A stretch of DNA of 64,000 bases from an uncultured Chloroflexota bacterium. GTDB taxonomy: Bacteria > Chloroflexota > Dehalococcoidia > Lucifugimonadales > GCA-002694895. Shown here piece after piece: positions 1-64,000 of the stretch. How positions within the stretch are numbered: the stretch's first letter is position 1; every line of letters starts with the position of its first letter. The notes below the pieces were generated by a model, which saw only the letters and a program-made list of their open reading frames with translations, made no database searches and was not told the DNA's origin. A program made the position numbers and the translations under genes. The DNA lies in assembly GCA_913045935.1 (NCBI GenBank), contig CAJWSY010000002.1, forward strand, positions 19,181 to 83,180, read 5' to 3'.

Positions 1-353
1 ATGATTCCCAATGATTCATTTATAAGAGTGACTCCTAATATTGGAGTTAATAAATTTCCTAAACCTCTAGATAATGGGTAAACTTTTGAAAAATCTTCGT
101 TGCTATACATCAAAATTAAAAAATAGAAATAGAAATAATGAATTATTCCAGATGTGATCATGTAAACCCAAGCTCTTGATGAAATAGGTTCGAAGAAATA
201 TATACAAATTGGAAGTAAATAAATTAGATTTAAAAATCTGGTACCAGCAAATAATCTGTTTGGATATTGTGCAATTTTATATCTTGAATTCCAAATCATA
301 TGGATAATTCCTGATACTACAACTAAAAGTAAGGCTGTGATATTTTGATACAT
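1..353 (-). CDS. EamA/DMT-family transporter, 3' end outside the window (not in ORF track)
   Basis: Manual translation from ATG at 353 is open to the window edge: MYQNITALLLVVVSGIIHMIWN...EDFSKVYPLSRGLG. These match the typical 'lHaxWN' and 'DlSxvYPlaRG' motifs of this DMT subgroup. Confidence 0.8.
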   Translation of the reverse strand, partial: MYQNITALLLVVVSGIIHMIWNSRYKIAQYPNRLFAGTRFLNLIYLLPICIYFFEPISSRAWVYMITSGIIHYFYFYFLILMYSNEDFSKVYPLSRGLGNLLTPILGVTLINESLGI

Positions 354-454
354 TTTTTAATTATAAATTACTTTGACAAACATTTAATTTATTTAAATAT
401 ATAATTTCTTACTAATGATAAAATATATTTATTTTAGAAAGTACTTGTTTATAA

Positions 455-1753
455 ATGGCTAATCAAAAATCATTGTTTGATAATAATATTCCGCCTCTAC
501 CTGAACGAATGAGACCATCTTCTATTGAAGATTATATTGGTCAATCACATTTGACGGAAGAAAAGAAAATTCTCAGTTCATTTATTGATGGAGAAAAATT
601 ATTTTCTATTATCTTGTGGGGACCTCCTGGATCTGGTAAAACTACTCTTGCCAGAATTTTGATAAATCATTCTGGATATGAATTATTTCAACTTTCAGCA
701 ATTTCAAGTGGAATAAAAGATTTAAGAGAAGTAATAGACAAATCAAATATTAATAAAAGCATGGGTAAAAATTCAGTATTGTTTATTGATGAGATTCACA
801 GATTTAATAAAACACAACAAGATTCTTTATTAAATGCTGTTGAAAATGGAACTGTAGTTTTAATTGGAGCAACTACTGAAAATCCGTCATTCGAAATTAT
901 TTCCCCTTTATTATCTCGTGCCAGAGTTTTAAGATTAAATTCATTAGATATTGAAGATATGAACATCATAATAGACAAAGCATTAAATTATGATATTGTC
1001 TTATCAAAAGAATCTTACATTTTATCTGAAGAATCTAGAAAATTCTTGATTACTCAATCTGGAGGCGATGCAAGAAAATTATTAAATACCTTAGAAATCG
1101 CAACAATGTTGATGAAAAATACAAAAGAAATTTCGACTGATGTACTGAAAGAATCTATGCAAAATAAAAGTTTACTTTATGATAAAGATGGTGATTATCA
1201 TTATGATACAGTTAGCGCATTTATAAAATCTTTGAGAGGCAGTGACCCCGATGCTTCCATTTATTGGTTAACAGTTATGATTGAAGGTGGAGAAAAACTA
1301 GAATTTATTTCTAGAAGGTTAATTATTTTTGCTTCTGAAGATATAGGCAATGCAGAGCCAAATGCCTTAAGTATAGCTGTGTCTGGGTTTAATGCTGTAA
1401 ATATAGTTGGATATCCTGAAGCGTCTATTATTCTAGCTCAAGTGACAACATATTTAGCCTCTGCTCCAAAATCAAATTCATCTTACATGGCTTTAAACAA
1501 GGCAAAAGAAAATATTAATAATAATGAAATGCCTGTTGTTCCTCTACATTTAAGAAATGCTCCTACGAATTTGATGAAAAACGAAGGTTATTCGAAAAAT
1601 TATAAATATCCGCATGACTATGATAATAATTTTATAGCAGATAATTATTTTCCAGGACATTCTATGGAATTATTTTACAAACCATCTAATAATGGATATG
1701 AAAAATTTATAAAAGATAGGCTTAAATTTTTATGGAAAGAAAGATATGAATAA
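455..1753 (+). CDS. rarA: Replication-associated recombination protein A (RarA/MgsA AAA+ ATPase)
   Basis: PLPERMRP, Walker A GPPGSGKTT, FIDEIHRFNK, GATTENPSF, SAFIKSLRGSD, ASEDIGNA, VPLHLRNAPT, YKYPHD. Confidence 0.97.
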   Translation: MANQKSLFDNNIPPLPERMRPSSIEDYIGQSHLTEEKKILSSFIDGEKLFSIILWGPPGSGKTTLARILINHSGYELFQLSAISSGIKDLREVIDKSNINKSMGKNSVLFIDEIHRFNKTQQDSLLNAVENGTVVLIGATTENPSFEIISPLLSRARVLRLNSLDIEDMNIIIDKALNYDIVLSKESYILSEESRKFLITQSGGDARKLLNTLEIATMLMKNTKEISTDVLKESMQNKSLLYDKDGDYHYDTVSAFIKSLRGSDPDASIYWLTVMIEGGEKLEFISRRLIIFASEDIGNAEPNALSIAVSGFNAVNIVGYPEASIILAQVTTYLASAPKSNSSYMALNKAKENINNNEMPVVPLHLRNAPTNLMKNEGYSKNYKYPHDYDNNFIADNYFPGHSMELFYKPSNNGYEKFIKDRLKFLWKERYE

Positions 1754-2495
1754 AAATTTTAAAAATATAAAAATCTTAACATTTGATATATTCGGCACTT
1801 TGCTGAATTTAAAAGATAGTATGATTCCTTATTTAGAGTCAAATTTGCAAATTTCTGATTCGGAAACTCTTGTAACAGATATTTGGAATACATGGAGAGA
1901 TAGGCAAAGGATTGAACAGTATCAAGATAATATATTAATGCTTGGGCATAGTGGATACTTGAAAACTTGTGAAATAGCACTTAAGTATACTTTAGAAAAA
2001 CATAAAATCTCGTATACCCAAGAAATAGTAGATAGAATAATGGACGGGTGGAATTATTTAAAACCTTTTGATGACGTCAATAAAAACCTTATTGAGTTGA
2101 AAAAAAAATTTAAAATGGTCGCATTATCCAATGGAGAGCAATATTATTTAGAACATTTAGCTAAAAATCAATTGAAATTTGATTTTGATTCTATAATTTC
2201 AGTTCAACAGGCTGGTCAATTTAAACCAAGCCCTGCTGTATATAGAAAAGCTTCAAAATTATTAAAAACTAGTTCTGAAAATATTATGATGGTAGCGTCA
2301 CATTCATTTGACGTTATTGGAGCAAAAGCATGTGGATATCAATCATCCTATATCGATAGATATGACTTACCTTTAGAAGATTTGGGATACGATGTTGACA
2401 TTCATGTACAAAACTTTGATCAATTTAAAGAATATATTTTAAATTCTAAAATTTCTGATATCACTAACAAAAATACTGAAAAAATTATAGAATAA
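1746..2495 (+). CDS. Haloacid dehalogenase type II (L-2-haloacid dehalogenase-like)
   Basis: FDIFGTL nucleophile motif, WRxxQ, LSNG, FKPSPAVY, ASHSFDVIGA. Confidence 0.85.
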   Translation: MNKNFKNIKILTFDIFGTLLNLKDSMIPYLESNLQISDSETLVTDIWNTWRDRQRIEQYQDNILMLGHSGYLKTCEIALKYTLEKHKISYTQEIVDRIMDGWNYLKPFDDVNKNLIELKKKFKMVALSNGEQYYLEHLAKNQLKFDFDSIISVQQAGQFKPSPAVYRKASKLLKTSSENIMMVASHSFDVIGAKACGYQSSYIDRYDLPLEDLGYDVDIHVQNFDQFKEYILNSKISDITNKNTEKIIE

Positions 2496-2522
2496 TATTT
2501 TAATAATCATAGTAGGACGTAT

Positions 2523-3596
2523 ATGAAAGTATTGGTAATTGGTGGAACAAGATACATGGGGAAAATTTTAGTACAAACCTTGTTAGATGAAGGAAACGAT
2601 GTATCTGTATTGTCTAGAGGAAATGAAAAACCTTCATGGTGGAGTAATATTAATCATATTAAAGCTGATCGAAATAATGAAAATGAACTTAAAAAAGCTT
2701 TGCAAAACTTTTCATTTGATTGGGTTTTTGATTTTCAAGCTTATCGGAAAGAACATGTAGAATCTTTTGGAAATATAATGAATGGTAGAGTAGGTAAGTA
2801 TTTATTTGTTAGTACAGGATCTGTCTACAGTAAATGGGATTATGGACCATCTGATGAAGCTTTATTAGACTTTGAGCTCAATGTCCCATTTAGTGAAGAT
2901 CAAGTTGATTGGTCTGATTTAAGTTATGAATATGATCCAAATGAATTAGAATATGGTGCGCGAAAGAGACATTGTGAAAAATGGATAATTGAAAACTTTA
3001 ATATCCCATATACAATAATAAGAATACCTGCAATTATGGGTGAAGATGATCCAACGGGAAGAATTTGGTGGTGGATACAAAGAATTAAAGACGGTAAAGG
3101 AATAATTGTTCCTGAAAATTTGAACAATCCGTTTAGAACATTATATTCAGGAGATGCAGCTCAAGCTTTCTATGATTCAATTAAGTCAGAAAAAACAACA
3201 AATAAAATATATCACGTTGCTTCTCATGAAATTTTTACTCCGAAAAGTTGGATTAGGATATTAAATAATTTAATGGGAATTGATGCCCATATGTATTTGG
3301 TACCTGATGTGATAACTGATAAATTTTTGAATGATTCAGAAAAAAATGAACAAAAATATTCTCCTCCTTTATTAAGAAATTATCCTTACGTTCATAATTT
3401 AAACAAATCAGATAATGATTTTGGGTTTACTACTACTGATCCCAAATTATGGCTTTCAAAAACCATTGAATATTATATGTCTTTGAATCAAATTGAAAAC
3501 TCAAATGGTTACAATAATAGAGAAAGAGAAATTGAAGTTGGTTTGAATTGGGAAAATACAATTCATAATTCAATTGAAAATTTTAATATAGATTAA
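2523..3596 (+). CDS. NAD-dependent epimerase/dehydratase family protein
   Basis: N-terminal VLVIGGTRYMG Rossmann motif, FVSTGSVY, YxxxK (YGARK). Confidence 0.85.
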   Translation: MKVLVIGGTRYMGKILVQTLLDEGNDVSVLSRGNEKPSWWSNINHIKADRNNENELKKALQNFSFDWVFDFQAYRKEHVESFGNIMNGRVGKYLFVSTGSVYSKWDYGPSDEALLDFELNVPFSEDQVDWSDLSYEYDPNELEYGARKRHCEKWIIENFNIPYTIIRIPAIMGEDDPTGRIWWWIQRIKDGKGIIVPENLNNPFRTLYSGDAAQAFYDSIKSEKTTNKIYHVASHEIFTPKSWIRILNNLMGIDAHMYLVPDVITDKFLNDSEKNEQKYSPPLLRNYPYVHNLNKSDNDFGFTTTDPKLWLSKTIEYYMSLNQIENSNGYNNREREIEVGLNWENTIHNSIENFNID

Positions 3597-4420
3597 TAAG
3601 TTATTCCTGCAAGCAATATCGCAGCGTACATACACTTCCAAGCTTCTATATAATCTTTTGATTCGAATGATATAAGCTGTCTTGATTCTCTTTTGGTGCC
3701 AGGTATCATTGAAACTACGTCAGCCATTAAATCACTTGAAAATTCCACACCCATTTTGATTATGCCTTGATATGTAATAGGGCTGAATTCATCTTTTTTT
3801 CTTACTGTTTCTGCTGCATTAGTTTTAATTAAATTAAAAGCTTCATTTCCTGATAAATTTTTTGCTGAAAATTTGTTTATTGTTTCTTTTACTGATGATC
3901 CGATAATATTAGGGATCATATTTTTTGCATCTTCTACGATATCTGTATCACCAGAGATCATTCCTATAGGAACATTATAGTAACCTGCTATCCCTGCATT
4001 AATTTCAAATTCAGAAGAGGGGTTTTCATTTATATAATAGTTTTGAACTACATTTGAACCTCTTATAGTATGGCTAAGCACTCCTTTTTCACCTGGTCTT
4101 GAATGATAACCTATACACATTGATATATCTGGTTGTTCTTCAACACCTTGCATCATTCCTAATGGCTTAGGAGATCCACTTATTAATTCAGCTCTTTGAT
4201 CGAGCATGTATGGTAATAAATTTCTCATTGATCCGTGGCTATCATTTACAACTACTGATGTTGCTCCTGCGTCAAAACTGCCTTCTATTGCAGCATTAGC
4301 CTCTAAAGTCATTGCTTTTCTCATCATTTCATAATCATGTCCAGATTGTGATGCTTGATCCGTATGCACTACACCAGATACTCCCTCCATATCTATCGAA
4401 ATATGTACATTTACACTCAT
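3593..4420 (-). CDS. M55 family D-aminopeptidase (DppA-like)
   Basis: ISIDMEGVSG, VNDSHGSMRNL, GYHS..GVLSHT, SGD; SD GGAG upstream. Confidence 0.93.
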   Translation of the reverse strand: MSVNVHISIDMEGVSGVVHTDQASQSGHDYEMMRKAMTLEANAAIEGSFDAGATSVVVNDSHGSMRNLLPYMLDQRAELISGSPKPLGMMQGVEEQPDISMCIGYHSRPGEKGVLSHTIRGSNVVQNYYINENPSSEFEINAGIAGYYNVPIGMISGDTDIVEDAKNMIPNIIGSSVKETINKFSAKNLSGNEAFNLIKTNAAETVRKKDEFSPITYQGIIKMGVEFSSDLMADVVSMIPGTKRESRQLISFESKDYIEAWKCMYAAILLAGITY

Positions 4421-4433
4421 TTGTTCTCCTTAA

Positions 4434-5201
4434 TTAAATTGTTGAATTTCTGGCAATAATTAATTTCATATTATTTTCTGAATTAGTATTAGAAATTTTA
4501 TGATTTAAACTTTTTTGTATATATATAAAATCACCGGATTTAATATTTTGATGTGAATCAAGGTTGTCATTTGAAATAAACAATCCCTCTCCTTCGGCAA
4601 CATATATTCCTGTTTCATGTTCTGAATGTTTTTGCGTAAGGATGGTTTCGCTTTCATTTATGTTAAGTTCAGTCAATGATATATTTTTAATTTCTGAGGT
4701 TTGTTTCGAAACCCCGTGTTTAACTGATCCGTAATTCGTGATTGAATTATTTAATTCATCAGAATTTATTACAGAGCAATTTGTTGGATTAGGAATTTGA
4801 TTTAAATCATTCTCATTTGATATTTCTTGAACAATTTCCGTTGGCTGGTTTCGAGAAACCATTAGAATTAAAGAATTCTTGTTACTAGTATTAACGGGTT
4901 TGTGAGGTGCGTTTGGAGGAACATATATAAAGTCGCCTGTTTTAATCGTATTATGCTTATCAAGCTTTTCACCGGCAATAAATATACCCTCTCCAGAAAG
5001 AACAAAGATTGCACTTTCACAATTTATATGAAAATGCGCAGAGGAGGACTTACCAGGAGGAATTGTGGCAATTGCTAAATGTATATTTTGAGAATTGCAT
5101 GTCTCTTTTGATACCCCTGCAATTCTTGTCATATCACCAGATGAGATTTCTGTAAAACGTTCTTCAGGTTTTATGACTGATTTATTATTATTTTTACTCA
5201 T
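4434..5201 (-). CDS. Bicupin (two cupin domains); start reassigned to ATG 5201
   Basis: Duplicated GDFIY..P...H motifs and HFH...E in domain 1; GGAG upstream of MSKNNN. Confidence 0.8.
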   Translation of the reverse strand: MSKNNNKSVIKPEERFTEISSGDMTRIAGVSKETCNSQNIHLAIATIPPGKSSSAHFHINCESAIFVLSGEGIFIAGEKLDKHNTIKTGDFIYVPPNAPHKPVNTSNKNSLILMVSRNQPTEIVQEISNENDLNQIPNPTNCSVINSDELNNSITNYGSVKHGVSKQTSEIKNISLTELNINESETILTQKHSEHETGIYVAEGEGLFISNDNLDSHQNIKSGDFIYIQKSLNHKISNTNSENNMKLIIARNSTI

Positions 5202-5264
5202 TTGAAGTCTCCATGGCAATATTAACAAAAGATTGATTTTTTATAAATAAGTTATAAATAAAAA

Positions 5265-6653
5265 TTATTTTTCATTTTTTGATTTTAACGTAAGTAATAA
5301 TGTAATTATAGATAAAGCTACGGGAAGTATAAATGATTTGCTAATTGCTGATATATACGAACTTGATTCAAAGTTTATATTAGATACATCATTACTGAAT
5401 TCAGGTAATAGTAGCAATACAAAAGCTGTGGATAATGAAATTCCAATAATATTTCCCGAAGTTCTTATTAAAGTTAACAATGCATTCACCGAACCGAAAT
5501 CTTTTTCTTTTATGGAAGAAAAAATATAGCTTGTATTAGCAGATCCAAATATTCCCATTCCTAATCCCTGAAATGCGTAAGCTATCATCACAAATTCTTT
5601 ACTCAAATTATTAGCAAAGATAAATAATGATACCGAGATTAGCAAGCTTGTTGCTCCAATAACTCTCGGGTAATAACTTCCAATTTTGTCAGCGATTTTA
5701 CCTGCAAAAGGTCCAGATGAAGCCATCATCACTGGCCCTGGTAATATATACAACCCTGTTTGAGAAGAATTAAGCCCGTACCCATTTATTAGAAGAAAAG
5801 GAGTCAAAAAGTATATAGGAGAATTAGAAATAAATGATGTAAATCTAACAAAACTTCCAAATTTAAAGCTTGTATTTTTAAAAAGATTTATTTGAATTAA
5901 TTTATTATTAGAGTTGTTATTATTTTCATATAATATAAAAATTATCAGACTTGAAATTGATACAGGAATACCAATTAAAATCCAATAAATATTCCATCCA
6001 GATGAAGAGTACATGGATATACTTACAATCAAGCTGGAAATGGTTATAATTGACAAGATTGATCCAATCATATCAAAATCAAATTTGTTATCTTGTTGTT
6101 TGTTTTTTATATTTATCATTGATGCAAAAATTATTGCTCCAATACTAAGAATAGTAACTAAATTAAATATCCCTCTCCAACCATAGTTGTCAATTATTGA
6201 TCCTCCTATGATAGGACCAGTAATAGAGCCAATACCTATTACTGACATGAATATTCCAAGTGCTTTCCCTCTATCTTTGGATTCAAATAATTGAATTATC
6301 ATGGCCATTCCATTTGACTGGATTGCGGCAGAGCCTATTCCTTGTATAGCCTTAAATAATATTAGCATTTGAAAAATTTCTGATTTTCCTGTTATAAAAA
6401 CTGCTATACCGAATATAAATAAACCTACAATATATATTTTTTTTCTTCCATATAAGTCAGCAATTTTTGCAGATGGAAGTAAAAATGAGCTGGTGACTAA
6501 AACAAAAGTTATTGGAATCCATTGAGTAAGTGAAAGTGATATTTTAAGATCATTACTTATAGTGGGTAGAGCAATATTTAGCATTGTATTGTCTACAACT
6601 TCAACAAATTGTCCAAATGCTATTCCAAAAAGTGATGGGAAAATATCAAGCAT
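5265..6653 (-). CDS. MFS transporter, DHA2/EmrB-like
   Basis: DNTMLNIALPTI, KIADLYGRKK, multiple TM helices. Confidence 0.9.
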   Translation of the reverse strand: MLDIFPSLFGIAFGQFVEVVDNTMLNIALPTISNDLKISLSLTQWIPITFVLVTSSFLLPSAKIADLYGRKKIYIVGLFIFGIAVFITGKSEIFQMLILFKAIQGIGSAAIQSNGMAMIIQLFESKDRGKALGIFMSVIGIGSITGPIIGGSIIDNYGWRGIFNLVTILSIGAIIFASMINIKNKQQDNKFDFDMIGSILSIITISSLIVSISMYSSSGWNIYWILIGIPVSISSLIIFILYENNNNSNNKLIQINLFKNTSFKFGSFVRFTSFISNSPIYFLTPFLLINGYGLNSSQTGLYILPGPVMMASSGPFAGKIADKIGSYYPRVIGATSLLISVSLFIFANNLSKEFVMIAYAFQGLGMGIFGSANTSYIFSSIKEKDFGSVNALLTLIRTSGNIIGISLSTAFVLLLLPEFSNDVSNINFESSSYISAISKSFILPVALSIITLLLTLKSKNEK

Positions 6654-7353
6654 TGATTATTTCGGGATGTATTATTGTTTCTTTTAGTTTGTTCTTTTCT
6701 AAACTAATCAAGTATCCCTTGGATCCTTCTTTTGGAGAAACTAATTTATGGATTTTTTCATTAATATAATGTGCTGCCACGTAATCGTCTAGAGCTATTC
6801 CTGAAGGAAGTGTTTTAGATTTGATAAGGCTTTCATAAGTTGGCCTCCGATTTATTTCACCATCAAAATGAGGACATGCACTACCCTTAATAAAATTAAG
6901 TCCAGATAATAATTCTTTTAGAGGGCCAAATGAGTCCGTGACGCTGTTTTCAAACCAACATATCATCCCGGCACTTGCACCAGTTAGTACAATCCCGTTC
7001 TTCCATGCTTTTTGTAAAATTATATCTACTCCATGATTTTTCCATATAGAAAGCATGTTTAAAGTATTGCCCCCTGATACCTCTATAATATCTTGTCCTA
7101 ATAGATATTCTTCTATATCCCTGTCATCTCTGTTAAATAATGGCAAATGACTTGGTTCAGCGATATTATTATTAAAAGCTCTGTAAAATCTTTCGATAGC
7201 AAATGCTGAATCTCCAACTGCAGTTGGAAGAAAAGCAATTTTAGGTTTTGCTTTACCAGATGCTTTTATTTTATATTTATCTAAGGCTTGATTAAGTTTG
7301 TCAGTCCCTATTCCTCCTCCGCCTAAAGCAATAATTTGTCTTTTTTTATTCAT
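6646..7353 (-). CDS. Peptidase E / S51 family
   Basis: FLPTA.GD, VSGGNT, GASAGM, CPHFDGE. Confidence 0.9.
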   Translation of the reverse strand: MNKKRQIIALGGGGIGTDKLNQALDKYKIKASGKAKPKIAFLPTAVGDSAFAIERFYRAFNNNIAEPSHLPLFNRDDRDIEEYLLGQDIIEVSGGNTLNMLSIWKNHGVDIILQKAWKNGIVLTGASAGMICWFENSVTDSFGPLKELLSGLNFIKGSACPHFDGEINRRPTYESLIKSKTLPSGIALDDYVAAHYINEKIHKLVSPKEGSKGYLISLEKNKLKETIIHPEIINA

Positions 7354-7364
7354 ATAATTTGCCT

Positions 7365-7556
7365 TTATCTTTTTGGTTCTCTTGTCCAGAATTCACAATT
7401 ATTATTTTCGCAAATTAACCACTTGAAATTTTCATTGTCCGAAATATTTTCTGTGATTCTATCTTTTATACTTTCATATTCAATTTCAATTAAATTACTT
7501 TCTTTGCTTAAATTACAAATAGGGCATTTATTTGATTGATCTGTATTATTGTTCAT
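7365..7556 (-). CDS. Small hypothetical protein, possible Zn-binding (CPIC...CENNNC)
   Basis: 63 aa ORF co-directional and tightly packed with the downstream gene; four Cys. Confidence 0.55.
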   Translation of the reverse strand: MNNNTDQSNKCPICNLSKESNLIEIEYESIKDRITENISDNENFKWLICENNNCEFWTREPKR

Positions 7557-7636
7557 TCAAATTAAATTAACAGAACATGAATAATAAATCAATTTAATGC
7601 TTGTATTTAAATTAAAATTCATGCAACATATTTTTA

Positions 7637-7721
7637 TTAATGGGGAGCACAAGCTGAGAGGATGTCATACATCGACCCAAAAAACTGATCTGGATAATGC
7701 CAGCGTAGGCTCTTCCATTAA
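7637..7721 (+). ncRNA. TPP (thi-box) riboswitch
   Basis: GGGGAGC..GCTGAGAG..GACCC..CTGATCTGGATAATGCCAGCGTAGG conserved core, closed by TTAATGG/CCATTAA P1, directly upstream of an SSS transporter. Confidence 0.92.
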
Positions 7722-7743
7722 ATTTTAATTTAGTGGTGAATTT

Positions 7744-9153
7744 GTGGAAATATTTACATACCTTATTATAGTTTTTGTATCTTTAATATTTTTTGTTTTA
7801 GTTTATAAAAATTTTAGCAATTCAAAAATTTCATTTGAAAATTATATAATTGACCGAAATAATTTAAATTCATTTAACTCGTTCAGCACCTTAACCTCTT
7901 CGGTTTTAGGTGCATGGATATTGTTTAGCCCAGCTGAAGCTGGTACATGGTCAGGAATTAATGGGATTTTTGGTTATGCTATTGGGCAAGCTTTACCATT
8001 TATAGCCTTTGTTTTTATAGGTCCTAAATTAAGACATTTAATGCCAAATGGTTTTTCAGTTACTGAATTTGTAAATATTCGTTATGGCAATTTTGCTAAT
8101 ATTATCGTGGCTTTAATTTCGATGTTTTATATGATTGTTTTTTTATGTGCTGAACTTACAGGAATTTCTTCAGCTGCAGGATTAATAAGCAAAATACCTG
8201 CATGGTTTACAGCTTTGGTAATAGGGTTAAGTGTTGCAACATATGTTTCTTTTGCAGGTATAAGAGCTTCTATTCTTACAGATAAATATCAATTTAGACT
8301 TATACTACCTCTTGTTTTGTTTTCAGTCATAATGGTATTTGTAGATGTAGACATTACAAATGCATTTAATAATATTGATGACTCTCTAATATCAATATCA
8401 AATTTTACTGGAGCTAAATTTGGATTTACTTTAATTATTGCTGTTTTTGCTGCTAATATGTTTCATCAAGGATTATGGCAGAGAATTTATAGCGTGAAAA
8501 ATACAAAATCGCTAATTAAATCTTTTTCAGCTACAGCAATTACTGTTATACCTATTGTATTTCTTTTTGGATTTATTGGAATACTATCAGTTGGAAGTGA
8601 AACTGCCAACAACCCATCTGTAGCTTTATTTACAACTATATTAAGATATTCCTCTGATTGGACTATAATTTTATTTTTGGTGTTGGCTATTTTATTGGTA
8701 AGTAGCAGCCTTGATACTCTGTTTAATTCTGTATCAAGTATTGTTGGAACTGATTTGTTAAAAATAATTCCTAACAACGAAAACTATATCAATAATGCTA
8801 TGAAAGTAACACCTTATTTGTGTTTGATACCAGCAATATTTATTGTTATTCAAGGTTACAGCGTACTTTATCTTTTTCTTATAGCTGACATGGTATGTGC
8901 TGCGATATTATTTCCGGTATTTTTCGGGCTTTATACCAAAAATTTCAATGGCAATGAATCAGTTATTTCTATGATTGTAGGTCTTTGTGTTGGTAGTCTC
9001 TTATTTGCAAAACCTGATATGTCTCCTTTAATCAGTTCATTACCTTACTCTGGAGATTTATTCGTTTCATTTTATTTGGCTTTTATTTCCTCAACACTGA
9101 CATCTTTGAGCTTCTATGTAAAAAATAAATATTTAACTTTGCCGTTAAAATAA
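7744..9153 (+). CDS. Sodium:solute symporter, probable thiamin/thiamin-precursor transporter (ThiV-like)
   Basis: About 13 TM segments, GIRASILTD, QGLWQRIY, SSSLDT motifs; TPP riboswitch upstream. Confidence 0.85.
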   Translation: MEIFTYLIIVFVSLIFFVLVYKNFSNSKISFENYIIDRNNLNSFNSFSTLTSSVLGAWILFSPAEAGTWSGINGIFGYAIGQALPFIAFVFIGPKLRHLMPNGFSVTEFVNIRYGNFANIIVALISMFYMIVFLCAELTGISSAAGLISKIPAWFTALVIGLSVATYVSFAGIRASILTDKYQFRLILPLVLFSVIMVFVDVDITNAFNNIDDSLISISNFTGAKFGFTLIIAVFAANMFHQGLWQRIYSVKNTKSLIKSFSATAITVIPIVFLFGFIGILSVGSETANNPSVALFTTILRYSSDWTIILFLVLAILLVSSSLDTLFNSVSSIVGTDLLKIIPNNENYINNAMKVTPYLCLIPAIFIVIQGYSVLYLFLIADMVCAAILFPVFFGLYTKNFNGNESVISMIVGLCVGSLLFAKPDMSPLISSLPYSGDLFVSFYLAFISSTLTSLSFYVKNKYLTLPLK

Positions 9154-9238
9154 TTACAAGTATAAGTATTTAATATAAATTATTACTTTATCAGAAATAT
9201 AAATTATTTTATTATAGAAGTGATGGAGAACATGAACT

Positions 9239-10270
9239 ATGGATAAATCAATCAGAAAAAAAATAGGAACACATTATACGCATCTTGATACTCCAAGTTT
9301 GATTCTTGATATTGATGCTTTTAAATACAATTTAGATATAGTCAATTTCAAATTAAATGCTGCTGACTTAGGAGTTAGAATTGACGTTAACTCTCACTTA
9401 TCTAAAGATATTCTAAATCTTCAGCTAAACGGATTTTCCAATGCTCTTGGTATTTCAGCATCCAATGTTGGTCAAGGTTCAATTTTTTCTCATTTGAGTG
9501 ATGATATATTAATTGATAGACCTATTTTGTCTGATGAAAAATTGAATTCACTTGTAGATATAAACGGTAAATGTACATTTAATTCATTAGTCCAATTACA
9601 ATCGATTGAATATGATAAATTATCAGGTATTTATTTAAAAATTATAGTTGATCAAATTAACGAATTTGACGAAAATATTTTAACTTTTATTACACAGAAT
9701 AAAATTAAAATTACCGGAATAATTTTTCAGTACAATGATTATGACATTTCTAAACAAAGCACTGTAAGTGAGTTTGTAAAACTTCATCCTAGTATTTCAA
9801 AAATGACCAATAATTTTATTGCCTCAGGTAAAATAATGATTTCTGAATATGATAATTTAGATTCTAATTTTACAGAAGTTATAATATCTAAATTACCTTT
9901 GATCGATAATGAAATTATTGATCATAACCAAATAGAATTACAAGAATCAATCAAAGTTATCACTTCTGTTTTAAGTATCCCTGATGATGATCGAATAATA
10001 TTAGATACCGGTCAAAAAGCTATTAATATTGATTATGGATTTCCAACAATTAAAGAAATTCAATCTGCTGAAGTTCAATATTTAAGCGCCGAACATACAA
10101 ACTTGTTTGTAGAAAAAAATGAATTGAAACAATTTAATTTACAAGACAAAATTCAAATTATTCCAAAAGAAATCTCATCTGTAATTAATCAATTCGATTC
10201 TATATCCGTTATTAAAAATGAAAAATTATTATCTGTATTTGAAGTTTCAGCTAGAGGAGTTTACAAATGA
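9239..10270 (+). CDS. Degenerate DSD1/D-threonine aldolase-like fold-type III protein lacking the PLP lysine
   Basis: LDTPSLILD start and LDTGQKA...LSAEH...ARG C-terminal domain are present, but the RPHxK site reads RIDVNSH. Confidence 0.75.
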   Translation: MDKSIRKKIGTHYTHLDTPSLILDIDAFKYNLDIVNFKLNAADLGVRIDVNSHLSKDILNLQLNGFSNALGISASNVGQGSIFSHLSDDILIDRPILSDEKLNSLVDINGKCTFNSLVQLQSIEYDKLSGIYLKIIVDQINEFDENILTFITQNKIKITGIIFQYNDYDISKQSTVSEFVKLHPSISKMTNNFIASGKIMISEYDNLDSNFTEVIISKLPLIDNEIIDHNQIELQESIKVITSVLSIPDDDRIILDTGQKAINIDYGFPTIKEIQSAEVQYLSAEHTNLFVEKNELKQFNLQDKIQIIPKEISSVINQFDSISVIKNEKLLSVFEVSARGVYK

Positions 10271-11355
10271 CTATGATTGGCAAAAATATAAATGAGCTTG
10301 CAACTCCAGAACTTGTAATAGATCTTAATATTGTAGATCAGAATTACAAAACAGTATCTGAAGCTTATCAGAGTTCTCATTTGAAAATGAGAACACATAC
10401 TAAAAATATAAAAAGTCCATTTTTAGCAAGGAAGCAGGTAGAAGCGGGCGGAAGTAATGGAGGAGTTTGTACTGCTAAAGTATCAGAGGCTGAAGTTATG
10501 ATTGAAGGTGGATTTAACAATATTTTAATTGCTAATCAAGTTGTTTCTAACGATAAGATTGAAAGATTGTGTAGCTTAGCTAAATTTGCTGATATGAAAG
10601 TAGGAATTGATAATCTTGATAATTTGAAAAATTTATCAAGATTTGCTAAGAAACATCAAGTTACTTTAGGTGTATTGGTCGAAATTAATACATCTATGTT
10701 CAGATGTGGTGTTAGAAGCTCCAAACATGCTGTGGATTTGGCAAAAGCCGCAACTGAGTTACCCAATATTAATTTTAGAGGAGTTATGAGTCACCAAAGT
10801 ATTAAACAACCTAATCCATCTGAAAAAGAAAGATGGAATATTGGAGAAGAATATATTGATACTTTTTTAGAATCAAAAAGAGCGATAGAAGAATCAGGTA
10901 TAGATGTTGATATAGTATCAACAGGTGAAACATTTACGTTTGATATAGTTTTGAAATACCCTGAAATAACTGAAGTTCAGGGTGGTACATATGCTCTTAT
11001 GGATGTTAATTATCCATACATGCCATTTGATATAGCTGCTAAAGTAATGTGTTCGATTATTGATATTAATCTTAAAAAAAATCAGATAACTATTGACTCA
11101 GGTAATAAATGTATAGCTGCCCCAAATTTTGCAAAACCCATTTTAGAAAATCAAAATGCAGACTTAGAAACTATGTCCTTAGATCATTCTATATACAATG
11201 TACCAGATGCATCTAAGTACAATCTTGGAGACAAGTTATTTTTGCTTACTACTCATCAAGATGGTTTAATTAACAGATGGGATCAATTTATTGGCGTCCG
11301 AGATGGAGCTGTTGAAGGAATTTGGGATATTATGGGCAGAGGTTGTTACCATTAA
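10267..11355 (+). CDS. DSD1-family PLP enzyme (D-threonine aldolase/D-serine dehydratase-like)
   Basis: LATPELVID, RTHTKNIKS (PLP Lys), AKVSEAEVM, EINTSMFRCGV, TEVQGGTY, GRG C-terminus. Confidence 0.88.
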   Translation: MTMIGKNINELATPELVIDLNIVDQNYKTVSEAYQSSHLKMRTHTKNIKSPFLARKQVEAGGSNGGVCTAKVSEAEVMIEGGFNNILIANQVVSNDKIERLCSLAKFADMKVGIDNLDNLKNLSRFAKKHQVTLGVLVEINTSMFRCGVRSSKHAVDLAKAATELPNINFRGVMSHQSIKQPNPSEKERWNIGEEYIDTFLESKRAIEESGIDVDIVSTGETFTFDIVLKYPEITEVQGGTYALMDVNYPYMPFDIAAKVMCSIIDINLKKNQITIDSGNKCIAAPNFAKPILENQNADLETMSLDHSIYNVPDASKYNLGDKLFLLTTHQDGLINRWDQFIGVRDGAVEGIWDIMGRGCYH

Positions 11356-11360
11356 GATTG

Positions 11361-12233
11361 TTATTTAGACTTTTTTCTTAATCTACTTGTACCATATATT
11401 ATTCCTGCAATCAAAATCCAAACAGGGGTAAACACAAATAAGAAAATAATTATTTGTATTAAAAATTGCCCAAGACTTGATAAAGCTTTAATGGCATCGA
11501 GTGCAATTTCTCTTGTATCCCAGGAAGGATCATCAATTGATATTGGATTAGGTATTTCCTTGATATAGATTTCTACGAGGGATGTAATAACAGAGTTTTC
11601 TACAAGGTTAAATCTGCTATTCAAGCTGTCAATTTCTGATCTTAATCTAGATAACTCTTTTTCAATTTGAATTATTTCATTAACAGAATCAGTCTGGTCT
11701 AACAATTTTTTAAGTCTATTTTCAGAAGATTCTAAGCTTTTAATTTTAGCTTTAATATCGATATATTGTTCAGTTATATCTTGAGTGTAGATACTTTGTC
11801 TCTCAATTTCGTCTGAATGACTTATTAATTCATCTAAAAATTGATTTAATTTTACTGAAGGAATTCTGATAGATATTCTTGACCATTTATTTTCAAATCC
11901 TGTGTTTGGAGTAAATGATGTTGAATTTACTATGTAGCCTTCATATTCATCAACTATTTGATTAATGAATTCAGTAGTTGTGGGTAATGATTTAACAGAT
12001 ATGTCTAGTTGAGCGTTTTGTCTTACTTTTCTTTCTGTGATATTTAAACTTGAAGACTCAAATTCAGATTTATTGATATCTGATGACATTGTAGGTGAAC
12101 TTGCTATTTCCATAGAAGATTGCGATCTTACAAAGTTAGGTTCATCATAATACATTTCATCGTCATCATTGCATCCAAATAGAAATGAAATTAATGTAAT
12201 AACTACTACAAGTTTTGTTAATAACTTAATCAT
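11361..12233 (-). CDS. DUF4349-family lipoprotein
   Basis: Lipobox LFGC, RIPS, QDITEQYID, coiled coil, C-terminal TM segment. Confidence 0.8.
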   Translation of the reverse strand: MIKLLTKLVVVITLISFLFGCNDDDEMYYDEPNFVRSQSSMEIASSPTMSSDINKSEFESSSLNITERKVRQNAQLDISVKSLPTTTEFINQIVDEYEGYIVNSTSFTPNTGFENKWSRISIRIPSVKLNQFLDELISHSDEIERQSIYTQDITEQYIDIKAKIKSLESSENRLKKLLDQTDSVNEIIQIEKELSRLRSEIDSLNSRFNLVENSVITSLVEIYIKEIPNPISIDDPSWDTREIALDAIKALSSLGQFLIQIIIFLFVFTPVWILIAGIIYGTSRLRKKSK

Positions 12234-12477
12234 TTCAAAATTATCACATTAATGAACTGTTTAGAAAATAGGTAAATAGTCTCTTTTTTATATAATTTTA
12301 TAATTTTTGCATTCAATTTCATTTACGTCTTTAGGTACAACATATGGTATGTAACTTTAATTAAAGTACAAAAAGTAGTATCAATGTTATGAAATATATA
12401 AAAATATGTTGTCATTTTATTATTAATATAATATTTTCTACTAATTATTAGTTTTAAGCCAATTAAGGAGGATTCTT

Positions 12478-13242
12478 ATGGCAGATAAAATTAAAAAAGG
12501 AGATTGGTCTGCGCAAACAACAGGTATTTTGCTGATTGTGGGTCCAATTTTGACAATTTTGTTTAATAGTCTAAATCCAGTTAATGCAGCAAATGCTTTT
12601 AGTTTTACTTTTAGTCCAGATAAAATTGAAGGGGTTATATCAGCTTTGTCAGGTAACGAGTCTAATAGCCAATTATTTGGAATATTGCTTACTCTTTCTA
12701 TATTACTAATTCCATTATCTATTGGAGGCATTTCAAGAATTTGTCAGGATGATCCTGGAAGAAAATGGGCGTCTTTTGGATTTGTTCTTTCAGTTGTAGC
12801 GGTTGCAATATGGGCAGTTTCTAATGGAGTTGGCTTAGCTTTGGCAACTGCAGTTTCAAATTGGGGCGATGCTATGTCTTCGGTAGCAATTGCAACCAAA
12901 GCTGGAAATGCAGCAGGTGCAGCACAAGCACAACAAGCAGCGGGTGCATTAGCAATCTCTGCAGGTGTTATGAATGCTATTGTACTTGGAGCACATCAGA
13001 TGGCAACAACTATTTTTATGGTAGCTACTATGAGTTTGGGAATAGGGATGTCAATGAGCGGAGCTTTTAATTCTGTAATTTCCAGATTAATTGCTATTGG
13101 AGGTTTGGCTGGTCTTGTATTAGTTTTAGCCTTTCCTGTAAGTTCTGATCCTGGGTTTGGTATCGTAGGAATAATATTTTTAGTTATAGCAATAAAATTT
13201 GTTATAGCCGGAGTAACTGTACTTAGAGCTTCAAGAAAATAA
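12478..13242 (+). CDS. Ala/Gly-rich ~6-TM membrane protein (DUF4386-like)
   Basis: Strong SD AAGGAGG, six hydrophobic segments, followed by a terminator. Confidence 0.65.
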   Translation: MADKIKKGDWSAQTTGILLIVGPILTILFNSLNPVNAANAFSFTFSPDKIEGVISALSGNESNSQLFGILLTLSILLIPLSIGGISRICQDDPGRKWASFGFVLSVVAVAIWAVSNGVGLALATAVSNWGDAMSSVAIATKAGNAAGAAQAQQAAGALAISAGVMNAIVLGAHQMATTIFMVATMSLGIGMSMSGAFNSVISRLIAIGGLAGLVLVLAFPVSSDPGFGIVGIIFLVIAIKFVIAGVTVLRASRK

Positions 13243-13248
13243 TTTTTG

Positions 13249-13288
13249 TTTTTTGCTACATGTGAAACTTCACATGTAGCAAAAAAAA
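13249..13288. terminator. Bidirectional intrinsic terminator
   Basis: Perfect inverted repeat TTTTTTGCTACATGTGAA-AC-TTCACATGTAGCAAAAAA with T/A tracts on both sides. Confidence 0.8.
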
Positions 13289-13296
13289 TCAAAACA

Positions 13297-13653
13297 ATGT
13301 ATTACATCCAAAAAAATAAAGAAACAAAAATTAACTCGGAAAATATTCATGCCGGAAAAGGAATTATTCATCGTAAGCCTATATTTCGAGATGTTTCCAA
13401 ATTAGAAGTTGAAATTGAAGAATGGATTTTAGAACCAAATGTTAGCGAAGGTGATCATACACATTCAGATAATAGACCTTTAGAAGAAATTTATTATGTT
13501 CTTGAAGGTGAAGGAGATTTTGTGATTAATAATGAAAAAGTACATTTGAGTTCAGGTGATTCAATTATGGTTCCACCTAATGTTCCTCATTCTGTGGAAA
13601 ATAACAGTGATAAAAATTTAAGATTTATAATTATTTGGGGAATATCAAAATAG
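13297..13653 (+). CDS. Cupin domain protein (start reassigned to ATG 13297)
   Basis: HTH...EEIYYVLEGEG...GDSIMVPPNVPHSVEN; the track's upstream extension lies within the terminator hairpin. Confidence 0.85.
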   Translation: MYYIQKNKETKINSENIHAGKGIIHRKPIFRDVSKLEVEIEEWILEPNVSEGDHTHSDNRPLEEIYYVLEGEGDFVINNEKVHLSSGDSIMVPPNVPHSVENNSDKNLRFIIIWGISK

Positions 13654-13657
13654 TTAT

Positions 13658-14806
13658 TTAAATTTCAAACTCGTGTATATTTGCTAGCAGACTAGCTAAT
13701 ATAGATATTTTTTCGTGAAACATATCTATTTCTATATATTCGTGTTCTGCATGCGCACCGTCTCCGACACCACCTAATCCATCTAATACAGGTGTTCCTG
13801 TAGAAGCAGCAAAATTACCATCTGATCCTCCACCAACGGGGAATCCTGTTTCGGTAAATGTAACATCCATATCTTTTACTGTATTTTTTGCCCAATTGTA
13901 TAAATTTACAATTTTATCAGTTCTTTCCATTGGCGGCCTATTCATACCACCAGTAATTTCCAACGAACTATCTCCTAATACTGGTTCTAAAGATTTGATT
14001 TTATTATCAAGAATCTGTGCTTCTTCGTTTGTAACAACCCTTAAGTCAATTAAAGCTTCTGCATTTGCAGGAACTTGGTTTCTTACAACACCACCTTCGG
14101 CCCTACCAATATTTACAGTTGTACCTGTTTTTGAATCATTGAATGAGTCTAATTTTAGTATTTGATGTGCTAATTCAACATTGGCGCTTATTCCATTTTC
14201 AGGTTCGCTTCCAGCATGAGCAGCCTTACCTTGTACAGATAAATAATACATTCCTACACCTTTTCTTGCTGTTTTAATCATTCCCTTAAAACTTGATTCT
14301 AGGCAAAATGTAACGTAACTTTTCTCTGCTTCTTCTTTTATAAGATCCATTGAATCTTCACTGCCAAGTTCTTCGTCAGAATTGAATAATATTTTGATTT
14401 TATTTTTTGGCATTAAATCTAATTCGTTTAAAATTCTTATAGCTTCTAAAGCTATTGTTATGCCTACTTTCATATCGAATATACCGGGACCTTTCGCTAT
14501 ATTTCCTTCAACAGTAAATGGTCTTTCTTTAATTGTTCCAATTGGCCAAACTGTATCCATATGACATAGAATTAGAGTTGTTTTTTCGCCTGAATAAAAT
14601 TCAGAAGTGAAATTATTACCTAATTTTTCTTGAGGATAAAATTTAGTTTTACCTCCAAGTGATTCACAGACCTCTGATAAATATTTACTTAATTTATCTA
14701 CAGATTCCTTAGAACCTGAAAATGATTCAAGATTAACTATATTTTCAAGTAATTTTAGACTTTGTTTTTTTTCTTGATTTACTTTGTCAAAAATTTTATC
14801 ATTCAT
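13658..14806 (-). CDS. M20 metallopeptidase, glutamate carboxypeptidase-like (start reassigned to 14806)
   Basis: HMDTVW, GPGIFDMK, DEELGS, GKAAHAG, GGGSDGN, GAHAEHE; AGGAG before MNDK. Confidence 0.9.
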   Translation of the reverse strand: MNDKIFDKVNQEKKQSLKLLENIVNLESFSGSKESVDKLSKYLSEVCESLGGKTKFYPQEKLGNNFTSEFYSGEKTTLILCHMDTVWPIGTIKERPFTVEGNIAKGPGIFDMKVGITIALEAIRILNELDLMPKNKIKILFNSDEELGSEDSMDLIKEEAEKSYVTFCLESSFKGMIKTARKGVGMYYLSVQGKAAHAGSEPENGISANVELAHQILKLDSFNDSKTGTTVNIGRAEGGVVRNQVPANAEALIDLRVVTNEEAQILDNKIKSLEPVLGDSSLEITGGMNRPPMERTDKIVNLYNWAKNTVKDMDVTFTETGFPVGGGSDGNFAASTGTPVLDGLGGVGDGAHAEHEYIEIDMFHEKISILASLLANIHEFEI

Positions 14807-14876
14807 TGTTAATACTCCTAATAATTTCATGGTATATTTTAGTTGAAATAGTTTTATAACACATATTAGGTCAACG

Positions 14877-15653
14877 ATGCTAGACAAATTTGAAAAAATA
14901 TTTATTGAGTTTGATGATGAATGGGGATATTTAGTTTTACCTGAAAAGGCAGAAAATAATATCCCTTTAGTTTTACATTTCCACGGAAATGGTGGTTATG
15001 TAAAAAATGGTGAAGCTGATTGGATTGATGAACCTAGGAAACAAAAATTCTTTTTCTCTTTATTAGAATCAGGTTATGCAATTGCTGGTTGTCATGCAAC
15101 AGGAAATCATTGGGGTAGAGATAGTGCATTAAAAGCAAATTATAATTTTTTTGAGGAATTAAAAAAAATTAACACTTTGAATTTAAGTAACATTACAACT
15201 TGGGGATGTGGTTTGGGAGCATCTGCTGCATGGTTAGCAAGCATAGGCGACTTAAACCCATATGTTGAGAACTTTGTATCACAACAAGGGGTGTTAAATT
15301 TTGAAAGTATAATTCAAAGGAAAAAATTTAAAAACCATCTTATTGAGGCTCATGGTGAAGATTTGGATTTATCAATTGAAGATGCAATTAAATTGTTTCA
15401 TGATTTGAATCCAATTACTCGTACAAAAAAGATAATAACAAACCCTGATATAAGAATCCCTAATTCTCTTTTTATACATGGTGATATAGATGAAAATGTG
15501 AATTTTGAGGATAATCCAGTTGTTTTACACAATATTTTGAATAAACATGGTTATGTTTCCAAGTTACATCCATTAAAAGATGTTGGACATGCAACTTATG
15601 AATTTGGAGATGAATTAGGTAGATTGGTAAATAATTTTATTAGCAATAATTGA
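14877..15653 (+). CDS. Alpha/beta hydrolase-fold protein with atypical nucleophile elbow (GCGLG)
   Basis: LHFHGNGG, HWG, HGDIDENV (acid), VGH (His). Confidence 0.7.
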   Translation: MLDKFEKIFIEFDDEWGYLVLPEKAENNIPLVLHFHGNGGYVKNGEADWIDEPRKQKFFFSLLESGYAIAGCHATGNHWGRDSALKANYNFFEELKKINTLNLSNITTWGCGLGASAAWLASIGDLNPYVENFVSQQGVLNFESIIQRKKFKNHLIEAHGEDLDLSIEDAIKLFHDLNPITRTKKIITNPDIRIPNSLFIHGDIDENVNFEDNPVVLHNILNKHGYVSKLHPLKDVGHATYEFGDELGRLVNNFISNN

Positions 15654-15656
15654 TTT

Positions 15657-16331
15657 TTACCAAGGAATTTCTTTACCATTATAATCAATAAAAGTACCGG
15701 AATTTTCATTATTTGAATTATCTATAACGTTTATTATCCCTTTGGCTGATTCACTAACTGTAATATCAGCATTATCACCTCCCATATCAGTTTTTACCCA
15801 ACCAGGATGGATTAAAAGTATGATTGACTTCTGTCTTTTAAATTCCATGTGTAAATTTCTACCAGCCATATTAATTGCTGCTTTACTCATTCTATACGAC
15901 AAATCTCCTGACATAGTTTTACTTATTGAACCCATTCCAGAAGTTATTATGGCAATTTTTGAATTGGATAAAACAGATTTCATTGATTTAATCAGTATTG
16001 TTGGTCCTACAGAGTTTGTATTTATAGTATCAAGCATCACATCATGTGATAGATTTTCTTGTAATCCTCTTTCGCCTCTAGTGCCTGCATTATTTATAAA
16101 TATATCAATTTGTGAGTTTGTTTTTTGTATTAATGAATCATAAAATTCTTTAATAGAAGTTTCATTAGAAATATCCAAAGGGATAATGTTTTCTAATCCG
16201 ATTTCTTCTTGTAAAGTTGTCGAAGATAAAGGATTTCTAGATGTTCCGATAACATTGTATCCAAGATTTTTATATTCTTTAGCTAATTCTAAGCCAATAC
16301 CTCTGTTGGCACCTGTTATTACTACATTCAT
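15657..16331 (-). CDS. Short-chain dehydrogenase (CsgA/C-factor-like)
   Basis: ITGANRGIG, NNAG, YRMSK, HPGWVKTDMGG. Confidence 0.92.
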   Translation of the reverse strand: MNVVITGANRGIGLELAKEYKNLGYNVIGTSRNPLSSTTLQEEIGLENIIPLDISNETSIKEFYDSLIQKTNSQIDIFINNAGTRGERGLQENLSHDVMLDTINTNSVGPTILIKSMKSVLSNSKIAIITSGMGSISKTMSGDLSYRMSKAAINMAGRNLHMEFKRQKSIILLIHPGWVKTDMGGDNADITVSESAKGIINVIDNSNNENSGTFIDYNGKEIPW

Positions 16332-16375
16332 GATTATTGTTATAATTTAAATAATTATTATTATATATAAAATAC

Positions 16376-16816
16376 ATGAAAGATAAAAAGACTATATTGT
16401 TTGTATGCACTGGAAATAGCTGTAGATCACAAATGGCTGAGGGATTTATGGATTTTTATTTAAGTACACAAACTACACAATATCGTGTTTTAAGTGCAGG
16501 ATTAAAGCCTTCAGGTGTTAATAATAATGCTATAAAAGTAATGAAAGAAAAAAATATTGATATATCCAATCAAACATCAAATCATTTAGAAGATTATATT
16601 TATATAAGTCATGAATATGTTATCACTCTGTGCGATAATGCAAAAGAATCATGCCCTACAGGATTAGTTAGTAAAAAGAATATTCATTGGAGTATTCCTG
16701 ATCCTTATGTTGAGGGAGAAACAGGAAATACTGATCTGTCAAAATATCGTTTATCTAGAGATATGATAAACTCTAGAATTGAAAAATTAGTTAAAATTAT
16801 TTGTGAGGAAGAATAA
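16376..16816 (+). CDS. arsC: Arsenate reductase ArsC / LMW-PTP family
   Basis: CTGNSCRSQMAEG, ITLCDNAKESCP, HW..PDP. Confidence 0.88.
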   Translation: MKDKKTILFVCTGNSCRSQMAEGFMDFYLSTQTTQYRVLSAGLKPSGVNNNAIKVMKEKNIDISNQTSNHLEDYIYISHEYVITLCDNAKESCPTGLVSKKNIHWSIPDPYVEGETGNTDLSKYRLSRDMINSRIEKLVKIICEEE

Positions 16817-16818
16817 AT

Positions 16819-17817
16819 ATGCCAGATTTACATGATGAAGAATTACATCCGAGTTATATAGGAGTTCCAACATATCTTGGATCACCATTTGCAGTTAATG
16901 CTGAAGAATTGAAATCAATGAATCCCGATATTGCTATTTTAGGAGCTCCAGTCGACATGGGTGTTGGAAATAGACCAGGAGCTAGGTTTGGTCCAAGAGC
17001 TATTAGGCAAGCTGATTATTGGCCTAAACCTGGAAAAGCTGCAAATTTATATCATTTAAATCTTGAAGTAGCTCCTTTGGCCGAATTAAATGTTGTAGAT
17101 TTTGGTGATGTAAATTGTCCTCCTATGTCTTTGGAAAAATCGCACGAAGCCGTTGAATTGAAAGTTACTGAAGCATTAGATGCAAACGCGATACCAATTG
17201 TTTTAGGAGGAGATCATTCTATAACTTGGCCAAGTGCAACAGCTGTTGCAAAAAAACATGGTTATGGAAATGTAGGTATGGTCCATTTTGATGCGCATGC
17301 CGACACAAGAGATTCTTCTTATGGCGATGTATTAATTGGACATGGAAGTCCCATGAGAAGATTAATAGAAAGCGGTGCAATTCCAGGTAAAAATTTTATA
17401 CAAATTGGATTGAGAGGTCCATGGCCAGGTCCAGATGACTTGAAATGGATGAAAAATCAAGGTATGAGATGGCATCTGATGGCAGAGATCGAAGAAAAGG
17501 GATTTGATGCTGTTTTAGATATGGCAATAAATGAAGCTTTAGACGGACCTGACAAGCTTTATATTTCAGTAGACGTTGATGTAATGGATCCAGCTTATGC
17601 TCCGGCAACAGGTACCCCTGAACCTGGTGGTATATCTTCTTTGGAATTATTGCGTGCTATAAGAAATATTGTTTTAAGCAAAGGAATGGTAGGTATGGAT
17701 GTAGTTGAAGTTTCTCCTGTTTACGATCAGCCAGGAGATATTACAGCGCAAGCTGCTCATAGATGTGTTTACGAGGCAATAAGTGCATTAGCAAAAAATA
17801 AAAGTTTGGGAAAATGA
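16819..17817 (+). CDS. speB: Agmatinase / ureohydrolase family
   Basis: RPGARFGP, GGDHSIT, FDAHAD, SVDVDVMDP, TGTPEPGG; exact substrate uncertain. Confidence 0.88.
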   Translation: MPDLHDEELHPSYIGVPTYLGSPFAVNAEELKSMNPDIAILGAPVDMGVGNRPGARFGPRAIRQADYWPKPGKAANLYHLNLEVAPLAELNVVDFGDVNCPPMSLEKSHEAVELKVTEALDANAIPIVLGGDHSITWPSATAVAKKHGYGNVGMVHFDAHADTRDSSYGDVLIGHGSPMRRLIESGAIPGKNFIQIGLRGPWPGPDDLKWMKNQGMRWHLMAEIEEKGFDAVLDMAINEALDGPDKLYISVDVDVMDPAYAPATGTPEPGGISSLELLRAIRNIVLSKGMVGMDVVEVSPVYDQPGDITAQAAHRCVYEAISALAKNKSLGK

Positions 17818-19052
17818 AATATCAAGAACAAATCCATTCTGTATATAAATCCATTGATGATGATTATCTTGTAGATCTTATATGTGAATTTTCCAAAATA
17901 AAAAGTGTATGGGATCCCGGGAATAATGGAAGTGAATTAGAGGCGGCTAAATGGTTTGAAAATCAAGCTAAATTATTTGGATTTAACCCGCATTTATATA
18001 TGGTTGCACCTGACAGACCAAATGTCATCGTATCATTAAATTCAGAAAATGAAACTGTTATAAATAAAAAATTATTACTTGAAGGTCATACTGATGTTGT
18101 TACGGAAGGAGATGTAGAATTATGGACTAGTGACCCTTTTGATCCAATAATAAGAGACGGAAGAATTATAGGTAGGGGAGTTAACGACATGAAATCTGGG
18201 TTAATGTGTGCATTATATGCTATGTATTTGATTAAGCAATCCGGACTAAAATTAGGCGGGGATCTTTTGTGTGCTGCTTTATGTGATGAAGAAGGAGAAA
18301 TGATAGGAGTTAAAGATTTTGTGAAAACTAAATATGCTGCAAATATTACTTCGGCAATTGTATGCGAACCTGAGGAGAATAATATATGTATTGAGCAAAA
18401 AGGAGTAGCTTGGGTTCAGGTTAAATTTATTGGTAAAATGTCACATGGAGCTATGCCTTATTCGGGAATTAACAGTTCTTATCCTTTGGGTAAAGTTCTT
18501 TTTGAATTAGAAAAATTAAATGACAAATATAAAGAATATAACTCAGAATTGTTGGGAACACCTTCTATAACTCCAACAATAATTCAATCTCCTCCAATTA
18601 ATAATGGTGTGCCGCAAAATAATGTTATGCCTGGTAGTTCAGAATTAGTATTAGACATAAGATTAACACCTGAGATCGATTATGAAAATTTTACAAATTC
18701 TTTTAAGAAAATTATTAATGATGTGAAAAAAGATTATGATACTGAAATACAATACAAATTATTAGAGGTAAGACCACCTGTAAAAACGGACGAGAATAAT
18801 GAGATAGTAAAAATTTTAAAAGAATCTTATCAATTTGTTTCAGGATCTCCACCTAAAATTGGAGGTGTACCAGGATCTACTGATGGAACTATTATTTTTC
18901 AAGAACTAAACGTTCCTGTTGTAGTTTGTGGCCCCGGGTCAATCACTGCGCCTCATCAAATAGATGAATTTATTGATATAATTGAAATCAAAGAAAGTAT
19001 AAGAATTTATATTTCTTCAATAATAAATTATTTGGGAATTTCTGATAAATGA
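17814..19052 (+). CDS. M20 ArgE/DapE-family deacylase
   Basis: EGHTDVV, GRGVNDMKSG, DEEG, CEP, HQIDE. Confidence 0.9.
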   Translation: MKYQEQIHSVYKSIDDDYLVDLICEFSKIKSVWDPGNNGSELEAAKWFENQAKLFGFNPHLYMVAPDRPNVIVSLNSENETVINKKLLLEGHTDVVTEGDVELWTSDPFDPIIRDGRIIGRGVNDMKSGLMCALYAMYLIKQSGLKLGGDLLCAALCDEEGEMIGVKDFVKTKYAANITSAIVCEPEENNICIEQKGVAWVQVKFIGKMSHGAMPYSGINSSYPLGKVLFELEKLNDKYKEYNSELLGTPSITPTIIQSPPINNGVPQNNVMPGSSELVLDIRLTPEIDYENFTNSFKKIINDVKKDYDTEIQYKLLEVRPPVKTDENNEIVKILKESYQFVSGSPPKIGGVPGSTDGTIIFQELNVPVVVCGPGSITAPHQIDEFIDIIEIKESIRIYISSIINYLGISDK

Positions 19053-19354
19053 ATAAAATATTATTAGCGATTTTAACTTTCATTTTTTGCATTGCTTGCT
19101 CATCAAATCAGATTGATGATGCTTATCCTAAAGAAGCAACAAGTGAGATGTATAGCTTATGTTTAAAGACATTTAGGTATGGCTATTGTAAATGCTATGT
19201 TGAAAACTGGAAAAAAAATATATCTTATGAAGAATACGTTGTATTAAAACCGCAAATTGACTCTGGTGAAATTAAAGATCCCCAAATAAAGGATTTTTTA
19301 AATGATTTGCATAATGAATGTGAAAGATTACCTACATCAACAGAAGGTTTTTAA
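19049..19354 (+). CDS. Small Cys-containing lipoprotein
   Basis: Signal peptide with lipobox IAC; C..YCKC..C. Confidence 0.7.
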   Translation: MNKILLAILTFIFCIACSSNQIDDAYPKEATSEMYSLCLKTFRYGYCKCYVENWKKNISYEEYVVLKPQIDSGEIKDPQIKDFLNDLHNECERLPTSTEGF

Positions 19355-19364
19355 CACAATTTAG

Positions 19365-19892
19365 ATGTTAGATTTAAATTTAGAAGAAATTATAATAATC
19401 ATTGTTAGGATTTTGGGATCTGTCCCAGTAATTTTCTTCCCGTTTTTCGGATCTATTTTAGCAATAATGACAGATTTGTCAGACTTGTTTCTAATGAATT
19501 TCTTGAATTTAGGAGGAGTTAGTAATTATCAACAATTAGACAAAACTTTAGATTTGTTTTATATGCTCTCTTTCCTAATAGTTGCTCTTAGATGGCATGG
19601 TTATTTCAAAACAATTTCAATTTTTCTATTTATATTTAGAATTGTGGGAGTCATTTTGTTTTTCACTTTTGATAATCGAATATATTTATTATATTTCCCA
19701 AATTTTTTTGAATTTTGGATTTTATTTATTGTTATATATAAGAAAATAATTTCTTCCAAAATCTCTAATTCTGCTTTAATTTTTATATTAACCGTTTCGA
19801 TTTTTACAAAAATTGCTCATGAAATCTTTATTCATGGAATCAGAACTTTGGACAATTATACGTTACCAGAATTTATTAAACTATTTTATTGA
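19365..19892 (+). CDS. Hypothetical membrane protein
   Basis: Multiple TM segments; DxxD and YQQLDKTLD motifs. Confidence 0.7.
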   Translation: MLDLNLEEIIIIIVRILGSVPVIFFPFFGSILAIMTDLSDLFLMNFLNLGGVSNYQQLDKTLDLFYMLSFLIVALRWHGYFKTISIFLFIFRIVGVILFFTFDNRIYLLYFPNFFEFWILFIVIYKKIISSKISNSALIFILTVSIFTKIAHEIFIHGIRTLDNYTLPEFIKLFY

Positions 19893-19901
19893 GAGAAAGC
19901 T

Positions 19902-20183
19902 ATGGAATCAGCAAATTCATTGATTTTAATTGAAAATGACCGTGTTAGAATAACTAAATGGCATTTTCTTCCTAATCAAAGTACAGGAAGTCATATCCAT
20001 GAATTTGATTATGTAGTTGTTCCTACCAAATCAGGGACTTTGAATGTAATTGAAAATTTAACGGTTAATGAATCTGAATTATTTTTAAATCAACCATATT
20101 ATCGGTCTAAAGGAATTGCCCATGAAATAACCTACACGGGTAGTGATTATATGGAATTTATTGAAATAGAAATTAAAAAATAG
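19902..20183 (+). CDS. Small cupin protein
   Basis: ENDRVRIT, TGSHIHEFDYVVVP, G.AH, FIEIEIK. Confidence 0.85.
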   Translation: MESANSLILIENDRVRITKWHFLPNQSTGSHIHEFDYVVVPTKSGTLNVIENLTVNESELFLNQPYYRSKGIAHEITYTGSDYMEFIEIEIKK

Positions 20184-20252
20184 TACCTTTTAAATACTTT
20201 CTCAGCCTATATAATATGTTCTAAGCTATTAAACTTTAATATAGGTAGAAAT

Positions 20253-21320
20253 ATGAGAGCTCGAGAATTAATTAATTTTGATGGAATTACTGGTAATTAC
20301 AATTCTATAACCGATGTTGATAATGTTGAAGTCGGACATTCAACTATTATTTCTGGCGATGGTAATCTTATAGTAGGTAAAGGCCCAGTTCGAACAGGTG
20401 TTACTGTTATTTTTCCTAGAGGTAAAATAGAATCTCACATCCCAGTATTTGCAGCTTATGATGTTTTAAATGGAAACGGAGAAATGACAGGTACAATATG
20501 GGTAGAAGAATCAGGATTTTTAGAAACACCAATAGCTATTACTAATACCCACAGTGTGGGAATTGTTAGAGATTCTCTAATTAAATGGATTACATCAAAT
20601 TCGAAAGGTAAAGACCCCAAATTTAGTTTACCTCTAATTGCAGAAACTTATGATGGAGTACTTAATGACATAAATGGGCATCATGTTAATGAAAATCATG
20701 TTAATGAAGCTATTATTAACTCTAACAAATTTCCAATTCTTGAAGGAAATGTTGGTGGTGGAACCGGTATGATATGTCATCAATTCAAAGGAGGTATTGG
20801 AACTTCTTCTAGGATTATAACAATCAAAGAAAATTCTTATGTTGTTGGGACTCTAGTCCAAGCTAATTACGGAAAACGAGAGCAATTAACTATTAATGGT
20901 ATAAACGTAGGAAAACAATTAACAGATGACCTTCCGGAAATTAATGATGATTATCATCCTGGTGACGGATCAATAATAGTTATAGTAGCAACAAATGCTC
21001 CGCTTCTACCAACCCAATTAAAACGATTAGCAAAACGATCAAGTTTGGGAATATCAAAAACTGGAGGCATAGGTGCTAATGGTTCTGGTGATATATTTCT
21101 AGCCTTTTCAACTGCTAATAAAAGCGCATTTAACAGAGATGAAATTTCTAACATACAAATGATAAGCAATGATATGATTGACCCTTTATTATCTGCTGTC
21201 GTAGAAAGTACTGAAGAATCAATACTAAACGCAATGTTTTCTGCAAAAACTATGAAAGGAATAAACAATAATATAGTACATGAATTACCTGTTGATAAAC
21301 TTAAAAAAATTATTAATTAA
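20253..21320 (+). CDS. P1/S58 family peptidase (DmpA L-aminopeptidase/D-esterase)
   Basis: NSITDV, RTGVT, NGNGEMTG, GGGTGM, DG|SII autocleavage site, ATNAPL, GSGDIF. Confidence 0.93.
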   Translation: MRARELINFDGITGNYNSITDVDNVEVGHSTIISGDGNLIVGKGPVRTGVTVIFPRGKIESHIPVFAAYDVLNGNGEMTGTIWVEESGFLETPIAITNTHSVGIVRDSLIKWITSNSKGKDPKFSLPLIAETYDGVLNDINGHHVNENHVNEAIINSNKFPILEGNVGGGTGMICHQFKGGIGTSSRIITIKENSYVVGTLVQANYGKREQLTINGINVGKQLTDDLPEINDDYHPGDGSIIVIVATNAPLLPTQLKRLAKRSSLGISKTGGIGANGSGDIFLAFSTANKSAFNRDEISNIQMISNDMIDPLLSAVVESTEESILNAMFSAKTMKGINNNIVHELPVDKLKKIIN

Positions 21321-21322
21321 AT

Positions 21323-21667
21323 TTATTTATTTTTTTTAAAACCGAAATATTCTAAAAATGATTTTTTTGGTTTTGGCAATGCTAATGTCTGCTCTCTTAC
21401 TATCGAAATTAGTTCTCCAACCTGAAATTCTTTACTTTTTATTTCTTTTTTCAAGTTTGTATTTTCTTTTAATAAATCTTCATACTCGACATTATTTGTA
21501 GTTCTGTAGTAATTTAATGCTGTCGGTTTAATTTCTACATATCTTTTTTTACCAATGATTTTTGATTTGAATTTCGTACCATTTTTATCACTATTCATTA
21601 AATCTTCTACAGATTTCAGTGACATTCCCAATACATCAGATGTTTCTTTTATTGTTAATAATGCCAT
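21323..21667 (-). CDS. MerR/excisionase-like HTH protein with coiled coil and amphipathic C-terminal tail
   Basis: LTIKETSDVLGMS HTH, heptad region, KKSFLEYFGFKK tail. Confidence 0.65.
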   Translation of the reverse strand: MALLTIKETSDVLGMSLKSVEDLMNSDKNGTKFKSKIIGKKRYVEIKPTALNYYRTTNNVEYEDLLKENTNLKKEIKSKEFQVGELISIVREQTLALPKPKKSFLEYFGFKKNK

Positions 21668-21757
21668 TTTTTTCCCTTATATAAATTAAGAAATATAAAC
21701 TAAATTATCATATGAACTTTTATAGTTATATTAATCCTAAGGTCTTTTTTTATGGAA

Positions 21758-22126
21758 TTAAAATATTTTACTTGTTATAAAGCCTAAATATGCAAACATC
21801 AAACAAAATGTAATACTCAATACTATATTTAACATTCCTCTTATAATATTTCCATCTTGAAACAATATTAATGTTGTATAACTAAATGTAGAAAAAGTAG
21901 TAAATGAACCAAGTAATCCAATTGGGATTAATAATCTTAATTCTTCTGACATTACGTTTTTATCATTAAGGTATCCATAAAACAAAGCTATTAGAAACGA
22001 ACCTATCATGTTTACTAGCAATGTACCAAACATTTCGTGATAATATTTACTCATCAATAACCCTGAAAAATATCTAAGATTGGCTCCCAGAAACCCCCCT
22101 AACCCTATGATTAATATATTTGTCAT
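21758..22126 (-). CDS. crcB: Fluoride efflux channel Fluc
   Basis: GGFLGANLRY, GTLLVNMIGSF, GLLGSFTTFSTF. Confidence 0.95.
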   Translation of the reverse strand: MTNILIIGLGGFLGANLRYFSGLLMSKYYHEMFGTLLVNMIGSFLIALFYGYLNDKNVMSEELRLLIPIGLLGSFTTFSTFSYTTLILFQDGNIIRGMLNIVLSITFCLMFAYLGFITSKIF

Positions 22127-22130
22127 TTAT

Positions 22131-22289
22131 CTATAATCCATTATTGTTTTTATTAAGTTCAGGATATAACTCAAATAGCAAAGTAGTTAAATATTCATTG
22201 TTTTCTTTTTCGTTATCTATTTCTTTTGATTTATCATTTTCGTCAACTATAAATCCTAACAATGATTTTTCATTTTCATTTTTATTCAT
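22131..22289 (-). CDS. Small acidic hypothetical protein, 52 aa (not in ORF track)
   Basis: AGGAG SD then MNKNENEKSLLGFIVDENDKSKEIDNEKENNEYLTTLLFELYPELNKNNNGL*; fills the gap between co-directional genes. Confidence 0.6.
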   Translation of the reverse strand: MNKNENEKSLLGFIVDENDKSKEIDNEKENNEYLTTLLFELYPELNKNNNGL

Positions 22290-22302
22290 AATCGTTTTTC
22301 TC

Positions 22303-23079
22303 CTATGGCAATAAAAATAGTTTTAATAAAATTAATGTGAGAGGTGTCTTTTTATACATACTTATAGACATCTTTCTGTTTTGCTGATCTAAATCTGGCA
22401 ATCGGGATTCGATTTCAAGTAACAATCCGTATTTACTATTTATAAATTGTTCTATCTCAGCTTTAGAACCTCTAATAGTTAAATTTGATATGTAGATTTG
22501 TTCACTTTCATTTATATTAGAATTCTCATTTTCTCTATCTACAAAAAAATCTTTTTCAGTAAAATTGCTAATATCCAATAAATCAATCAAATCAAATCGT
22601 AACTGAGGAGTTAAATTGTTGATTCTTCGTCTAAATTTTTTTCTATCTATATTTTTGTAGGGCTTTTCGTAATCAATAATTTTTCTGATTTCGTTAAATT
22701 TAGAAACACCTGTGATATCAGACAATAAATTAAAACCAGAAATTGCAGCTAACCATGGTTCTGATATTTCTTTATCCATTAAATTGCGTTGTTCAATTTC
22801 ATTTAGAAATGTAATTGTGTTGGACAAATTATTCTTATAAGCCATTGAAATACAAAACATTATTTGAGGAATTACTTCTTTTGAAAAAATACCACTCAAT
22901 CTATTGAAATCAAATTCTATCTCATTTACCTGATCCTCTTTCTTGTTTTTAAGATTAATACCAGAGACCCATCGCCTAACAGTCCTCTCTCCACAGCCTA
23001 ATTCCGTTGCTATTTCTTTTTGAGTAAACCCCATGCTTTTTAACTCTATTGCTTTAGACTTTATTTTTGTGTCGTACAT
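22303..23079 (-). CDS. N-terminal HTH DNA-binding protein with unknown C-terminal domain
   Basis: GFTQKEIATELGCGERTVRRW helix-turn-helix. Confidence 0.7.
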   Translation of the reverse strand: MYDTKIKSKAIELKSMGFTQKEIATELGCGERTVRRWVSGINLKNKKEDQVNEIEFDFNRLSGIFSKEVIPQIMFCISMAYKNNLSNTITFLNEIEQRNLMDKEISEPWLAAISGFNLLSDITGVSKFNEIRKIIDYEKPYKNIDRKKFRRRINNLTPQLRFDLIDLLDISNFTEKDFFVDRENENSNINESEQIYISNLTIRGSKAEIEQFINSKYGLLLEIESRLPDLDQQNRKMSISMYKKTPLTLILLKLFLLP

Positions 23080-23262
23080 TGGCCTTTTTGTTTTTATTTA
23101 TGGCCTATTTAATCATCAAAAGCGGCCAATGTCAAGCTTTTGATTTGTTTATTTTAAACGTAATATCTGTATATTAGATTTTACAGGAGAGATCATGTAA
23201 GAAAGAATATTGTATTGTAGTAATTTTGTAATAATAGGCCATTTAAGATAATATTTTAGGCC
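23076..23262. promoter_or_regulatory. Intergenic element with phased GGCC motifs and nested inverted repeats
   Basis: GGCC at 23081, 23102, 23124, 23237 and 23259; IRs ACATTGGCC/GGCCAATGT, ATCAAAAGC/GCTTTTGAT, TGGCCTATT/AATAGGCCA. Confidence 0.45.
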
Positions 23263-23265
23263 GTT

Positions 23266-23589
23266 TTAGGCTTTTTTATTTCCGTGTCTGTATTTTCTTG
23301 ATCTGTTATATTGTATTTTTTCTTCTAAAGCGTTTTGTAAATCTAATTTGTATTTTCCTGAAAGATCAAATATCCGTATAAGTGCATCTGCCAATTCAAC
23401 TACAAATCCTTCAGGTTTTCCATTTTCGTATCTTATATTTAAATTATCGTTAATTCTGTATTCCTCTAAAGCCTCACTCAATTCACTGTGAATCAGTGCA
23501 ATCATTTCAGGTATTTCTCTATCTTTATCCCACCAACCTTTTTCTTTTGCTATATTATGAGATAAATTAATTAAATTGTTTATTTCCAT
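23266..23589 (-). CDS. MazG-like nucleotide pyrophosphohydrolase
   Basis: KGWW, ALIHSELSEALE, ELADALIRIFD, KIQYNRSR.YRHG. Confidence 0.85.
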   Translation of the reverse strand: MEINNLINLSHNIAKEKGWWDKDREIPEMIALIHSELSEALEEYRINDNLNIRYENGKPEGFVVELADALIRIFDLSGKYKLDLQNALEEKIQYNRSRKYRHGNKKA

Positions 23590-23603
23590 ACTTTATATCC
23601 TCG

Positions 23604-24839
23604 TTAATTAACTGCTCTAATTTGTTTTTGTGTTATTAAAAATAACAAGCTAAATACAAATAAGATTATTGATAGTATCATAATAGTAGTTGGGGCACCA
23701 ATTATGTCAGCAAGTATACCTGAAGGCAATGCCCCTAATGGAATTAATCCCCAATTTAACATATATATACTCATAATTCTTCCTCTAAGATCTGGTCTTG
23801 ATTTTTCCATAACAATACTCATTGAAAGTGTTCTTCTAATTGAATCCGATGCTCCAAGAAATACCATAAAAACCATAGATAAATAATAAGACTCGATAAA
23901 TGATAGTACAAATAACGAAATTGCAGTTAGGAATCCGCCTAATAAATAAATTATTCCTCTCTTATTATTATCGTTCCCAGCTATAAATATGGAAGTTATT
24001 ACTGAACCAAGCCCCATAAGTGTTGTAAGAATCCCCATTGCTTCGGGGCCTTGTAAATAAATATCTTTAACAAAAATAGGCAGTAAAAATCTAAATGGCT
24101 CTGCAAACAAACTGGAAATTAAAGAAGTTATAAGCATAGAAAATAAAATCTTTTCTTTATACATATATTTTATGCCTATTTGGATTTCAGATATTATTTT
24201 ATTATCTTTTGTATTATTTATTTGTGTGTTTTTTTGAACAAATCTCATGTCATTTGTAATCAAAAAAGTAAACATAACCCCGACAAGAGCTAAGCAGCCT
24301 ATTGTGCAATAAACAATACCGGGACCAAAAAATCCATATATAACGCCAGCTATAGATGGTGCTATTAAATTAGAAACATTGAAACCTGCTGAATTTAAAG
24401 CAATTGATTTACTTAAATGTTTTGAAGGAACTAATTCTGCAATAAAAGAATGTCGAGCTGGAACCATAAAAGACCAGATACCGCCCTGAATGAAAGATAC
24501 CATTAATAAATGAGTCCAATCTATGAATCCAGAAAGAATTAAAGCAGCTATTATAAATCCCATGGAACTAGCTAGCATTTGTGCTACTGTAATTATTCTT
24601 TGTTTATCTAACCTGTCTGAAAGGGCACCTCCAAATAAAGATAATGATAACATTGGGAATGCAAATGCAACGTTTACGTAAGTTAATTTTGACGCAGAAT
24701 TAGTTAGATCGTAAGCTAGATATCCTCGTGCAGTCATCTGCATCATTGTTGCTATCCCAACAGTTACCATTCCAATCCATAAATATAGATAGCCTCTATA
24801 ATATAATGGTTTAATTGAATTAGATAAAAAACCGAACAT
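23604..24839 (-). CDS. MFS transporter
   Basis: GGALSDRLDK, PARHSF, LRGRIMS; about 12 TM segments. Confidence 0.9.
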   Translation of the reverse strand: MFGFLSNSIKPLYYRGYLYLWIGMVTVGIATMMQMTARGYLAYDLTNSASKLTYVNVAFAFPMLSLSLFGGALSDRLDKQRIITVAQMLASSMGFIIAALILSGFIDWTHLLMVSFIQGGIWSFMVPARHSFIAELVPSKHLSKSIALNSAGFNVSNLIAPSIAGVIYGFFGPGIVYCTIGCLALVGVMFTFLITNDMRFVQKNTQINNTKDNKIISEIQIGIKYMYKEKILFSMLITSLISSLFAEPFRFLLPIFVKDIYLQGPEAMGILTTLMGLGSVITSIFIAGNDNNKRGIIYLLGGFLTAISLFVLSFIESYYLSMVFMVFLGASDSIRRTLSMSIVMEKSRPDLRGRIMSIYMLNWGLIPLGALPSGILADIIGAPTTIMILSIILFVFSLLFLITQKQIRAVN

Positions 24840-24947
24840 TATTGAAGATTAGACTACTTATTTGAAAATTAAAAGTGGATTTCAAACGATAATAGAAAAA
24901 TATCATTTAAAACAATATAATAGAAGAAATAATTATCTGAGGACATT

Positions 24948-25850
24948 TTGGATACAAACTTAAATACTTTTTTACCACAAACAGAAATAGCTGTAATTTT
25001 TGATTTTGATATTACTTTGACACCTAAGTACATGCAATCAATTATATTTGACAGATTCAACATAGATGAAAATAATTTTTGGTCTGAAACTGAAGATTTG
25101 AAATTACAAGGTTATGATAGTGAGCATGCATATATTAAAAATCTAATTAGCTATATTAGATCAGGCAAAATTAATAAATTATCTAATCAAGATTTAATCA
25201 AATTGGGATCTGAGTTGGAATTTCATAAAGGATTCCCTAATATTCTCGACAGATTAAAAGACATCCCAGATCAAACAAATGAAATCAGTCCTAAAGTAAA
25301 ATTTTATGTAATCAGTTCAGGATTTGAGGATATGATAAAAGGCTCTAAAGTATATCCAAGGTTAAAACGACTTTGGGGTTGCACCTTTGATGAAAATGAA
25401 AAAGGTAATATAGATTTTCCTAAAGAAACTATTTCATCTACAACAAAAACTCAAAAATTATTTCTTATAAATAAAGGACTGCTTAAAAATGAAGATAGTT
25501 TGAGTGTAAATGATTTTATGCCATATGAAAGCAGGCCTGTCCCTTTTAAAAACATGATATACGTTGGAGATGGCCCCACGGATGTCCCGTGTTTTTCCCT
25601 TTTAATGCAAAATGGTGGACAATCAGTGGCAGTTTATGAACCTAAAGATAAAAAAGCATTTGATGAGTGTTATAGATTAGTAGTTGAATCTAAAAGGGCT
25701 GATGTCATGTGTCCAGCTGATTATTCAGAAGATAGTCAATTGTATTTATCTTTATCCAAAATGATTGAAAAAATATCTGATAATATAAATTCTGACATTG
25801 AAAATTCTAAATCTAAGGGATTAATTAAAAGTCCAGAACATTTAAATTAA
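24948..25850 (+). CDS. HAD-superfamily hydrolase
   Basis: FDFDITL, VISSG, KTQ, YVGDGPTDVP. Confidence 0.85.
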   Translation: MDTNLNTFLPQTEIAVIFDFDITLTPKYMQSIIFDRFNIDENNFWSETEDLKLQGYDSEHAYIKNLISYIRSGKINKLSNQDLIKLGSELEFHKGFPNILDRLKDIPDQTNEISPKVKFYVISSGFEDMIKGSKVYPRLKRLWGCTFDENEKGNIDFPKETISSTTKTQKLFLINKGLLKNEDSLSVNDFMPYESRPVPFKNMIYVGDGPTDVPCFSLLMQNGGQSVAVYEPKDKKAFDECYRLVVESKRADVMCPADYSEDSQLYLSLSKMIEKISDNINSDIENSKSKGLIKSPEHLN

Positions 25851-27202
25851 TTACATCTTTTGTTTTTACAAGATGCTACTTTCAAAGCTCCTATTTTTGA
25901 ATCGTAGTATGAAATATATAACTTTCCATCCTTATTTGCATCCAATGACGCGTAAGTTCCTAAATCTCCAACTTTATCAATATAAATGATTTCTTTATCA
26001 TTACATAATCTGTTTTCACAATAAACTATTCCTAACGAACTAGAGGACATGTCATAAAATGATATGATTGTATTATTTAAATTGTTAGTAGTTATTGAAT
26101 TCCAACTATAAAATATTCCTGGTAAATTTTTTGCCTCAATTAAATTAGAAATTGATTTGTTTTTATCACAATCAGATTCAGCGCATATAGCTAATTTTAA
26201 ATAATTGTTTTTGAAATCATAGTAACTTATATATAAATCATTTTTAGAATTTTGGTAAATAGAAATATCTCCTCCTTCTGAGGATACATCATCAATAATA
26301 TGCGATGTAAAATTTTCACATAAAATGTCGTCACATATTAATAATTTGACCTGCATATTAGATCTGTCTTGATAAGCAATAATTGGATTATCTGTTATTT
26401 GGTCTAACACCATATCTGTATATTCTCCTACCATTCCCTCTGATACAACAGCCCTGTTTATAAAATTAGTGCAATCTGTGTCTTCACAACTAGCGATCTT
26501 CAAATCGTTTTTACCTGAATCAAAATATGAAATAATTGGGTTACCAGATTTTGTAAGTGATAATGAGTTGTATTCACCAACATAACCACCTTTACCTTCA
26601 CCTCTATCTAAAACATTTATTTGTGCACGTCCACATTTTGAATCAAGACACCTAATTACTCTTAAATCTCCTTTTTTCCGATCAATATAGCTAATATAAA
26701 TTTTGCCCCCTGCAGAGCTAGCAATATCAGTGTAATAACCAAAATCTCCGGCCCAATCGAGTAGATGGATTTTTGCTTTGGAGCAATCTGTGTCCTGACA
26801 GTAGGCTAATTTAAGATCGCCTGCATTTAAATGATGGTAGCTAATAACAGGGAATCCGTCTTTATTCATTGCTATTGAGTTTGAGTAACCGACTAGTCCA
26901 TCTCTATCTAATTCAGAAATATAAATATTTTTATTTTGTGATTTGTTAAGGCTAAATATTTGACCTTCTATCCCATCATATTTATTATCACTAGAAATTT
27001 CTGTTTCAAGTTCTCCAACAATTCCTTTGTGTCCAAATTCACCTTTGTCAGGTGCAGCTTTTCCGCCCTCAGAAGTGAAATTTATATCCACATTATAAAG
27101 AATAATTAAAACAAGGCTAACTGCAATTACCCAATAAGCAAAAAAGGAGCTTTTGACAATAGATTTAATTATAAGTGCTAAATTTAGTATTTGTTTTTGC
27201 AT
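25847..27202 (-). CDS. Membrane-anchored protein with seven ~50-aa repeats, each carrying CxxxxC (probable beta-propeller)
   Basis: N-terminal TM segment; seven copies of G.Y.S/D....G.P.ISY.D....DLK.A.CxxxxC. Confidence 0.75.
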   Translation of the reverse strand: MQKQILNLALIIKSIVKSSFFAYWVIAVSLVLIILYNVDINFTSEGGKAAPDKGEFGHKGIVGELETEISSDNKYDGIEGQIFSLNKSQNKNIYISELDRDGLVGYSNSIAMNKDGFPVISYHHLNAGDLKLAYCQDTDCSKAKIHLLDWAGDFGYYTDIASSAGGKIYISYIDRKKGDLRVIRCLDSKCGRAQINVLDRGEGKGGYVGEYNSLSLTKSGNPIISYFDSGKNDLKIASCEDTDCTNFINRAVVSEGMVGEYTDMVLDQITDNPIIAYQDRSNMQVKLLICDDILCENFTSHIIDDVSSEGGDISIYQNSKNDLYISYYDFKNNYLKLAICAESDCDKNKSISNLIEAKNLPGIFYSWNSITTNNLNNTIISFYDMSSSSLGIVYCENRLCNDKEIIYIDKVGDLGTYASLDANKDGKLYISYYDSKIGALKVASCKNKRCN

Positions 27203-27257
27203 TTTAATAGGTAGAATGTATTGGGACTTAAATTATATCAGCTAAATTAATATTATT

Positions 27258-28454
27258 ATGCCAATATTCAACCTTTTACAGCAAAAAGATTTCAGATTAT
27301 TTATTATAGGAAATTCAATAAATGAACTAGCTTTTATGTCTAGATTGACAGCTATAGGCTGGCTTTCGTACGAAATTAGTGATTCTGCCATGTTTGTTGG
27401 ATTAGTAGCAACTTCGGCAAGTTTATCTATGTCAATTTTTTCATTTTTTGGAGGCGTATTAGCTGATAAAATTTCAAAGCCCAAATTAATATTTGTTAGT
27501 AAATTTATAGAAAGTTTTATTATATTATTTACTGCTTTTTTGATTCAGTCAGATAAATTAAATGAATTATCTTTATTAATTTTAATGTTTTGTATGGGTA
27601 TCATGGCAGCTTTATACATACCAAGCCGTTTGGGATTTGTTAAAGAATTAGTAGGTGCAAGATTACTTCTTTCAGCAAATGCTGTCGATTTTGGGTTTAT
27701 GACACTTATTGGAGCTTTTACTCCAGCTATAACTGGTTTGATAATAGAAAATTTTTCTGTGCAAATCAGCTTGTATTTTTCTTTTTTTGCATATTCTATT
27801 CACAATATTATAATCTTATTTCTTAGAAATAAAGGGATAGTTTACAAGATTAGAAATCAACTTAAAATTTTTGAATCAATTAGATTTATATTGAGACTTA
27901 ATATAGTTCAGTATTTACTTCTAATGATGTTGGCTGTGGCTATTTTAGTATGGGGATTAGAAACTCTAGCTCCTGTTATAGCTAAAGATATATTTGAATT
28001 AGGCCCTACAGGATTTGGAATTTTACTTTCTATTGGCAGTCTTGGTGCTGCTATTTCAAGTTTCTCCATAGCAAGTTTTAATGATTTAAATATAAACAAA
28101 TTATTATTTTCAAGTCTTGTAGGAGCAGGAATTTCTTTAATTGTTTTTGCTTTCGTAAACAACTATGTACTTGGGATAGCTATATTTGGATTGATTTTTG
28201 CCTTTGGTGCTGCATCAGAAAACGCAGTTTCTACTCTTACTCAAAATTCTGTTCCAGATAGTATGCGGGGTAAGGTTATTTCTTTGCAAACATTAACTTG
28301 GGGATTTTCTGGATTGTCAGGCTTGTTAGGTGGATATCTTTCAGAAATTTATAGTATCCAAATAGTAATTTTTTGCGCAGGAATTTTGATCATATTTTTT
28401 TCACCTATAGTAAAACCTATTGCGATTAATAGTCAAAGAATGAAAATAATGTAA
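27258..28454 (+). CDS. MFS transporter
   Basis: GGVLADKISK, PSRLGF, MRGKVIS. Confidence 0.9.
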   Translation: MPIFNLLQQKDFRLFIIGNSINELAFMSRLTAIGWLSYEISDSAMFVGLVATSASLSMSIFSFFGGVLADKISKPKLIFVSKFIESFIILFTAFLIQSDKLNELSLLILMFCMGIMAALYIPSRLGFVKELVGARLLLSANAVDFGFMTLIGAFTPAITGLIIENFSVQISLYFSFFAYSIHNIIILFLRNKGIVYKIRNQLKIFESIRFILRLNIVQYLLLMMLAVAILVWGLETLAPVIAKDIFELGPTGFGILLSIGSLGAAISSFSIASFNDLNINKLLFSSLVGAGISLIVFAFVNNYVLGIAIFGLIFAFGAASENAVSTLTQNSVPDSMRGKVISLQTLTWGFSGLSGLLGGYLSEIYSIQIVIFCAGILIIFFSPIVKPIAINSQRMKIM

Positions 28455-28485
28455 TAATAATATTAAAAATTTTATTGGTGAAAAA

Positions 28486-29901
28486 ATGCATGAGTTAATA
28501 AAGAAATCAGCAACAGAAATAAGAAATATGTTGTTAAATAAAGAAATCAAACCATCAGAGCTTGTTCAAATAAGCTTAGATAGAATTAATGAGGTAGATC
28601 CTGTAATTAATGCTATGCCCACAATCTGTGCCGAAAGAGCCATGGAACATGCAAAAAAAATTGAAAACGATAATAACGCAAATCAAAACTCTTTTAATAA
28701 TCTTGCTGGGATACCAATTTCGATTAAAGATCTGGTACCAGTTCAAGGAGTGAAAACTACTTGGGGATCACCATTATTTAAGGATCATATTCCTGAAAAA
28801 TCTGATTTTCTTGTTGAAAGATTAGAACAAAATGGTGGAATTGTAATGGGGAAATCTAATACCCCTGAATTCGGCGCTGGTGCAAATACATTCAATGAAG
28901 TTTTTGGTCCATCACTAAGTCCTTGGAATACAAAGAAAACTGTAGGCGGGTCTTCCGGTGGAGCTGCTTCGTCATTATTAAGTGGAGAAGTATGGCTAGC
29001 TTCAGGTAGTGATACAGGTGGAAGTCTAAGAATACCTGGTAGCTTTTGTTCAGTTGTAGGATTTCGCCCATCTCCTGGGACAGTACCTACAGGACCAGGT
29101 AATTCTCCGTTTGATTCATTGTCAGTATCGGGACCAATGGCTAGAAACGTTGAAGATACTGCTTTAATGCTTAATGCTATGACTGGATATTATGAATTTG
29201 ATCCTTATAGTAAAAAAGATACACCAAATTATTTAGATGCAGTGAGCAATCCCAAAATTCCAAAAAAAATTGCTTATTCTTTTGATTTAGGAGGAGAGCC
29301 ATTAGACCCGAGAGTTAGAAAAGGGTTTGAAGATGGTTTAAAAGTATTTGAATCAATGGGAGTAGAATTGATCGAGGATTGTATAGATTTTAGCGAAGCT
29401 CATTATTTGATTCGAATCCTAAGATCTCTTAAATTCGCAGCACAAGCTGATAGGTTGAAAAATCATAGAGATCAACTAAAACCAGAAATAATTTGGAATA
29501 TTGAAACTGGTCTTAAATTAACTGGTGAAGAAATTGCTAAAGCTGAATTAATTAGAGGAAAACTTTTTAACGATACAGCAGAATTTTTTAACAAGTATGA
29601 TATGTTTATCTGTCCAACAGTAATGGTTCCGCCTTTTGATGTGGAAATTAGATACTTAGATGAAGTTGAAGGAGTTAAGTTTGATGATTATATTACATGG
29701 CTTTACTATACTCATTCTATAACTTTAACTTCTACTCCAAGTGTATCTTTGCCATGTAGTTTTACTGATGATGGATTACCTATAGGTATTCAGTTAGTTA
29801 CAGAGTGTAACAATGAATTTGATTTGTTATCTTATAGCCAATCTTTTGAGAATTACAATTCATATGTTTTAGAAACACCAATAGATCCTATAATTAATTA
29901 A
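28486..29901 (+). CDS. Amidase signature family enzyme
   Basis: IKDL, GKSNTPEF, GGSSGG, GSDTGGSLRIP. Confidence 0.93.
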   Translation: MHELIKKSATEIRNMLLNKEIKPSELVQISLDRINEVDPVINAMPTICAERAMEHAKKIENDNNANQNSFNNLAGIPISIKDLVPVQGVKTTWGSPLFKDHIPEKSDFLVERLEQNGGIVMGKSNTPEFGAGANTFNEVFGPSLSPWNTKKTVGGSSGGAASSLLSGEVWLASGSDTGGSLRIPGSFCSVVGFRPSPGTVPTGPGNSPFDSLSVSGPMARNVEDTALMLNAMTGYYEFDPYSKKDTPNYLDAVSNPKIPKKIAYSFDLGGEPLDPRVRKGFEDGLKVFESMGVELIEDCIDFSEAHYLIRILRSLKFAAQADRLKNHRDQLKPEIIWNIETGLKLTGEEIAKAELIRGKLFNDTAEFFNKYDMFICPTVMVPPFDVEIRYLDEVEGVKFDDYITWLYYTHSITLTSTPSVSLPCSFTDDGLPIGIQLVTECNNEFDLLSYSQSFENYNSYVLETPIDPIIN

Positions 29902-29909
29902 GAAAATGA

Positions 29910-30800
29910 TTATTTTCTTGATATAGGTCTTGTAAGGCAAGTAGGACCTCCAGATCCTTTGAAACAAATTTCATTTGCTTCAATCTCAATAGTCTCAATA
30001 TTGTTTTGTTCAATTTTTGCTCGAGTTTTGTTATTACCTTTAACGATTATGCATTTATCTTCTGTTAGGGGCAGAACATTACATGCTAAATTTTCATATT
30101 CAGATTCTTCTATAGTAAGTAATTTAATATTTTGTGATCTTAAAAAATTTAGAAAACCAACAGGAATTAATTTTTCATAAACTAAAAAAAGATTTGATTT
30201 TAGAGGACTGATTAAAGACATTAAATGCAAAACATTGCCTGGACCTTCCCAATGTGGCAAATCGACTTTAATTAATTTAACATTTATTTTTGCTAAAATA
30301 TTTTCAAGTTGTTGCAGTCCTTCTGTATTAGTTCTATATGTTAACCCAGCTGCAACAGTTGATTTATTGATCCAAATTACATCCCCACCTTCCATAGTAC
30401 CTTTATTTTTTATTTCTCCAAGAATAGGGAATTGATGTTCTATAAAATAATCTTTCATCGCTAATGGTTCTTGTTTCCTTAGTTTTTTCCCCATGTTACC
30501 TATAATTGCTCCTTCAGGAGTCATAAATATAGGATCGTGTGTGTATATTGAATCTAAGGAAGTTATATTATCTTTAGGTAAAAAATGTATTTGTATATCG
30601 TTATCTTCTAGTATTTCGATTAACTTTTCATATTCTTTAATTGCTTTTGTAAAATCAGGTTTTTCTAGGAAATTTAATTGTTTCCAGAATTTATCAATAT
30701 TACTTTTTGAAATAAATGAATCTTTCGGATGCTTAAGTATTACACTTTTTATTGGCTTTACATTTGAATTTAAACCGATCTTATTTTTCAACATATCCAT
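29910..30800 (-). CDS. Dimethylarginine dimethylaminohydrolase / amidinotransferase family
   Basis: YTHDP, EGGD, RTN, LHL, GGPTCLT catalytic Cys. Confidence 0.88.
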   Translation of the reverse strand: MDMLKNKIGLNSNVKPIKSVILKHPKDSFISKSNIDKFWKQLNFLEKPDFTKAIKEYEKLIEILEDNDIQIHFLPKDNITSLDSIYTHDPIFMTPEGAIIGNMGKKLRKQEPLAMKDYFIEHQFPILGEIKNKGTMEGGDVIWINKSTVAAGLTYRTNTEGLQQLENILAKINVKLIKVDLPHWEGPGNVLHLMSLISPLKSNLFLVYEKLIPVGFLNFLRSQNIKLLTIEESEYENLACNVLPLTEDKCIIVKGNNKTRAKIEQNNIETIEIEANEICFKGSGGPTCLTRPISRK

Positions 30801-32166
30801 AATCTAAATATTTATAATTTTTATATAATGATATTTGGAGTTCTTGCATATATTCTCCGCTTGGGGTTTTTGTAGTCAATGGTAATTTTAATATATCATA
30901 ATCATTATTTTCACATCTTTCAAATATTTCAGTTAGCACTCTTCCTTCTATATATGTGGGGATTTTAATATTTAATAAATGAAGTATTGTTGGTAGTATA
31001 TCTATGTTTCCTGAAGGCAGAAAAGTCTTATTTCCATTGTTAATCTCAGGGCCATTGATAATTAGAGAACAATTGATTTCCTGAGGGCTTATTGATCCAT
31101 GGTTGCCTTTGTCTTTTTGTAAATTTGTTGAAAACAATTCACCTTTTGTATTTTCAGACTCATCTGATTTGTTCCAATTCATAGACACTAATAAATCAGG
31201 GTTTCTGATACCTGATGAGTATAACAAATCATAATTATGTATTCCGTTATAATTAATTTTATTATTTCCAGTAATTATTACACCTGCCCATGATTTGGAA
31301 ATAATTTCGTTTATTAATATTGGATCAAAGATTTTATTTTCTTTTGAATAAACTAAAAATGAACCTCCATTTTCAGCAAATAAGTAACCTGGGAAATCAT
31401 AAGCAAGCTCTCTTGTTATATCTATTGTTTTTTTTATTTTTGAATATCCGTGATCTGACACTAAAAAAATATAGGGTGTAAATTGATTTTGATCGATTAC
31501 ATCTAATATTTTTTTAAAAATTTTGTCGTTATTTTTTAATGCAGTTATGCTTTCATTTGAATCTATACCACAATTATGCTGACTTTTATCCGGTTCGTCT
31601 AACCATATAATACTGATATCACTCAAATCATTAGAGTCAAGATTTTCAATTATTTCAATTATATGATTATTCGAATTGATATCAGGTATATCTTGTTTTG
31701 GCCATTTAGTATTGATTTGATTATCTTGAACAGGGATATCTCGATGAAATGTTATATTTTTATTATTAAGAACACCTAAATTTTGTATTAAAGCATTCCC
31801 ACTTGTACCTGAGTTTAAAACCATTAAGCTTAAATTGTTTGATTCTGCTATTTCACTTAAAGTTGGAGTTAAAACAATGTTTTTGCCTGATTCGTATATT
31901 TTTTTCATTTCGGGATACATAACAGGTAAAACTTTATTTTTGTTGTATTCTCTGAAAACCATGTTATTCCCAAATATTCCATGAGTCCCAGGATTTACTC
32001 CTGAAACTATAGAAGCAACATTTGTTCTAGTTACAGTTGGAAAAGAAGAATGATGATTTTTAAAACTAAAACCTTGATTTTGAAATTTAAGTAAATTTGG
32101 CATATTTAATTTGTTAATTTGGCTCATCTGTAAGCCATCCATGCCAATAATTAATATTTTTCTCAT
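30781..32166 (-). CDS. Alkaline phosphatase superfamily (NPP/phosphodiesterase-like)
   Basis: DG, FPTVT nucleophile, EPDKSQH, SDHG, GNHGS, DILPT. Confidence 0.85.
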   Translation of the reverse strand: MRKILIIGMDGLQMSQINKLNMPNLLKFQNQGFSFKNHHSSFPTVTRTNVASIVSGVNPGTHGIFGNNMVFREYNKNKVLPVMYPEMKKIYESGKNIVLTPTLSEIAESNNLSLMVLNSGTSGNALIQNLGVLNNKNITFHRDIPVQDNQINTKWPKQDIPDINSNNHIIEIIENLDSNDLSDISIIWLDEPDKSQHNCGIDSNESITALKNNDKIFKKILDVIDQNQFTPYIFLVSDHGYSKIKKTIDITRELAYDFPGYLFAENGGSFLVYSKENKIFDPILINEIISKSWAGVIITGNNKINYNGIHNYDLLYSSGIRNPDLLVSMNWNKSDESENTKGELFSTNLQKDKGNHGSISPQEINCSLIINGPEINNGNKTFLPSGNIDILPTILHLLNIKIPTYIEGRVLTEIFERCENNDYDILKLPLTTKTPSGEYMQELQISLYKNYKYLDYGYVEK

Positions 32167-32239
32167 ATTGTAAAATTATTTTTTTTTCTAAACATATTGT
32201 AATATAATTCTAAGATTAATAATTTTACACAATGTTTTA

Positions 32240-33424
32240 ATGATACAATACAAACCAATTTTAATTATCTTTCTAAATGTGTTACTTGCTATATTTGGAA
32301 TGGTAACAACTTTATTTGAATCTTCGTTTCCAGATATGTTATTGCCGCTTATATATGGTTTGGCAATTTTCGGTGCAGCACTCTTAATATCATGGGGAGC
32401 TGAAGCAAGCGAGAAAGATATTTCAGGAGCTTTTGTTATAGCACTTATAGCACTTATTGCAGTATTACCAGAATATTCTATTGAATCAATATTAGCTTAC
32501 ACTGCAGGTACTTCTTATAAGAATAATAATTTCGTTTATACTGACAGAGTGGGTTATGTTTCAGCAAATGTGACAGGTGCTAACAGATTATTATCCGGCT
32601 TGGGCTGGCCATTTATAATGTTGATTAATTTGTACAAGAAAGATGATCAAATTGATATTTTAAATAACAATAAACTTGAACTACTAATTATTGGAGTAGG
32701 ATTATCATGTATGGTTTTAACTTCAATATTGAATTTCCAGCCATTACTTATTTCTGCACTATTAATTTGTGTATATTTATTTTATTTATATATTTCTTCT
32801 AAAAAAGAATCAGAGGAGGCAGAATTTGTTGGTATTAGTGAGTATATTACTAATTTTAGAAAGCCAACAAGGATTAGTATCAATGTTTCTTTAATTACTT
32901 TTTCGGCTATTTCTATATTTATTGTTTCTCATCCTTTTGTAGAATCTCTTATTCATGTTGGAGAAAAATTTGGCATCGATGAATATTATTTAATACAGTG
33001 GCTTGCTCCATTGGCTTCCGAAAGCCCAGAAATATTAATAGCTGGGTTATTTGCATTTAGAAATAAATCCATTGAATCCATAGCAATAATATTGTCATCA
33101 CAAGCTAATCAAATGTCGTTGTTAATTGGAAGTATGGGATGGATCTTTGCTTTTGCTACTAATAAATTTGTAAGTTTTCCTGTAAATGATACTCAATCTA
33201 TAGAATTTTTGCTTACTGCTGCTTTTGCATTAATACAAATTGCAATTATTTACAAATCAAAGTTTAATAAAACAATAATAATAAGTTTGATGTTACTATT
33301 TTTTAGTCAATTAATATTTTCCAATTCTGATTTTAAACTTTATTTGTCAATATTTTTATTTTGTATATCCATACCTTTGTTTATATCTGTATTACTGAAA
33401 AATAATCAAAAAAAAATAAAATAA
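32240..33424 (+). CDS. Sodium/calcium (CaCA family) exchanger
   Basis: Alpha repeats AVLPEY and APLASESPE; GANRLL. Confidence 0.85.
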   Translation: MIQYKPILIIFLNVLLAIFGMVTTLFESSFPDMLLPLIYGLAIFGAALLISWGAEASEKDISGAFVIALIALIAVLPEYSIESILAYTAGTSYKNNNFVYTDRVGYVSANVTGANRLLSGLGWPFIMLINLYKKDDQIDILNNNKLELLIIGVGLSCMVLTSILNFQPLLISALLICVYLFYLYISSKKESEEAEFVGISEYITNFRKPTRISINVSLITFSAISIFIVSHPFVESLIHVGEKFGIDEYYLIQWLAPLASESPEILIAGLFAFRNKSIESIAIILSSQANQMSLLIGSMGWIFAFATNKFVSFPVNDTQSIEFLLTAAFALIQIAIIYKSKFNKTIIISLMLLFFSQLIFSNSDFKLYLSIFLFCISIPLFISVLLKNNQKKIK

Positions 33425-34603
33425 ATGATAACTCCTCACACTTATTCTAATATCTCCGAATGGTTACAAAATGTTGTTGATAATAATAAAATACCATTTG
33501 CTAAAATAAATATTTCGCAAAATAATTCAATGTTATTTTCGGAATTCAAACACAAAAACTTAGGAGAGTATGCTAATAATCATTTGTATAGAATCCAGTC
33601 ACTTACTAAACCCATAACATCTTTAGTATCTTTAATAGTTTTAAATAAATATAAAATCAATATCAATGATCCAATTAAATCAGTGGTCGAAGGTTTTTCT
33701 AATTCTAAAGTTTTATCAAATGGAATTTTTGAAGATGCTAAATCAGACATTACCTTTGCTCATCTTCTCACTCATACATCAGGTATAACATATGGATTTA
33801 ATAAATCCAATCAAAGTATATTAAGAGGAAATACAGAAGCTGATGAATTTTATCGAAATGTAGGTTTATTAAGAAAAGTACAAACTTCTTCAATTAATTC
33901 TTCTGAGTTTCTAGATATGATTTCAGCATTACCTCTAGCCTATCATCCTGGTTCAAGATGGAATTACGGTTTGTCTACTGATTTATTAGGAGTAATTTTA
34001 GAAAAAATATGCAATAAACCTTTGAATACTATATTTAAAGATGAATTATTTAATTATTTAAATATGACTGACACTTTTTTTCCTGATTTAGATACTAAAA
34101 ACATTATCCCTACATATAAATTAACATTACCTTCAGGATTTAAAATTATTCAAGGAACTGATCAGATTAAAAATAAAACACAATTTCAATCAGGCGGAGG
34201 TGGATTGATTTCAACTCCTGATGATTATCATAAATTTTGTAATTTTATTTTAAATCCTGACCCTGATTTTTTAAGTCATGATATTATAAATAAGATGAAA
34301 ATTAATCAAATTTCAGGTGATATGACTTATCTATCTGATGGAAGTAATTTTTTTGATTACGCATTTGCAGGTCCAGGCATTGGTTTTACCTTTGGATTTT
34401 CTATAATCGTTAATCAATCAGTTGTAGATTTTAAAAGTCCAATTGATTTACTCAGTTGGGCAGGGTCGTCAAATACAATATCATGGATTGATCAAAAACA
34501 TAATTTTGTATTTACTATGTTTAGCCAACTAATACCATTTGGATATCATAATTATAAAAAAGAATTGATGAATTTAATTTATTCTGATTCAAATTTTGTA
34601 TAA
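33425..34603 (+). CDS. Serine hydrolase, beta-lactamase/AmpC family
   Basis: SLTK, LLTHTSG, PG.RW.Y, SGGGGL.ST, W.G. Confidence 0.88.
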   Translation: MITPHTYSNISEWLQNVVDNNKIPFAKINISQNNSMLFSEFKHKNLGEYANNHLYRIQSLTKPITSLVSLIVLNKYKININDPIKSVVEGFSNSKVLSNGIFEDAKSDITFAHLLTHTSGITYGFNKSNQSILRGNTEADEFYRNVGLLRKVQTSSINSSEFLDMISALPLAYHPGSRWNYGLSTDLLGVILEKICNKPLNTIFKDELFNYLNMTDTFFPDLDTKNIIPTYKLTLPSGFKIIQGTDQIKNKTQFQSGGGGLISTPDDYHKFCNFILNPDPDFLSHDIINKMKINQISGDMTYLSDGSNFFDYAFAGPGIGFTFGFSIIVNQSVVDFKSPIDLLSWAGSSNTISWIDQKHNFVFTMFSQLIPFGYHNYKKELMNLIYSDSNFV

Positions 34604-35035
34604 TCTTACTAGTGGAATAATTCTTTTAGACAAATTTTGGTACTCTACGTATTTTGGATATATTTTTATTATTTTATCCCACACTTCTTTTCTGTATTCA
34701 TTTTTTAATAATTCATATTTACACTCTAAAATTTCATCTGCTATTTTGATTTTTACAGTTTTTTTGGATATCAGATTTTTAAACCAATTTGGGTCATTAG
34801 GATTTCCTCCATTTGATGCAACTATCACATAAGAATTATCAATATCAAAATAGACAAGAGGAGCAGATCTTATTTTTTTGGTTTTTCGTCCAATTGTAAA
34901 TAAAATTAGAACTGGCATTCCCAGTAAATTATTAAGATATTTGTTATTAAATTTATTTAATATAAATAAATGAAATTTTGAGAATATTTTAATTAACTTA
35001 TATCTTCCTGTAAAAATATTTGAAATACTGAACAT
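34589..35035 (-). CDS. Deazaflavin (F420)-dependent nitroreductase, DDN family
   Basis: TIGRKT...R.APL, VASNGG...P.WFKNL, Y..YQ....R.IP. Confidence 0.88.
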   Translation of the reverse strand: MFSISNIFTGRYKLIKIFSKFHLFILNKFNNKYLNNLLGMPVLILFTIGRKTKKIRSAPLVYFDIDNSYVIVASNGGNPNDPNWFKNLISKKTVKIKIADEILECKYELLKNEYRKEVWDKIIKIYPKYVEYQNLSKRIIPLVRLYKI

Positions 35036-35044
35036 AGTCTCGCC

Positions 35045-36037
35045 CTACAAAGATATGATTATCTTACCGAAAAACTGTCTGCTTTCAAGAATTTTGTGCG
35101 CTTCTGCTATTTTTTCAAAAGAAATTATTTTATGGATTATTGGTTTTATAGTTCCTTTTTCTAATTCACTTACTAATGAGTGAATGTCTTCTTTGTTCCA
35201 GCTATTTGATCCTATAATATTTAATTCTTTTCGCCAAATAAATCTAATATCTGTTTTAGGATCAAATCCTGCTGTAGCTCCACAAGTTAAAATTTTTCCA
35301 TTTGGTTTCATACATTTTAAAGTTTTCACCCATGAATCTCCTCCAGTGAAATTTATGGCTGTATCAACTCCATCTCCTGTCATTGACCTTACAATTTTAT
35401 GAAAATCAGGTTTGTCAGAATAATTGATTACTACATCTGCGCCAATTTCTTTTAATTTTTGTTCATTATTTTTTGAACTTGTTGCAGCAATTATAAAACA
35501 TTGGTTTAATTTGGCTATTTGTATTGCAGCATTTCCTACTCCACCTGAAGCACCCAAAATTAATATTTGTTCACCAGGTTGAATTTTTCCTCGTTTGATT
35601 AGCATTCTCCATGCAGCTCCGTAAGCAATAGGTAAGCAAGCTGCTTCAAACATATCTATAGTGTTATTTAATTCGATTAACCTAGACGGAGAAACTGACA
35701 CTTTTTCACACAATACACCATTTGTATCTTCGCCCATAATACCAATTCTTCCACTTTTTAATTGTACATTTGGATCAATTAAAACTTTTTTCCCTATCCA
35801 CGATTTATCTACATTATCCCCAACTTGAATAACTTCTCCTGAAGCATCTCCTCCAGGAATAATTGGAAGATTAATTTGATGCCCAGGCATCCCTTTTCTA
35901 ACAAAAATATCTAGATGATTTATACTACAAGCTTTAATTTTTACTATAACCTCATTTTCCTGGCATATAGGATCATCAACATTCTTTATTTTTAGGGAAT
36001 CAATATTTCCGTGTTCTTCTAAAACTATTGCTTTCAT
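35045..36037 (-). CDS. MDR-family (quinone oxidoreductase-like) dehydrogenase
   Basis: NHLD, IPGGD.SG, GASGGVG, CGATAG, FFGKII. Confidence 0.88.
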   Translation of the reverse strand: MKAIVLEEHGNIDSLKIKNVDDPICQENEVIVKIKACSINHLDIFVRKGMPGHQINLPIIPGGDASGEVIQVGDNVDKSWIGKKVLIDPNVQLKSGRIGIMGEDTNGVLCEKVSVSPSRLIELNNTIDMFEAACLPIAYGAAWRMLIKRGKIQPGEQILILGASGGVGNAAIQIAKLNQCFIIAATSSKNNEQKLKEIGADVVINYSDKPDFHKIVRSMTGDGVDTAINFTGGDSWVKTLKCMKPNGKILTCGATAGFDPKTDIRFIWRKELNIIGSNSWNKEDIHSLVSELEKGTIKPIIHKIISFEKIAEAHKILESRQFFGKIIISL

Positions 36038-36119
36038 ATGTTAATTTATAAGTTGAATGTATACAAATAAATGAATATATATTTAGAATACAATATATAT
36101 ATTAAATTTTTATATAAAA

Positions 36120-36734
36120 ATGAATACAAACAATTCTCGAAATATAGCATTTGTAATTATTAGTACTTATTTATCATTACAAATTTTCTCTGATATAGGT
36201 TCTCTAAAAATATTAAAAATATTTACTTTTAGTGTGGATGGAGGTACTTTTTTATATCCATTTACATTTACCCTTAGAGATTTAATCCATCGACTTACAA
36301 ATAAAAAAATTTCTCAGTTAATTATTATACAATCAGTGATACTGAACTTTTTTATGGCATTTTTCTTTTTTATTATAGGAATTTTACCTTCTGATTTAGA
36401 AGTTGGCCCTCAAAACGAATTTTCAAATGTACTAAGTCCTATTTGGCGTTTAGTGATAGCATCTGCGGTTGCTGAATTAGTTGCCGAATTGTTGGATACT
36501 GAAATTTACTCATTTTGGGTGAAAAAATTTAAACAAAGATTAATTTGGGGTAGGGTTTTTTTTAGTAATTCTATTGCTTTAGTAGTTGATAGTATACTTT
36601 TTTGTTTGATAGCTTTTTATGGAGATTTGCCAAATAATATTTTGATTTCTGTTATTTTTAGTAATATTTTAATAAAAGAAATTATTACTTTAGTATCAAT
36701 TCCATCAATTTATTTGATTAAAATAGGAAAGTAA
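36120..36734 (+). CDS. VUT family (queuosine precursor) transporter
   Basis: GGTFLYPFTFTLRDLI, R...AS..A..V.EL.D, R...SN....VDS. Confidence 0.85.
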   Translation: MNTNNSRNIAFVIISTYLSLQIFSDIGSLKILKIFTFSVDGGTFLYPFTFTLRDLIHRLTNKKISQLIIIQSVILNFFMAFFFFIIGILPSDLEVGPQNEFSNVLSPIWRLVIASAVAELVAELLDTEIYSFWVKKFKQRLIWGRVFFSNSIALVVDSILFCLIAFYGDLPNNILISVIFSNILIKEIITLVSIPSIYLIKIGK

Positions 36735-36736
36735 AA

Positions 36737-38365
36737 TTAGGCAGTTAAATCACCTAAAATATTTCCATCTTTGTCTATATCCAATTCTCTTGGGGCTCCA
36801 GGAAGTCCAGGCATTGTCATAATTGAACCTGCTATTGGATAAATAAATCCAGCTCCTACAGATGCTCTAATATCACTTATTTCAAAAGTATAATTTTTAG
36901 GCAGTGCTTTCAATCTTGGATTATGAGAAATTGATAAAGGGGTTTTTGCCATACAGATTGGTAAATTACCCCAACCATTTTCTTCAAATTTTTTAATTTT
37001 TCTTTTTGCAACTGGAGACCAATTCACACCATCAGCATTATATATATTTTTAGCCAATTTCAATACTTTTTCTTGTATTGAGTCATTTAGATCATAAATA
37101 TATTTATTGGTAATATTTTCTTTTGTAGCTTCCATTACTGATTCAGCTAATTCTATATTACCTTCTCCACCTTTGGAATAACTATCAGATTCTACAACAG
37201 AAAAAGCTTTAGTATCACCAAGTAAATTTTTGACTAATTTGATTTCGTTTTGTGAATCATCCGGGAAAATATTAAGAGCTACTACAGGTTTGATTCCAAA
37301 TTTGTTTATATTATTTATATGATGTTTTAAATTTTCAATTCCTAACTCTATCGCGTTACTATTTTGTTTTTGTAAATCTGAAAATTTCACACCTCCATGG
37401 GATTTGATTGCCCTAATAGTACCGACAATCACTGCACCCTGAGGTTTTAAATCAGAGGTTCTAGACTTAATATGCATAAATTTCTCAAAACCTAAATCAG
37501 CTCCAAAACCTGCTTCAGATAAAACATAATCACCAACTTGTGTAGCAAATGTATCTCCAATTACTGAACTGCAACCATGAGCTATATTTCCAAATGGACC
37601 TGTATGAATTAACGCGGGATTACCTTCAGTTGTTTGTACAATGTTTGGCATAAGTGCATGTCTTAATACAGATAATAAAGAACCAACAATATTAAAATCT
37701 TTAACGTAAATTGGTTTCCCTGAATTATCATTCCCAACAACTATTCTTTCTAATCTGTTTCTAAGATCATCTAAATCTTTAGAAAGTGCCATTATTGCCA
37801 TAATTTCAGAAGCAGTTACTATATCAAAACTTGTCTCTCTTAATGGGGCATTGTTGCTACCACCAAGTCCAGTAACTATATTTCTTAATCCTCTGTCCAA
37901 TACATCTGTAACTCTATTCCAAGTTATTCCATCAGCAGTCATATTATCAATTTGGTTTCTTTGGACTGCATTATCAACTAACGCAGATAACAAGTTATGA
38001 GCTGAACCAATAGCATGGGCATCACCTGTAAAATGTATATTTATTTCATCTTCAGGAATTACTTTTGATTTTCCTCCACCGGTTCCTCCTCCCTTAATCC
38101 CAAATACTGGTCCCAAAGAAGGCTCTCTCAGGCTTGTGATAGCTAATTTGCCTAATTTGTTAAGACCTTGGGTTAAACCGATTGCTGTAGTTGTTTTTCC
38201 TTCTCCGGCTTTTGTAGGAGTGATTCCTGTAACTACTATTAGTTTTCCGTTACCAGGTTTTTCTTTAATATATTTAAACGGAATTTTTGCTTTGTAGTTA
38301 CCAACTTGGACAATTTCATTTTCATCAAGGCCTAGCTTTTTGGCAATATTAGATATATGATTCAT
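36737..38365 (-). CDS. fhs: Formate--tetrahydrofolate ligase
   Basis: TPTKAGEGKTT, REPSLGPVFGIKGG, HFTGD, GPFGNIAHG, EAGFGADLG, IMTMPGLP. Confidence 0.97.
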   Translation of the reverse strand: MNHISNIAKKLGLDENEIVQVGNYKAKIPFKYIKEKPGNGKLIVVTGITPTKAGEGKTTTAIGLTQGLNKLGKLAITSLREPSLGPVFGIKGGGTGGGKSKVIPEDEINIHFTGDAHAIGSAHNLLSALVDNAVQRNQIDNMTADGITWNRVTDVLDRGLRNIVTGLGGSNNAPLRETSFDIVTASEIMAIMALSKDLDDLRNRLERIVVGNDNSGKPIYVKDFNIVGSLLSVLRHALMPNIVQTTEGNPALIHTGPFGNIAHGCSSVIGDTFATQVGDYVLSEAGFGADLGFEKFMHIKSRTSDLKPQGAVIVGTIRAIKSHGGVKFSDLQKQNSNAIELGIENLKHHINNINKFGIKPVVALNIFPDDSQNEIKLVKNLLGDTKAFSVVESDSYSKGGEGNIELAESVMEATKENITNKYIYDLNDSIQEKVLKLAKNIYNADGVNWSPVAKRKIKKFEENGWGNLPICMAKTPLSISHNPRLKALPKNYTFEISDIRASVGAGFIYPIAGSIMTMPGLPGAPRELDIDKDGNILGDLTA

Positions 38366-38456
38366 GCATTACTCGTTTTATAGATATTTAATTATATGTA
38401 GATAAAATATGATGAAGATTTATGTTTGGTAAGTCAAGATATATATAGGAAAAGTT

Positions 38457-39872
38457 ATGACAAATAAGAATCAAATGGATAAAAAATCTATAAGAGGATG
38501 GTACATTTATGATTGGGCTCATTCTGCACATTCTACAAGTGTAATGGTTGCTATTGCTCCAGTTTACTTTGTTAATTTATATAAAGATGTTTTTGGTTCT
38601 GACGGATATACGATGTACGGATTTGATTTTACTGGAACTAATGTATGGAGTATTGGGATATCGTTATCTATTTTAATAATTGCATTTTTAAATCCTATAC
38701 TTGCTGTTATCGCTGATAAAACACCAACCAAAATGACTTTTTTGAAAATATTTACTTTATTCGGATGTATCCCCACTTTTCTAATGTTTTTCACCCCTTA
38801 TGTTGGCACAGGTTGGTTATTTTTACTCCTAATGATTGTAATTTCTGTAATGGGCTTTTCAGGAGCTTGGACATTTGCAAATAGTTTTTTACCACATTTG
38901 GCACCAAAGAAATACTTGGATGAGGTTAGTAGTAAAGGATTTGCTTACGGTTACTTAGGTGGAGGATTATTACTTGTAGTTCATCTTGCAATTATTACAA
39001 TTACAGATTCATCAGAGTTATTTATTCAATTATCTCTAGCTTCTGTAGCCATATGGTGGGGTGGTTTTTCTTTAATAACTTTTTCAACACTAAAAGAACC
39101 TTATATTGATCCAAAAGAAAAGATATCAATTAACTCAAAAGTTATATCAATAGCTTTTAAACAATTAAAAACTACTTTATCTAATGTTGGAGAGTATAAA
39201 ACATTATTTATATATTTAATTGTTTATTTATTATTTAATGATGGAATTCAAACCGTTCTTAGTATTGCAGGAGCTTACGGGGCAGATACATTAGGAGTTG
39301 ATTTAATATTTAATATGGCAACAATAGTTATAGTTCAATTTATTGCAGCTCCCGGATCAATGTTATTTAATACTTTTGCAAAAATTTATTCAGCTAAAAA
39401 ATCTTTAATGATTTCATTAATAGGTTGGATAATTATTATATTCTTAGCTATGGGCTTTGCTCCTTTAGAAGAAACTGGAGAATATGCAATAAAAGACGGA
39501 TTGTTTTCTTGGTGGCCAAAATTGATAAGATCACACATATGGGAACCTTTGGGACTTAGTGTTAACTTTCAATGGTTAATTTTAGGTACTTTCGTTGGTA
39601 TAGTAATGGGCGGAAGCCAAGCAATCGCAAGAAGTATTTTTGCAGTTATGACTCCAATAAAACAAAGTGCTGAATTTTTTTCTTTTCTTGGCTTTATGTC
39701 AAGAGGAGCATCTATTTTCGGACCCCTATTATATGCTTTAGTTGCCGGTTATTTAGGGACTAGAACAGCAATATTTAGTGTTTCAATGTTTTTAATTGCA
39801 GGGACAATAGGGCTACAGTTACTTGTAGATGTAGAAAAAGGTAAAAAAGAAGCTTTAAAATCTAATAAATAG
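38457..39872 (+). CDS. MFS transporter, ATG22/YxiO-like
   Basis: W..YDWA, VSSKGFAYGYLGG, FNDGIQT, GGSQAIARS, AEFF. Confidence 0.88.
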   Translation: MTNKNQMDKKSIRGWYIYDWAHSAHSTSVMVAIAPVYFVNLYKDVFGSDGYTMYGFDFTGTNVWSIGISLSILIIAFLNPILAVIADKTPTKMTFLKIFTLFGCIPTFLMFFTPYVGTGWLFLLLMIVISVMGFSGAWTFANSFLPHLAPKKYLDEVSSKGFAYGYLGGGLLLVVHLAIITITDSSELFIQLSLASVAIWWGGFSLITFSTLKEPYIDPKEKISINSKVISIAFKQLKTTLSNVGEYKTLFIYLIVYLLFNDGIQTVLSIAGAYGADTLGVDLIFNMATIVIVQFIAAPGSMLFNTFAKIYSAKKSLMISLIGWIIIIFLAMGFAPLEETGEYAIKDGLFSWWPKLIRSHIWEPLGLSVNFQWLILGTFVGIVMGGSQAIARSIFAVMTPIKQSAEFFSFLGFMSRGASIFGPLLYALVAGYLGTRTAIFSVSMFLIAGTIGLQLLVDVEKGKKEALKSNK

Positions 39873-39912
39873 AAACATTAAATTACAAAGTAAATCAGAG
39901 TAAAAATTCATT

Positions 39913-41154
39913 TTATTTATCTTTATTTATGTCAATATGTTCGATTATTTTTTCAGGCCAATCAGAAGTGACTGCAGAGACTCCTATTTTTCTTAACATT
40001 ACTACATCTTCAGGATTTTCTATTCCCCACACTCCTACAAACAATCCTTTTTCTTTTGCGTATTTAACAGAATGTTCTGATGTTAATTTTGCATACGGGA
40101 AAATCCCCTGAATTCCTAACTTGCTTGCAATGTCAATGTCCGTGTCAGTTAATTCTCCAACTAACCATCCGTGTCTTACAACGGGCAGTAGCTCTAAAGA
40201 TCTTAAAACTTGTTCTAAATGAAATGAAATAATGGTAAGTCCAGGTATTTGAGACATAGGATTGCCAGCAATTTTATCCCAATTTTCATTTTCAATTAAA
40301 GCTGCCACCTGCTTTGTCAAATTTGATTGGTCGGATTTTAATTCTAGTACTAGATGAATTTGTTCATTGTATTTTTTTAAAAATTCAGACAATGTAGGTA
40401 TTTGTTCATTTTTAAATTTTTTATCAAACCAACTCCCGAAGTCTAAAGATTTAATATCACTTAACTTTAAATCCTTAACGTTACCCTTGCCGTTAGAAGT
40501 TCGATCTACAGTATCATCATGTATAATCACAGGAATATCATCCGATGTTAACTGCACATCAGTTTCAATGTATTTAAAATTGTTGCTTATTGCCAAATCA
40601 AAAGCTGCAAATGTGTTTTCCGGTGCTTGTGACGAATGCCCTCTATGAGCAATAGAACCAAATTCATTTGTTGAATCGGGATTGTCTTTTGTCTTTTGTA
40701 TATTATTTGTAAACCCATTAAATCTAGACTCAACTTCTTTTATAAAATCTGATTTAACTGGAACATAATTCAGAGGGACAATATTGTATTCAATAGTATC
40801 AAGTAATAATGTTGAATAACCTAAAGTTTTGCCAAAAGTACCAACTTTAGATTCGACTTGATTGATTTTAGTTAAAGGAATCTCATATTTTTGTGATCCA
40901 AGTAAAGAACCCTGTACAATCTCAATTTGATTTAATGTTATTGTATATTTTGTTCTATATGTCGAAATAATTCTTGGAACCACAACAATTAATGCAAATA
41001 TTATAAGAGGACTTTCCAATATTGCCACATCTCCACTTATGAGAGGATATACGATAATAACTACTATCCACGGAACAAGAAACCATAACCATCCCCAATA
41101 CGACGGTTTTACCGAAAAATTACTATTATTATTTTTTATGTTATCTGTTTCCAT
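39913..41154 (-). CDS. Fusion: TM + bacterial PH (bPH_2) domain + glycerophosphodiester phosphodiesterase
   Basis: N-terminal 2 TM segments with Y.IT...I...G.L....IPL.KI..V; C-terminal AHRG..APENT..AF, ETDVQLT.D, HD.TVDRT, SD.P. Confidence 0.85.
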   Translation of the reverse strand: METDNIKNNNSNFSVKPSYWGWLWFLVPWIVVIIVYPLISGDVAILESPLIIFALIVVVPRIISTYRTKYTITLNQIEIVQGSLLGSQKYEIPLTKINQVESKVGTFGKTLGYSTLLLDTIEYNIVPLNYVPVKSDFIKEVESRFNGFTNNIQKTKDNPDSTNEFGSIAHRGHSSQAPENTFAAFDLAISNNFKYIETDVQLTSDDIPVIIHDDTVDRTSNGKGNVKDLKLSDIKSLDFGSWFDKKFKNEQIPTLSEFLKKYNEQIHLVLELKSDQSNLTKQVAALIENENWDKIAGNPMSQIPGLTIISFHLEQVLRSLELLPVVRHGWLVGELTDTDIDIASKLGIQGIFPYAKLTSEHSVKYAKEKGLFVGVWGIENPEDVVMLRKIGVSAVTSDWPEKIIEHIDINKDK

Positions 41155-41155
41155 G

Positions 41156-42187
41156 TTATTTATTTTTATTTTTAATTAAATCTTTGGCGTAAGTAAACAA
41201 ATTAGGAGTACCACCGCTATGAATAAATATTATATTATCTTTGGGAGAAAATTTGTTGTTATTTACATGTTCTATAAGACCACTCATAGATTTAGCAGTA
41301 TATACAGGATCTAAAAAGATAGATTCTGTTTTTGCTAATAATTCAATTGCTTGAATACTTGATTTTGTTGAGATTCCGTAGTCTTTACCAACGAAATTAT
41401 AATCATAATTTATATCCGAAGAATCTAGCTTTAGATTTAAATTAAGCAACTTGGCAACATTGTTCCCATTTTTTATCCCTTCTTTTTGCATATCTTTTTT
41501 TGAATTATACAGGTAAGGAGAAATAGCGTTTATTTCCCAATCTAAGTCACAATGTTTTTTGAATATTGATAAACCTATAACCGAATTCCCGGCAACTTGA
41601 TATATTTTAATATTTTGTAAATTTAATTTGTTTATTTGGTGTAATAATTCTAGTGCTCCAGAAATATATCCTATGATTGATGAATGTTTTATAAATTCTT
41701 GCTTGGGTCTAATGTATGGTTTATGTCCTTTTAGTATTAATTTCTTACCTAATTCAATACAATAATTTTCAATTTCCTCTTCGCTATTTGAATCTATTTC
41801 ATGGATTTCGACATTCATAAGTTTTTGTAATAAATAATTTCCTTGATTATCATTTTTATGACTAGAGCTCATAACATTAATATATTTTATTCCTGCTTTT
41901 ATGCATGCAGCTGCGTTAATGCGAGAATTATTTGAAATTTTCTGATCACTATTGATAAAAATGTCATATTTATTTTTTAATATATCTCCAATTCTGAATT
42001 CTAGGTGTCTAACTTTGTTTCCGCCGTAAGCCAATCCTGTTAAATCGTCTCTTTTAATATAAATATTTTGTACTTTTAAAGCTTTTTCTAGGTTGGGACA
42101 TTTTTGTAAAGGGGTAGGGAAGTATCCTAAATTAAATTTTGGTAATTTATTTATTTCTCGTTCTAAATACCTAAGTTTAGCGTTCAT
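41156..42187 (-). CDS. PLP enzyme of the D-cysteine desulfhydrase/ACC deaminase/L-cysteate sulfo-lyase family (divergent)
   Basis: PTPL, KRDDLTG.A.GGNKVR, QGN, G.DYG, LDPVYT.K, HSGG.P. Confidence 0.85.
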   Translation of the reverse strand: MNAKLRYLEREINKLPKFNLGYFPTPLQKCPNLEKALKVQNIYIKRDDLTGLAYGGNKVRHLEFRIGDILKNKYDIFINSDQKISNNSRINAAACIKAGIKYINVMSSSHKNDNQGNYLLQKLMNVEIHEIDSNSEEEIENYCIELGKKLILKGHKPYIRPKQEFIKHSSIIGYISGALELLHQINKLNLQNIKIYQVAGNSVIGLSIFKKHCDLDWEINAISPYLYNSKKDMQKEGIKNGNNVAKLLNLNLKLDSSDINYDYNFVGKDYGISTKSSIQAIELLAKTESIFLDPVYTAKSMSGLIEHVNNNKFSPKDNIIFIHSGGTPNLFTYAKDLIKNKNK

Positions 42188-43324
42188 TTATTTCGCCCAC
42201 CAAATATTTGGTTTTTTTCTCTTACCAAAATATCTATCTAAAAAAATCAATATTTTTCTCAACGGTGTATTTGATATACGAAACCCAATTTTATGAATTA
42301 ATTTATTGAAATCTTTATTGTAAGGACAAACCCTTATGCAAATAGTACAGTCACTACTTTGCGATGCCCAAAATTTAAAACATTTTTCTGCATTAACCGA
42401 CCATTTTTTTATTCCAGTGATATTAGACATATTAATTTGTTTAAAAGAAGGTTCAGAACTAGATATCGCCCTAGGAGGACATTCATTAGCACATCTTTGA
42501 CAAATTGAACAATAATTTTTAACACCAAACGATATTGGTTTATCATGCTCTAAAGGTAAATCAGTAAAAATTTTAGATATTCTTACACGGGGTCCAAATT
42601 TTTTTGTTATCAATAATCCATTTCTAGCATATTCACCCAAACCTGCTTCGATAGCTAGAGGTATTGATAAAGCAGTATCATTTTGACTTGCAACTGCTTT
42701 GTATCCTAAATTTATGATGTATTGCGCTAAAGATAATGCTGATGATAAATCATTAGAATATCCTAATCCTGTAGCTGCTCCACTTAATGCAGAGGGTGCA
42801 GTATCAATTAAGTCTTTATCCATTTCATTGGCAATAACAATTACATTTTTTAATTCCGGATCTAGTTCGTTTTTTAATTCAATGTTCTTATCTCTATTAT
42901 ATTTATGAGAATAAACCCAATCTTTATTGAATTTAGTTACTCCAACTAAATCAGCTCCTAATTTTTTTGCGACAATTTTTATTTCTTTGGTTAGTTGAGT
43001 TGTAGATTTAATTTTGTATTTTTTAAATGTTCCTTTTTTTTGCACAGAAAAATAATCTGTAAAACCTTCTGCTCTTCCATTGTTTTTATCAGAATTTGAA
43101 AAAAAATCAGACATAAACCAACCAGAATTTCTAAAAGCGTAATCCTTATGACTGAAACCCTCGGGTCTTTTTTTATCTTCTGGTGGTTTTACATAATCTT
43201 GATAAAATTTTGTAGTTTTATCACTTTTAATAGAGTTATCCCAAAGAGAACGATTAAAAATATCATTCTTTTGATTAAATCTTTTAAATTTGGTTTTATC
43301 AATTATTTGATCTTGTTTTTTCAT
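42188..43324 (-). CDS. Reductive dehalogenase-like cobamide/2x[4Fe-4S] protein without TAT signal (start reassigned to 43324)
   Basis: RFNQKND, K..AK.LGADLVG....WVYS, GY, PLAIEAGLGEY.RNG.LIT..FGPRVR, TDLPL..DKPI.FG, CxxCxxCxxxCP and C-x10-CxxCxxxCP. Confidence 0.88.
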   Translation of the reverse strand: MKKQDQIIDKTKFKRFNQKNDIFNRSLWDNSIKSDKTTKFYQDYVKPPEDKKRPEGFSHKDYAFRNSGWFMSDFFSNSDKNNGRAEGFTDYFSVQKKGTFKKYKIKSTTQLTKEIKIVAKKLGADLVGVTKFNKDWVYSHKYNRDKNIELKNELDPELKNVIVIANEMDKDLIDTAPSALSGAATGLGYSNDLSSALSLAQYIINLGYKAVASQNDTALSIPLAIEAGLGEYARNGLLITKKFGPRVRISKIFTDLPLEHDKPISFGVKNYCSICQRCANECPPRAISSSEPSFKQINMSNITGIKKWSVNAEKCFKFWASQSSDCTICIRVCPYNKDFNKLIHKIGFRISNTPLRKILIFLDRYFGKRKKPNIWWAK

Positions 43325-43326
43325 AT

Positions 43327-44397
43327 TCACATAAATAGAGTAATACATAGTAAACTTGATAGCCCTACTATTGTTGCTACTAATATTCCTACCAAAAATG
43401 GTTTTAAACCTAGATTTTTTAATGAATTTAAATCAGTAGTCATACCTACTGATCCCATAGCAATAATCAGTAAAAATTTTGATATTGAAGTTAGCTGATC
43501 TGTTATCCATTTCCAATTTTCTTCATTTATAAAAGATGTTGAATCAAATGACAAGTCCCCTAATGTTCTTATAATGCTCATTAAGAAAAATCCTAAAATA
43601 AACATAGGGACTAATTTTGATAAATCTTTTAAATTAATTAATTGATCATTTTTTGATGATGATTGTTTGTATAAAATTGTCATTAGAGGAATAACAAAAA
43701 CCATGCTAAGGTTTCTTACTAATTTTACGGTAATAGCATTTTTACCTACATTTTCAGTACCAAATGTCTCATCGTAAATGAACCCTGCTCCTGTGACTTG
43801 TGCAGTTTCATGAATAGAAGTACCTAGGAATAAGCCTGCATTTTTTTCTGTAAACTCAAGAATATTGGCTAGGAAGGGATAAAAAATCATGGCAATAAGA
43901 CCAAATATTGTTATAACTGTTATTGCATAAGCTATCTCTTCTTTTTTTGCATTTATGCCTGGAGCAGTTGCAACGATAGCAGAAGCGCCACAAATACTAG
44001 TCCCTACAGCTATTAAGACACCTAGTTTTGAAGGTAATCTTAATAATTTTGTAAGAAAGTAACCTGTTAATAATCCGGAAATAATACAAAATAATATTAT
44101 TGGCAATCCTGTAATACCCAATGAAAATATCTCTGAAATACTTAACCTAATTCCTAATATAACAATACCAATTCGAAGTACTTTTTTTACATTAAAATCA
44201 AGTCCGTCATTAAAAATATTTTTCACACCAAAAAATGTTTTTATTAATATTCCTAAGATTATTGCCAATAAAATTGAACTTATTAATGATTTATAACCAA
44301 TCAAATTATTAAAGAATTTTGCAGAATAAAATGAAATTAGAGCAACTAAAATCCCTAATAATAATCCTGGAATTAATTTTTTTATATTTTGATTCAT
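43327..44397 (-). CDS. YeiH/PSE family putative sulfate/sulfite exporter
   Basis: LRIGIVILG.RL, GTSICGASAI.A, GTSIHETAQV, VKLVRN. Confidence 0.9.
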   Translation of the reverse strand: MNQNIKKLIPGLLLGILVALISFYSAKFFNNLIGYKSLISSILLAIILGILIKTFFGVKNIFNDGLDFNVKKVLRIGIVILGIRLSISEIFSLGITGLPIILFCIISGLLTGYFLTKLLRLPSKLGVLIAVGTSICGASAIVATAPGINAKKEEIAYAITVITIFGLIAMIFYPFLANILEFTEKNAGLFLGTSIHETAQVTGAGFIYDETFGTENVGKNAITVKLVRNLSMVFVIPLMTILYKQSSSKNDQLINLKDLSKLVPMFILGFFLMSIIRTLGDLSFDSTSFINEENWKWITDQLTSISKFLLIIAMGSVGMTTDLNSLKNLGLKPFLVGILVATIVGLSSLLCITLFM

Positions 44398-44403
44398 AAT
44401 GTT

Positions 44404-45432
44404 TTAACTGTGAAGAAAATTTATTATATCGCCGTCATTAACTACGTATTCTTTTCCATTACCTTTTACTTTACCTTCTTTTTTGCATTCATTCCATGAC
44501 CCTAATTTTAGAAATGTATCAAATTCTATTACTTCAGCTCTTATAAATCCATTAGAAATATCAGAATGTATTTTGGATGCTGAAATCAAAGCCGTATCAC
44601 CTTTTTCAATCTCCCAAGCTCTAATTTCCTGATCTCCTGCAGTGATAAATATAATTTTACCCATACCCTCAAATAAAGCTTTTATTAAGTTATATTTTAA
44701 ATTTGCATCTATATTTAAACTTTCTCTAAATTCATTAGATTCAATTTCAGTTAATTCAGATAATTCCATCTCTAATTTAGATGGGTACAAAAAATTACTG
44801 CTATAATCTGTCAAATTCTCATTGCTTTCATTTTCTATTAATTCAGTATCTGAATTTAGAAGGACAAAGATTGGTTTTAAAGTTATTAAATTATAACCAG
44901 TTAATTTTTTCAGTTCTCCTTCTTTAAATATATATGAATTAAGAGCACTTCCATTTTCCAGGTGATTTTTCAGACTGTTTAACAATTCGATCTCAGTGTT
45001 TACAACTTCGATTTCTTGTTTAGTTTTACCCTTTGATGATTTTAATCTTCGTTCAATGATGTTTTCTATAATAATTGTATCTGAAACAATTAATTCAGTT
45101 ATAATTTGATTTATATCAGAAGTAATTATTGAATAGTTCTCAATTTCAAAACATTTGATCACTAATAAAATACCGTAAGATTTTTGTAAAGAATCTATTC
45201 CTTTTAGTTCTGTATTTTTAGAATTAAGTGTTAATATATCTAATTCTGTAAATGAAATTTCAGGATAAGTTAGTTTATCATGTCCAAGAAGTTTTCCAAC
45301 TTGTTTAAGTCTATTATCTTCTACTTTTATATTACAGTATTCAGGCAAAGTGTCATTATCAGATAAACTAAGTAGTGATTTTAAAAAAGTAGATTTGCCT
45401 GATTGAGGCAATCCTAAAACAGCTATATTCAT
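44404..45432 (-). CDS. YchF-like (DUF933) P-loop protein with degenerate G2/G3 motifs
   Basis: GLPQSGKST, LITLKP, TAG..E.RAW, IHSD...GFIRAEV, GKEYVV.DGDIINF. Confidence 0.82.
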   Translation of the reverse strand: MNIAVLGLPQSGKSTFLKSLLSLSDNDTLPEYCNIKVEDNRLKQVGKLLGHDKLTYPEISFTELDILTLNSKNTELKGIDSLQKSYGILLVIKCFEIENYSIITSDINQIITELIVSDTIIIENIIERRLKSSKGKTKQEIEVVNTEIELLNSLKNHLENGSALNSYIFKEGELKKLTGYNLITLKPIFVLLNSDTELIENESNENLTDYSSNFLYPSKLEMELSELTEIESNEFRESLNIDANLKYNLIKALFEGMGKIIFITAGDQEIRAWEIEKGDTALISASKIHSDISNGFIRAEVIEFDTFLKLGSWNECKKEGKVKGNGKEYVVNDGDIINFLHS

Positions 45433-45436
45433 TAAT

Positions 45437-46615
45437 TTATTTTTTAAGCACTTTAGCTATATTTTCACCAACTACTTTGTCTTCACCAGGATTTAATGCC
45501 CAAGGTACAAGTTTGATTGTGTTTTCCTCATGATTTTGTCCATTTCTAGTCCATATTGGAGTGTCTAGATCTTTTAGTTTTTCCACTAATTCTTCAGCAG
45601 AGATTCCTACTGTGTTTTCATCAATTTCTAATTTAACACCAAACGGTTGATTCCCGATGATATTATCTATGATTTCTGCGTTTACACCAGGAATGTTTTT
45701 TAAAGGTTCAAGCATAACCCTAGACTGCTCTTCAGCTATTGCTAATCTTTCTTCATGATTCATTGTTACCCATTCATGAACTGCAACTGTTACACCTATA
45801 ATTTCTTGTCTGTCCACTTTCATAGGTCTGCCAATTCCTCTTATTCTTCGACCTTCATATCCGGTGAATGATTGATTAGCAATTTTTTCAATCATCTCTG
45901 TTGTTCCTAGAGCTAATCCAACTGATTGTGATGCTCCCATATATTTTGCAGCAATTACTTGCGCATCTGCTCCCATTCGAACATATTTACCTAATATGTC
46001 TAGCGGATAAATTTGAGCAGCTGCATCAACTAAAACATAAATGTTATTCTTTTTTGCAATCTCTATAACTTTTTCTAAGCTCAAAGGGTTAGTTTGTATA
46101 TTATTTCCAACTACAGTTCCCGGAGACAGTTCATTAGCAACCCATAATACTCCTGCAGTATTTTCATTTATTGCACTTTCAAAATCAGATTCGCTTGCTG
46201 ATAATTCTTCTCCAAATTCAACAAGTTTTGCCCCTGAGACTTCCACACATCTGTCATACCAATATCTTTGACATTTTTGGATTAATATTTCGCCTTTCAT
46301 TCCAGAAGTGTCGGGTAGTTGTTGAATTAGATTGTCATCGTTTCCGGCCATAAAAGCTGCTCCAGTTAAAGCTAACCCAGCACCAGCTCCAGATGTTACA
46401 AAACCAGCTGGAACATTACAATATTCTGCAATTTTCTTGCCTACAACTTCTTGTAGATGTGGTAAATTTACATAAGCAGAATCTGCGCGATCCATAGCCT
46501 CTTTAACTATTGGTTTTGGAGTAGACCCTCCCAATAGCGTTACGCTACCAATTGCATTAATTATAGGTTTTGCTCCCATTTCTTTGTATATCTCACCAAA
46601 AATATCGCTTGCCAT
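45437..46615 (-). CDS. SelA-like PLP enzyme (DgaE-type), not a true selenocysteine synthase
   Basis: INA.G..T.LGGS, VTSGA.AG, VDAAA, K at the PLP site, IGRPMKV. Confidence 0.85.
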   Translation of the reverse strand: MASDIFGEIYKEMGAKPIINAIGSVTLLGGSTPKPIVKEAMDRADSAYVNLPHLQEVVGKKIAEYCNVPAGFVTSGAGAGLALTGAAFMAGNDDNLIQQLPDTSGMKGEILIQKCQRYWYDRCVEVSGAKLVEFGEELSASESDFESAINENTAGVLWVANELSPGTVVGNNIQTNPLSLEKVIEIAKKNNIYVLVDAAAQIYPLDILGKYVRMGADAQVIAAKYMGASQSVGLALGTTEMIEKIANQSFTGYEGRRIRGIGRPMKVDRQEIIGVTVAVHEWVTMNHEERLAIAEEQSRVMLEPLKNIPGVNAEIIDNIIGNQPFGVKLEIDENTVGISAEELVEKLKDLDTPIWTRNGQNHEENTIKLVPWALNPGEDKVVGENIAKVLKK

Positions 46616-46729
46616 TTTTTTTCTCCAATTATTAACATCTAATTAATCTAAGTAAAAGTGTAGAAAATATTTTAACTAAAACTTAATTTGTATTTAAATA
46701 CAAATATTTAATATGTTTTAAGTTTTGAA

Positions 46730-47584
46730 TCAAATATTGATATTATTAAGTACTTCTTTAACCGATCTTGATTTATTTAAAGAGTAAAAATGTATCCCAG
46801 GGATGTCATTGTTTAACAATTCATTGATTTGCATTGTTGCAAATTCTATTCCAAACTTAGTTGTTTCTTCATCATTGTTTATTGAATTTTCGAGTTTTTT
46901 ATTTAATGAATCTGGAATAGAAGCACCACATAAATTTGTGAATTTTCTTATTTGCCTTGTACTAGTTATAGGCATTATTGCAGGGATTATTGGAATTGTA
47001 ATTCCTAATTTTATAGCTTTTTCTCTAAATGAAAAAAAATCACTATTATTGAAAAACAACTGCGTAATGAAAAAATCTGCTCCTTTGGATTGCTTTAATT
47101 TTGTAAATTTCAAATCATCATTTTTAGAAATAGATTCAGGGTGAGATTCAGGATAACAGGCAGCTGCAATGCAAAAATCATCAGAATAGTTTTTTATTAT
47201 TTCAATTAAATCAGTGGCATGATGAATTTCTTTTTTCAGATCATTACTATTATTTGGTATATCACCACGTAGAGCTATAATATTTTCTATATTAGATTTT
47301 TTATATGCACTTAACATCTCAATTATTTCACTTTTTGAATGAGTTATGCAGGTTAAATGCGACATTACTTCTGTAATTTCTGATTCTTTTGTTTTTTGAG
47401 ATATTTCTAAAGTTAATTTTCTCGTACTACCACCTGCGCCGTATGTAAAAGACACAAAATCAGGATTGAATTCAGATAAATCACTTATTGTTTTATTTAA
47501 ATTTCCTAGATTTGACTCAGTTTTTGGAGGGAAAAATTCAAAGGATAAAGTTTTTTTCTTGTTTATTATATTTATAATTTTCAT
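46730..47584 (-). CDS. metF: Methylenetetrahydrofolate reductase
   Basis: SFEFFPPK, TYGAGGS, HLTC, ALRGD, YPE.HP, ITQLFF, HFYSLN. Confidence 0.96.
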   Translation of the reverse strand: MKIINIINKKKTLSFEFFPPKTESNLGNLNKTISDLSEFNPDFVSFTYGAGGSTRKLTLEISQKTKESEITEVMSHLTCITHSKSEIIEMLSAYKKSNIENIIALRGDIPNNSNDLKKEIHHATDLIEIIKNYSDDFCIAAACYPESHPESISKNDDLKFTKLKQSKGADFFITQLFFNNSDFFSFREKAIKLGITIPIIPAIMPITSTRQIRKFTNLCGASIPDSLNKKLENSINNDEETTKFGIEFATMQINELLNNDIPGIHFYSLNKSRSVKEVLNNINI

Positions 47585-47614
47585 TTGGTTATGGATTATT
47601 ATATATAATATTTT

Positions 47615-49096
47615 TTATATTTTAGGCTTTAAATTTTGCCATGGTTTTTCTTGCTCAATAATTCTTGATGCTTGCAAAATAGACAGTTCATCCTCTTTAT
47701 CACCTACAATTTGAAGACCAACGGGCATATTATTTTGTGTGAATCCACTTGGTATACTTGCACCAGGGTTGCCACTCCAATTAAATAATGCTGTGTATTG
47801 TTTGTAAGCTAAATTCCATGAAGAATAATCCATTTCATTACTTACAAATTTATCTTCTTTTGTCATTTTAACAATATTTAATTTATTATTTTCTATAATA
47901 TGTTTTTCATTGCATTTGTTAGCGGTAAAACCAACAGTGGGTGTAGCAATCAAGTCATATTTTTTAAATATTGATGATATATAGGATCTTAGCTCATATA
48001 GTTTTGTCAGCGCATGTATATATTGCTCGGAACTTATATTTTTGCCTCTTTCTATTGTATTTCTTACATGAGGCATTAATTTAGAAGGGTCTTTTTCAAA
48101 AAATATTTTATTGTTTGCATAGTTAAGAGCGATAGAAAGTACTGAATCTAATTCTTCGTACTCATTAAGATCAATTTTAAAATCTAAATCTTCAATTATA
48201 GCGCCATTATTTTCGAGTAATTTTAATGCTTTAGCGTTGATATCAATCACCTCTTGATCAGCTATTCTAGTATTTAGATTTTGTGACCACCCAATTTTTT
48301 TTCCTTTTACTCCATTATCAATATGTTTCAAATAATCAGGTGATGGTTTTTCAATAGTGTTTGGCTCTGCTTCTATATGAGTCCCTGACATTACTTGAAG
48401 TAAAAGGGCACTATCTTTAACAAACCAACTCATAGGACCTACGCAAGAATAATTCACAGGATGCCAACTCATTTTCCCTGAATGCCTCCTAGGAACTCTT
48501 CCTTGTGTGCCTTTTATTCCATATATACCTGAAAAAGATGACGGAATTCTAATTGAGCCTCCACCATCTGATCCTTGTCCAAAAGGGTGGACTCCCGAAG
48601 CAACTGCAGCTGCTGTACCTCCACTTGACCCCCCGGATGTATGATTTAAATTCCAAGGATTTCTACAATCATCACCTAACTTGTTTTCAGTTCCCCCACT
48701 TGCTCCAAATTCAGGAACATTAGTTTTTCCAAGAATAACTCCGTCTTCTTTTTTAATTCTTTCTACATGTAACTGATCAGTTTTAGATATATCGTTTTCT
48801 AAGAATAATGAACCTTTGGTAGTTCTATAGCCTTTTACAGCTTCTAAATCTTTAATTGAAGTAGGAACACCACCTAATAATCCGACGGGTTCTTTATTTT
48901 GAATTTTTTTATCTACAAGTTTAGCTGATTCTAAAGCCAAATTTTCTGTGACAGTTATGAAAGCATTGGTTTTGTGATTTGTTTCTTCAATTCTTTCTAA
49001 TGCTAATTTTGTTAATTCTACAGCAGATAATTCTTTTTTACTTATTAATGATTTCAGTTCTATTGCTGATTTATATAACAACTCAAATTTTTTCAT
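47615..49096 (-). CDS. Amidase signature family enzyme
   Basis: IKDL, GKTNVPEF, GGSSGG, GSDGGGSIRIP. Confidence 0.93.
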   Translation of the reverse strand: MKKFELLYKSAIELKSLISKKELSAVELTKLALERIEETNHKTNAFITVTENLALESAKLVDKKIQNKEPVGLLGGVPTSIKDLEAVKGYRTTKGSLFLENDISKTDQLHVERIKKEDGVILGKTNVPEFGASGGTENKLGDDCRNPWNLNHTSGGSSGGTAAAVASGVHPFGQGSDGGGSIRIPSSFSGIYGIKGTQGRVPRRHSGKMSWHPVNYSCVGPMSWFVKDSALLLQVMSGTHIEAEPNTIEKPSPDYLKHIDNGVKGKKIGWSQNLNTRIADQEVIDINAKALKLLENNGAIIEDLDFKIDLNEYEELDSVLSIALNYANNKIFFEKDPSKLMPHVRNTIERGKNISSEQYIHALTKLYELRSYISSIFKKYDLIATPTVGFTANKCNEKHIIENNKLNIVKMTKEDKFVSNEMDYSSWNLAYKQYTALFNWSGNPGASIPSGFTQNNMPVGLQIVGDKEDELSILQASRIIEQEKPWQNLKPKI

Positions 49097-49103
49097 ATTT
49101 TAA

Positions 49104-49568
49104 TTATACACTTCCTTCAAAATTTAATTGCTTCCAAGATTCGTAAACTATTATTGATACAGCATTTGACAAGTTCAAACTTCTGTTATTTGGAACCATG
49201 GGTAATTTGAAAATATTTTCTTTTGGTATTGAATTTAAAATTTCTTTGTCTAAACCAACTGATTCACTTCCAAATAATATAGCATCATTTTTTTTGAAAT
49301 TAATCTTTGTATATAATTTTTCACCTTTTGCCGTAGTTCCTAATATTCGGTTAGGTTTTATGATTTTAATAAAATCATAAAATGAATTATGAATATTTAA
49401 GTTGGCAAGATCATGATAATCTAATCCGGCTCTGATTAAATTGCTGTTAGACAAATCAAAACCTAATGGTTTTATTAAATGTAAATAATAACCTGAATTT
49501 GCACATAATCTAATTATGTTCCCTGTATTTGGAGGTATTTCAGGTTTGATTAAAACGATATTGATCAT
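49104..49568 (-). CDS. trmL: tRNA (cytidine/uridine-34-2'-O)-methyltransferase (start reassigned to 49568)
   Basis: PEIPPNTGNIIRLC, RAGLDY, FGSES.GL, RSLNLSN. Confidence 0.95.
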   Translation of the reverse strand: MINIVLIKPEIPPNTGNIIRLCANSGYYLHLIKPLGFDLSNSNLIRAGLDYHDLANLNIHNSFYDFIKIIKPNRILGTTAKGEKLYTKINFKKNDAILFGSESVGLDKEILNSIPKENIFKLPMVPNNRSLNLSNAVSIIVYESWKQLNFEGSV

Positions 49569-49687
49569 AGAATCACTTTTATAAAAGTAACTATAAATAA
49601 AAAAAATGTTATTATTGAGGATATACAACCATAAGGTTTGAACATTTTTATTTTCTCCTATAACATGAATTCAATTGAGGTGTAATT

Positions 49688-51163
49688 ATGAATAAAAAAT
49701 ACTTGTTAAAAAATGCTACGATATACGACGGTACTGGGTCAAATCCTTTTAATGGGAATGTTTTGATTGAAAACGGCAAAATTATTGAAGTTGGTGAAAT
49801 TGAGAATGTTGATGCTGAAATTATAGATATAAAAGGCAAAGCTTTAGCTCCGGGATTTATTGATATGCATTCTCATGATGATATTGCAATGTTTGTTTAT
49901 CCGGATATGGATTTCAAATTAATGCAAGGAGTGACAACTAATGTTAATGGTAATTGCGGATCGGGGACTATTCCTTATTCATCTGCAGATATAGTAAAAT
50001 GGTATCCTCAAATGGAAGGAATTCCTGAATGGGAGACTTATGGCGAATATTTAGAATTAGTAAACCAATCTAAAACAAGTATTCATTCAGCATTTTTGGT
50101 TGGACATGGTCCTATAAGAAAAGCAACAGTTGGCAACGAACAACGAATGCCTACAGATAAAGAATTTGATTTAATGAAAGCTTGGATTAAAGAAGGCATG
50201 GAAGAAGGTGCTGTTGGCTTGTCAACAGGACTGATTTATGAACCTGGAAGATACTCTAACACGGAAGAACTTATTGAGTTAAGTAAAACAATTTCACCTT
50301 ATGATGGTGTTTATTTTAGTCATATGAGAAATGAAGCAGGACATTTAATAGAATCAGTTAATGAGACTATAAAAATTGGAGAAGAAGCTGGTTGTTCTGT
50401 TGAAATATCTCATCACAAAGTTTCAGGAGAAGAAAATTGGGGTAAATCTGTTCAATCTCTTGAAGCAATAGAAGATGCTCAAAATAGGGGATTAAATGTT
50501 CACTCTGATCAATACCCTTACAATGCGGGGAGTACTTCTCTTTTTGCTATTGTCCAAAATAATGCTTTTACCACAGGAGATGGCGGAATGGGATCTGCAA
50601 CAGGAGACAAAGTGTTAATTTCAAGCTCTAGTAAAGACCCTTCTATAGAAGGCAAGACTTTAGGTGACTTATGCGATGAATACGATCTACCTGAACAAGA
50701 AGCTGCTCAAAAATTACTATCTAATGACCCTGATATTTTTATTGTAATTGAAGGAATGGTAGAAGATGATATAGCAAGAATATTAGCACATCCTACAACT
50801 ATGATTGGTTCAGATGGAGTTCCCTTACCTGGAAAGCCTCATCCAAGGTTATACGGATGTTTTCCAAGAGTCCTTGGTAAATATTCCAGAGAAGATGGAG
50901 TGATAAGTATGCAAGATGCGATACATAAAATGACAGGATTGTCAGCAATTAAATCAAATCTTAATGATAGGGGTTTTATTAAAAAAGGATTAAATGCTGA
51001 CATTGTTATATTTGATGAAGGAACAATTATTGATAAAGCAACTTATGATAACCCGCGAGTTTACCCTGATGGAATTATACATGTTTTTATTGATGGAGAA
51101 TTTGCGGTCAAGAATGGAGAACAAACAGATTTAAGAGCAGGTAAAGTTGCAAAAAGATCTTAA
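49688..51163 (+). CDS. N-acyl-D-amino acid deacylase
   Basis: PGFIDMHSH, GNCG, GLSTGLIY.PG, HMRNE, DQYPY, GSDG, HPRLYG.FPR. Confidence 0.92.
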   Translation: MNKKYLLKNATIYDGTGSNPFNGNVLIENGKIIEVGEIENVDAEIIDIKGKALAPGFIDMHSHDDIAMFVYPDMDFKLMQGVTTNVNGNCGSGTIPYSSADIVKWYPQMEGIPEWETYGEYLELVNQSKTSIHSAFLVGHGPIRKATVGNEQRMPTDKEFDLMKAWIKEGMEEGAVGLSTGLIYEPGRYSNTEELIELSKTISPYDGVYFSHMRNEAGHLIESVNETIKIGEEAGCSVEISHHKVSGEENWGKSVQSLEAIEDAQNRGLNVHSDQYPYNAGSTSLFAIVQNNAFTTGDGGMGSATGDKVLISSSSKDPSIEGKTLGDLCDEYDLPEQEAAQKLLSNDPDIFIVIEGMVEDDIARILAHPTTMIGSDGVPLPGKPHPRLYGCFPRVLGKYSREDGVISMQDAIHKMTGLSAIKSNLNDRGFIKKGLNADIVIFDEGTIIDKATYDNPRVYPDGIIHVFIDGEFAVKNGEQTDLRAGKVAKRS

Positions 51164-51729
51164 TTTAAAATTGTAATTTCTTCTGCTGTTAATTCTAGTC
51201 CTTTATTATTTCCCTTTATAGAAATTTGATTTTCAGTTTTCAAATTTGTTTTTTCAGTTGGAATAATTGAATTTACTACAGTGTTGTTATCCATAACAAC
51301 TTGTACAGTACCTCTTTGTGTTTCAACGAATAGCATATTTCCTTCTATTTTAGATATTGATCCAGTCATCATTCGTGATTGCTTGGACCCACCTATACCT
51401 GCAGGAGGGTTATTCATTGGAGTTTTGTCTGTAGACAAAAACCCTGTTCTTACTTTATTTCTTAAATCTTCAGGAACTTCGTCCATGCTCATTTCACCTG
51501 ACTTTACTTTTGCCAATATTTCTCTTTCATCTTCTGATAACTCAACTCCGGAGGATGATTTAGTATTTTTAGCACTTTCACCGGGTGGATATATTTTCAT
51601 AAATTCATTACCTCCACTTATTGCCATATCAATTTTACTATTTGCATTATCATTACCATTATAAAAACCAATAGAGTACGAACCTCCGATTACAATAATA
51701 ATTGAAATTATAAATAATAGTGTTTTCAT
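51160..51729 (-). CDS. Membrane-anchored accessory protein with C-terminal DUF5666-like beta domain
   Basis: N-terminal TM segment; G.I.KI.G....V....G ... L.....I.I.G......A..I. Confidence 0.6.
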   Translation of the reverse strand: MKTLLFIISIIIVIGGSYSIGFYNGNDNANSKIDMAISGGNEFMKIYPPGESAKNTKSSSGVELSEDEREILAKVKSGEMSMDEVPEDLRNKVRTGFLSTDKTPMNNPPAGIGGSKQSRMMTGSISKIEGNMLFVETQRGTVQVVMDNNTVVNSIIPTEKTNLKTENQISIKGNNKGLELTAEEITILN

Positions 51730-51740
51730 ATTAATTCTCC

Positions 51741-52982
51741 TTATTGGTACCTCAATGCCTCAACCGGTTGTAATTTAGAAGCGCGTAATGCAGGAAATAT
51801 ACCAAAGAATAAGCCTGTAGCTGCAGAAACTCCGAAAGACAACATTGCTATCCCTAGAGTAAATTCTGTTCTAAATGTCTCAGCATCATCACCAAATTGA
51901 ATCTGTCCTATAAAATATAAAGTAAGCCAACCTAAAAATATTCCCACCATACCACCTATAGTACTCAATACTATAGATTCCGATACAAATTGAAGGAGAA
52001 TATCTTTTCTTTTTGCACCCATACTTTTTCGAATTCCAATTTCTCTTGTTCTTTCTGTTACGGAAACTAACATAATATTCATAACACCTATACCTCCCAC
52101 CAACAACGAGATCCCAGCAATTGCGCCTAAAAAGATAGTGATTCCTTGTGTTACTGTTTTAAAAGTATCAAGCACGTCTTGTTGGTTTATTATTTCAAAA
52201 TCATCTTCTTCATCTGATGCTATTTTGTGATTAAATCTGAGAATACTAGTTGCTTCAAGTAAAGCTTTGTTAACTAGATCAGAATTGGCTGCTTCAACAA
52301 CAATTGATGCAAGGGCAACAGTGCCGGGAGTATTGTTTGAAGTTGAAAGTCTATAGTGAGCTGTAGTAACTGGAATGAATGCTCTGTCATCCATACTTAC
52401 TCCACCGAAACCTCCTCCTTTTTCATCTAATACTCCTATAACTTGCATACTTCGACCATTTATCCTAACAAATTGTCCCACTGGATTTCTATTTCCTAGT
52501 AACTCATTAGCAGTATTTATTCCTAGAACAACTACTTCTGACATATTTTCTACATGTAAATCAGAAATAAATGAACCATGCTTTATTTCTAGATTTCTTA
52601 CTGATTTATAATTTTGTGTGATGCCATATACCTGTGTATATTTCCAATTGTTACTAAAATTTATTTTGCCCATTTGAACTAATTCTGGGGTTACAGATTT
52701 TATTGCACTATTTTCACGTTTTTCAGAAAGTATTTCAGCATCTTTAAGAGATATTACGGAAGGCGTACCTGATTTCGAATCTCTTGATGGAGTGATATAG
52801 ATTAAATTTGATCCTAGAGATTCGATAGTATCAGTTACTGATTTTTCAAAACCTTTACCCATTCCCATTAGTGATATAACTGACAAAATACCAATTACAA
52901 TCCCGAGTAAAGTCAATCCTGAACGTAATTTGTTTGTACTTAGAGAATTTAGAGCTGTTTTTAAAATTGCAAATATACTCAT
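51741..52982 (-). CDS. MacB/YknZ-type ABC permease
   Basis: NKLRSGLTLLGIVIG, GGIGVMNIMLVSVTERTREIGIRK, PVEALRY. Confidence 0.95.
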   Translation of the reverse strand: MSIFAILKTALNSLSTNKLRSGLTLLGIVIGILSVISLMGMGKGFEKSVTDTIESLGSNLIYITPSRDSKSGTPSVISLKDAEILSEKRENSAIKSVTPELVQMGKINFSNNWKYTQVYGITQNYKSVRNLEIKHGSFISDLHVENMSEVVVLGINTANELLGNRNPVGQFVRINGRSMQVIGVLDEKGGGFGGVSMDDRAFIPVTTAHYRLSTSNNTPGTVALASIVVEAANSDLVNKALLEATSILRFNHKIASDEEDDFEIINQQDVLDTFKTVTQGITIFLGAIAGISLLVGGIGVMNIMLVSVTERTREIGIRKSMGAKRKDILLQFVSESIVLSTIGGMVGIFLGWLTLYFIGQIQFGDDAETFRTEFTLGIAMLSFGVSAATGLFFGIFPALRASKLQPVEALRYQ

Positions 52983-53653
52983 TTATTTCTCTCATCACTT
53001 ATAATTTCACCATCTCTGAAAGATATTATTCTTTTGGTTTGTTTAGCAATATCCGGTTCATGAGTAACTATCAAAACAGTAATTTTTGATTCAATATTTA
53101 AACTTGTTAAGATTTGCATTATTTCTGATCCCGTTTTTGTATCAAGTGCACCAGTAGGTTCATCTGCTAAAACTATTCGGGGATTTTTTACTAGCGCTCT
53201 TGCGATTGAAACTCTTTGTTGCTCTCCTCCTGACATTTCAACAGGTTTGTGCTTCATTCTATCTTTTAACCCAACTTTTTCCAAAGCAATTTCCGCTTTA
53301 TTTTTTATATCCTTATTGCTTATGTACGATAGCCCCATCATGACGTTCTCAATTGCGCTAATTCTTGGAAGAAGATTATAAGTTTGAAAAATAAATCCAA
53401 CTTTTTCTCCTCTGATTTCTGCAAGTTTATTATCGCTTAGTTTTCCTACATCAATATCGTCAAGTAAATATTCCCCCGATGAAGGGACATCTAAGCATCC
53501 AAGTATATTCATCATAGTAGACTTTCCAGAGCCTGAAGGTCCCATTATAGAAGCAAACTCACCTTGATTAATATTAAGGTTAACTGATTTAACGGCGTTA
53601 ACTTCTATACCAGAAAGCTGATAAGTTTTAGATACATTTAATAGCTCTATCAT
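52979..53653 (-). CDS. ABC ATP-binding protein (LolD/YknY type)
   Basis: GPSGSGKST, MSGGEQQR, LADEPTG, VTH. Confidence 0.96.
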   Translation of the reverse strand: MIELLNVSKTYQLSGIEVNAVKSVNLNINQGEFASIMGPSGSGKSTMMNILGCLDVPSSGEYLLDDIDVGKLSDNKLAEIRGEKVGFIFQTYNLLPRISAIENVMMGLSYISNKDIKNKAEIALEKVGLKDRMKHKPVEMSGGEQQRVSIARALVKNPRIVLADEPTGALDTKTGSEIMQILTSLNIESKITVLIVTHEPDIAKQTKRIISFRDGEIISDERNK

Positions 53654-55717
53654 TTATCTTTTCTGCCTTGAATTATTAGATTTTGGTTCGGCTGAAGGAG
53701 GACCACCTCTGATATCTGTCGTTGGAATATCTGGTACTTCCATGACAATCATGTCAGTTTCATTAATTCCTGACATGACTTCTACCCAATTTGAATCAGA
53801 ATCGCCTATTTCTATAGCTTTTTCTGTTACTTGACCATTAACTATTACTTTGACGGTAGGAAAGTCAAATGTACCATACAAACTTTGTATTGGAATTAAG
53901 TTTATTCCATATTTTGCCTTGGTTATCACTCTTGCTGTGGCGCTTAATCCGTCTTTAAGAGCTGCATCATTCGGAATACTTACATCAATCTTTGCTGAAA
54001 ATGTAGTCACTCCTCCAGAAGAATTGCTTGAAGATCCTATAGATTTTAGGGTTCCATCTAACTCTGTATCACGTAATGCATCTGTTTGTATTTTAGCTGC
54101 TAGGCCACTAGATAAATATAGAATGTCAACCTCATCAACGTCTCCATTAAATTCTAAGGTGTTAGGATTTGCTATATTCATTATATTTTGAGCAGAAGTA
54201 ATTGTGTCGCCTTCATTTTTGTTTATTGCTGTTATAATCCCATCATAAGGCGCGTATATTTTTGCGCCTCTTAGAATGTTTTCTGCATTTTTGTAAAGAG
54301 CTTCAGTATTTTTTAACTCAGATTCTCTAAGATTAACAATTTCCTGAAATTTTGTTACATTCAGTTCTAAAATAGAAATATCTAATATAGACGGATTTTT
54401 CAAATCTTTAAGTTCATCTTCTAATTTTTTTAATGATTCTTTATTTACCAATAGTTGATCATTGAGTTGTTTTTCTTTATCAGTTTGAGATCTTGAAAGA
54501 ATTTCTTCATACGTTTGTTTAGCAGTTCTGTACAACGAAAGTTTATTTGTGTAAGTACTTTGTGCTGCGTCTATAGCTTTATTTTTTTCTAATATTTTCT
54601 CATTATATTTCTTGATAGCTTTTTCATAGTCTTCCCATTTGTCGGTCAAACTTTTATCAATACAAGTTTTATCTATAGAAGAATTACCTATTGTTGTAGT
54701 TGGCAACACAGAAGTATTCTTACAATCTATCCAAATATCTGAAGATGAGTCTTCTTTTCCAATAGTAGAAGGGCTAAGATGCAACCATCCGTAGATTGTT
54801 AATTCATCAAGTTGTGTATTTTTGTCATCTATAGGCCTTAGATAAATATCACGTTTTATTGTGGATTCACTAAATATTTTGTGAAGATCCATTTTCCAGT
54901 CTTTAAGAATATCAGTATGTTTTTTTAGGAATTGTTCACTGCTTTCTAATCCAAACCACTTGTTTAGTTCTTTAAAATAAATTTCTTTTTTCACACTGAT
55001 ATCGTCTTCAAATGGAGTTATATTAGTATCCCATTGAGATTTAGTTATATCTAATGTTTTAGATGCATTGTTTTTTGTAAATACCGCAACATCATAACTT
55101 GATTTAGCGTTGTCTAAATCAACTTGCTTTCCTGATTTTAAGTAAAAAGACAGATCGAATTCAGATTTTGAAATACTTATTTTAGCGTCAGAAATTGCTT
55201 TCTCTTTATTTGCAATCAAGACTGAATCTCCTTCTTTAGATGTGTTAAGGGTTTCTTTTGCATCTCTTAAATTAGATTCACTGACTTTGAGGGCATATTT
55301 AGCAGTTGCGACATCAGATTTAGCTTTAGCTACATTTTTTGCTAATTCAGTTAATTTGATATCATCTAATTCGGCAAGAACGCTACCTGAAGAAACATAT
55401 TCGTTCTCTTCTACGAGTATTTTGGCTATCTTACCTGGGCTAAGAAATTTAAGATCATCTTTTTCAGAAAATTTTATTTGACCTGTTATAGTGACATCAG
55501 ATACCAAGTCACCTTTTTGCATCGTAATTATTTGCTCAGTATCGGTTACTACGGTATTATCGGTTCCAATATAATTTTTGAACATAAAAACAGACAATAG
55601 AGTTCCCAAAATAAATAAAATAGAAAATGAACTATATTTACCAATTCGTCCAAGTTTTAATAATTGATTAAGTTTTAGAAGTCCAAGAGTTTTTTTTAGT
55701 ACATTTAATATTTTCAT
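53654..55717 (-). CDS. Long membrane-fusion/periplasmic adaptor protein (YknX/HlyD-like) with inserted domain
   Basis: TM anchor, lipoyl halves (G.I.KI.V......V..G..LA.LD; IYAPYDG.I), VDEVDI, long coiled coils. Confidence 0.85.
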   Translation of the reverse strand: MKILNVLKKTLGLLKLNQLLKLGRIGKYSSFSILFILGTLLSVFMFKNYIGTDNTVVTDTEQIITMQKGDLVSDVTITGQIKFSEKDDLKFLSPGKIAKILVEENEYVSSGSVLAELDDIKLTELAKNVAKAKSDVATAKYALKVSESNLRDAKETLNTSKEGDSVLIANKEKAISDAKISISKSEFDLSFYLKSGKQVDLDNAKSSYDVAVFTKNNASKTLDITKSQWDTNITPFEDDISVKKEIYFKELNKWFGLESSEQFLKKHTDILKDWKMDLHKIFSESTIKRDIYLRPIDDKNTQLDELTIYGWLHLSPSTIGKEDSSSDIWIDCKNTSVLPTTTIGNSSIDKTCIDKSLTDKWEDYEKAIKKYNEKILEKNKAIDAAQSTYTNKLSLYRTAKQTYEEILSRSQTDKEKQLNDQLLVNKESLKKLEDELKDLKNPSILDISILELNVTKFQEIVNLRESELKNTEALYKNAENILRGAKIYAPYDGIITAINKNEGDTITSAQNIMNIANPNTLEFNGDVDEVDILYLSSGLAAKIQTDALRDTELDGTLKSIGSSSNSSGGVTTFSAKIDVSIPNDAALKDGLSATARVITKAKYGINLIPIQSLYGTFDFPTVKVIVNGQVTEKAIEIGDSDSNWVEVMSGINETDMIVMEVPDIPTTDIRGGPPSAEPKSNNSRQKR

Positions 55718-55768
55718 TTTCTAATCTCTATAATTTATTTATTAAACTAATTATAGAACAGATTGAGT

Positions 55769-55954
55769 TTAACTTGCTTTGTTAAATTTTCGTAAATTAA
55801 TTTTCATGTTCTTTTTTTTAAGTTTAGGATTTGAATAATCTACCCATCCACACATTATGCAAGTTGGCTCAAAACTGTCCATTGATACAATTGAACTACA
55901 TTTTGGACACTTATTTGAATGGATTGATGTACCAGTGTTTTTCTTATTGTTCAT
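55769..55954 (-). CDS. Small zinc-ribbon protein
   Basis: CPKC...CIMCGW; GAGG SD. Confidence 0.6.
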   Translation of the reverse strand: MNNKKNTGTSIHSNKCPKCSSIVSMDSFEPTCIMCGWVDYSNPKLKKKNMKINLRKFNKAS

Positions 55955-56021
55955 GATGTACCTCTTATATAATTATTAACTAGACCTTATACTAGTATTG
56001 TTAAGAAATATTGAAGAATAA

Positions 56022-56258
56022 ATGGCAGAAAATCTAATACTTGACTTACACCAAGTAAGGCATGAAGAAGCAGAAATACTTGTTGATCGATTCATAAATG
56101 AAAATTGGGGTAAAAATCTTTATTTTCAAATTATTACTGGTAATTCAGAAATAATGAAAAATATTGTTATCGAAAAATTGGATTTGTATGAATTGGAATT
56201 TTCTGTTGGAGAAAAGTGGAATCCAACTAATTCAGGTTATATCACAGTACTTATTTGA
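56022..56258 (+). CDS. Stand-alone Smr-domain protein
   Basis: LDLH, IITGNS, NSG...V. Confidence 0.72.
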   Translation: MAENLILDLHQVRHEEAEILVDRFINENWGKNLYFQIITGNSEIMKNIVIEKLDLYELEFSVGEKWNPTNSGYITVLI

Positions 56259-56919
56259 TGTTCTTATCAAGAAATTCTATTGTTCTTAAGTATGATAAAT
56301 CGGCAGCTTCTTTATTATAGATTTCAGATCTTTCATCGTTGAAAAATGCGTGTTCTGTTCCTGGATAGATATGAAATTGGAAATCTTTTTTGTTTTTACT
56401 AAATTCTAATTCTAATTCTTCTAATGAATCAGTAGCTTTATCATGTTCTGCGTAATGCCCTAACACAGGACAATTAGTTTTACTCCAGTCAGGTGAGGAA
56501 TTTACTAAAACTCCATAGTAGGGTACCGATGCATCAATGACATTTTGAGTGGCCATATATAGCGCCAATCCACCACCCATGCAGAAACCTATACAACCTG
56601 TTTTGTCATTGGAGACGTAATTTTCTTTTATATATAGAATACCTTTTTTTATTTTATCTGAAGCTTCATCTATTTTTAATTCCATCATTAATTTTTGTGC
56701 TTCATTTGGTTCCGTAGCAGTTTTTCCATCATACAAATCAGGAGCTAATACTACGTATCCCTCTTTTGCATATCTGTCTGCAACTTCTTTTATATGTCCT
56801 ACTAAACCCCACCATTCTTGTAATATGATTAATCCTGGTCCAGATCCTGTGTCAGGCAATGATAGATAGCCTTGCAAGCTGTTTGAATTTCCATATGATA
56901 CTATTTTGCCATTTATCAT
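56251..56919 (-). CDS. Dienelactone hydrolase family
   Basis: QEWWGL, APDLY, GFCMGG, HAFFN. Confidence 0.93.
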   Translation of the reverse strand: MINGKIVSYGNSNSLQGYLSLPDTGSGPGLIILQEWWGLVGHIKEVADRYAKEGYVVLAPDLYDGKTATEPNEAQKLMMELKIDEASDKIKKGILYIKENYVSNDKTGCIGFCMGGGLALYMATQNVIDASVPYYGVLVNSSPDWSKTNCPVLGHYAEHDKATDSLEELELEFSKNKKDFQFHIYPGTEHAFFNDERSEIYNKEAADLSYLRTIEFLDKNIK

Positions 56920-56926
56920 TTTTGAC

Positions 56927-57496
56927 CTATTTATCTTGAATAAGTATTACTTTGGTACCTGCTATCATATCATGAATGCATCTTCTGTCTGTTCTAAATA
57001 TAAAAAGAATATCAACTAACCTGATTATTACTCCAACTACGGGGAACAAGCCAATGAGACCAATAATCCATTCTCTTAAAATTACGTTAGTTAAAAAACC
57101 ACAAGGATTTCCATCTTTATCAATAATAATAATATTCATAAATCTTTTACCAAGAGTTTGAGATATGGTAGCTAAAAGATAATATTGATAAATCATGAAA
57201 GACAATCCAGCTACAACAGCACCTATTATTGCTTTTCCTCCACCAACAGTAATAGCGATTATAGTACCAACTATAACTACAGCTAATACTCCTAATAAGC
57301 CATCAACAAGCCTTGCTAGAAGTCTTTTTGTTCTACTGGCTAAAATATAATCATATGGTTGACTTGGTGGTTCAACTGATTCTTCAAAAAGCTGTTCTGA
57401 ATTTATTTTGAATAAATCAATACCACAATTATTGCAAAATTTATCAGTATTTTTGTACTCTACACCACATTCTTTGCAAAACTTTGATTCTTCCAT
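56927..57496 (-). CDS. Zinc-ribbon + RDD family membrane protein
   Basis: CKECG...FCNNCG; R..A.LVD, QTLGK, HD.IAGT.V. Confidence 0.88.
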   Translation of the reverse strand: MEESKFCKECGVEYKNTDKFCNNCGIDLFKINSEQLFEESVEPPSQPYDYILASRTKRLLARLVDGLLGVLAVVIVGTIIAITVGGGKAIIGAVVAGLSFMIYQYYLLATISQTLGKRFMNIIIIDKDGNPCGFLTNVILREWIIGLIGLFPVVGVIIRLVDILFIFRTDRRCIHDMIAGTKVILIQDK

Positions 57497-57503
57497 ATTG
57501 AGA

Positions 57504-58076
57504 TTAATTAGTTGATTTTTTTAATAGTTCAAGTGTTTTTGCTAACAAGTAATCAGTAGGAGGTCTATCTGACGCGGAACTGCCAATGTGAGACCATAAT
57601 ATTTTTTTGTTTTTATCTACTACAAATGCAGCAGGTGCAGCAACACTATCACCTAAAACATTAAATACGCCCCATTCCTGCGAAATAGTAAAAGTATTGT
57701 CAGATATCATACTGAACTTAGCATCAACATCATTTCTCATCGCATCAGTATTTTCCACATCATCAGTACTTACTGTAATAATATCAATTCCAAAGCGTTT
57801 GAATAAATTATGATTTTGTGACAACTCACCTAGTTGTGCTCTACAAATACCTCAGAAATAACCTCTGTAAAAAACAATTATTACAGATTGGTAATTTGCA
57901 AGAGATTGATCTATTGCATTATTTAGAGATGGGTCTAATGAAATCGACTGAGTTAAATCATCAGAGCTGTTATCATTTATATTTTCACTGCTTGAACAAC
58001 TAATGATAGTTAGAACACTAATTGAAAACAAAAGAATAAATGATAATTTTATAACTCGAGTTAAATTTTTAATCAT
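57504..58076 (-). CDS. Peroxiredoxin-like (AhpC/TSA) lipoprotein selenoprotein, UxxC, 190 aa via UGA recoding
   Basis: Track ORFs 57852-58076 and 57504-57824 are in one frame, separated only by TGA at 57854-57852 in FYRGYF*GICRAQLGEL; SECIS-like hairpin follows; lipobox IISC. Confidence 0.85.
57815..57847 (-). other. Putative bacterial SECIS element
   Basis: After the UGA: UUUGU-AGAGC-ACAACU-[AGGUG]-AGUUGU-C-ACAAA; G-containing apical loop 20 nt after the UGA. Confidence 0.7.
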
Positions 58077-58083
58077 AATTAGG

Positions 58084-58887
58084 CTAATGTAAATCTTTAT
58101 ATTTAAAAGTAATAAAACTTATTGTGATAAATATTATACATAATAATGACATTATAAATACATCAAAGAAATCCATTCCATTTACAATAGGATTTGAATT
58201 TTTATAATAATGAAACACTGAAAAATATTTCATGTTTTTTGTTGCATCAATCAACGGGCTGATTGCATTCATAAAATGCGATAATATAGCTATTGCTGCA
58301 CTGATTGATAAAGTTTTGTTTTTATTGCCTGTGATAGATCCTATAAGTAAGGATAAGCTGCCAAACACTAAACTTAATAATGCTAGATGTATGATTGTAC
58401 CGAGTAACTTCAATCCTTCAAGGTCTAAAGAGAATATATACGAAAAAATCATGAAAGATATAAATATGAATAAACTTACAGAAAATATTTTAGTGAGCAT
58501 AACAAGAATATTTTGTATCAAATAATTGTTTCTAGAAATTGAGCTAGACATAATTATCTCAATTGTTTTGTTATTTAATTCTCCCGCTATGATACCAGTG
58601 CCACTATTTATTCCAATTATTATTAACATTATTGGACCAAAAACTCCAAATATTTCTAAATTTAAAAAACCAGCGAATGTGGACATGTCTAATCCATTTT
58701 CAGCTCCCAAGAGATTTAACAATTCCTTTGGAAAGCTATCAATTAAATCATTAAATGATTCAAGATTTTCTGAAAATGAATTATAAGCGAAAGAAAGATA
58801 AAAACTTAATGTTAATAACCCTATTAACCAATATGTTAAATTTGTTCTCAAATCCCTTAAGTTTTTTAGGTATACATTTTTAAACAT
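58084..58887 (-). CDS. ABC-2 type exporter permease
   Basis: Six TM segments, IAGE...TIE...S..ISR, S.FHYY. Confidence 0.88.
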   Translation of the reverse strand: MFKNVYLKNLRDLRTNLTYWLIGLLTLSFYLSFAYNSFSENLESFNDLIDSFPKELLNLLGAENGLDMSTFAGFLNLEIFGVFGPIMLIIIGINSGTGIIAGELNNKTIEIIMSSSISRNNYLIQNILVMLTKIFSVSLFIFISFMIFSYIFSLDLEGLKLLGTIIHLALLSLVFGSLSLLIGSITGNKNKTLSISAAIAILSHFMNAISPLIDATKNMKYFSVFHYYKNSNPIVNGMDFFDVFIMSLLCIIFITISFITFKYKDLH

Positions 58888-58898
58888 AGTTAAATTAT

Positions 58899-59786
58899 TT
58901 AATAATAAGTAAGAAAAATTTCTTCTAAATCTGATTCTAACACTCTGATATTTATGACAGTAAATTTTGAAATGGTTTTGATCATGTCATCTACATTCCC
59001 TTTTATTGAAAATGTACAATTTTTATCTTTGATTTTTAAATTTGATATACCTTTTATTTTGGTTAATTTACTTTTTAGTGGTTTTTGATCAAAAGTAATT
59101 TCATACTTTTTTATAGATTTATTTTTTAGTTCAGCAATATTTTCTGAAGCAATTAATTCTCCGTCTTTTATAACTCCAACTTTTTCACATAAATCTTCAA
59201 TTTCATTTAATATGTGAGATGATAAAAGAATACTACATCCTAATTTATTATGCTCTTTGATTATATTTTGAAATTCATGTTGTTTCAGAGGATCTAGTCC
59301 TGTTGTAGGTTCATCTAATATAGCAATCATTGGATTATTCATAAATGTTTGAATGATTCCTATTTTCTGTTTATTGCCTTTGGATAATTCATTTATTTTT
59401 TTATTAAGGTCAAGATCAAGTTGTTCTGCAAGTTTTTGTATGTTGTTTTGTTTAGCATTTCTTAGATTGCTTATATATGACAAGTATTGATTCCCATTCA
59501 AATTAGAATACATTTCATACTCACCAGGCAAATAACTTATATTGGCTTTTTCATTTTGAGACAAATTATCTTTCCCGAAAATTTTAGTGCTTCCCGAATC
59601 TGGTGAAATCAAATTTAACATGGATCTTATTGTTGTTGTTTTCCCTGCACCATTAGGCCCCATTAATCCGTATATTTCACCTTGATTAATATCAAAAGAA
59701 ATTTTATTTATACCTTTGTTTTTACCATAAAATTTTGTAAGATTCGTGACCTCAACAATTTTTTTGTTTTTAAGATTTGAATTCAT
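58899..59786 (-). CDS. ABC exporter ATP-binding protein
   Basis: GPNGAGKTT, LSKGNKQK, LDEPTTGLDP, SSH. Confidence 0.95.
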   Translation of the reverse strand: MNSNLKNKKIVEVTNLTKFYGKNKGINKISFDINQGEIYGLMGPNGAGKTTTIRSMLNLISPDSGSTKIFGKDNLSQNEKANISYLPGEYEMYSNLNGNQYLSYISNLRNAKQNNIQKLAEQLDLDLNKKINELSKGNKQKIGIIQTFMNNPMIAILDEPTTGLDPLKQHEFQNIIKEHNKLGCSILLSSHILNEIEDLCEKVGVIKDGELIASENIAELKNKSIKKYEITFDQKPLKSKLTKIKGISNLKIKDKNCTFSIKGNVDDMIKTISKFTVINIRVLESDLEEIFLTYY

Positions 59787-59843
59787 AGGCAGACATGCAT
59801 TAAAATTGTTTTGATAATAACATAATGATTATACGGTGTACAC

Positions 59844-60641
59844 ATGAACAAAATTAATTTAGCATTTATTGGTTGTGGCGCTATTTGTACACAGATTATT
59901 CAGTATTTAAATGAAAATTTACCAAATAAATTTGATATAAAAATAATTATTGATAACAATATTAATCGCACAAAAAAGAAATGTGAAAATTGGAATATTA
60001 AACCTGTAATTTCAGATCAATTTGCTGATTATTTAGTACAAAATGATATAGATTTAGTTATAGAATCTGCATCCGTAAATTCAGTAAAAAATTATGCAAT
60101 AGAAATATTGAGTAAATCAGACCTTTTAATTGCTTCAGTAGGAGCATTGTCAGATGAGAAGTTTTATTCTAAATTATTATCTCAATCAGTCGAATATAAT
60201 AATAAATTGATTATTCCACATGGGGCTATAGGAGGCCTTGACGCAATAGGAGCAGTAAAAAATTCGATTTCATTTATCAAAATCACAACAACTAAATCAC
60301 CTGAAAGCCTCATTGGATCGGAGGGTTTTAAAAAATATGAAAATCACAAATTTGAAAACAAAAAACTAATTTTTAAAGGATCTGCAAAAGAGGCTATATC
60401 TTTGTTTCCTAAAAATTTAAATGTTGCTGTAACTTTAAGCTTATATGGAGTTGGAACTCAAGATACTAATGTGGAATTGATCGTTGATCCTGATATTAAA
60501 ACTAATAAACACACAATATATCTCGAAGGTGATTTTGGTACAATGAACTTTGATTTCTCTCTTAACCAATCTTTAACAAACCCAAAAACAAGTGCACTGG
60601 CAGCTTTATCTATAATTAAATCTTTAGAGGATTACAAATGA
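59844..60641 (+). CDS. nadX: L-aspartate dehydrogenase
   Basis: IGCGAI, ESAS, SVGAL, GAIGGLD, FPKNLNVA, NPKTS.LA. Confidence 0.9.
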   Translation: MNKINLAFIGCGAICTQIIQYLNENLPNKFDIKIIIDNNINRTKKKCENWNIKPVISDQFADYLVQNDIDLVIESASVNSVKNYAIEILSKSDLLIASVGALSDEKFYSKLLSQSVEYNNKLIIPHGAIGGLDAIGAVKNSISFIKITTTKSPESLIGSEGFKKYENHKFENKKLIFKGSAKEAISLFPKNLNVAVTLSLYGVGTQDTNVELIVDPDIKTNKHTIYLEGDFGTMNFDFSLNQSLTNPKTSALAALSIIKSLEDYK

Positions 60642-60943
60642 ATTTTATTGTGAAATATGTAAAAGGTGAACTCAAACTAAAATTTTCATTTCTTATATTT
60701 GTTGTTGGAATTATTATTACTGAATTTATTAATCAAACTTTAGTTTCGTCTCTTGGTTTAAGTTTTTTTAAATGGATCGCATTTGGTTTTGTGTTTTGGC
60801 TCATACTAGGAAGTTATAAATCAACCCAAATATTCATAAATGCAAATAGGGGACCAATAAAAAAACGATTACACGCTCTTGCATTTAAAAGTTTTATTAT
60901 GGTTTATGCAGTTTTCTATTATCTAATTTTTTTTAGAAGCTAA
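60638..60943 (+). CDS. Small 3-TM hypothetical protein
   Basis: ATGA overlap with nadX; three hydrophobic segments. Confidence 0.65.
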   Translation: MNFIVKYVKGELKLKFSFLIFVVGIIITEFINQTLVSSLGLSFFKWIAFGFVFWLILGSYKSTQIFINANRGPIKKRLHALAFKSFIMVYAVFYYLIFFRS

Positions 60944-61122
60944 TCTTTATTTCTTCTTACTACTGCCTGACCCACAATCCTATTATTCTTCCTAGAAGAA
61001 TCGGTATGCATTATTGGAGAACCGTATAATTCCCAACCCTTATTCAAAAATTCTGTAACTCTATCACAAAATTCACTATTATCTTCTCCTGTAAGGAGTT
61101 TGTATTCTGCTATTTCATTCAT
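60940..61122 (-). CDS. DUF1737-family protein
   Basis: Y.LLTG.D...FC.RV...L..GW.LYGSP ... GQAVV; AAGGAG SD. Confidence 0.85.
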   Translation of the reverse strand: MNEIAEYKLLTGEDNSEFCDRVTEFLNKGWELYGSPIMHTDSSRKNNRIVGQAVVRRNKD

Positions 61123-61135
61123 ATCTAACTCCTTA

Positions 61136-61477
61136 TTAGTCTAATTTTAAAAATGAACTAAAATCAGGTGATGGTGATTTTATTTCGACAAATACTGTAT
61201 CTTCTATGGCTTTGATCATATGTTTTTGTCCTATAGGATTAACCCATGTGTCACCTGGTCCTAATATTGATGATTTACCATCTCCTATCACGTCTAATTT
61301 TCCTGAAATAATTACACCCAAGGATTCATGCTCATGAGTATGTAAAGGAGTTTCTGAACCTGAAGTTAATTTCATTTTGATAGCGCTCATATTCTGAGCT
61401 TCTTCTTGAATTTTCAGATATAGATCACCTGAAATATCATTCCCTTCTAAATTAGTTAATTTTTTGTATTCACTCAT
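61136..61477 (-). CDS. Cupin domain protein
   Basis: PLHTHEHE...ISG ... GD....P....H. Confidence 0.85.
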   Translation of the reverse strand: MSEYKKLTNLEGNDISGDLYLKIQEEAQNMSAIKMKLTSGSETPLHTHEHESLGVIISGKLDVIGDGKSSILGPGDTWVNPIGQKHMIKAIEDTVFVEIKSPSPDFSSFLKLD

Positions 61478-61493
61478 TTTTTTATCCTTTTAA

Positions 61494-61577
61494 TGCCGAA
61501 GGTGAGATTCGAACTCACACAGGGTTTACCCCTACTGGTTTTTGAGACCAGCGTGTCTACCGTTCCACCACTTCGGC
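61494..61577 (-). tRNA. tRNA-Leu (CAA)
   Basis: GCCGAAG acceptor stem, GGTAGAC D-arm, CTGGT-CTCAAAA-ACCAG anticodon arm, long variable arm, GTTCGAATC T-loop; CCA not encoded. Confidence 0.96.
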
Positions 61578-61623
61578 TTGTAATATTGAGTTAGATTATA
61601 ACTAATATTTAATCAAAATAATA

Positions 61624-62163
61624 TTAAATGTTGATTTTATTCAAAATAGTTTCAACACCTTTGTCGATCAGTATTTCCAGGTTCTCGTTTAACACATCAC
61701 CATCTGAATTTATTTTTTTATTTACTGAAGATACTAAAATTTTTGGTTGACTTAACACATTCATTCCTAAACCAAATAATAATTGGTTAAGATTTGTGTA
61801 TCCTAATAATGTACCAGACATTCCTGGAGTACATCCTATTACCAAAGCGTTTTTACCACTTAAAACTTGAGGAGCTCTAGATAACCAGTCAACCACATTT
61901 TTCATCACACCCGAATAAGAACTATTATAAGCAGGTGATGAAAATATTACCAAATCTGAATTTTTTACTTTTTCTTTAGCATCTAATATATCAGGAGGTG
62001 TTGCAACAGATTCAATGTCAGCATTAAACAATGGAAATTTTGATATGTTAATTATTTCGGTATCAATATTTTTAGTTTTTGATAATTTATTTAAAACAAT
62101 TTTTAAAAGAATGTGATTCCAAGAGTTTTTTCTTAAACTTCCACAGATTCCAGATATTTTCAT
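61624..62163 (-). CDS. NADPH-dependent FMN reductase
   Basis: GSLRKNS.N, P.FN.D, SP.YN.S.SG.MKN..DWLSR. Confidence 0.92.
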   Translation of the reverse strand: MKISGICGSLRKNSWNHILLKIVLNKLSKTKNIDTEIINISKFPLFNADIESVATPPDILDAKEKVKNSDLVIFSSPAYNSSYSGVMKNVVDWLSRAPQVLSGKNALVIGCTPGMSGTLLGYTNLNQLLFGLGMNVLSQPKILVSSVNKKINSDGDVLNENLEILIDKGVETILNKINI

Positions 62164-62225
62164 GATTGTATCCTGTTAGTAATGTATTTAGAGTAAAGTT
62201 ATTATCAATTAATAACAAATATATT

Positions 62226-63341
62226 ATGTCACAAATTTACTACCCTGAACGCGGAAAATGGAATAGAAAAAACCCCGAATCAATTCAAATTAATAATAAT
62301 TTATTATTAGAGGCTATCGAATATTCAAAAGACAATGAAAATAAATTGTCTATTGAAAATATGCAAATGTTTACAAGAACTGCCTCGGATACAAAAGAAC
62401 CTCACGATGAAGTGCTTGGACCAGTAAAAGAGAGAGGCCCTTTCTCTGGACTTATAATCAAAGATGGGTATATTATCTCTGAATGGGGAGATGTAGATAG
62501 AGTTGATATGACTTTTAGTGTGACCAAAACTTTTTTATCGACTACAGTTGGCTTAGCTTATGATGAAGGATTGATTTCAAATTTGGACGAAAAAGTTTAC
62601 ACCAGAATAAAAGATAATGAACATTTTAAAGATCCTCATAACCAATCAATCACTTGGGATCATTTATTAAGACAAACCAGTGAATGGAGAGGAGTTTTAT
62701 GGGACAAACCCGATTGGGCTGACAGGCCTCCTACCGGAGTTCCTTTTGATGAACTCGGTAATCAAAAATACTCAAAACCTGGAACTAAATATAAATACAA
62801 TGATGTCAGAGTAAACTTACTGGCTTTATTAGCTGCAAATGTTTGGCAAGAATCTTTACCCAAAATTTTAAAGAACAAAGTTATGGATCCTATTGGGGCT
62901 TCAGATGAATGGAGATGGCATGGTTATGAAAATTCTTGGGTAGATATAAATGGGAAAAAAATTCAATCAGTTAGCGGAGGTGGTCATTGGGGAGGTGGCA
63001 TGTTTATTAGTGCACTCGATCAGGCAAGATTTGGATATCTGTTTTTAAGAAATGGAGTTTGGAGAAATAATAGAATTATTTCTGAAGATTGGATCAAAAA
63101 AGCTTCATCTCCTGGAAATCTAAATCACTCTTACGGATTTATGAATTGGTTTCTGAATTCTAACGAAGAAGGTACAGAAAAGAAAATTAAAACCGCACCT
63201 AAAAGCGCTGTATATTTTAGCGGTTTAGGCTCTAATATAATTTACATTGATTGGGAAAATGATTTGGTTGTTGTAGTGAGATGGATAAAATCTGATGCAT
63301 TACCAAAATTTATTGATTTAATTTTGAAAGCAATCAAATAA
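62226..63341 (+). CDS. Serine hydrolase, beta-lactamase-like (start reassigned to 62226)
   Basis: FSVTK, HLL.QTSEW, PG....YND, GGHWGGG. Confidence 0.88.
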   Translation: MSQIYYPERGKWNRKNPESIQINNNLLLEAIEYSKDNENKLSIENMQMFTRTASDTKEPHDEVLGPVKERGPFSGLIIKDGYIISEWGDVDRVDMTFSVTKTFLSTTVGLAYDEGLISNLDEKVYTRIKDNEHFKDPHNQSITWDHLLRQTSEWRGVLWDKPDWADRPPTGVPFDELGNQKYSKPGTKYKYNDVRVNLLALLAANVWQESLPKILKNKVMDPIGASDEWRWHGYENSWVDINGKKIQSVSGGGHWGGGMFISALDQARFGYLFLRNGVWRNNRIISEDWIKKASSPGNLNHSYGFMNWFLNSNEEGTEKKIKTAPKSAVYFSGLGSNIIYIDWENDLVVVVRWIKSDALPKFIDLILKAIK

Positions 63342-63342
63342 G

Positions 63343-64000
63343 TCAATTAATTATAAGTTCTGAGAGTCTTTTGTCATCTCTTCCATATAAATAACTTTGT
63401 GCTAAGTCGATGTTAGTTGCACTTTTTACGTTGCCATTACCCAATGCCAATTTAAACCATTCTAAAGATTTTTTAACATCAGGTTTAAATCCTTTGTATG
63501 TTTCATCACCGTCTCCAACATAATACAGAACACCTATGTTATTTTGTGCTTTATTATTGTCTTGATCTGCTGATAAAGAGTACCATTCAAGAGCTTTAAA
63601 GTAATCTTTCTCTACTGGGCTTTTTACAAAAGACCCATTTCCAAAATGATAAAATTTACCTATATAAAATTGTGAATTAGAGTTTCCAAGTTCTGCTGAT
63701 TTAATAAATTTTGAGTATGAAATTCCAAAATCCTGTGTTACCCCGAGTCCGTTATAGTAGAATAATCCTAATTGATATATAGAATTTAGATCTCCCAAAA
63801 TTTCTCCTTTGGTAAACCATTTGTGAGCATTTACATAATCTTTGTTTTCAATGGCATTATTAGCAAGATGAGTAATGGACCATATTTCTCCGGATTCAGC
63901 TGTTTCAACAAATAATTCGTTAGCCTTTGATGTGTTTTGTTTTATTCCGTGTCCGTGTAAGTACATAAGACCCATTATTCTTTTACCAAAAACATTATTT
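63343..64000 (-). CDS. Sel1-like repeat protein, 5' end outside the window
   Basis: Repeated LG..Y..G.GV.QD...A..W...A motifs; frame is open to the window edge. Confidence 0.88.
   Translation of the reverse strand, partial: NNVFGKRIMGLMYLHGHGIKQNTSKANELFVETAESGEIWSITHLANNAIENKDYVNAHKWFTKGEILGDLNSIYQLGLFYYNGLGVTQDFGISYSKFIKSAELGNSNSQFYIGKFYHFGNGSFVKSPVEKDYFKALEWYSLSADQDNNKAQNNIGVLYYVGDGDETYKGFKPDVKKSLEWFKLALGNGNVKSATNIDLAQSYLYGRDDKRLSELIIN

Follow-up and report, generated by a model that had tools for sequence, protein, structure and literature searches.

PceA of Sulfurospirillum multivorans (PDB 4uqu) and the RDH complex of Desulfitobacterium (8q4h) are the PceA-type reductive dehalogenases that come closest, in sequence and in fold, to the RdhA protein considered here. 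Prototypical respiratory RdhA proteins are recognized by a TAT signal peptide and an adjacent rdhB gene, and self-sufficient catabolic ones by a length of ~700 aa together with a C-terminal reductase, a vestigial second cobalamin domain or both. NpRdhA and BhbA (4ras and 6zy1), which are cytoplasmic and non-respiratory, are ~700 aa long and possess an extra vestigial cobalamin-binding domain, to which BhbA adds a reductase module, according to the outline given in PMC12219181. The same outline introduces 'simplified cytosolic' RdhA-like proteins, with an average length of ~395 aa, that were reported chiefly from metagenome bins of Chloroflexota and Desulfobacterota and lack the TAT leader, RdhB, the vestigial second cobalamin domain and the reductase domain; as far as this account goes, no member of the type has been biochemically tested (Microbiome 2025, PMC12219181).

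The other pertinent system is CuyA-CuyZ of Ruegeria pomeroyi, a D-cysteate sulfo-lyase and a putative sulfite exporter. On the R. pomeroyi megaplasmid, cuyA adjoins the gene of a 'putative sulfate exporter family transporter', a YeiH homologue, and the same pair is found in Phaeobacter. The window, that is, the entire 64 000-nucleotide stretch of DNA of an uncultured Chloroflexota bacterium analysed here, encodes an RdhA protein between members of the CuyZ and CuyA families. Compared with R. pomeroyi, the order of the two outer genes is reversed, the RdhA gene is interposed and there is no LysR regulator. A preliminary description suggested that the three genes could form one cobamide-dependent organosulfur pathway; its premise, the pairing of CuyA with a YeiH-family exporter, is sound, as are the three gene families that it named and the short gaps between them, which the ORFs and the profile matches bear out.

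Gene packing at the locus

The YeiH, RdhA and PLP genes are adjacent on the minus strand in the ORF list (Table 1), separated by gaps of 2 and 0 nt, with the RdhA stop abutting the PLP start. The trio belongs to a co-directional run of nine genes (TrmL, amidase, MTHFR, DgaE-like, YchF, YeiH, RdhA, PLP and GDPD), across which the gaps range from 0 to 114 nt. Under a crude ORF call on the whole 1.33-Mb assembly, the median co-directional gap is 10 nt, 244 of the 701 co-directional gene pairs are at most 2 nt apart, and both gaps are this short in 70 of 459 co-directional triplets. Because gaps of this size are so commonplace, the trio is spaced no more tightly than expected by chance, and the YchF neighbour is an example of tight packing that unites unrelated genes.

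Table 1. Coordinates of the trio, its flanking genes and other genes discussed in the text
Feature	Position	Strand	Evidence and context
YchF-type ATPase	44404..45432	-	TIGR00092, 174.9 bits (cut-off 279.2); PF06071; 6 nt upstream of YeiH
YeiH/PSE-family membrane transporter, 356 aa	43327..44397	-	PF03601, 253.6 bits, residues 10-336
Leaderless stand-alone RdhA, 378 aa from ATG 43324	42188..43324	-	TIGR02486, 186.1 bits (above cut-off 160.35)
Divergent D-cysteine desulfhydrase/CuyA/ACC-deaminase-family PLP enzyme (fold type II), 343 aa	41156..42187	-	PF00291, 97.7 bits (cut-off 35)
Glycerophosphodiester phosphodiesterase (GDPD), N-terminal bPH_2 domain	39913..41154	-	PF03009, 144.9 bits; follows the PLP gene after 1 nt
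Queuosine-precursor transporter	36120-36734
CuyA-model paralogue	C9:23449-24447
IDO	locus L036		4-nt overlap with the start of RdhA
TDO	loci L046, L068		beside RdhA
TrpB-like PLP enzymes	loci L068, L088, L103		beside RdhA; >700 bits on NF009057
PF04199 cyclase	locus L059		beside RdhA

The GDPD-PLP-RdhA and RdhA-YeiH joints are spanned by contigs from two marine metagenome runs (three low-depth joints with sides of 21-22 nt were left out as unreliable), which is limited support against a single-assembly artefact because the best DNA match could come from the very sample that yielded the window. Two metatranscriptome contig sets yielded one matching contig, of 167 nt, within the GDPD gene, and none in the trio. 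A scan of positions 39800 to 49800 was uninformative, with 50 promoter-like sites (59.7 in shuffled sequence) and 3 terminator-like ones (3.4 in shuffled sequence). The window is rich in genes of D-amino-acid and peptide catabolism.

A leaderless RdhA with a predicted PceA-like active site

The longest RdhA ORF, 42188..43348, encodes 386 aa from its first ATG; the protein most likely starts at 43324 because the YeiH stop codon is followed, after 2 nt, by an ATG at this position. The best PDB matches are the PceA-type chains 8q4h (E 1.4e-53) and 4uqu (9.2e-53), ahead of NpRdhA (7.6e-24) and QueG (2e-9), and the structural comparison gives the same ranking. The AF2 model (pLDDT 68.1, pTM 0.74) predicts the cobamide-binding core fold, with PceA-type chains as the best Foldseek matches (E 4e-20, TMq 0.62-0.69) and lower scores for NpRdhA/BhbA (TMq 0.54-0.57), which share the catalytic core, and for QueG (TMq 0.37-0.40).

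Both [4Fe-4S] motifs are present (PF13484 and PF12838 matches), and their cysteines, C272, C275, C278 and C282 (followed by P283) and C315, C326, C329 and C333, are invariant in an alignment of 24 sequences (A1), as are Y189, N215 and R248 (378-aa numbering). In a gap-free HMMER alignment to 4uqu_A, Y189, R248 and N215 are aligned with the active-site residues Tyr246, Arg305 and Asn272 of PceA. Identity to the PceA-type proteins is only ~25% over the fold and the N-terminal region is shorter (378 aa in total compared with 464-503 aa). Neither an RR motif nor a hydrophobic stretch is present in the first 40 residues, so there is no sign of a twin-arginine leader, and no rdhB membrane-anchor gene lies beside RdhA, where the gaps of 2 and 0 nt leave no space for a small ORF. 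This build, which lacks both marks of the respiratory enzymes, agrees with the non-respiratory role proposed in the preliminary description. YeiH was considered as an RdhB-like anchor, an idea that was dropped because none of the RdhA loci surveyed outside the genus has a YeiH gene. The protein also lacks the second cobalamin domain and C-terminal reductase of the self-sufficient catabolic type; it is 378 aa long, and the part of the 704-aa 4ras chain (NpRdhA) with which it aligns is confined to residues 354-614. B12-binding domains were found in three of the five genus genomes, which makes cobamide use plausible.

In length, architecture and taxonomic range, the window RdhA fits the 'simplified cytosolic' type, a match made to the description in PMC12219181 and not to its sequences. 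Compared with that description, the clade of the window RdhA is unusually conserved, with a mean column identity of 64% across phyla, and is found in more phyla. Homologues number 4222 proteins at E<=1e-10, and, among the matches listed, those beyond the genus share 51-57% identity with the window protein over 96-100% of its length. Within the genus, orthologues with 74-86% identity are present in six of seven congeners, and the best match elsewhere in the sample of the order reaches 39%. The clade is a widespread, strongly conserved group of leaderless proteins of about 380-400 aa, represented in at least eight phyla and reaching Gemmatimonadota, Acidobacteriota, Marinimicrobia, Binatia and Thioglobus. 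Phyla are mixed in a quick tree (15 label changes compared with the minimum of 8), and the long branch and aberrant composition of the genus clade leave its donor and sister group unassigned. The literature searched contained no biochemical test of this leaderless clade and nothing on the trio or on RdhA in low-GC SAR202-type genomes, with the proviso that the supplementary tables of PMC12219181 may list clade members.

The transporter and the PLP enzyme

A full-length PF03601 match and homology to CuyZ place the YeiH protein in the PSE family. It shares 27% identity (E 1e-29) with the exporter that R. pomeroyi encodes beside cuyA. With TIGR00698, the model named 'YeiH family putative sulfate export transporter', it scores 155.4 bits, under the cut-off of 232.6. 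PF03601 has a single match per genome in all five genus genomes searched.

The PLP protein is a divergent member of its family. Its best NCBIfam models are CuyA (NF052482, 219.6 bits) and XcbE (201.7 bits), both below their cut-off of 450; the D-cysteine desulfhydrase family model TIGR01275 gives 194.5 bits, under the cut-off of 289.4; and the best PDB match is the D-cysteine desulfhydrase 7ysk (E 2.9e-46). The protein is 29% identical to SpCuyA and keeps the PLP lysine (in GGNK), the SN pair and the alpha-deprotonating tyrosine (in DPVYT), all aligned with the motifs of StDcyD and SpCuyA. The catalytic residues of StDcyD have been named as Ser78, Asn79 and Tyr287 (PMC11193023). Compared with CuyA and DcyD, the Gly-rich phosphate loop is shortened by two residues.

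Conservation of the trio and RdhA neighbourhoods in other lineages

The trio is retained in five congeners and four metagenome contigs, within a collinear block (DgaE-YchF-YeiH-RdhA-PLP-GDPD-MFS) that extends as far as the contigs reach; the MAGs have a completeness of 65-89%. The order YeiH-RdhA-PLP persists over species in which the PLP proteins are 60-70% and the RdhA proteins 74-86% identical, and this retention across diverged congeners counts against pure packing. RdhA and the PLP gene have nevertheless been disrupted separately. In congener G001, an in-frame deletion has left a 55-aa ORF in which the N-terminus of RdhA is fused to its C-terminus, whereas YeiH (366 aa) and the PLP gene (a 356-aa ORF) are intact and adjacent; in metagenome contig L159, the PLP gene is split and RdhA is intact.

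Outside the genus, the linkage disappears. Searches that reached up to +-8 kb from RdhA orthologues at 75 genome loci (tblastn E<=1e-5), and up to +-5 kb at 76 loci in metagenomes (E<=1e-6), detected no YeiH or PLP homologue, and neither PF03601 nor the DcyD family occurs among 145 Pfam-scanned immediate RdhA neighbours. The trio adjacency is likewise missing at the 29 other Dehalococcoidia loci with PLP homologues and, within the order, at the 10 other loci with YeiH. Orthologues of the PLP gene at >=60% identity turned up in this genus only, which confines the evidence on its linkage to congeners.

The immediate neighbours of clade RdhA genes are heterogeneous, as judged by Pfam annotation of the closest two ORFs at each locus under crude ORF calls; this annotation replaced ORF clustering around the loci, which suffered from noise due to over-long and antisense ORFs in high-GC contigs. 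Tryptophan-linked genes (Table 1) lie within 1.7 kb of RdhA at 6 of the 75 genome loci, a raw count from loci that are not independent, with four of the six in one tree subclade. Homologues of these genes occur at a further 3 of the 76 metagenome loci, and none was seen in the outer zone of the loci, 2.5-8 kb from RdhA. Genes for amino-acid permeases, M20 deacylases and class-III aminotransferases also recur near clade RdhA genes.

Functional interpretation

The trio probably consists of three separate functions packed together by genome streamlining and does not form one pathway; ordinary tight packing is favoured because the trio is limited to one genus of streamlined marine bacteria. For the RdhA protein, a cobamide and two [4Fe-4S] clusters are the predicted cofactors; with electrons from a soluble donor, the enzyme would reductively remove halide from an imported organohalide, with the participation of the residues aligned with the PceA Tyr, Arg and Asn. 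The PLP enzyme is predicted to carry out alpha,beta-elimination on an amino acid, probably of the D-form, to yield a keto acid, ammonium and a leaving group, an activity that would fit the wealth of D-amino-acid and peptide catabolic genes in the window. YeiH is predicted to transport sulfite or a similar anion, presumably in the direction of export.

It is unlikely, albeit worth consideration, that YeiH and the PLP gene are a cuyZ/cuyA-like pair, in which the lyase would free sulfite or sulfide from a D-amino acid of the D-cysteate or D-cysteine type and the exporter would clear the anion, with RdhA unrelated to both. Such a link within the genus retains some plausibility because a CuyA-family gene and a PSE-family exporter are a genuine functional pair in roseobacters, and it is consistent with CuyA being the best model of the PLP protein, with the survival of the adjacent pair in G001 and with the sulfite sensitivity reported for a Salmonella yeiH deletion mutant (bioRxiv 10.1101/2025.07.27.662810). 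However, the low score of the PLP protein with the CuyA model, its altered phosphate-binding loop, the opposite gene order and the lack of the pairing at all other PLP and YeiH loci surveyed argue against it. Moreover, a paralogue in the same assembly scores 406.8 bits with the CuyA model and, by this measure, looks far more like CuyA, yet has no exporter alongside.

The tryptophan-linked neighbourhoods raise the speculative idea, to which we give only a small chance, that the leaderless RdhA clade is a dedicated cytoplasmic dehalogenase of halogenated tryptophan or indole-type marine metabolites, which would hand its product to tryptophan dioxygenases, to TrpB-like indole-salvage enzymes or, in this genus, to a D-amino-acid-type PLP lyase. 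A narrower version, in which RdhA dehalogenates a halogenated amino acid, the window PLP enzyme breaks down the skeleton and YeiH is incidental or exports the anion, seems quite improbable. A link between RdhA and the PLP enzyme keeps some standing because, in other phyla, members of the clade show some tendency to lie near amino-acid genes. Against it, amino-acid genes are common, the window PLP enzyme is not TrpB-like, RdhA and the PLP gene are each disrupted while the other is intact (G001 and L159), and the literature search gave no paper that joins reductive dehalogenases and halotryptophans. The halogenated-amino-acid substrate suggested in the preliminary description thus has in its favour a weak, independent hint from gene contexts in other phyla, and nothing beyond.

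A single cobamide-dependent organosulfur pathway, in which RdhA would cleave a C-S bond or dehalogenate a sulfonate, the PLP enzyme would finish the breakdown and YeiH would export sulfite, is highly unlikely. If true, it would mean new chemistry or a new substrate class for cobamide enzymes and a tie to marine sulfur cycling, which the evidence does not support. The minimal gaps, the likeness of the two outer genes to the cuyZ-cuyA pair and the retention of the trio among congeners and metagenome contigs can be cited in its favour. Nevertheless, the adjacency is confined to one collinear genus, and the neighbourhood survey of RdhA homologues that the preliminary description had itself proposed found neither partner at 151 loci elsewhere, in genomes whose listed RdhA orthologues are still 51-57% identical; this is the outcome that the same description had named as refuting its idea. 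RdhA alone is lost in G001, and neither sulfonate nor sulfite-oxidation genes turned up in a profile scan of the window's 65 ORFs. The RdhA protein keeps the residues aligned with the PceA Tyr, Asn and Arg and thus gives no indication of C-S chemistry.

The idea of the RdhA-like protein as a substitute epoxyqueuosine reductase (QueG), prompted by the name 'epoxyqueuosine reductase' that JGI gives to several homologues, by the lack of a QueG above the cut-off in all five genus genomes and of QueH, and by Tgt in all five together with the queuosine-precursor transporter in the window, was rejected as having almost no probability: QueA, the maker of epoxyqueuosine, was found in none of the five, so the enzyme would have no substrate, the QueG model (TIGR00276) gives 55.9 bits against a cut-off of 200 whereas the RdhA model passes, the fold match to QueG is far weaker than to PceA-type chains, and the gene is deleted in G001.

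Implications

Gaps of 0-2 nt say nothing on operons in streamlined genomes, and this caution applies to the trio. Streamlined, low-GC, open-ocean marine Dehalococcoidia carry a leaderless RdhA whose clade, with >4000 homologues, ranks among the most conserved and most widely distributed of the RdhA family. The tryptophan-gene contexts in other phyla are a soft lead on the substrate of this clade; if the halotryptophan or indole dehalogenase proposal is true, it would provide the first substrate class for these leaderless RdhA proteins and a new route of marine organohalogen cycling.

Packing of the trio and content of the window

The minus-strand YeiH, RdhA and PLP enzyme genes are best read as an instance of ordinary packing: a stand-alone cytosolic RdhA flanked by a PSE-family exporter and a divergent lyase of the D-amino-acid type in a streamlined marine genus of Dehalococcoidia. 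The side-by-side arrangement with gaps of 2 and 0 nt and the three gene identities in the preliminary description are confirmed by the ORF positions and the Pfam and NCBIfam matches (see the table). Because an ATG at 43324 comes 2 nt past the YeiH stop, this is the most likely start of RdhA, which yields a protein of 378 aa; the RdhA stop and the PLP start are directly abutting. By a crude ORF call over the whole assembly (1.33 Mb, 76% complete; ∼29% GC in the window), co-directional neighbours are separated by a median gap of 10 nt, with gaps of at most 2 nt in 244 of the 701 co-directional pairs and two such gaps in 70 of the 459 co-directional triplets. The trio itself belongs to a nine-gene co-directional run (TrmL, amidase, MTHFR, DgaE-like lyase, YchF, YeiH, RdhA, PLP enzyme and glycerophosphodiesterase), with YchF 6 nt upstream and the glycerophosphodiesterase gene 1 nt downstream. 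The tight spacing of the trio is not meaningful in a streamlined genome.

The window further encodes proteins of D-amino-acid and peptide catabolism, namely, an M55 D-aminopeptidase, S51, S58 and two M20 peptidases, along with two proteins of the D-serine dehydratase/alanine racemase fold, two amidases and an arginase, a rich complement into which a D-amino-acid lyase would fit. Among the 65 ORFs of the window, no sulfonate or sulfite-oxidation gene was seen. A CrcB-family (fluoride channel) gene in the window is unrelated to the trio.

Coordinates of the trio and of other genes discussed (L, fetched loci with local positions; C, contigs of the assembly; otherwise window positions)
Feature	Location	Strand	Remarks
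YeiH/PF03601 transporter	44397-43327	-	356 aa; PF03601 253.6 bits (Pfam)
RdhA, reductive dehalogenase	43348-42188 (ORF)	-	TIGR02486 186.1 bits, cut-off 160.35 (NCBIfam)
Fold-type-II PLP enzyme	42187-41156	-	343 aa; CuyA 219.6, XcbE 201.7, D-cysteine desulfhydrase family 194.5 bits, all below cut-offs
D-amino-acid/peptide catabolic genes	3593-4420, 6646-7353, 9239-11355, 13658-14887, 17814-19052, 20253-21320, 28486-29901, 47615-49096		
CrcB-family gene	21758-22126		
Queuosine-precursor transporter	36120-36734		
DcyD/CuyA-family paralogues	C9:23449-24447, C30:6262-7278		
55-aa RdhA remnant	L027:7974-8141		genome G001, contig C17
Split PLP gene	L159:6061-7130		202-aa and 131-aa ORFs
IDO	L036:6781-7923		overlaps RdhA start by 4 nt
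TDO	L046:9238-10032; L068		
TrpB-like PLP enzyme	L068; L088:9219-10595; L103:9228-10775		>700 bits, NF009057
TDO and TrpB-like genes of L068	6493-7887 and 10768-11538		
PF04199 cyclase	L059:9141-9710		beside RdhA
Permease after RdhA, genome loci	L053, L092, L048, L054		
Permease after RdhA, metagenome loci	L167, L176, L187, L189, L205, L222, L235		

Conservation and decay of the adjacency

Orthologues of RdhA with 74–86% identity are present in six of the seven congeners, which are titled as Dehalococcoidia or SAR202-type Chloroflexota MAGs; elsewhere in the order, across 53 other families, the top match reaches 39% identity. Collinearity extends to the flanking genes, both in the congeners and in four more metagenome contigs of the genus, so that retention of the trio within the genus indicates nothing specific.

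The survey of RdhA neighbourhoods for yeiH/cuyA co-occurrence that the preliminary description called for detects none outside the genus. The RdhA clade occupies at least 538 genome loci and at least 505 metagenome loci; those drawn with an alignment of RdhA and its homologues include 80 from species-representative genomes, five of them from the genus. In the 75 others, no homologue of YeiH or of the PLP enzyme lies in the flanks of up to 8 kb around RdhA (tblastn, E≤1e-5), none of the 145 ORFs immediately adjoining RdhA encodes a PF03601 or DcyD-family protein (Pfam scan), and neither homologue is found in the 76 non-genus metagenome loci (80 fetched, four from the genus; many of the contigs are short). 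Homologues of the PLP enzyme are detected (E≤1e-30) in 24 of 301 Dehalococcoidia genomes, and YeiH or RdhA is within 1.5 kb in 0 of the 29 fetched PLP loci besides that of the window (0 of 28 without L130, from a genome, G300, flagged as unpublished). Likewise, no PLP or RdhA gene adjoins YeiH in 10 loci from other families of the order. The adjacency of the trio is conserved only within the genus.

Even there, the trio is subject to decay. In G001, a congener, YeiH (366 aa) and the PLP gene are both intact, but only a 55-aa ORF separates them. Its sequence corresponds to the RdhA N-terminus over the first ∼15 residues and to the C-terminus over the last ∼40, so the entire catalytic domain has been lost by an in-frame internal deletion. 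In a metagenome contig of the genus, with RdhA and YeiH whole, the PLP gene is split by a frame change at an A-rich run; the gene is either a genuine pseudogene or has been misassembled.

The RdhA protein and its clade

The closest solved structures are of the PceA type (8q4h, E 1.4e-53; 4uqu, 9.2e-53), followed by NpRdhA (7.6e-24) and QueG (2e-9), and the score against the QueG model is 55.9 bits, compared with a cut-off of 200. The AF2 model (pLDDT 68.1, pTM 0.74) ranks the folds in the same order, with TMq of 0.62–0.69 for the PceA type, 0.53–0.57 for NpRdhA and 0.37–0.40 for QueG. In the gap-free alignment with 4uqu, Y189, N215 and R248 correspond to Tyr246, Asn272 and Arg305 of PceA; across 24 aligned sequences from several phyla, these three residues never vary, nor do eight cysteines. 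There is no twin-arginine leader, and the gaps of 2 and 0 nt exclude an rdhB gene, so the non-respiratory build initially proposed is borne out.

The family includes 4222 proteins (E≤1e-10). Among the matches listed, members from outside the genus are 51–57% identical over 96–100% of the length and consist of 373–425 aa; the hosts include Gemmatimonadota, Acidobacteriota, Chloroflexota, Marinimicrobia, Binatia, Deinococcota and Thioglobus. In a quick tree, the phyla are interleaved, and the branch of the genus is long and deviates in composition. In size and architecture, RdhA agrees with the ‘simplified cytosolic' type known from cold-seep metagenomes, as judged by the description of that type in the paper alone (PMC12219181); a literature search found no paper with a biochemical test of this type. 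Cobamide use by the organism seems plausible because B12-binding domains, including a MetH-sized ORF, are encoded in three of the five genus genomes.

The exporter, the PLP enzyme and alternative readings

The premise that CuyA is paired with a PSE/YeiH-family exporter in Ruegeria pomeroyi is right: on the megaplasmid of this bacterium, cuyR, cuyA and a ‘putative sulfate exporter family transporter', 27% identical to the YeiH of the window, are adjacent, and in Phaeobacter, cuyA adjoins the same type of exporter. In the genus, a search of five genomes gives one PF03601 match per genome. A Salmonella preprint describes a yeiH deletion mutant as sulfite-sensitive (bioRxiv 10.1101/2025.07.27.662810).

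The PLP protein is 29% identical to R. pomeroyi CuyA and, in alignments, keeps the Schiff-base lysine together with the tyrosine and the Ser-Asn pair described for CuyA and the D-cysteine desulfhydrase StDcyD (PMC11193023). It is nevertheless a divergent member of the family: its phosphate-binding Gly loop is 2 residues shorter and the PxGGS motif is missing. The window gene is one of three DcyD/CuyA-family paralogues in this 1.3-Mb genome. The paralogue on C9, flanked by holA and a gene for a CehA-type hydrolase, scores 406.8 bits with the CuyA model, near the cut-off of 450, compared with 219.6 for the window gene; no exporter is found near the C9 or C30 paralogue. The homologue P0136, with 49% identity to the PLP enzyme, has GGDGVR instead of GGNKVR; it is thus without the Schiff-base lysine and may be inactive.

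A cuyZ/cuyA-like pair of YeiH and the PLP enzyme, with RdhA as a passenger, would be in line with the adjacent cuyA and exporter genes of R. pomeroyi, to be weighed against the PLP loci that lack YeiH, and we consider it unlikely. A single organosulfur pathway that includes all three proteins is highly improbable: of the preliminary interpretation, what stands is the identity of the genes, the analogy with cuyA/cuyZ and the non-respiratory build of RdhA, and the cobamide-dependent pathway itself falls with the restriction of the adjacency to the genus. A role of RdhA as a substitute for QueG is rejected, given that Tgt is present in all five genus genomes (G000, the window's own assembly, G002, G003, G006 and G007) but QueA, QueG and QueH were each found in none of the five. 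Taken with the queuosine-precursor transporter encoded in the window, these counts suggest that the genus bypasses the epoxyqueuosine steps and salvages a queuosine precursor that is finished or at a late stage.

Neighbours of RdhA in other phyla

In a lineage of Gemmatimonadota (4 genome and 7 metagenome loci), RdhA is directly followed by a co-directional gene for an amino-acid permease of ∼750 aa; the two genes overlap or are at most ∼50 nt apart. Genes for M20 deacylases and class-III aminotransferases recur near RdhA loci. Tryptophan-linked genes lie within 1.7 kb of RdhA in 6 of the 75 non-genus genome loci; these are the IDO, TDO and TrpB-like genes of the table and the PF04199 cyclase, a family to which kynurenine formamidase belongs. 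No tryptophan-linked matches occur in the outer 2.5–8 kb zone of the genome loci. Among the metagenome loci, 3 of 76 (L166, L174 and L176) contain one IDO homologue and two cyclase homologues. The RdhA orthologues beside tryptophan-linked genes come from Marinimicrobia, Chloroflexota, Binatia and Gemmatimonadota, and the six genome loci are spread over three subclades of the quick tree. No paper linking reductive dehalogenases to halotryptophans turned up in a literature search. Because amino-acid genes are common and the counts are raw, the tryptophan link is a hypothesis rather than a finding; as such, the tryptophan-linked genes near RdhA may be a pointer to the function of the clade.

Follow-up and report, generated by a model that had tools for sequence, protein, structure and literature searches.

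A conserved in-frame TGA marks a predicted lipid-anchored UxxC selenoprotein with a peroxiredoxin-type scaffold in marine Chloroflexota

The minus strand of the window, the whole 64,000-nucleotide stretch of Chloroflexota DNA analysed here, holds a gene at 57504–58076 whose translation gives 190 residues with a single internal stop, a TGA at 57854–57852 lying between VFYRGYF and GICRAQLGEL. The ORF caller split the gene into pieces of 74 and 106 aa, and the proposal of an earlier note, which did not give the strand, that these are one frame broken by a TGA was borne out by the single 190-codon frame. The gene belongs to a co-directional run with an ABC-2 exporter pair on one side and an RDD-family gene on the other, separated from each by a 7-nt gap, and its DNA stretch is present in marine metagenomes. 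Its features are collected in Table 1 together with further genes of the same genome that are discussed below.

Table 1. Coordinates of the features of the gene in the window and of related genes on other contigs of the genome
Feature	Location	Strand	Basis or remark
Whole gene, 190 codons + TAA	57504..58076	-	AhpC/TSA (PF00578) domain at residues 58-160
Predicted lipoprotein signal peptide, residues 1-27, lipobox I-I-S-C	57996..58076	-	sequence pattern
Lipobox Cys27	57996..57998	-	Cys conserved in 6 same-genus orthologues
S/N/D-rich low-complexity linker, about residues 28-45	57942..57995	-	predicted disordered
In-frame TGA, codon 75, inferred selenocysteine	57852..57854	-	frame and conservation across relatives
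Cys78, second residue of UxxC (UGIC)	57843..57845	-	alignment
SECIS-like hairpin	57821..57837	-	6-bp stem ACAACU/AGUUGU; loop AGGUG 57831-57827; invariant G at 57830
Proposed lower stem	57815..57847	-	UUUGU 57847-57843 with ACAAA 57819-57815; formable here, not conserved
Pro148	57633..57635	-	column of the thioredoxin-type proline and of the peroxiredoxin catalytic Arg (alignment)
Lipoprotein, FTPT-U-GHC	G000 C3:33421-33933 (L118)	+	UxxC gene split at TGA
Lipoprotein, WEES-U-ATC	G000 C1:28191-28742 (L119)	-	UxxC gene split at TGA
Protein with N-terminal membrane helices, YSNF-U-AAC	G000 C10:7901-8434 (L120)	+	UxxC gene split at TGA
DUF2652 protein	G000 C47:122-865 (L123)	-	in-frame TGA at first Cys of CxCxxC; SECIS-like hairpin
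Deiodinase-like Sec candidate	G000 C3:83987-84754	-	known family
Tandem-rhodanese sulfurtransferase Sec candidate	G000 C16:6908-7768	-	known family
AhpD-like (CxxU) Sec candidate	G000 C17:20098-20661	-	known family
SelD Sec candidate	G000 C7:3459-4511	-	known family
CcdA-like membrane protein, two Cys motifs	G000 C9:9298-10059 (L113:1299-2060)	+	in ccmA/B/E/D/C cluster

Read with the TGA as U, the protein scored 73.6 bits against the AhpC-TSA model of Pfam (cut-off 26) and 54.6 bits against Redoxin, and no NCBIfam model passed its cut-off. An Rfam scan of 57300–58300 returned four chance-level matches and none to a SECIS family, and a promoter and terminator scan of 55900–61600 returned 38 sites where 36.7 were expected. 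Elsewhere in the window, a small Smr-domain-like ORF (56022–56258, plus strand; below the cut-off) ends in a TGA followed by a Cys and 27 open codons; this extension overlaps the end of the next gene and has no good hairpin, and its TGA is probably an ordinary stop.

The TGA of the present gene is conserved well beyond the genus. Six of the seven other genomes of the genus carry an orthologue (60–74% identity) with one TGA each, and the seventh gave a weak unrelated match only. A class-wide search of 251 genomes (E 1e-10 or better) found matches in 32 genomes with TGA in 43 of 45, the two exceptions being a fragment and the weakest hit, while a phylum search with a Cys-bearing homologue as the query found TGA in 54 of 55 matches (35 of 401 genomes), and five of five metagenome loci carry it as well. 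Altogether, TGA occupies the identical motif position in 47 sites from 44 loci, a set drawn from the genus and class searches from which the fragment L086 and the weaker, partial or duplicate loci L042–L054 were excluded, and the TGA-bearing loci span genera at 28–74% protein identity. Counted among the 47 sites are a protein that has two Sec domains and a locus that has three. Multiple domains took several forms: in L039 (G038) a Pro/Thr linker connects the two Sec domains of a tandem protein, in L075/L104 (G182) adjacent genes supply three (L075), and in L153 (G401) two lie side by side.

Sequence data from other libraries touched the codon in a few places. RNA-library contig X16, an assembled contig and not raw reads, bridges the TGA codon and differs only at 57870, and contig X15 from the same study reaches 30 letters on one side of the codon. 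Parts of the gene are also covered by RNA contigs of three runs, but transcription does not follow from this coverage. Among the pieces listed for DNA runs X1, X2 and X8 none bridges the codon, and the DNA contig of X5 that spans it has one differing letter of unstated place and was therefore not counted as confirmation.

Reading the Sec column in 147 cluster representatives gave 100 Cys, five Ser and one Trp, with 41 lacking a readable motif, many of which are fragments beginning after it. Cys, which the earlier note had expected of homologues at this column, accordingly accounts for 100 of the 106 readable motifs. A quick tree built from 149 rows placed 46 of the 47 Sec domains in one clade of 62 rows (SH-aLRT 95) that also holds 14 Cys proteins, one Ser protein and one Trp protein. 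Trp stands at the column in 14 close full-length database relatives and in one further protein. The 14 relatives come from contigs of 0.7–3.1 kb and are 89–98% identical to genomic loci reading TGA, and long contigs give the split 106-aa piece rather than a Trp version; the Trp versions most plausibly reflect the gene caller's choice of table 4. Standard annotation does miss the gene, as had been anticipated, since public protein sets hold either the 106-aa fragment or a protein with Trp at the catalytic position, a systematic annotation error that the present reading corrects.

The genome assembly (1.33 Mb, 76% complete) also encodes the selenocysteine machinery whose presence elsewhere in it the earlier note had implied. 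The tRNA-Sec (selC) scored 63.7 bits against a cut-off of 47, and selA (495 bits), selB (278 bits) and selD (309 bits) each exceeded their cut-offs, selD carrying an in-frame TGA of its own. Release factor 2 (RF2) is encoded and TGA terminates 220 of the 1208 ORFs of at least 100 aa, indicating that UGA has not been reassigned in general; tRNA-Trp(CCA) is present, and the sole tRNA with a TCA anticodon is of the Sec type. The prfB match (G000 C14:28833–29873, minus strand) contains one TAA, presumably owing to the programmed frameshift of RF2. At the class level, selA was found in 29 of 30 genomes with a TGA-bearing match compared with 177 of 251 in the background, a comparison in which kin are not independent and to which the unpublished genome G282 contributes as background only. 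The single TGA-bearing class genome lacking a selA match has selB.

A two-stem hairpin had been described just after the UGA, and only its upper stem stood up to comparison. The loop of ACAACU-AGGUG-AGUUGU begins 20 nt after the UGA. According to the legend of Fig. 2 in PMC13188914, the bacterial SECIS model comprises a loop of 3–9 nt with a G among its first two positions and an upper stem of 4–16 bp, at 16–37 nt from the UGA; the hairpin fits this geometry with its 5-nt loop AGGUG, loop G, 6 bp and 20-nt spacing. Across 32 aligned sequences (32 of the 47 sites, near-duplicates left out), the upper stem was paired in 96% of cells and the lower stem in 51%, and a conserved lower stem UUUGU/ACAAA was rejected on this account. 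RNAalifold predicted only the six upper-stem pairs for the same alignment, and the covariation score of the upper stem was reached by none of 500 shuffles and by no slid control.

The stem lies over the codons of Q-L-x-E-L, which prompted an examination of synonymous codon choice. The stem codon pairs at 37 distinct sites were CAA/TTG (14), CAG/CTG (18), CAG/TTG with a G-U pair (4) and CAA/CTG (1). GC-rich genes use CAA at 17 of 38 stem sites, always with TTG, compared with 32 of 152 sites elsewhere in those genes, and AT-rich genes use GAG at nine of nine stem sites compared with 10 of 75 elsewhere, while the other QLxEL sites of the genome show pairing codons in none of nine cases. The Fisher p of 7e-6 from this analysis is an overstatement, because kinship makes the sequences statistically dependent. 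All 47 of 47 Sec sites have a loop codon starting with G, whereas a G-initial codon would be possible for the residue at that place in only 51 of 100 Cys homologues. The folding energy was not above chance for segments of 45 nt (z -0.28) or 65 nt (z 0.15); the minimum free energy was -6.8 kcal/mol for the former and -8.7 kcal/mol for the latter, whose lowest-energy fold differs from the hairpin, relative to a SECIS model threshold of -7.5 kcal/mol or below (PMC13188914). Support for the hairpin rests on covariation at synonymous positions of the upper stem, not on folding energy. The hairpin provides a clean case of a SECIS within a coding helix that is kept by compensatory synonymous changes and could be used for a SECIS model of the lineage.

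Two readings dispense with selenocysteine. Reassignment of UGA to Trp or Gly, which would turn the motif into WxxC or GxxC, draws on the Trp found at the column in the 14 full-length database relatives and the further protein, but these 14 proteins sit on contigs of at most 3.1 kb and their genomic counterparts read TGA, and the presence of RF2, tRNA-Trp(CCA), a single TCA tRNA of the Sec type and ordinary TGA stops led to its rejection as wildly improbable. Under the standard code the in-frame stop could also mean that the gene is a pseudogene, that the sequence contains an error or that two small proteins are encoded separately, the second of them possibly starting at a TTG; nevertheless, the retention of TGA across genera at the divergence given above was decisive against this reading, and contig X16, the constrained synonymous positions of the hairpin and the fact that a split would halve the UxxC motif argue in the same direction, so that it has next to no probability. 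The TGA at codon 75 is almost certainly decoded as selenocysteine. Those checks of the earlier note that were carried out all spoke for its reading of the gene.

The signal peptide with an IISC box (residues 24–27) and the S/N/D-rich linker reported in the earlier note are both present in the sequence, and the AlphaFold model has a pLDDT below 50 for residues 22–45. Lgt and LspA are both encoded in the genome, and many of its 28 lipoprotein candidates start with similar IISC, LISC or ILSC boxes. By pattern match, a hydrophobic stretch and then a Cys precede 39 of the 47 sites and 20 of 27 in the phylum set. The remaining eight of the 47 comprise four with a transmembrane helix and no Cys, one second tandem domain, one cut by the locus end, one probable lipobox missed by the pattern and one without an in-frame signal. 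Lipoprotein-type signals also occur in many Cys homologues, indicating that export is a trait of the family and not a peculiarity of this gene. An exported location is therefore not as unusual as the earlier note held, given how widespread the lipobox pattern is and that other exported bacterial selenoproteins have been described, whereas a lipid-anchored and extracytoplasmic protein is what the lipobox together with Lgt and LspA predicts. A real selenoprotein without a lipid anchor, having an uncleaved N-terminal helix or a domain facing the cytoplasm, would suit the non-canonical nature of IISC, the four relatives with a transmembrane helix and no lipobox Cys, and the drawing of residues 2–26 as one helix by AlphaFold; it is very unlikely in view of the Cys that follows the hydrophobic stretch in most sites of both sets, the similar boxes of the genome's lipoprotein candidates and the presence of both processing enzymes. 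The gene product is predicted from its sequence to be a lipid-anchored, outward-facing protein. In one family of relatives (f36: L062, L063, L074 and L080), an acidic N-terminal tail and a transmembrane helix replace the lipobox, and Cys versions of this form also exist (P0067 and P0139).

The structural evidence came from an AlphaFold model with Cys in place of Sec, built on an 18-row alignment with partial and chimeric rows (pLDDT 72.9). Foldseek matched it to ResA/DsbE and to peroxiredoxins alike, and in a second structural comparison all of the best 50 rows were Prx-family proteins (Z 14.1–15.7), placing the model nearer to peroxiredoxins than to ResA, and its predicted structure has a Prx-type fold. 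In the alignment with AhpC, the catalytic Pro, Thr and Arg of peroxiredoxins fall on Arg71, Sec75 and Pro148, and R-G-Y-F-U-G-I-C departs from the PxxxT/SxxC motif, represented in AhpC by P-A-D-F-T-F-V-C. Cys78 occupies the column of the peroxidatic Cys in AhpC and of the C-terminal Cys in the DsbE-like WCxxC, and Pro148 aligns with the Pro of the DsbE-like protein; this column holds Pro in 42 of the 47 sites, another residue in four of the 46 readable ones and Arg in none of the 46. With the catalytic residues missing, 'Prx-like', the term of the earlier note, describes the scaffold only: the fold supports it and the replaced triad does not.

Nine Sec candidates, the present gene included, were found in the 76%-complete 1.3-Mb genome, and eight of the nine strongest post-TGA hairpins in a genome scan belong to Sec candidates. 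Three of the other candidates are likewise UxxC genes split at a TGA; L118, L119 and L120 occur in six, five and at least four of the seven other same-genus genomes, respectively, with TGA in every match. Outside the genus, L118 and L119 were not found at E 1e-8 in 33 genomes, and no NCBIfam model passes for any of the three. The DUF2652 candidate L123 was not found in the seven same-genus genomes, and none of its 21 distant matches, spread over 15 of 400 class genomes, contains a stop. DUF2652 does not appear in the main text of a 2026 review (PMC13188914), and within its coverage a literature search joined it to no selenoprotein. This single instance may represent a new selenoprotein family, or its TGA could be an error or its contig a stray.

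The genomic neighbourhood offered hints of function in some relatives. In 16 extended loci, for which 53 of 192 ORFs were scanned, picked as neighbours, the gene directly follows ccmC of a ccmA-ccmB-ccmC set in three (three genomes, one family), once with ctaG next and once with cytochrome oxidase genes nearby, and it adjoins a CopC-CopD-cytochrome c fusion in two (two genomes, two other families). No Pfam match to a ccm or cop gene was obtained among the neighbours in the other 11 extended loci. Reading the neighbour ORFs of 30 short loci by eye gave further ccmB/ccmC/ctaG cases in the ccm family (L068 and L072), and no assembly genes were seen in the rest. Within this genus, the gene follows the ABC-2 exporter pair in seven of seven loci. 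Upstream of the selenoprotein gene in three families (L093:6525–7193, L094:8515–9222 and L095:4782–5495) lies a similar-looking exported protein with no Pfam match that begins AH-x-x-R-x-VG-x-Y-x-F-x-VGF; in two of the three families it occurs with the CopC-CopD-cytochrome c fusion, and it is possibly a copper-handling protein.

Genes for CcmC/CcmF-type proteins are present in eight of eight genus genomes, and the genome studied here also has CcmH, a lipoprotein cytochrome c and a Sco-like lipoprotein. It further encodes two Cys-type ResA/TlpA-like proteins, recognized by motif (C20:1450–2025 and C16:22994–23503), so the present gene is not needed as CcmG. A putative electron donor lies on contig C9 (Table 1); this CcdA-like gene had Atlas scores of 0.95–0.97 to clusters with DsbD_TM in 16% and 51% of their members, and its assignment, drawn from a Cys motif read by eye and from the Atlas, serves as a lead. 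In the eight genus genomes (65–89% complete), the DsbD_TM model found nothing over its cut-off, missing the CcdA-like gene too, and VKOR was found in none; a PDB sequence search with the CcdA-like protein gave no match.

Since the catalytic triad of peroxiredoxins is missing, the protein is likely an envelope thiol-disulfide oxidoreductase resembling ResA/TlpA. TlpA reduces ScoI and CoxB, according to the portion of PMC6669012 that was available, and this analogy favours an envelope disulfide reductase over a surface peroxidase. The conserved-UGA frame thus probably encodes a predicted lipid-anchored, outward-facing UxxC oxidoreductase of this kind with selenocysteine at its active site. In the proposed mechanism, the GG-loop hairpin 20 nt after the UGA would bind SelB, which would deliver Sec-tRNA; once the protein is exported, Lgt would attach the lipid at Cys27 and LspA would carry out the cleavage. 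Sec75 would then attack a disulfide of an envelope protein and Cys78 would resolve the mixed bond to a selenenyl-sulfide, which a CcdA-like membrane protein may re-reduce by passing on electrons of cytoplasmic thioredoxin. The enzyme's most probable clients, at least in its ancestors, would be apo-cytochromes c and, in oxidase assembly, the Cys pairs that bind copper.

The main competitor of this reading keeps the selenoprotein lipoprotein but has it reduce peroxides, or oxidised thiols or lipids, on the cell surface, where Sec75 would be the peroxidatic residue in the manner of glutathione peroxidases. Peroxides are rapidly attacked by selenolates, and glutathione peroxidases carry Sec at the first position of a CxxC-like motif. 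Peroxiredoxins are the best structural matches, AhpC-TSA outscores Redoxin (73.6 against 54.6 bits), the C-terminal D-R-P matches G-R-D of AhpC, and assembly genes are absent around most loci. The missing Prx triad speaks against peroxidase activity, and the neighbourhoods with ccm, ctaG and copCD seen in three families are in keeping with activity on protein disulfides; a peroxidase is accordingly a serious but lesser possibility. As for the envelope reductase, a narrower and distinctly speculative proposal, backed by gene context in some relatives only, is that this lipoprotein serves the maturation of cytochrome c and of copper centres as a selenium-dependent reductase, one of at least four outward membrane-anchored UxxC enzymes. 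If this doubtful proposal were true, assembly of the aerobic respiratory chain in small-genome ocean Chloroflexota would depend on selenium; a literature search found no paper on such a role. More broadly, the gene points to a Sec-based redox system in the envelope of abundant marine Chloroflexota.

Among known systems, peroxiredoxins (AhpC, BCP/PrxQ, Prx6 and PrxU) share the scaffold (Z up to 15.7, rmsd 2.7, 142 aligned) and have their peroxidatic Cys at the position of Cys78, but the gene carries Sec at the first rather than the second position of the motif, the Sec form PrxU having TxxU, and all NCBIfam Prx models score far below their cut-offs. ResA, TlpA and CcmG (DsbE) resemble it at the sequence level in the predicted membrane anchor, the CxxC-type pair and the thioredoxin-position Pro and, for some relatives only, in the ccm or copper-gene context, whereas the gene has FYRGxxUxxC in place of their WCxxC and reaches 30 of 170 bits for ResA and 17.3 of 123 for DsbE. 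The SelL-related NF040769 is the best NCBIfam match, yet at 54.5 bits it remains below the cut-off of 120. CDD PRX_like2 (cd02970) can be likened to the gene by its description of PRX-like proteins only, which bear CXXC and lack the other two triad residues according to the accessible text of PMC3514251. The SAO system (SaoB, SaoX and SaoC) likewise comprises bacterial families that have signal or lipoprotein signal peptides and include Sec forms, as described in the available text of a preprint (bioRxiv 10.1101/2022.07.06.499078), but its members are substrate-binding or unrelated folds of anaerobic Firmicutes without a redoxin domain.

Literature searches, with most subscription journals outside their coverage, turned up no publication about lipoprotein redoxin selenoproteins from this lineage and nothing on SAR202 with a selenoprotein. 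BSepDB, as presented in the accessible part of PMC13326102, places two Dehalococcoidia genomes among its ten selenoprotein-richest (49 and 46 genes), and the gene may therefore already be listed there. The closest known system is the Prx-like thiol:disulfide oxidoreductase (PF00578; UxxC, UxxU), listed in Table 1 of PMC13188914, whose catalogue covers 119 prokaryotic selenoprotein families, and 225 sequences of 'Prx-like 1' are given for the Global Ocean Sampling selenoproteome in the available text of PMC2398784, in agreement with the earlier statement that UxxC Prx-like selenoproteins exist in marine microbes. The shared features are PF00578 over its cut-off, UxxC, Cys homologues, a downstream SECIS and a marine source, and the placement follows from domain, motif and description. 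To this family the Chloroflexota clade adds a lipoprotein signal and a linker; the main text of the 2026 review contains none of the words 'lipoprotein', 'signal peptide' and 'Chloroflex'. The gene is a new member of the catalogued Prx-like UxxC selenoproteins, a kind of system that is already known.
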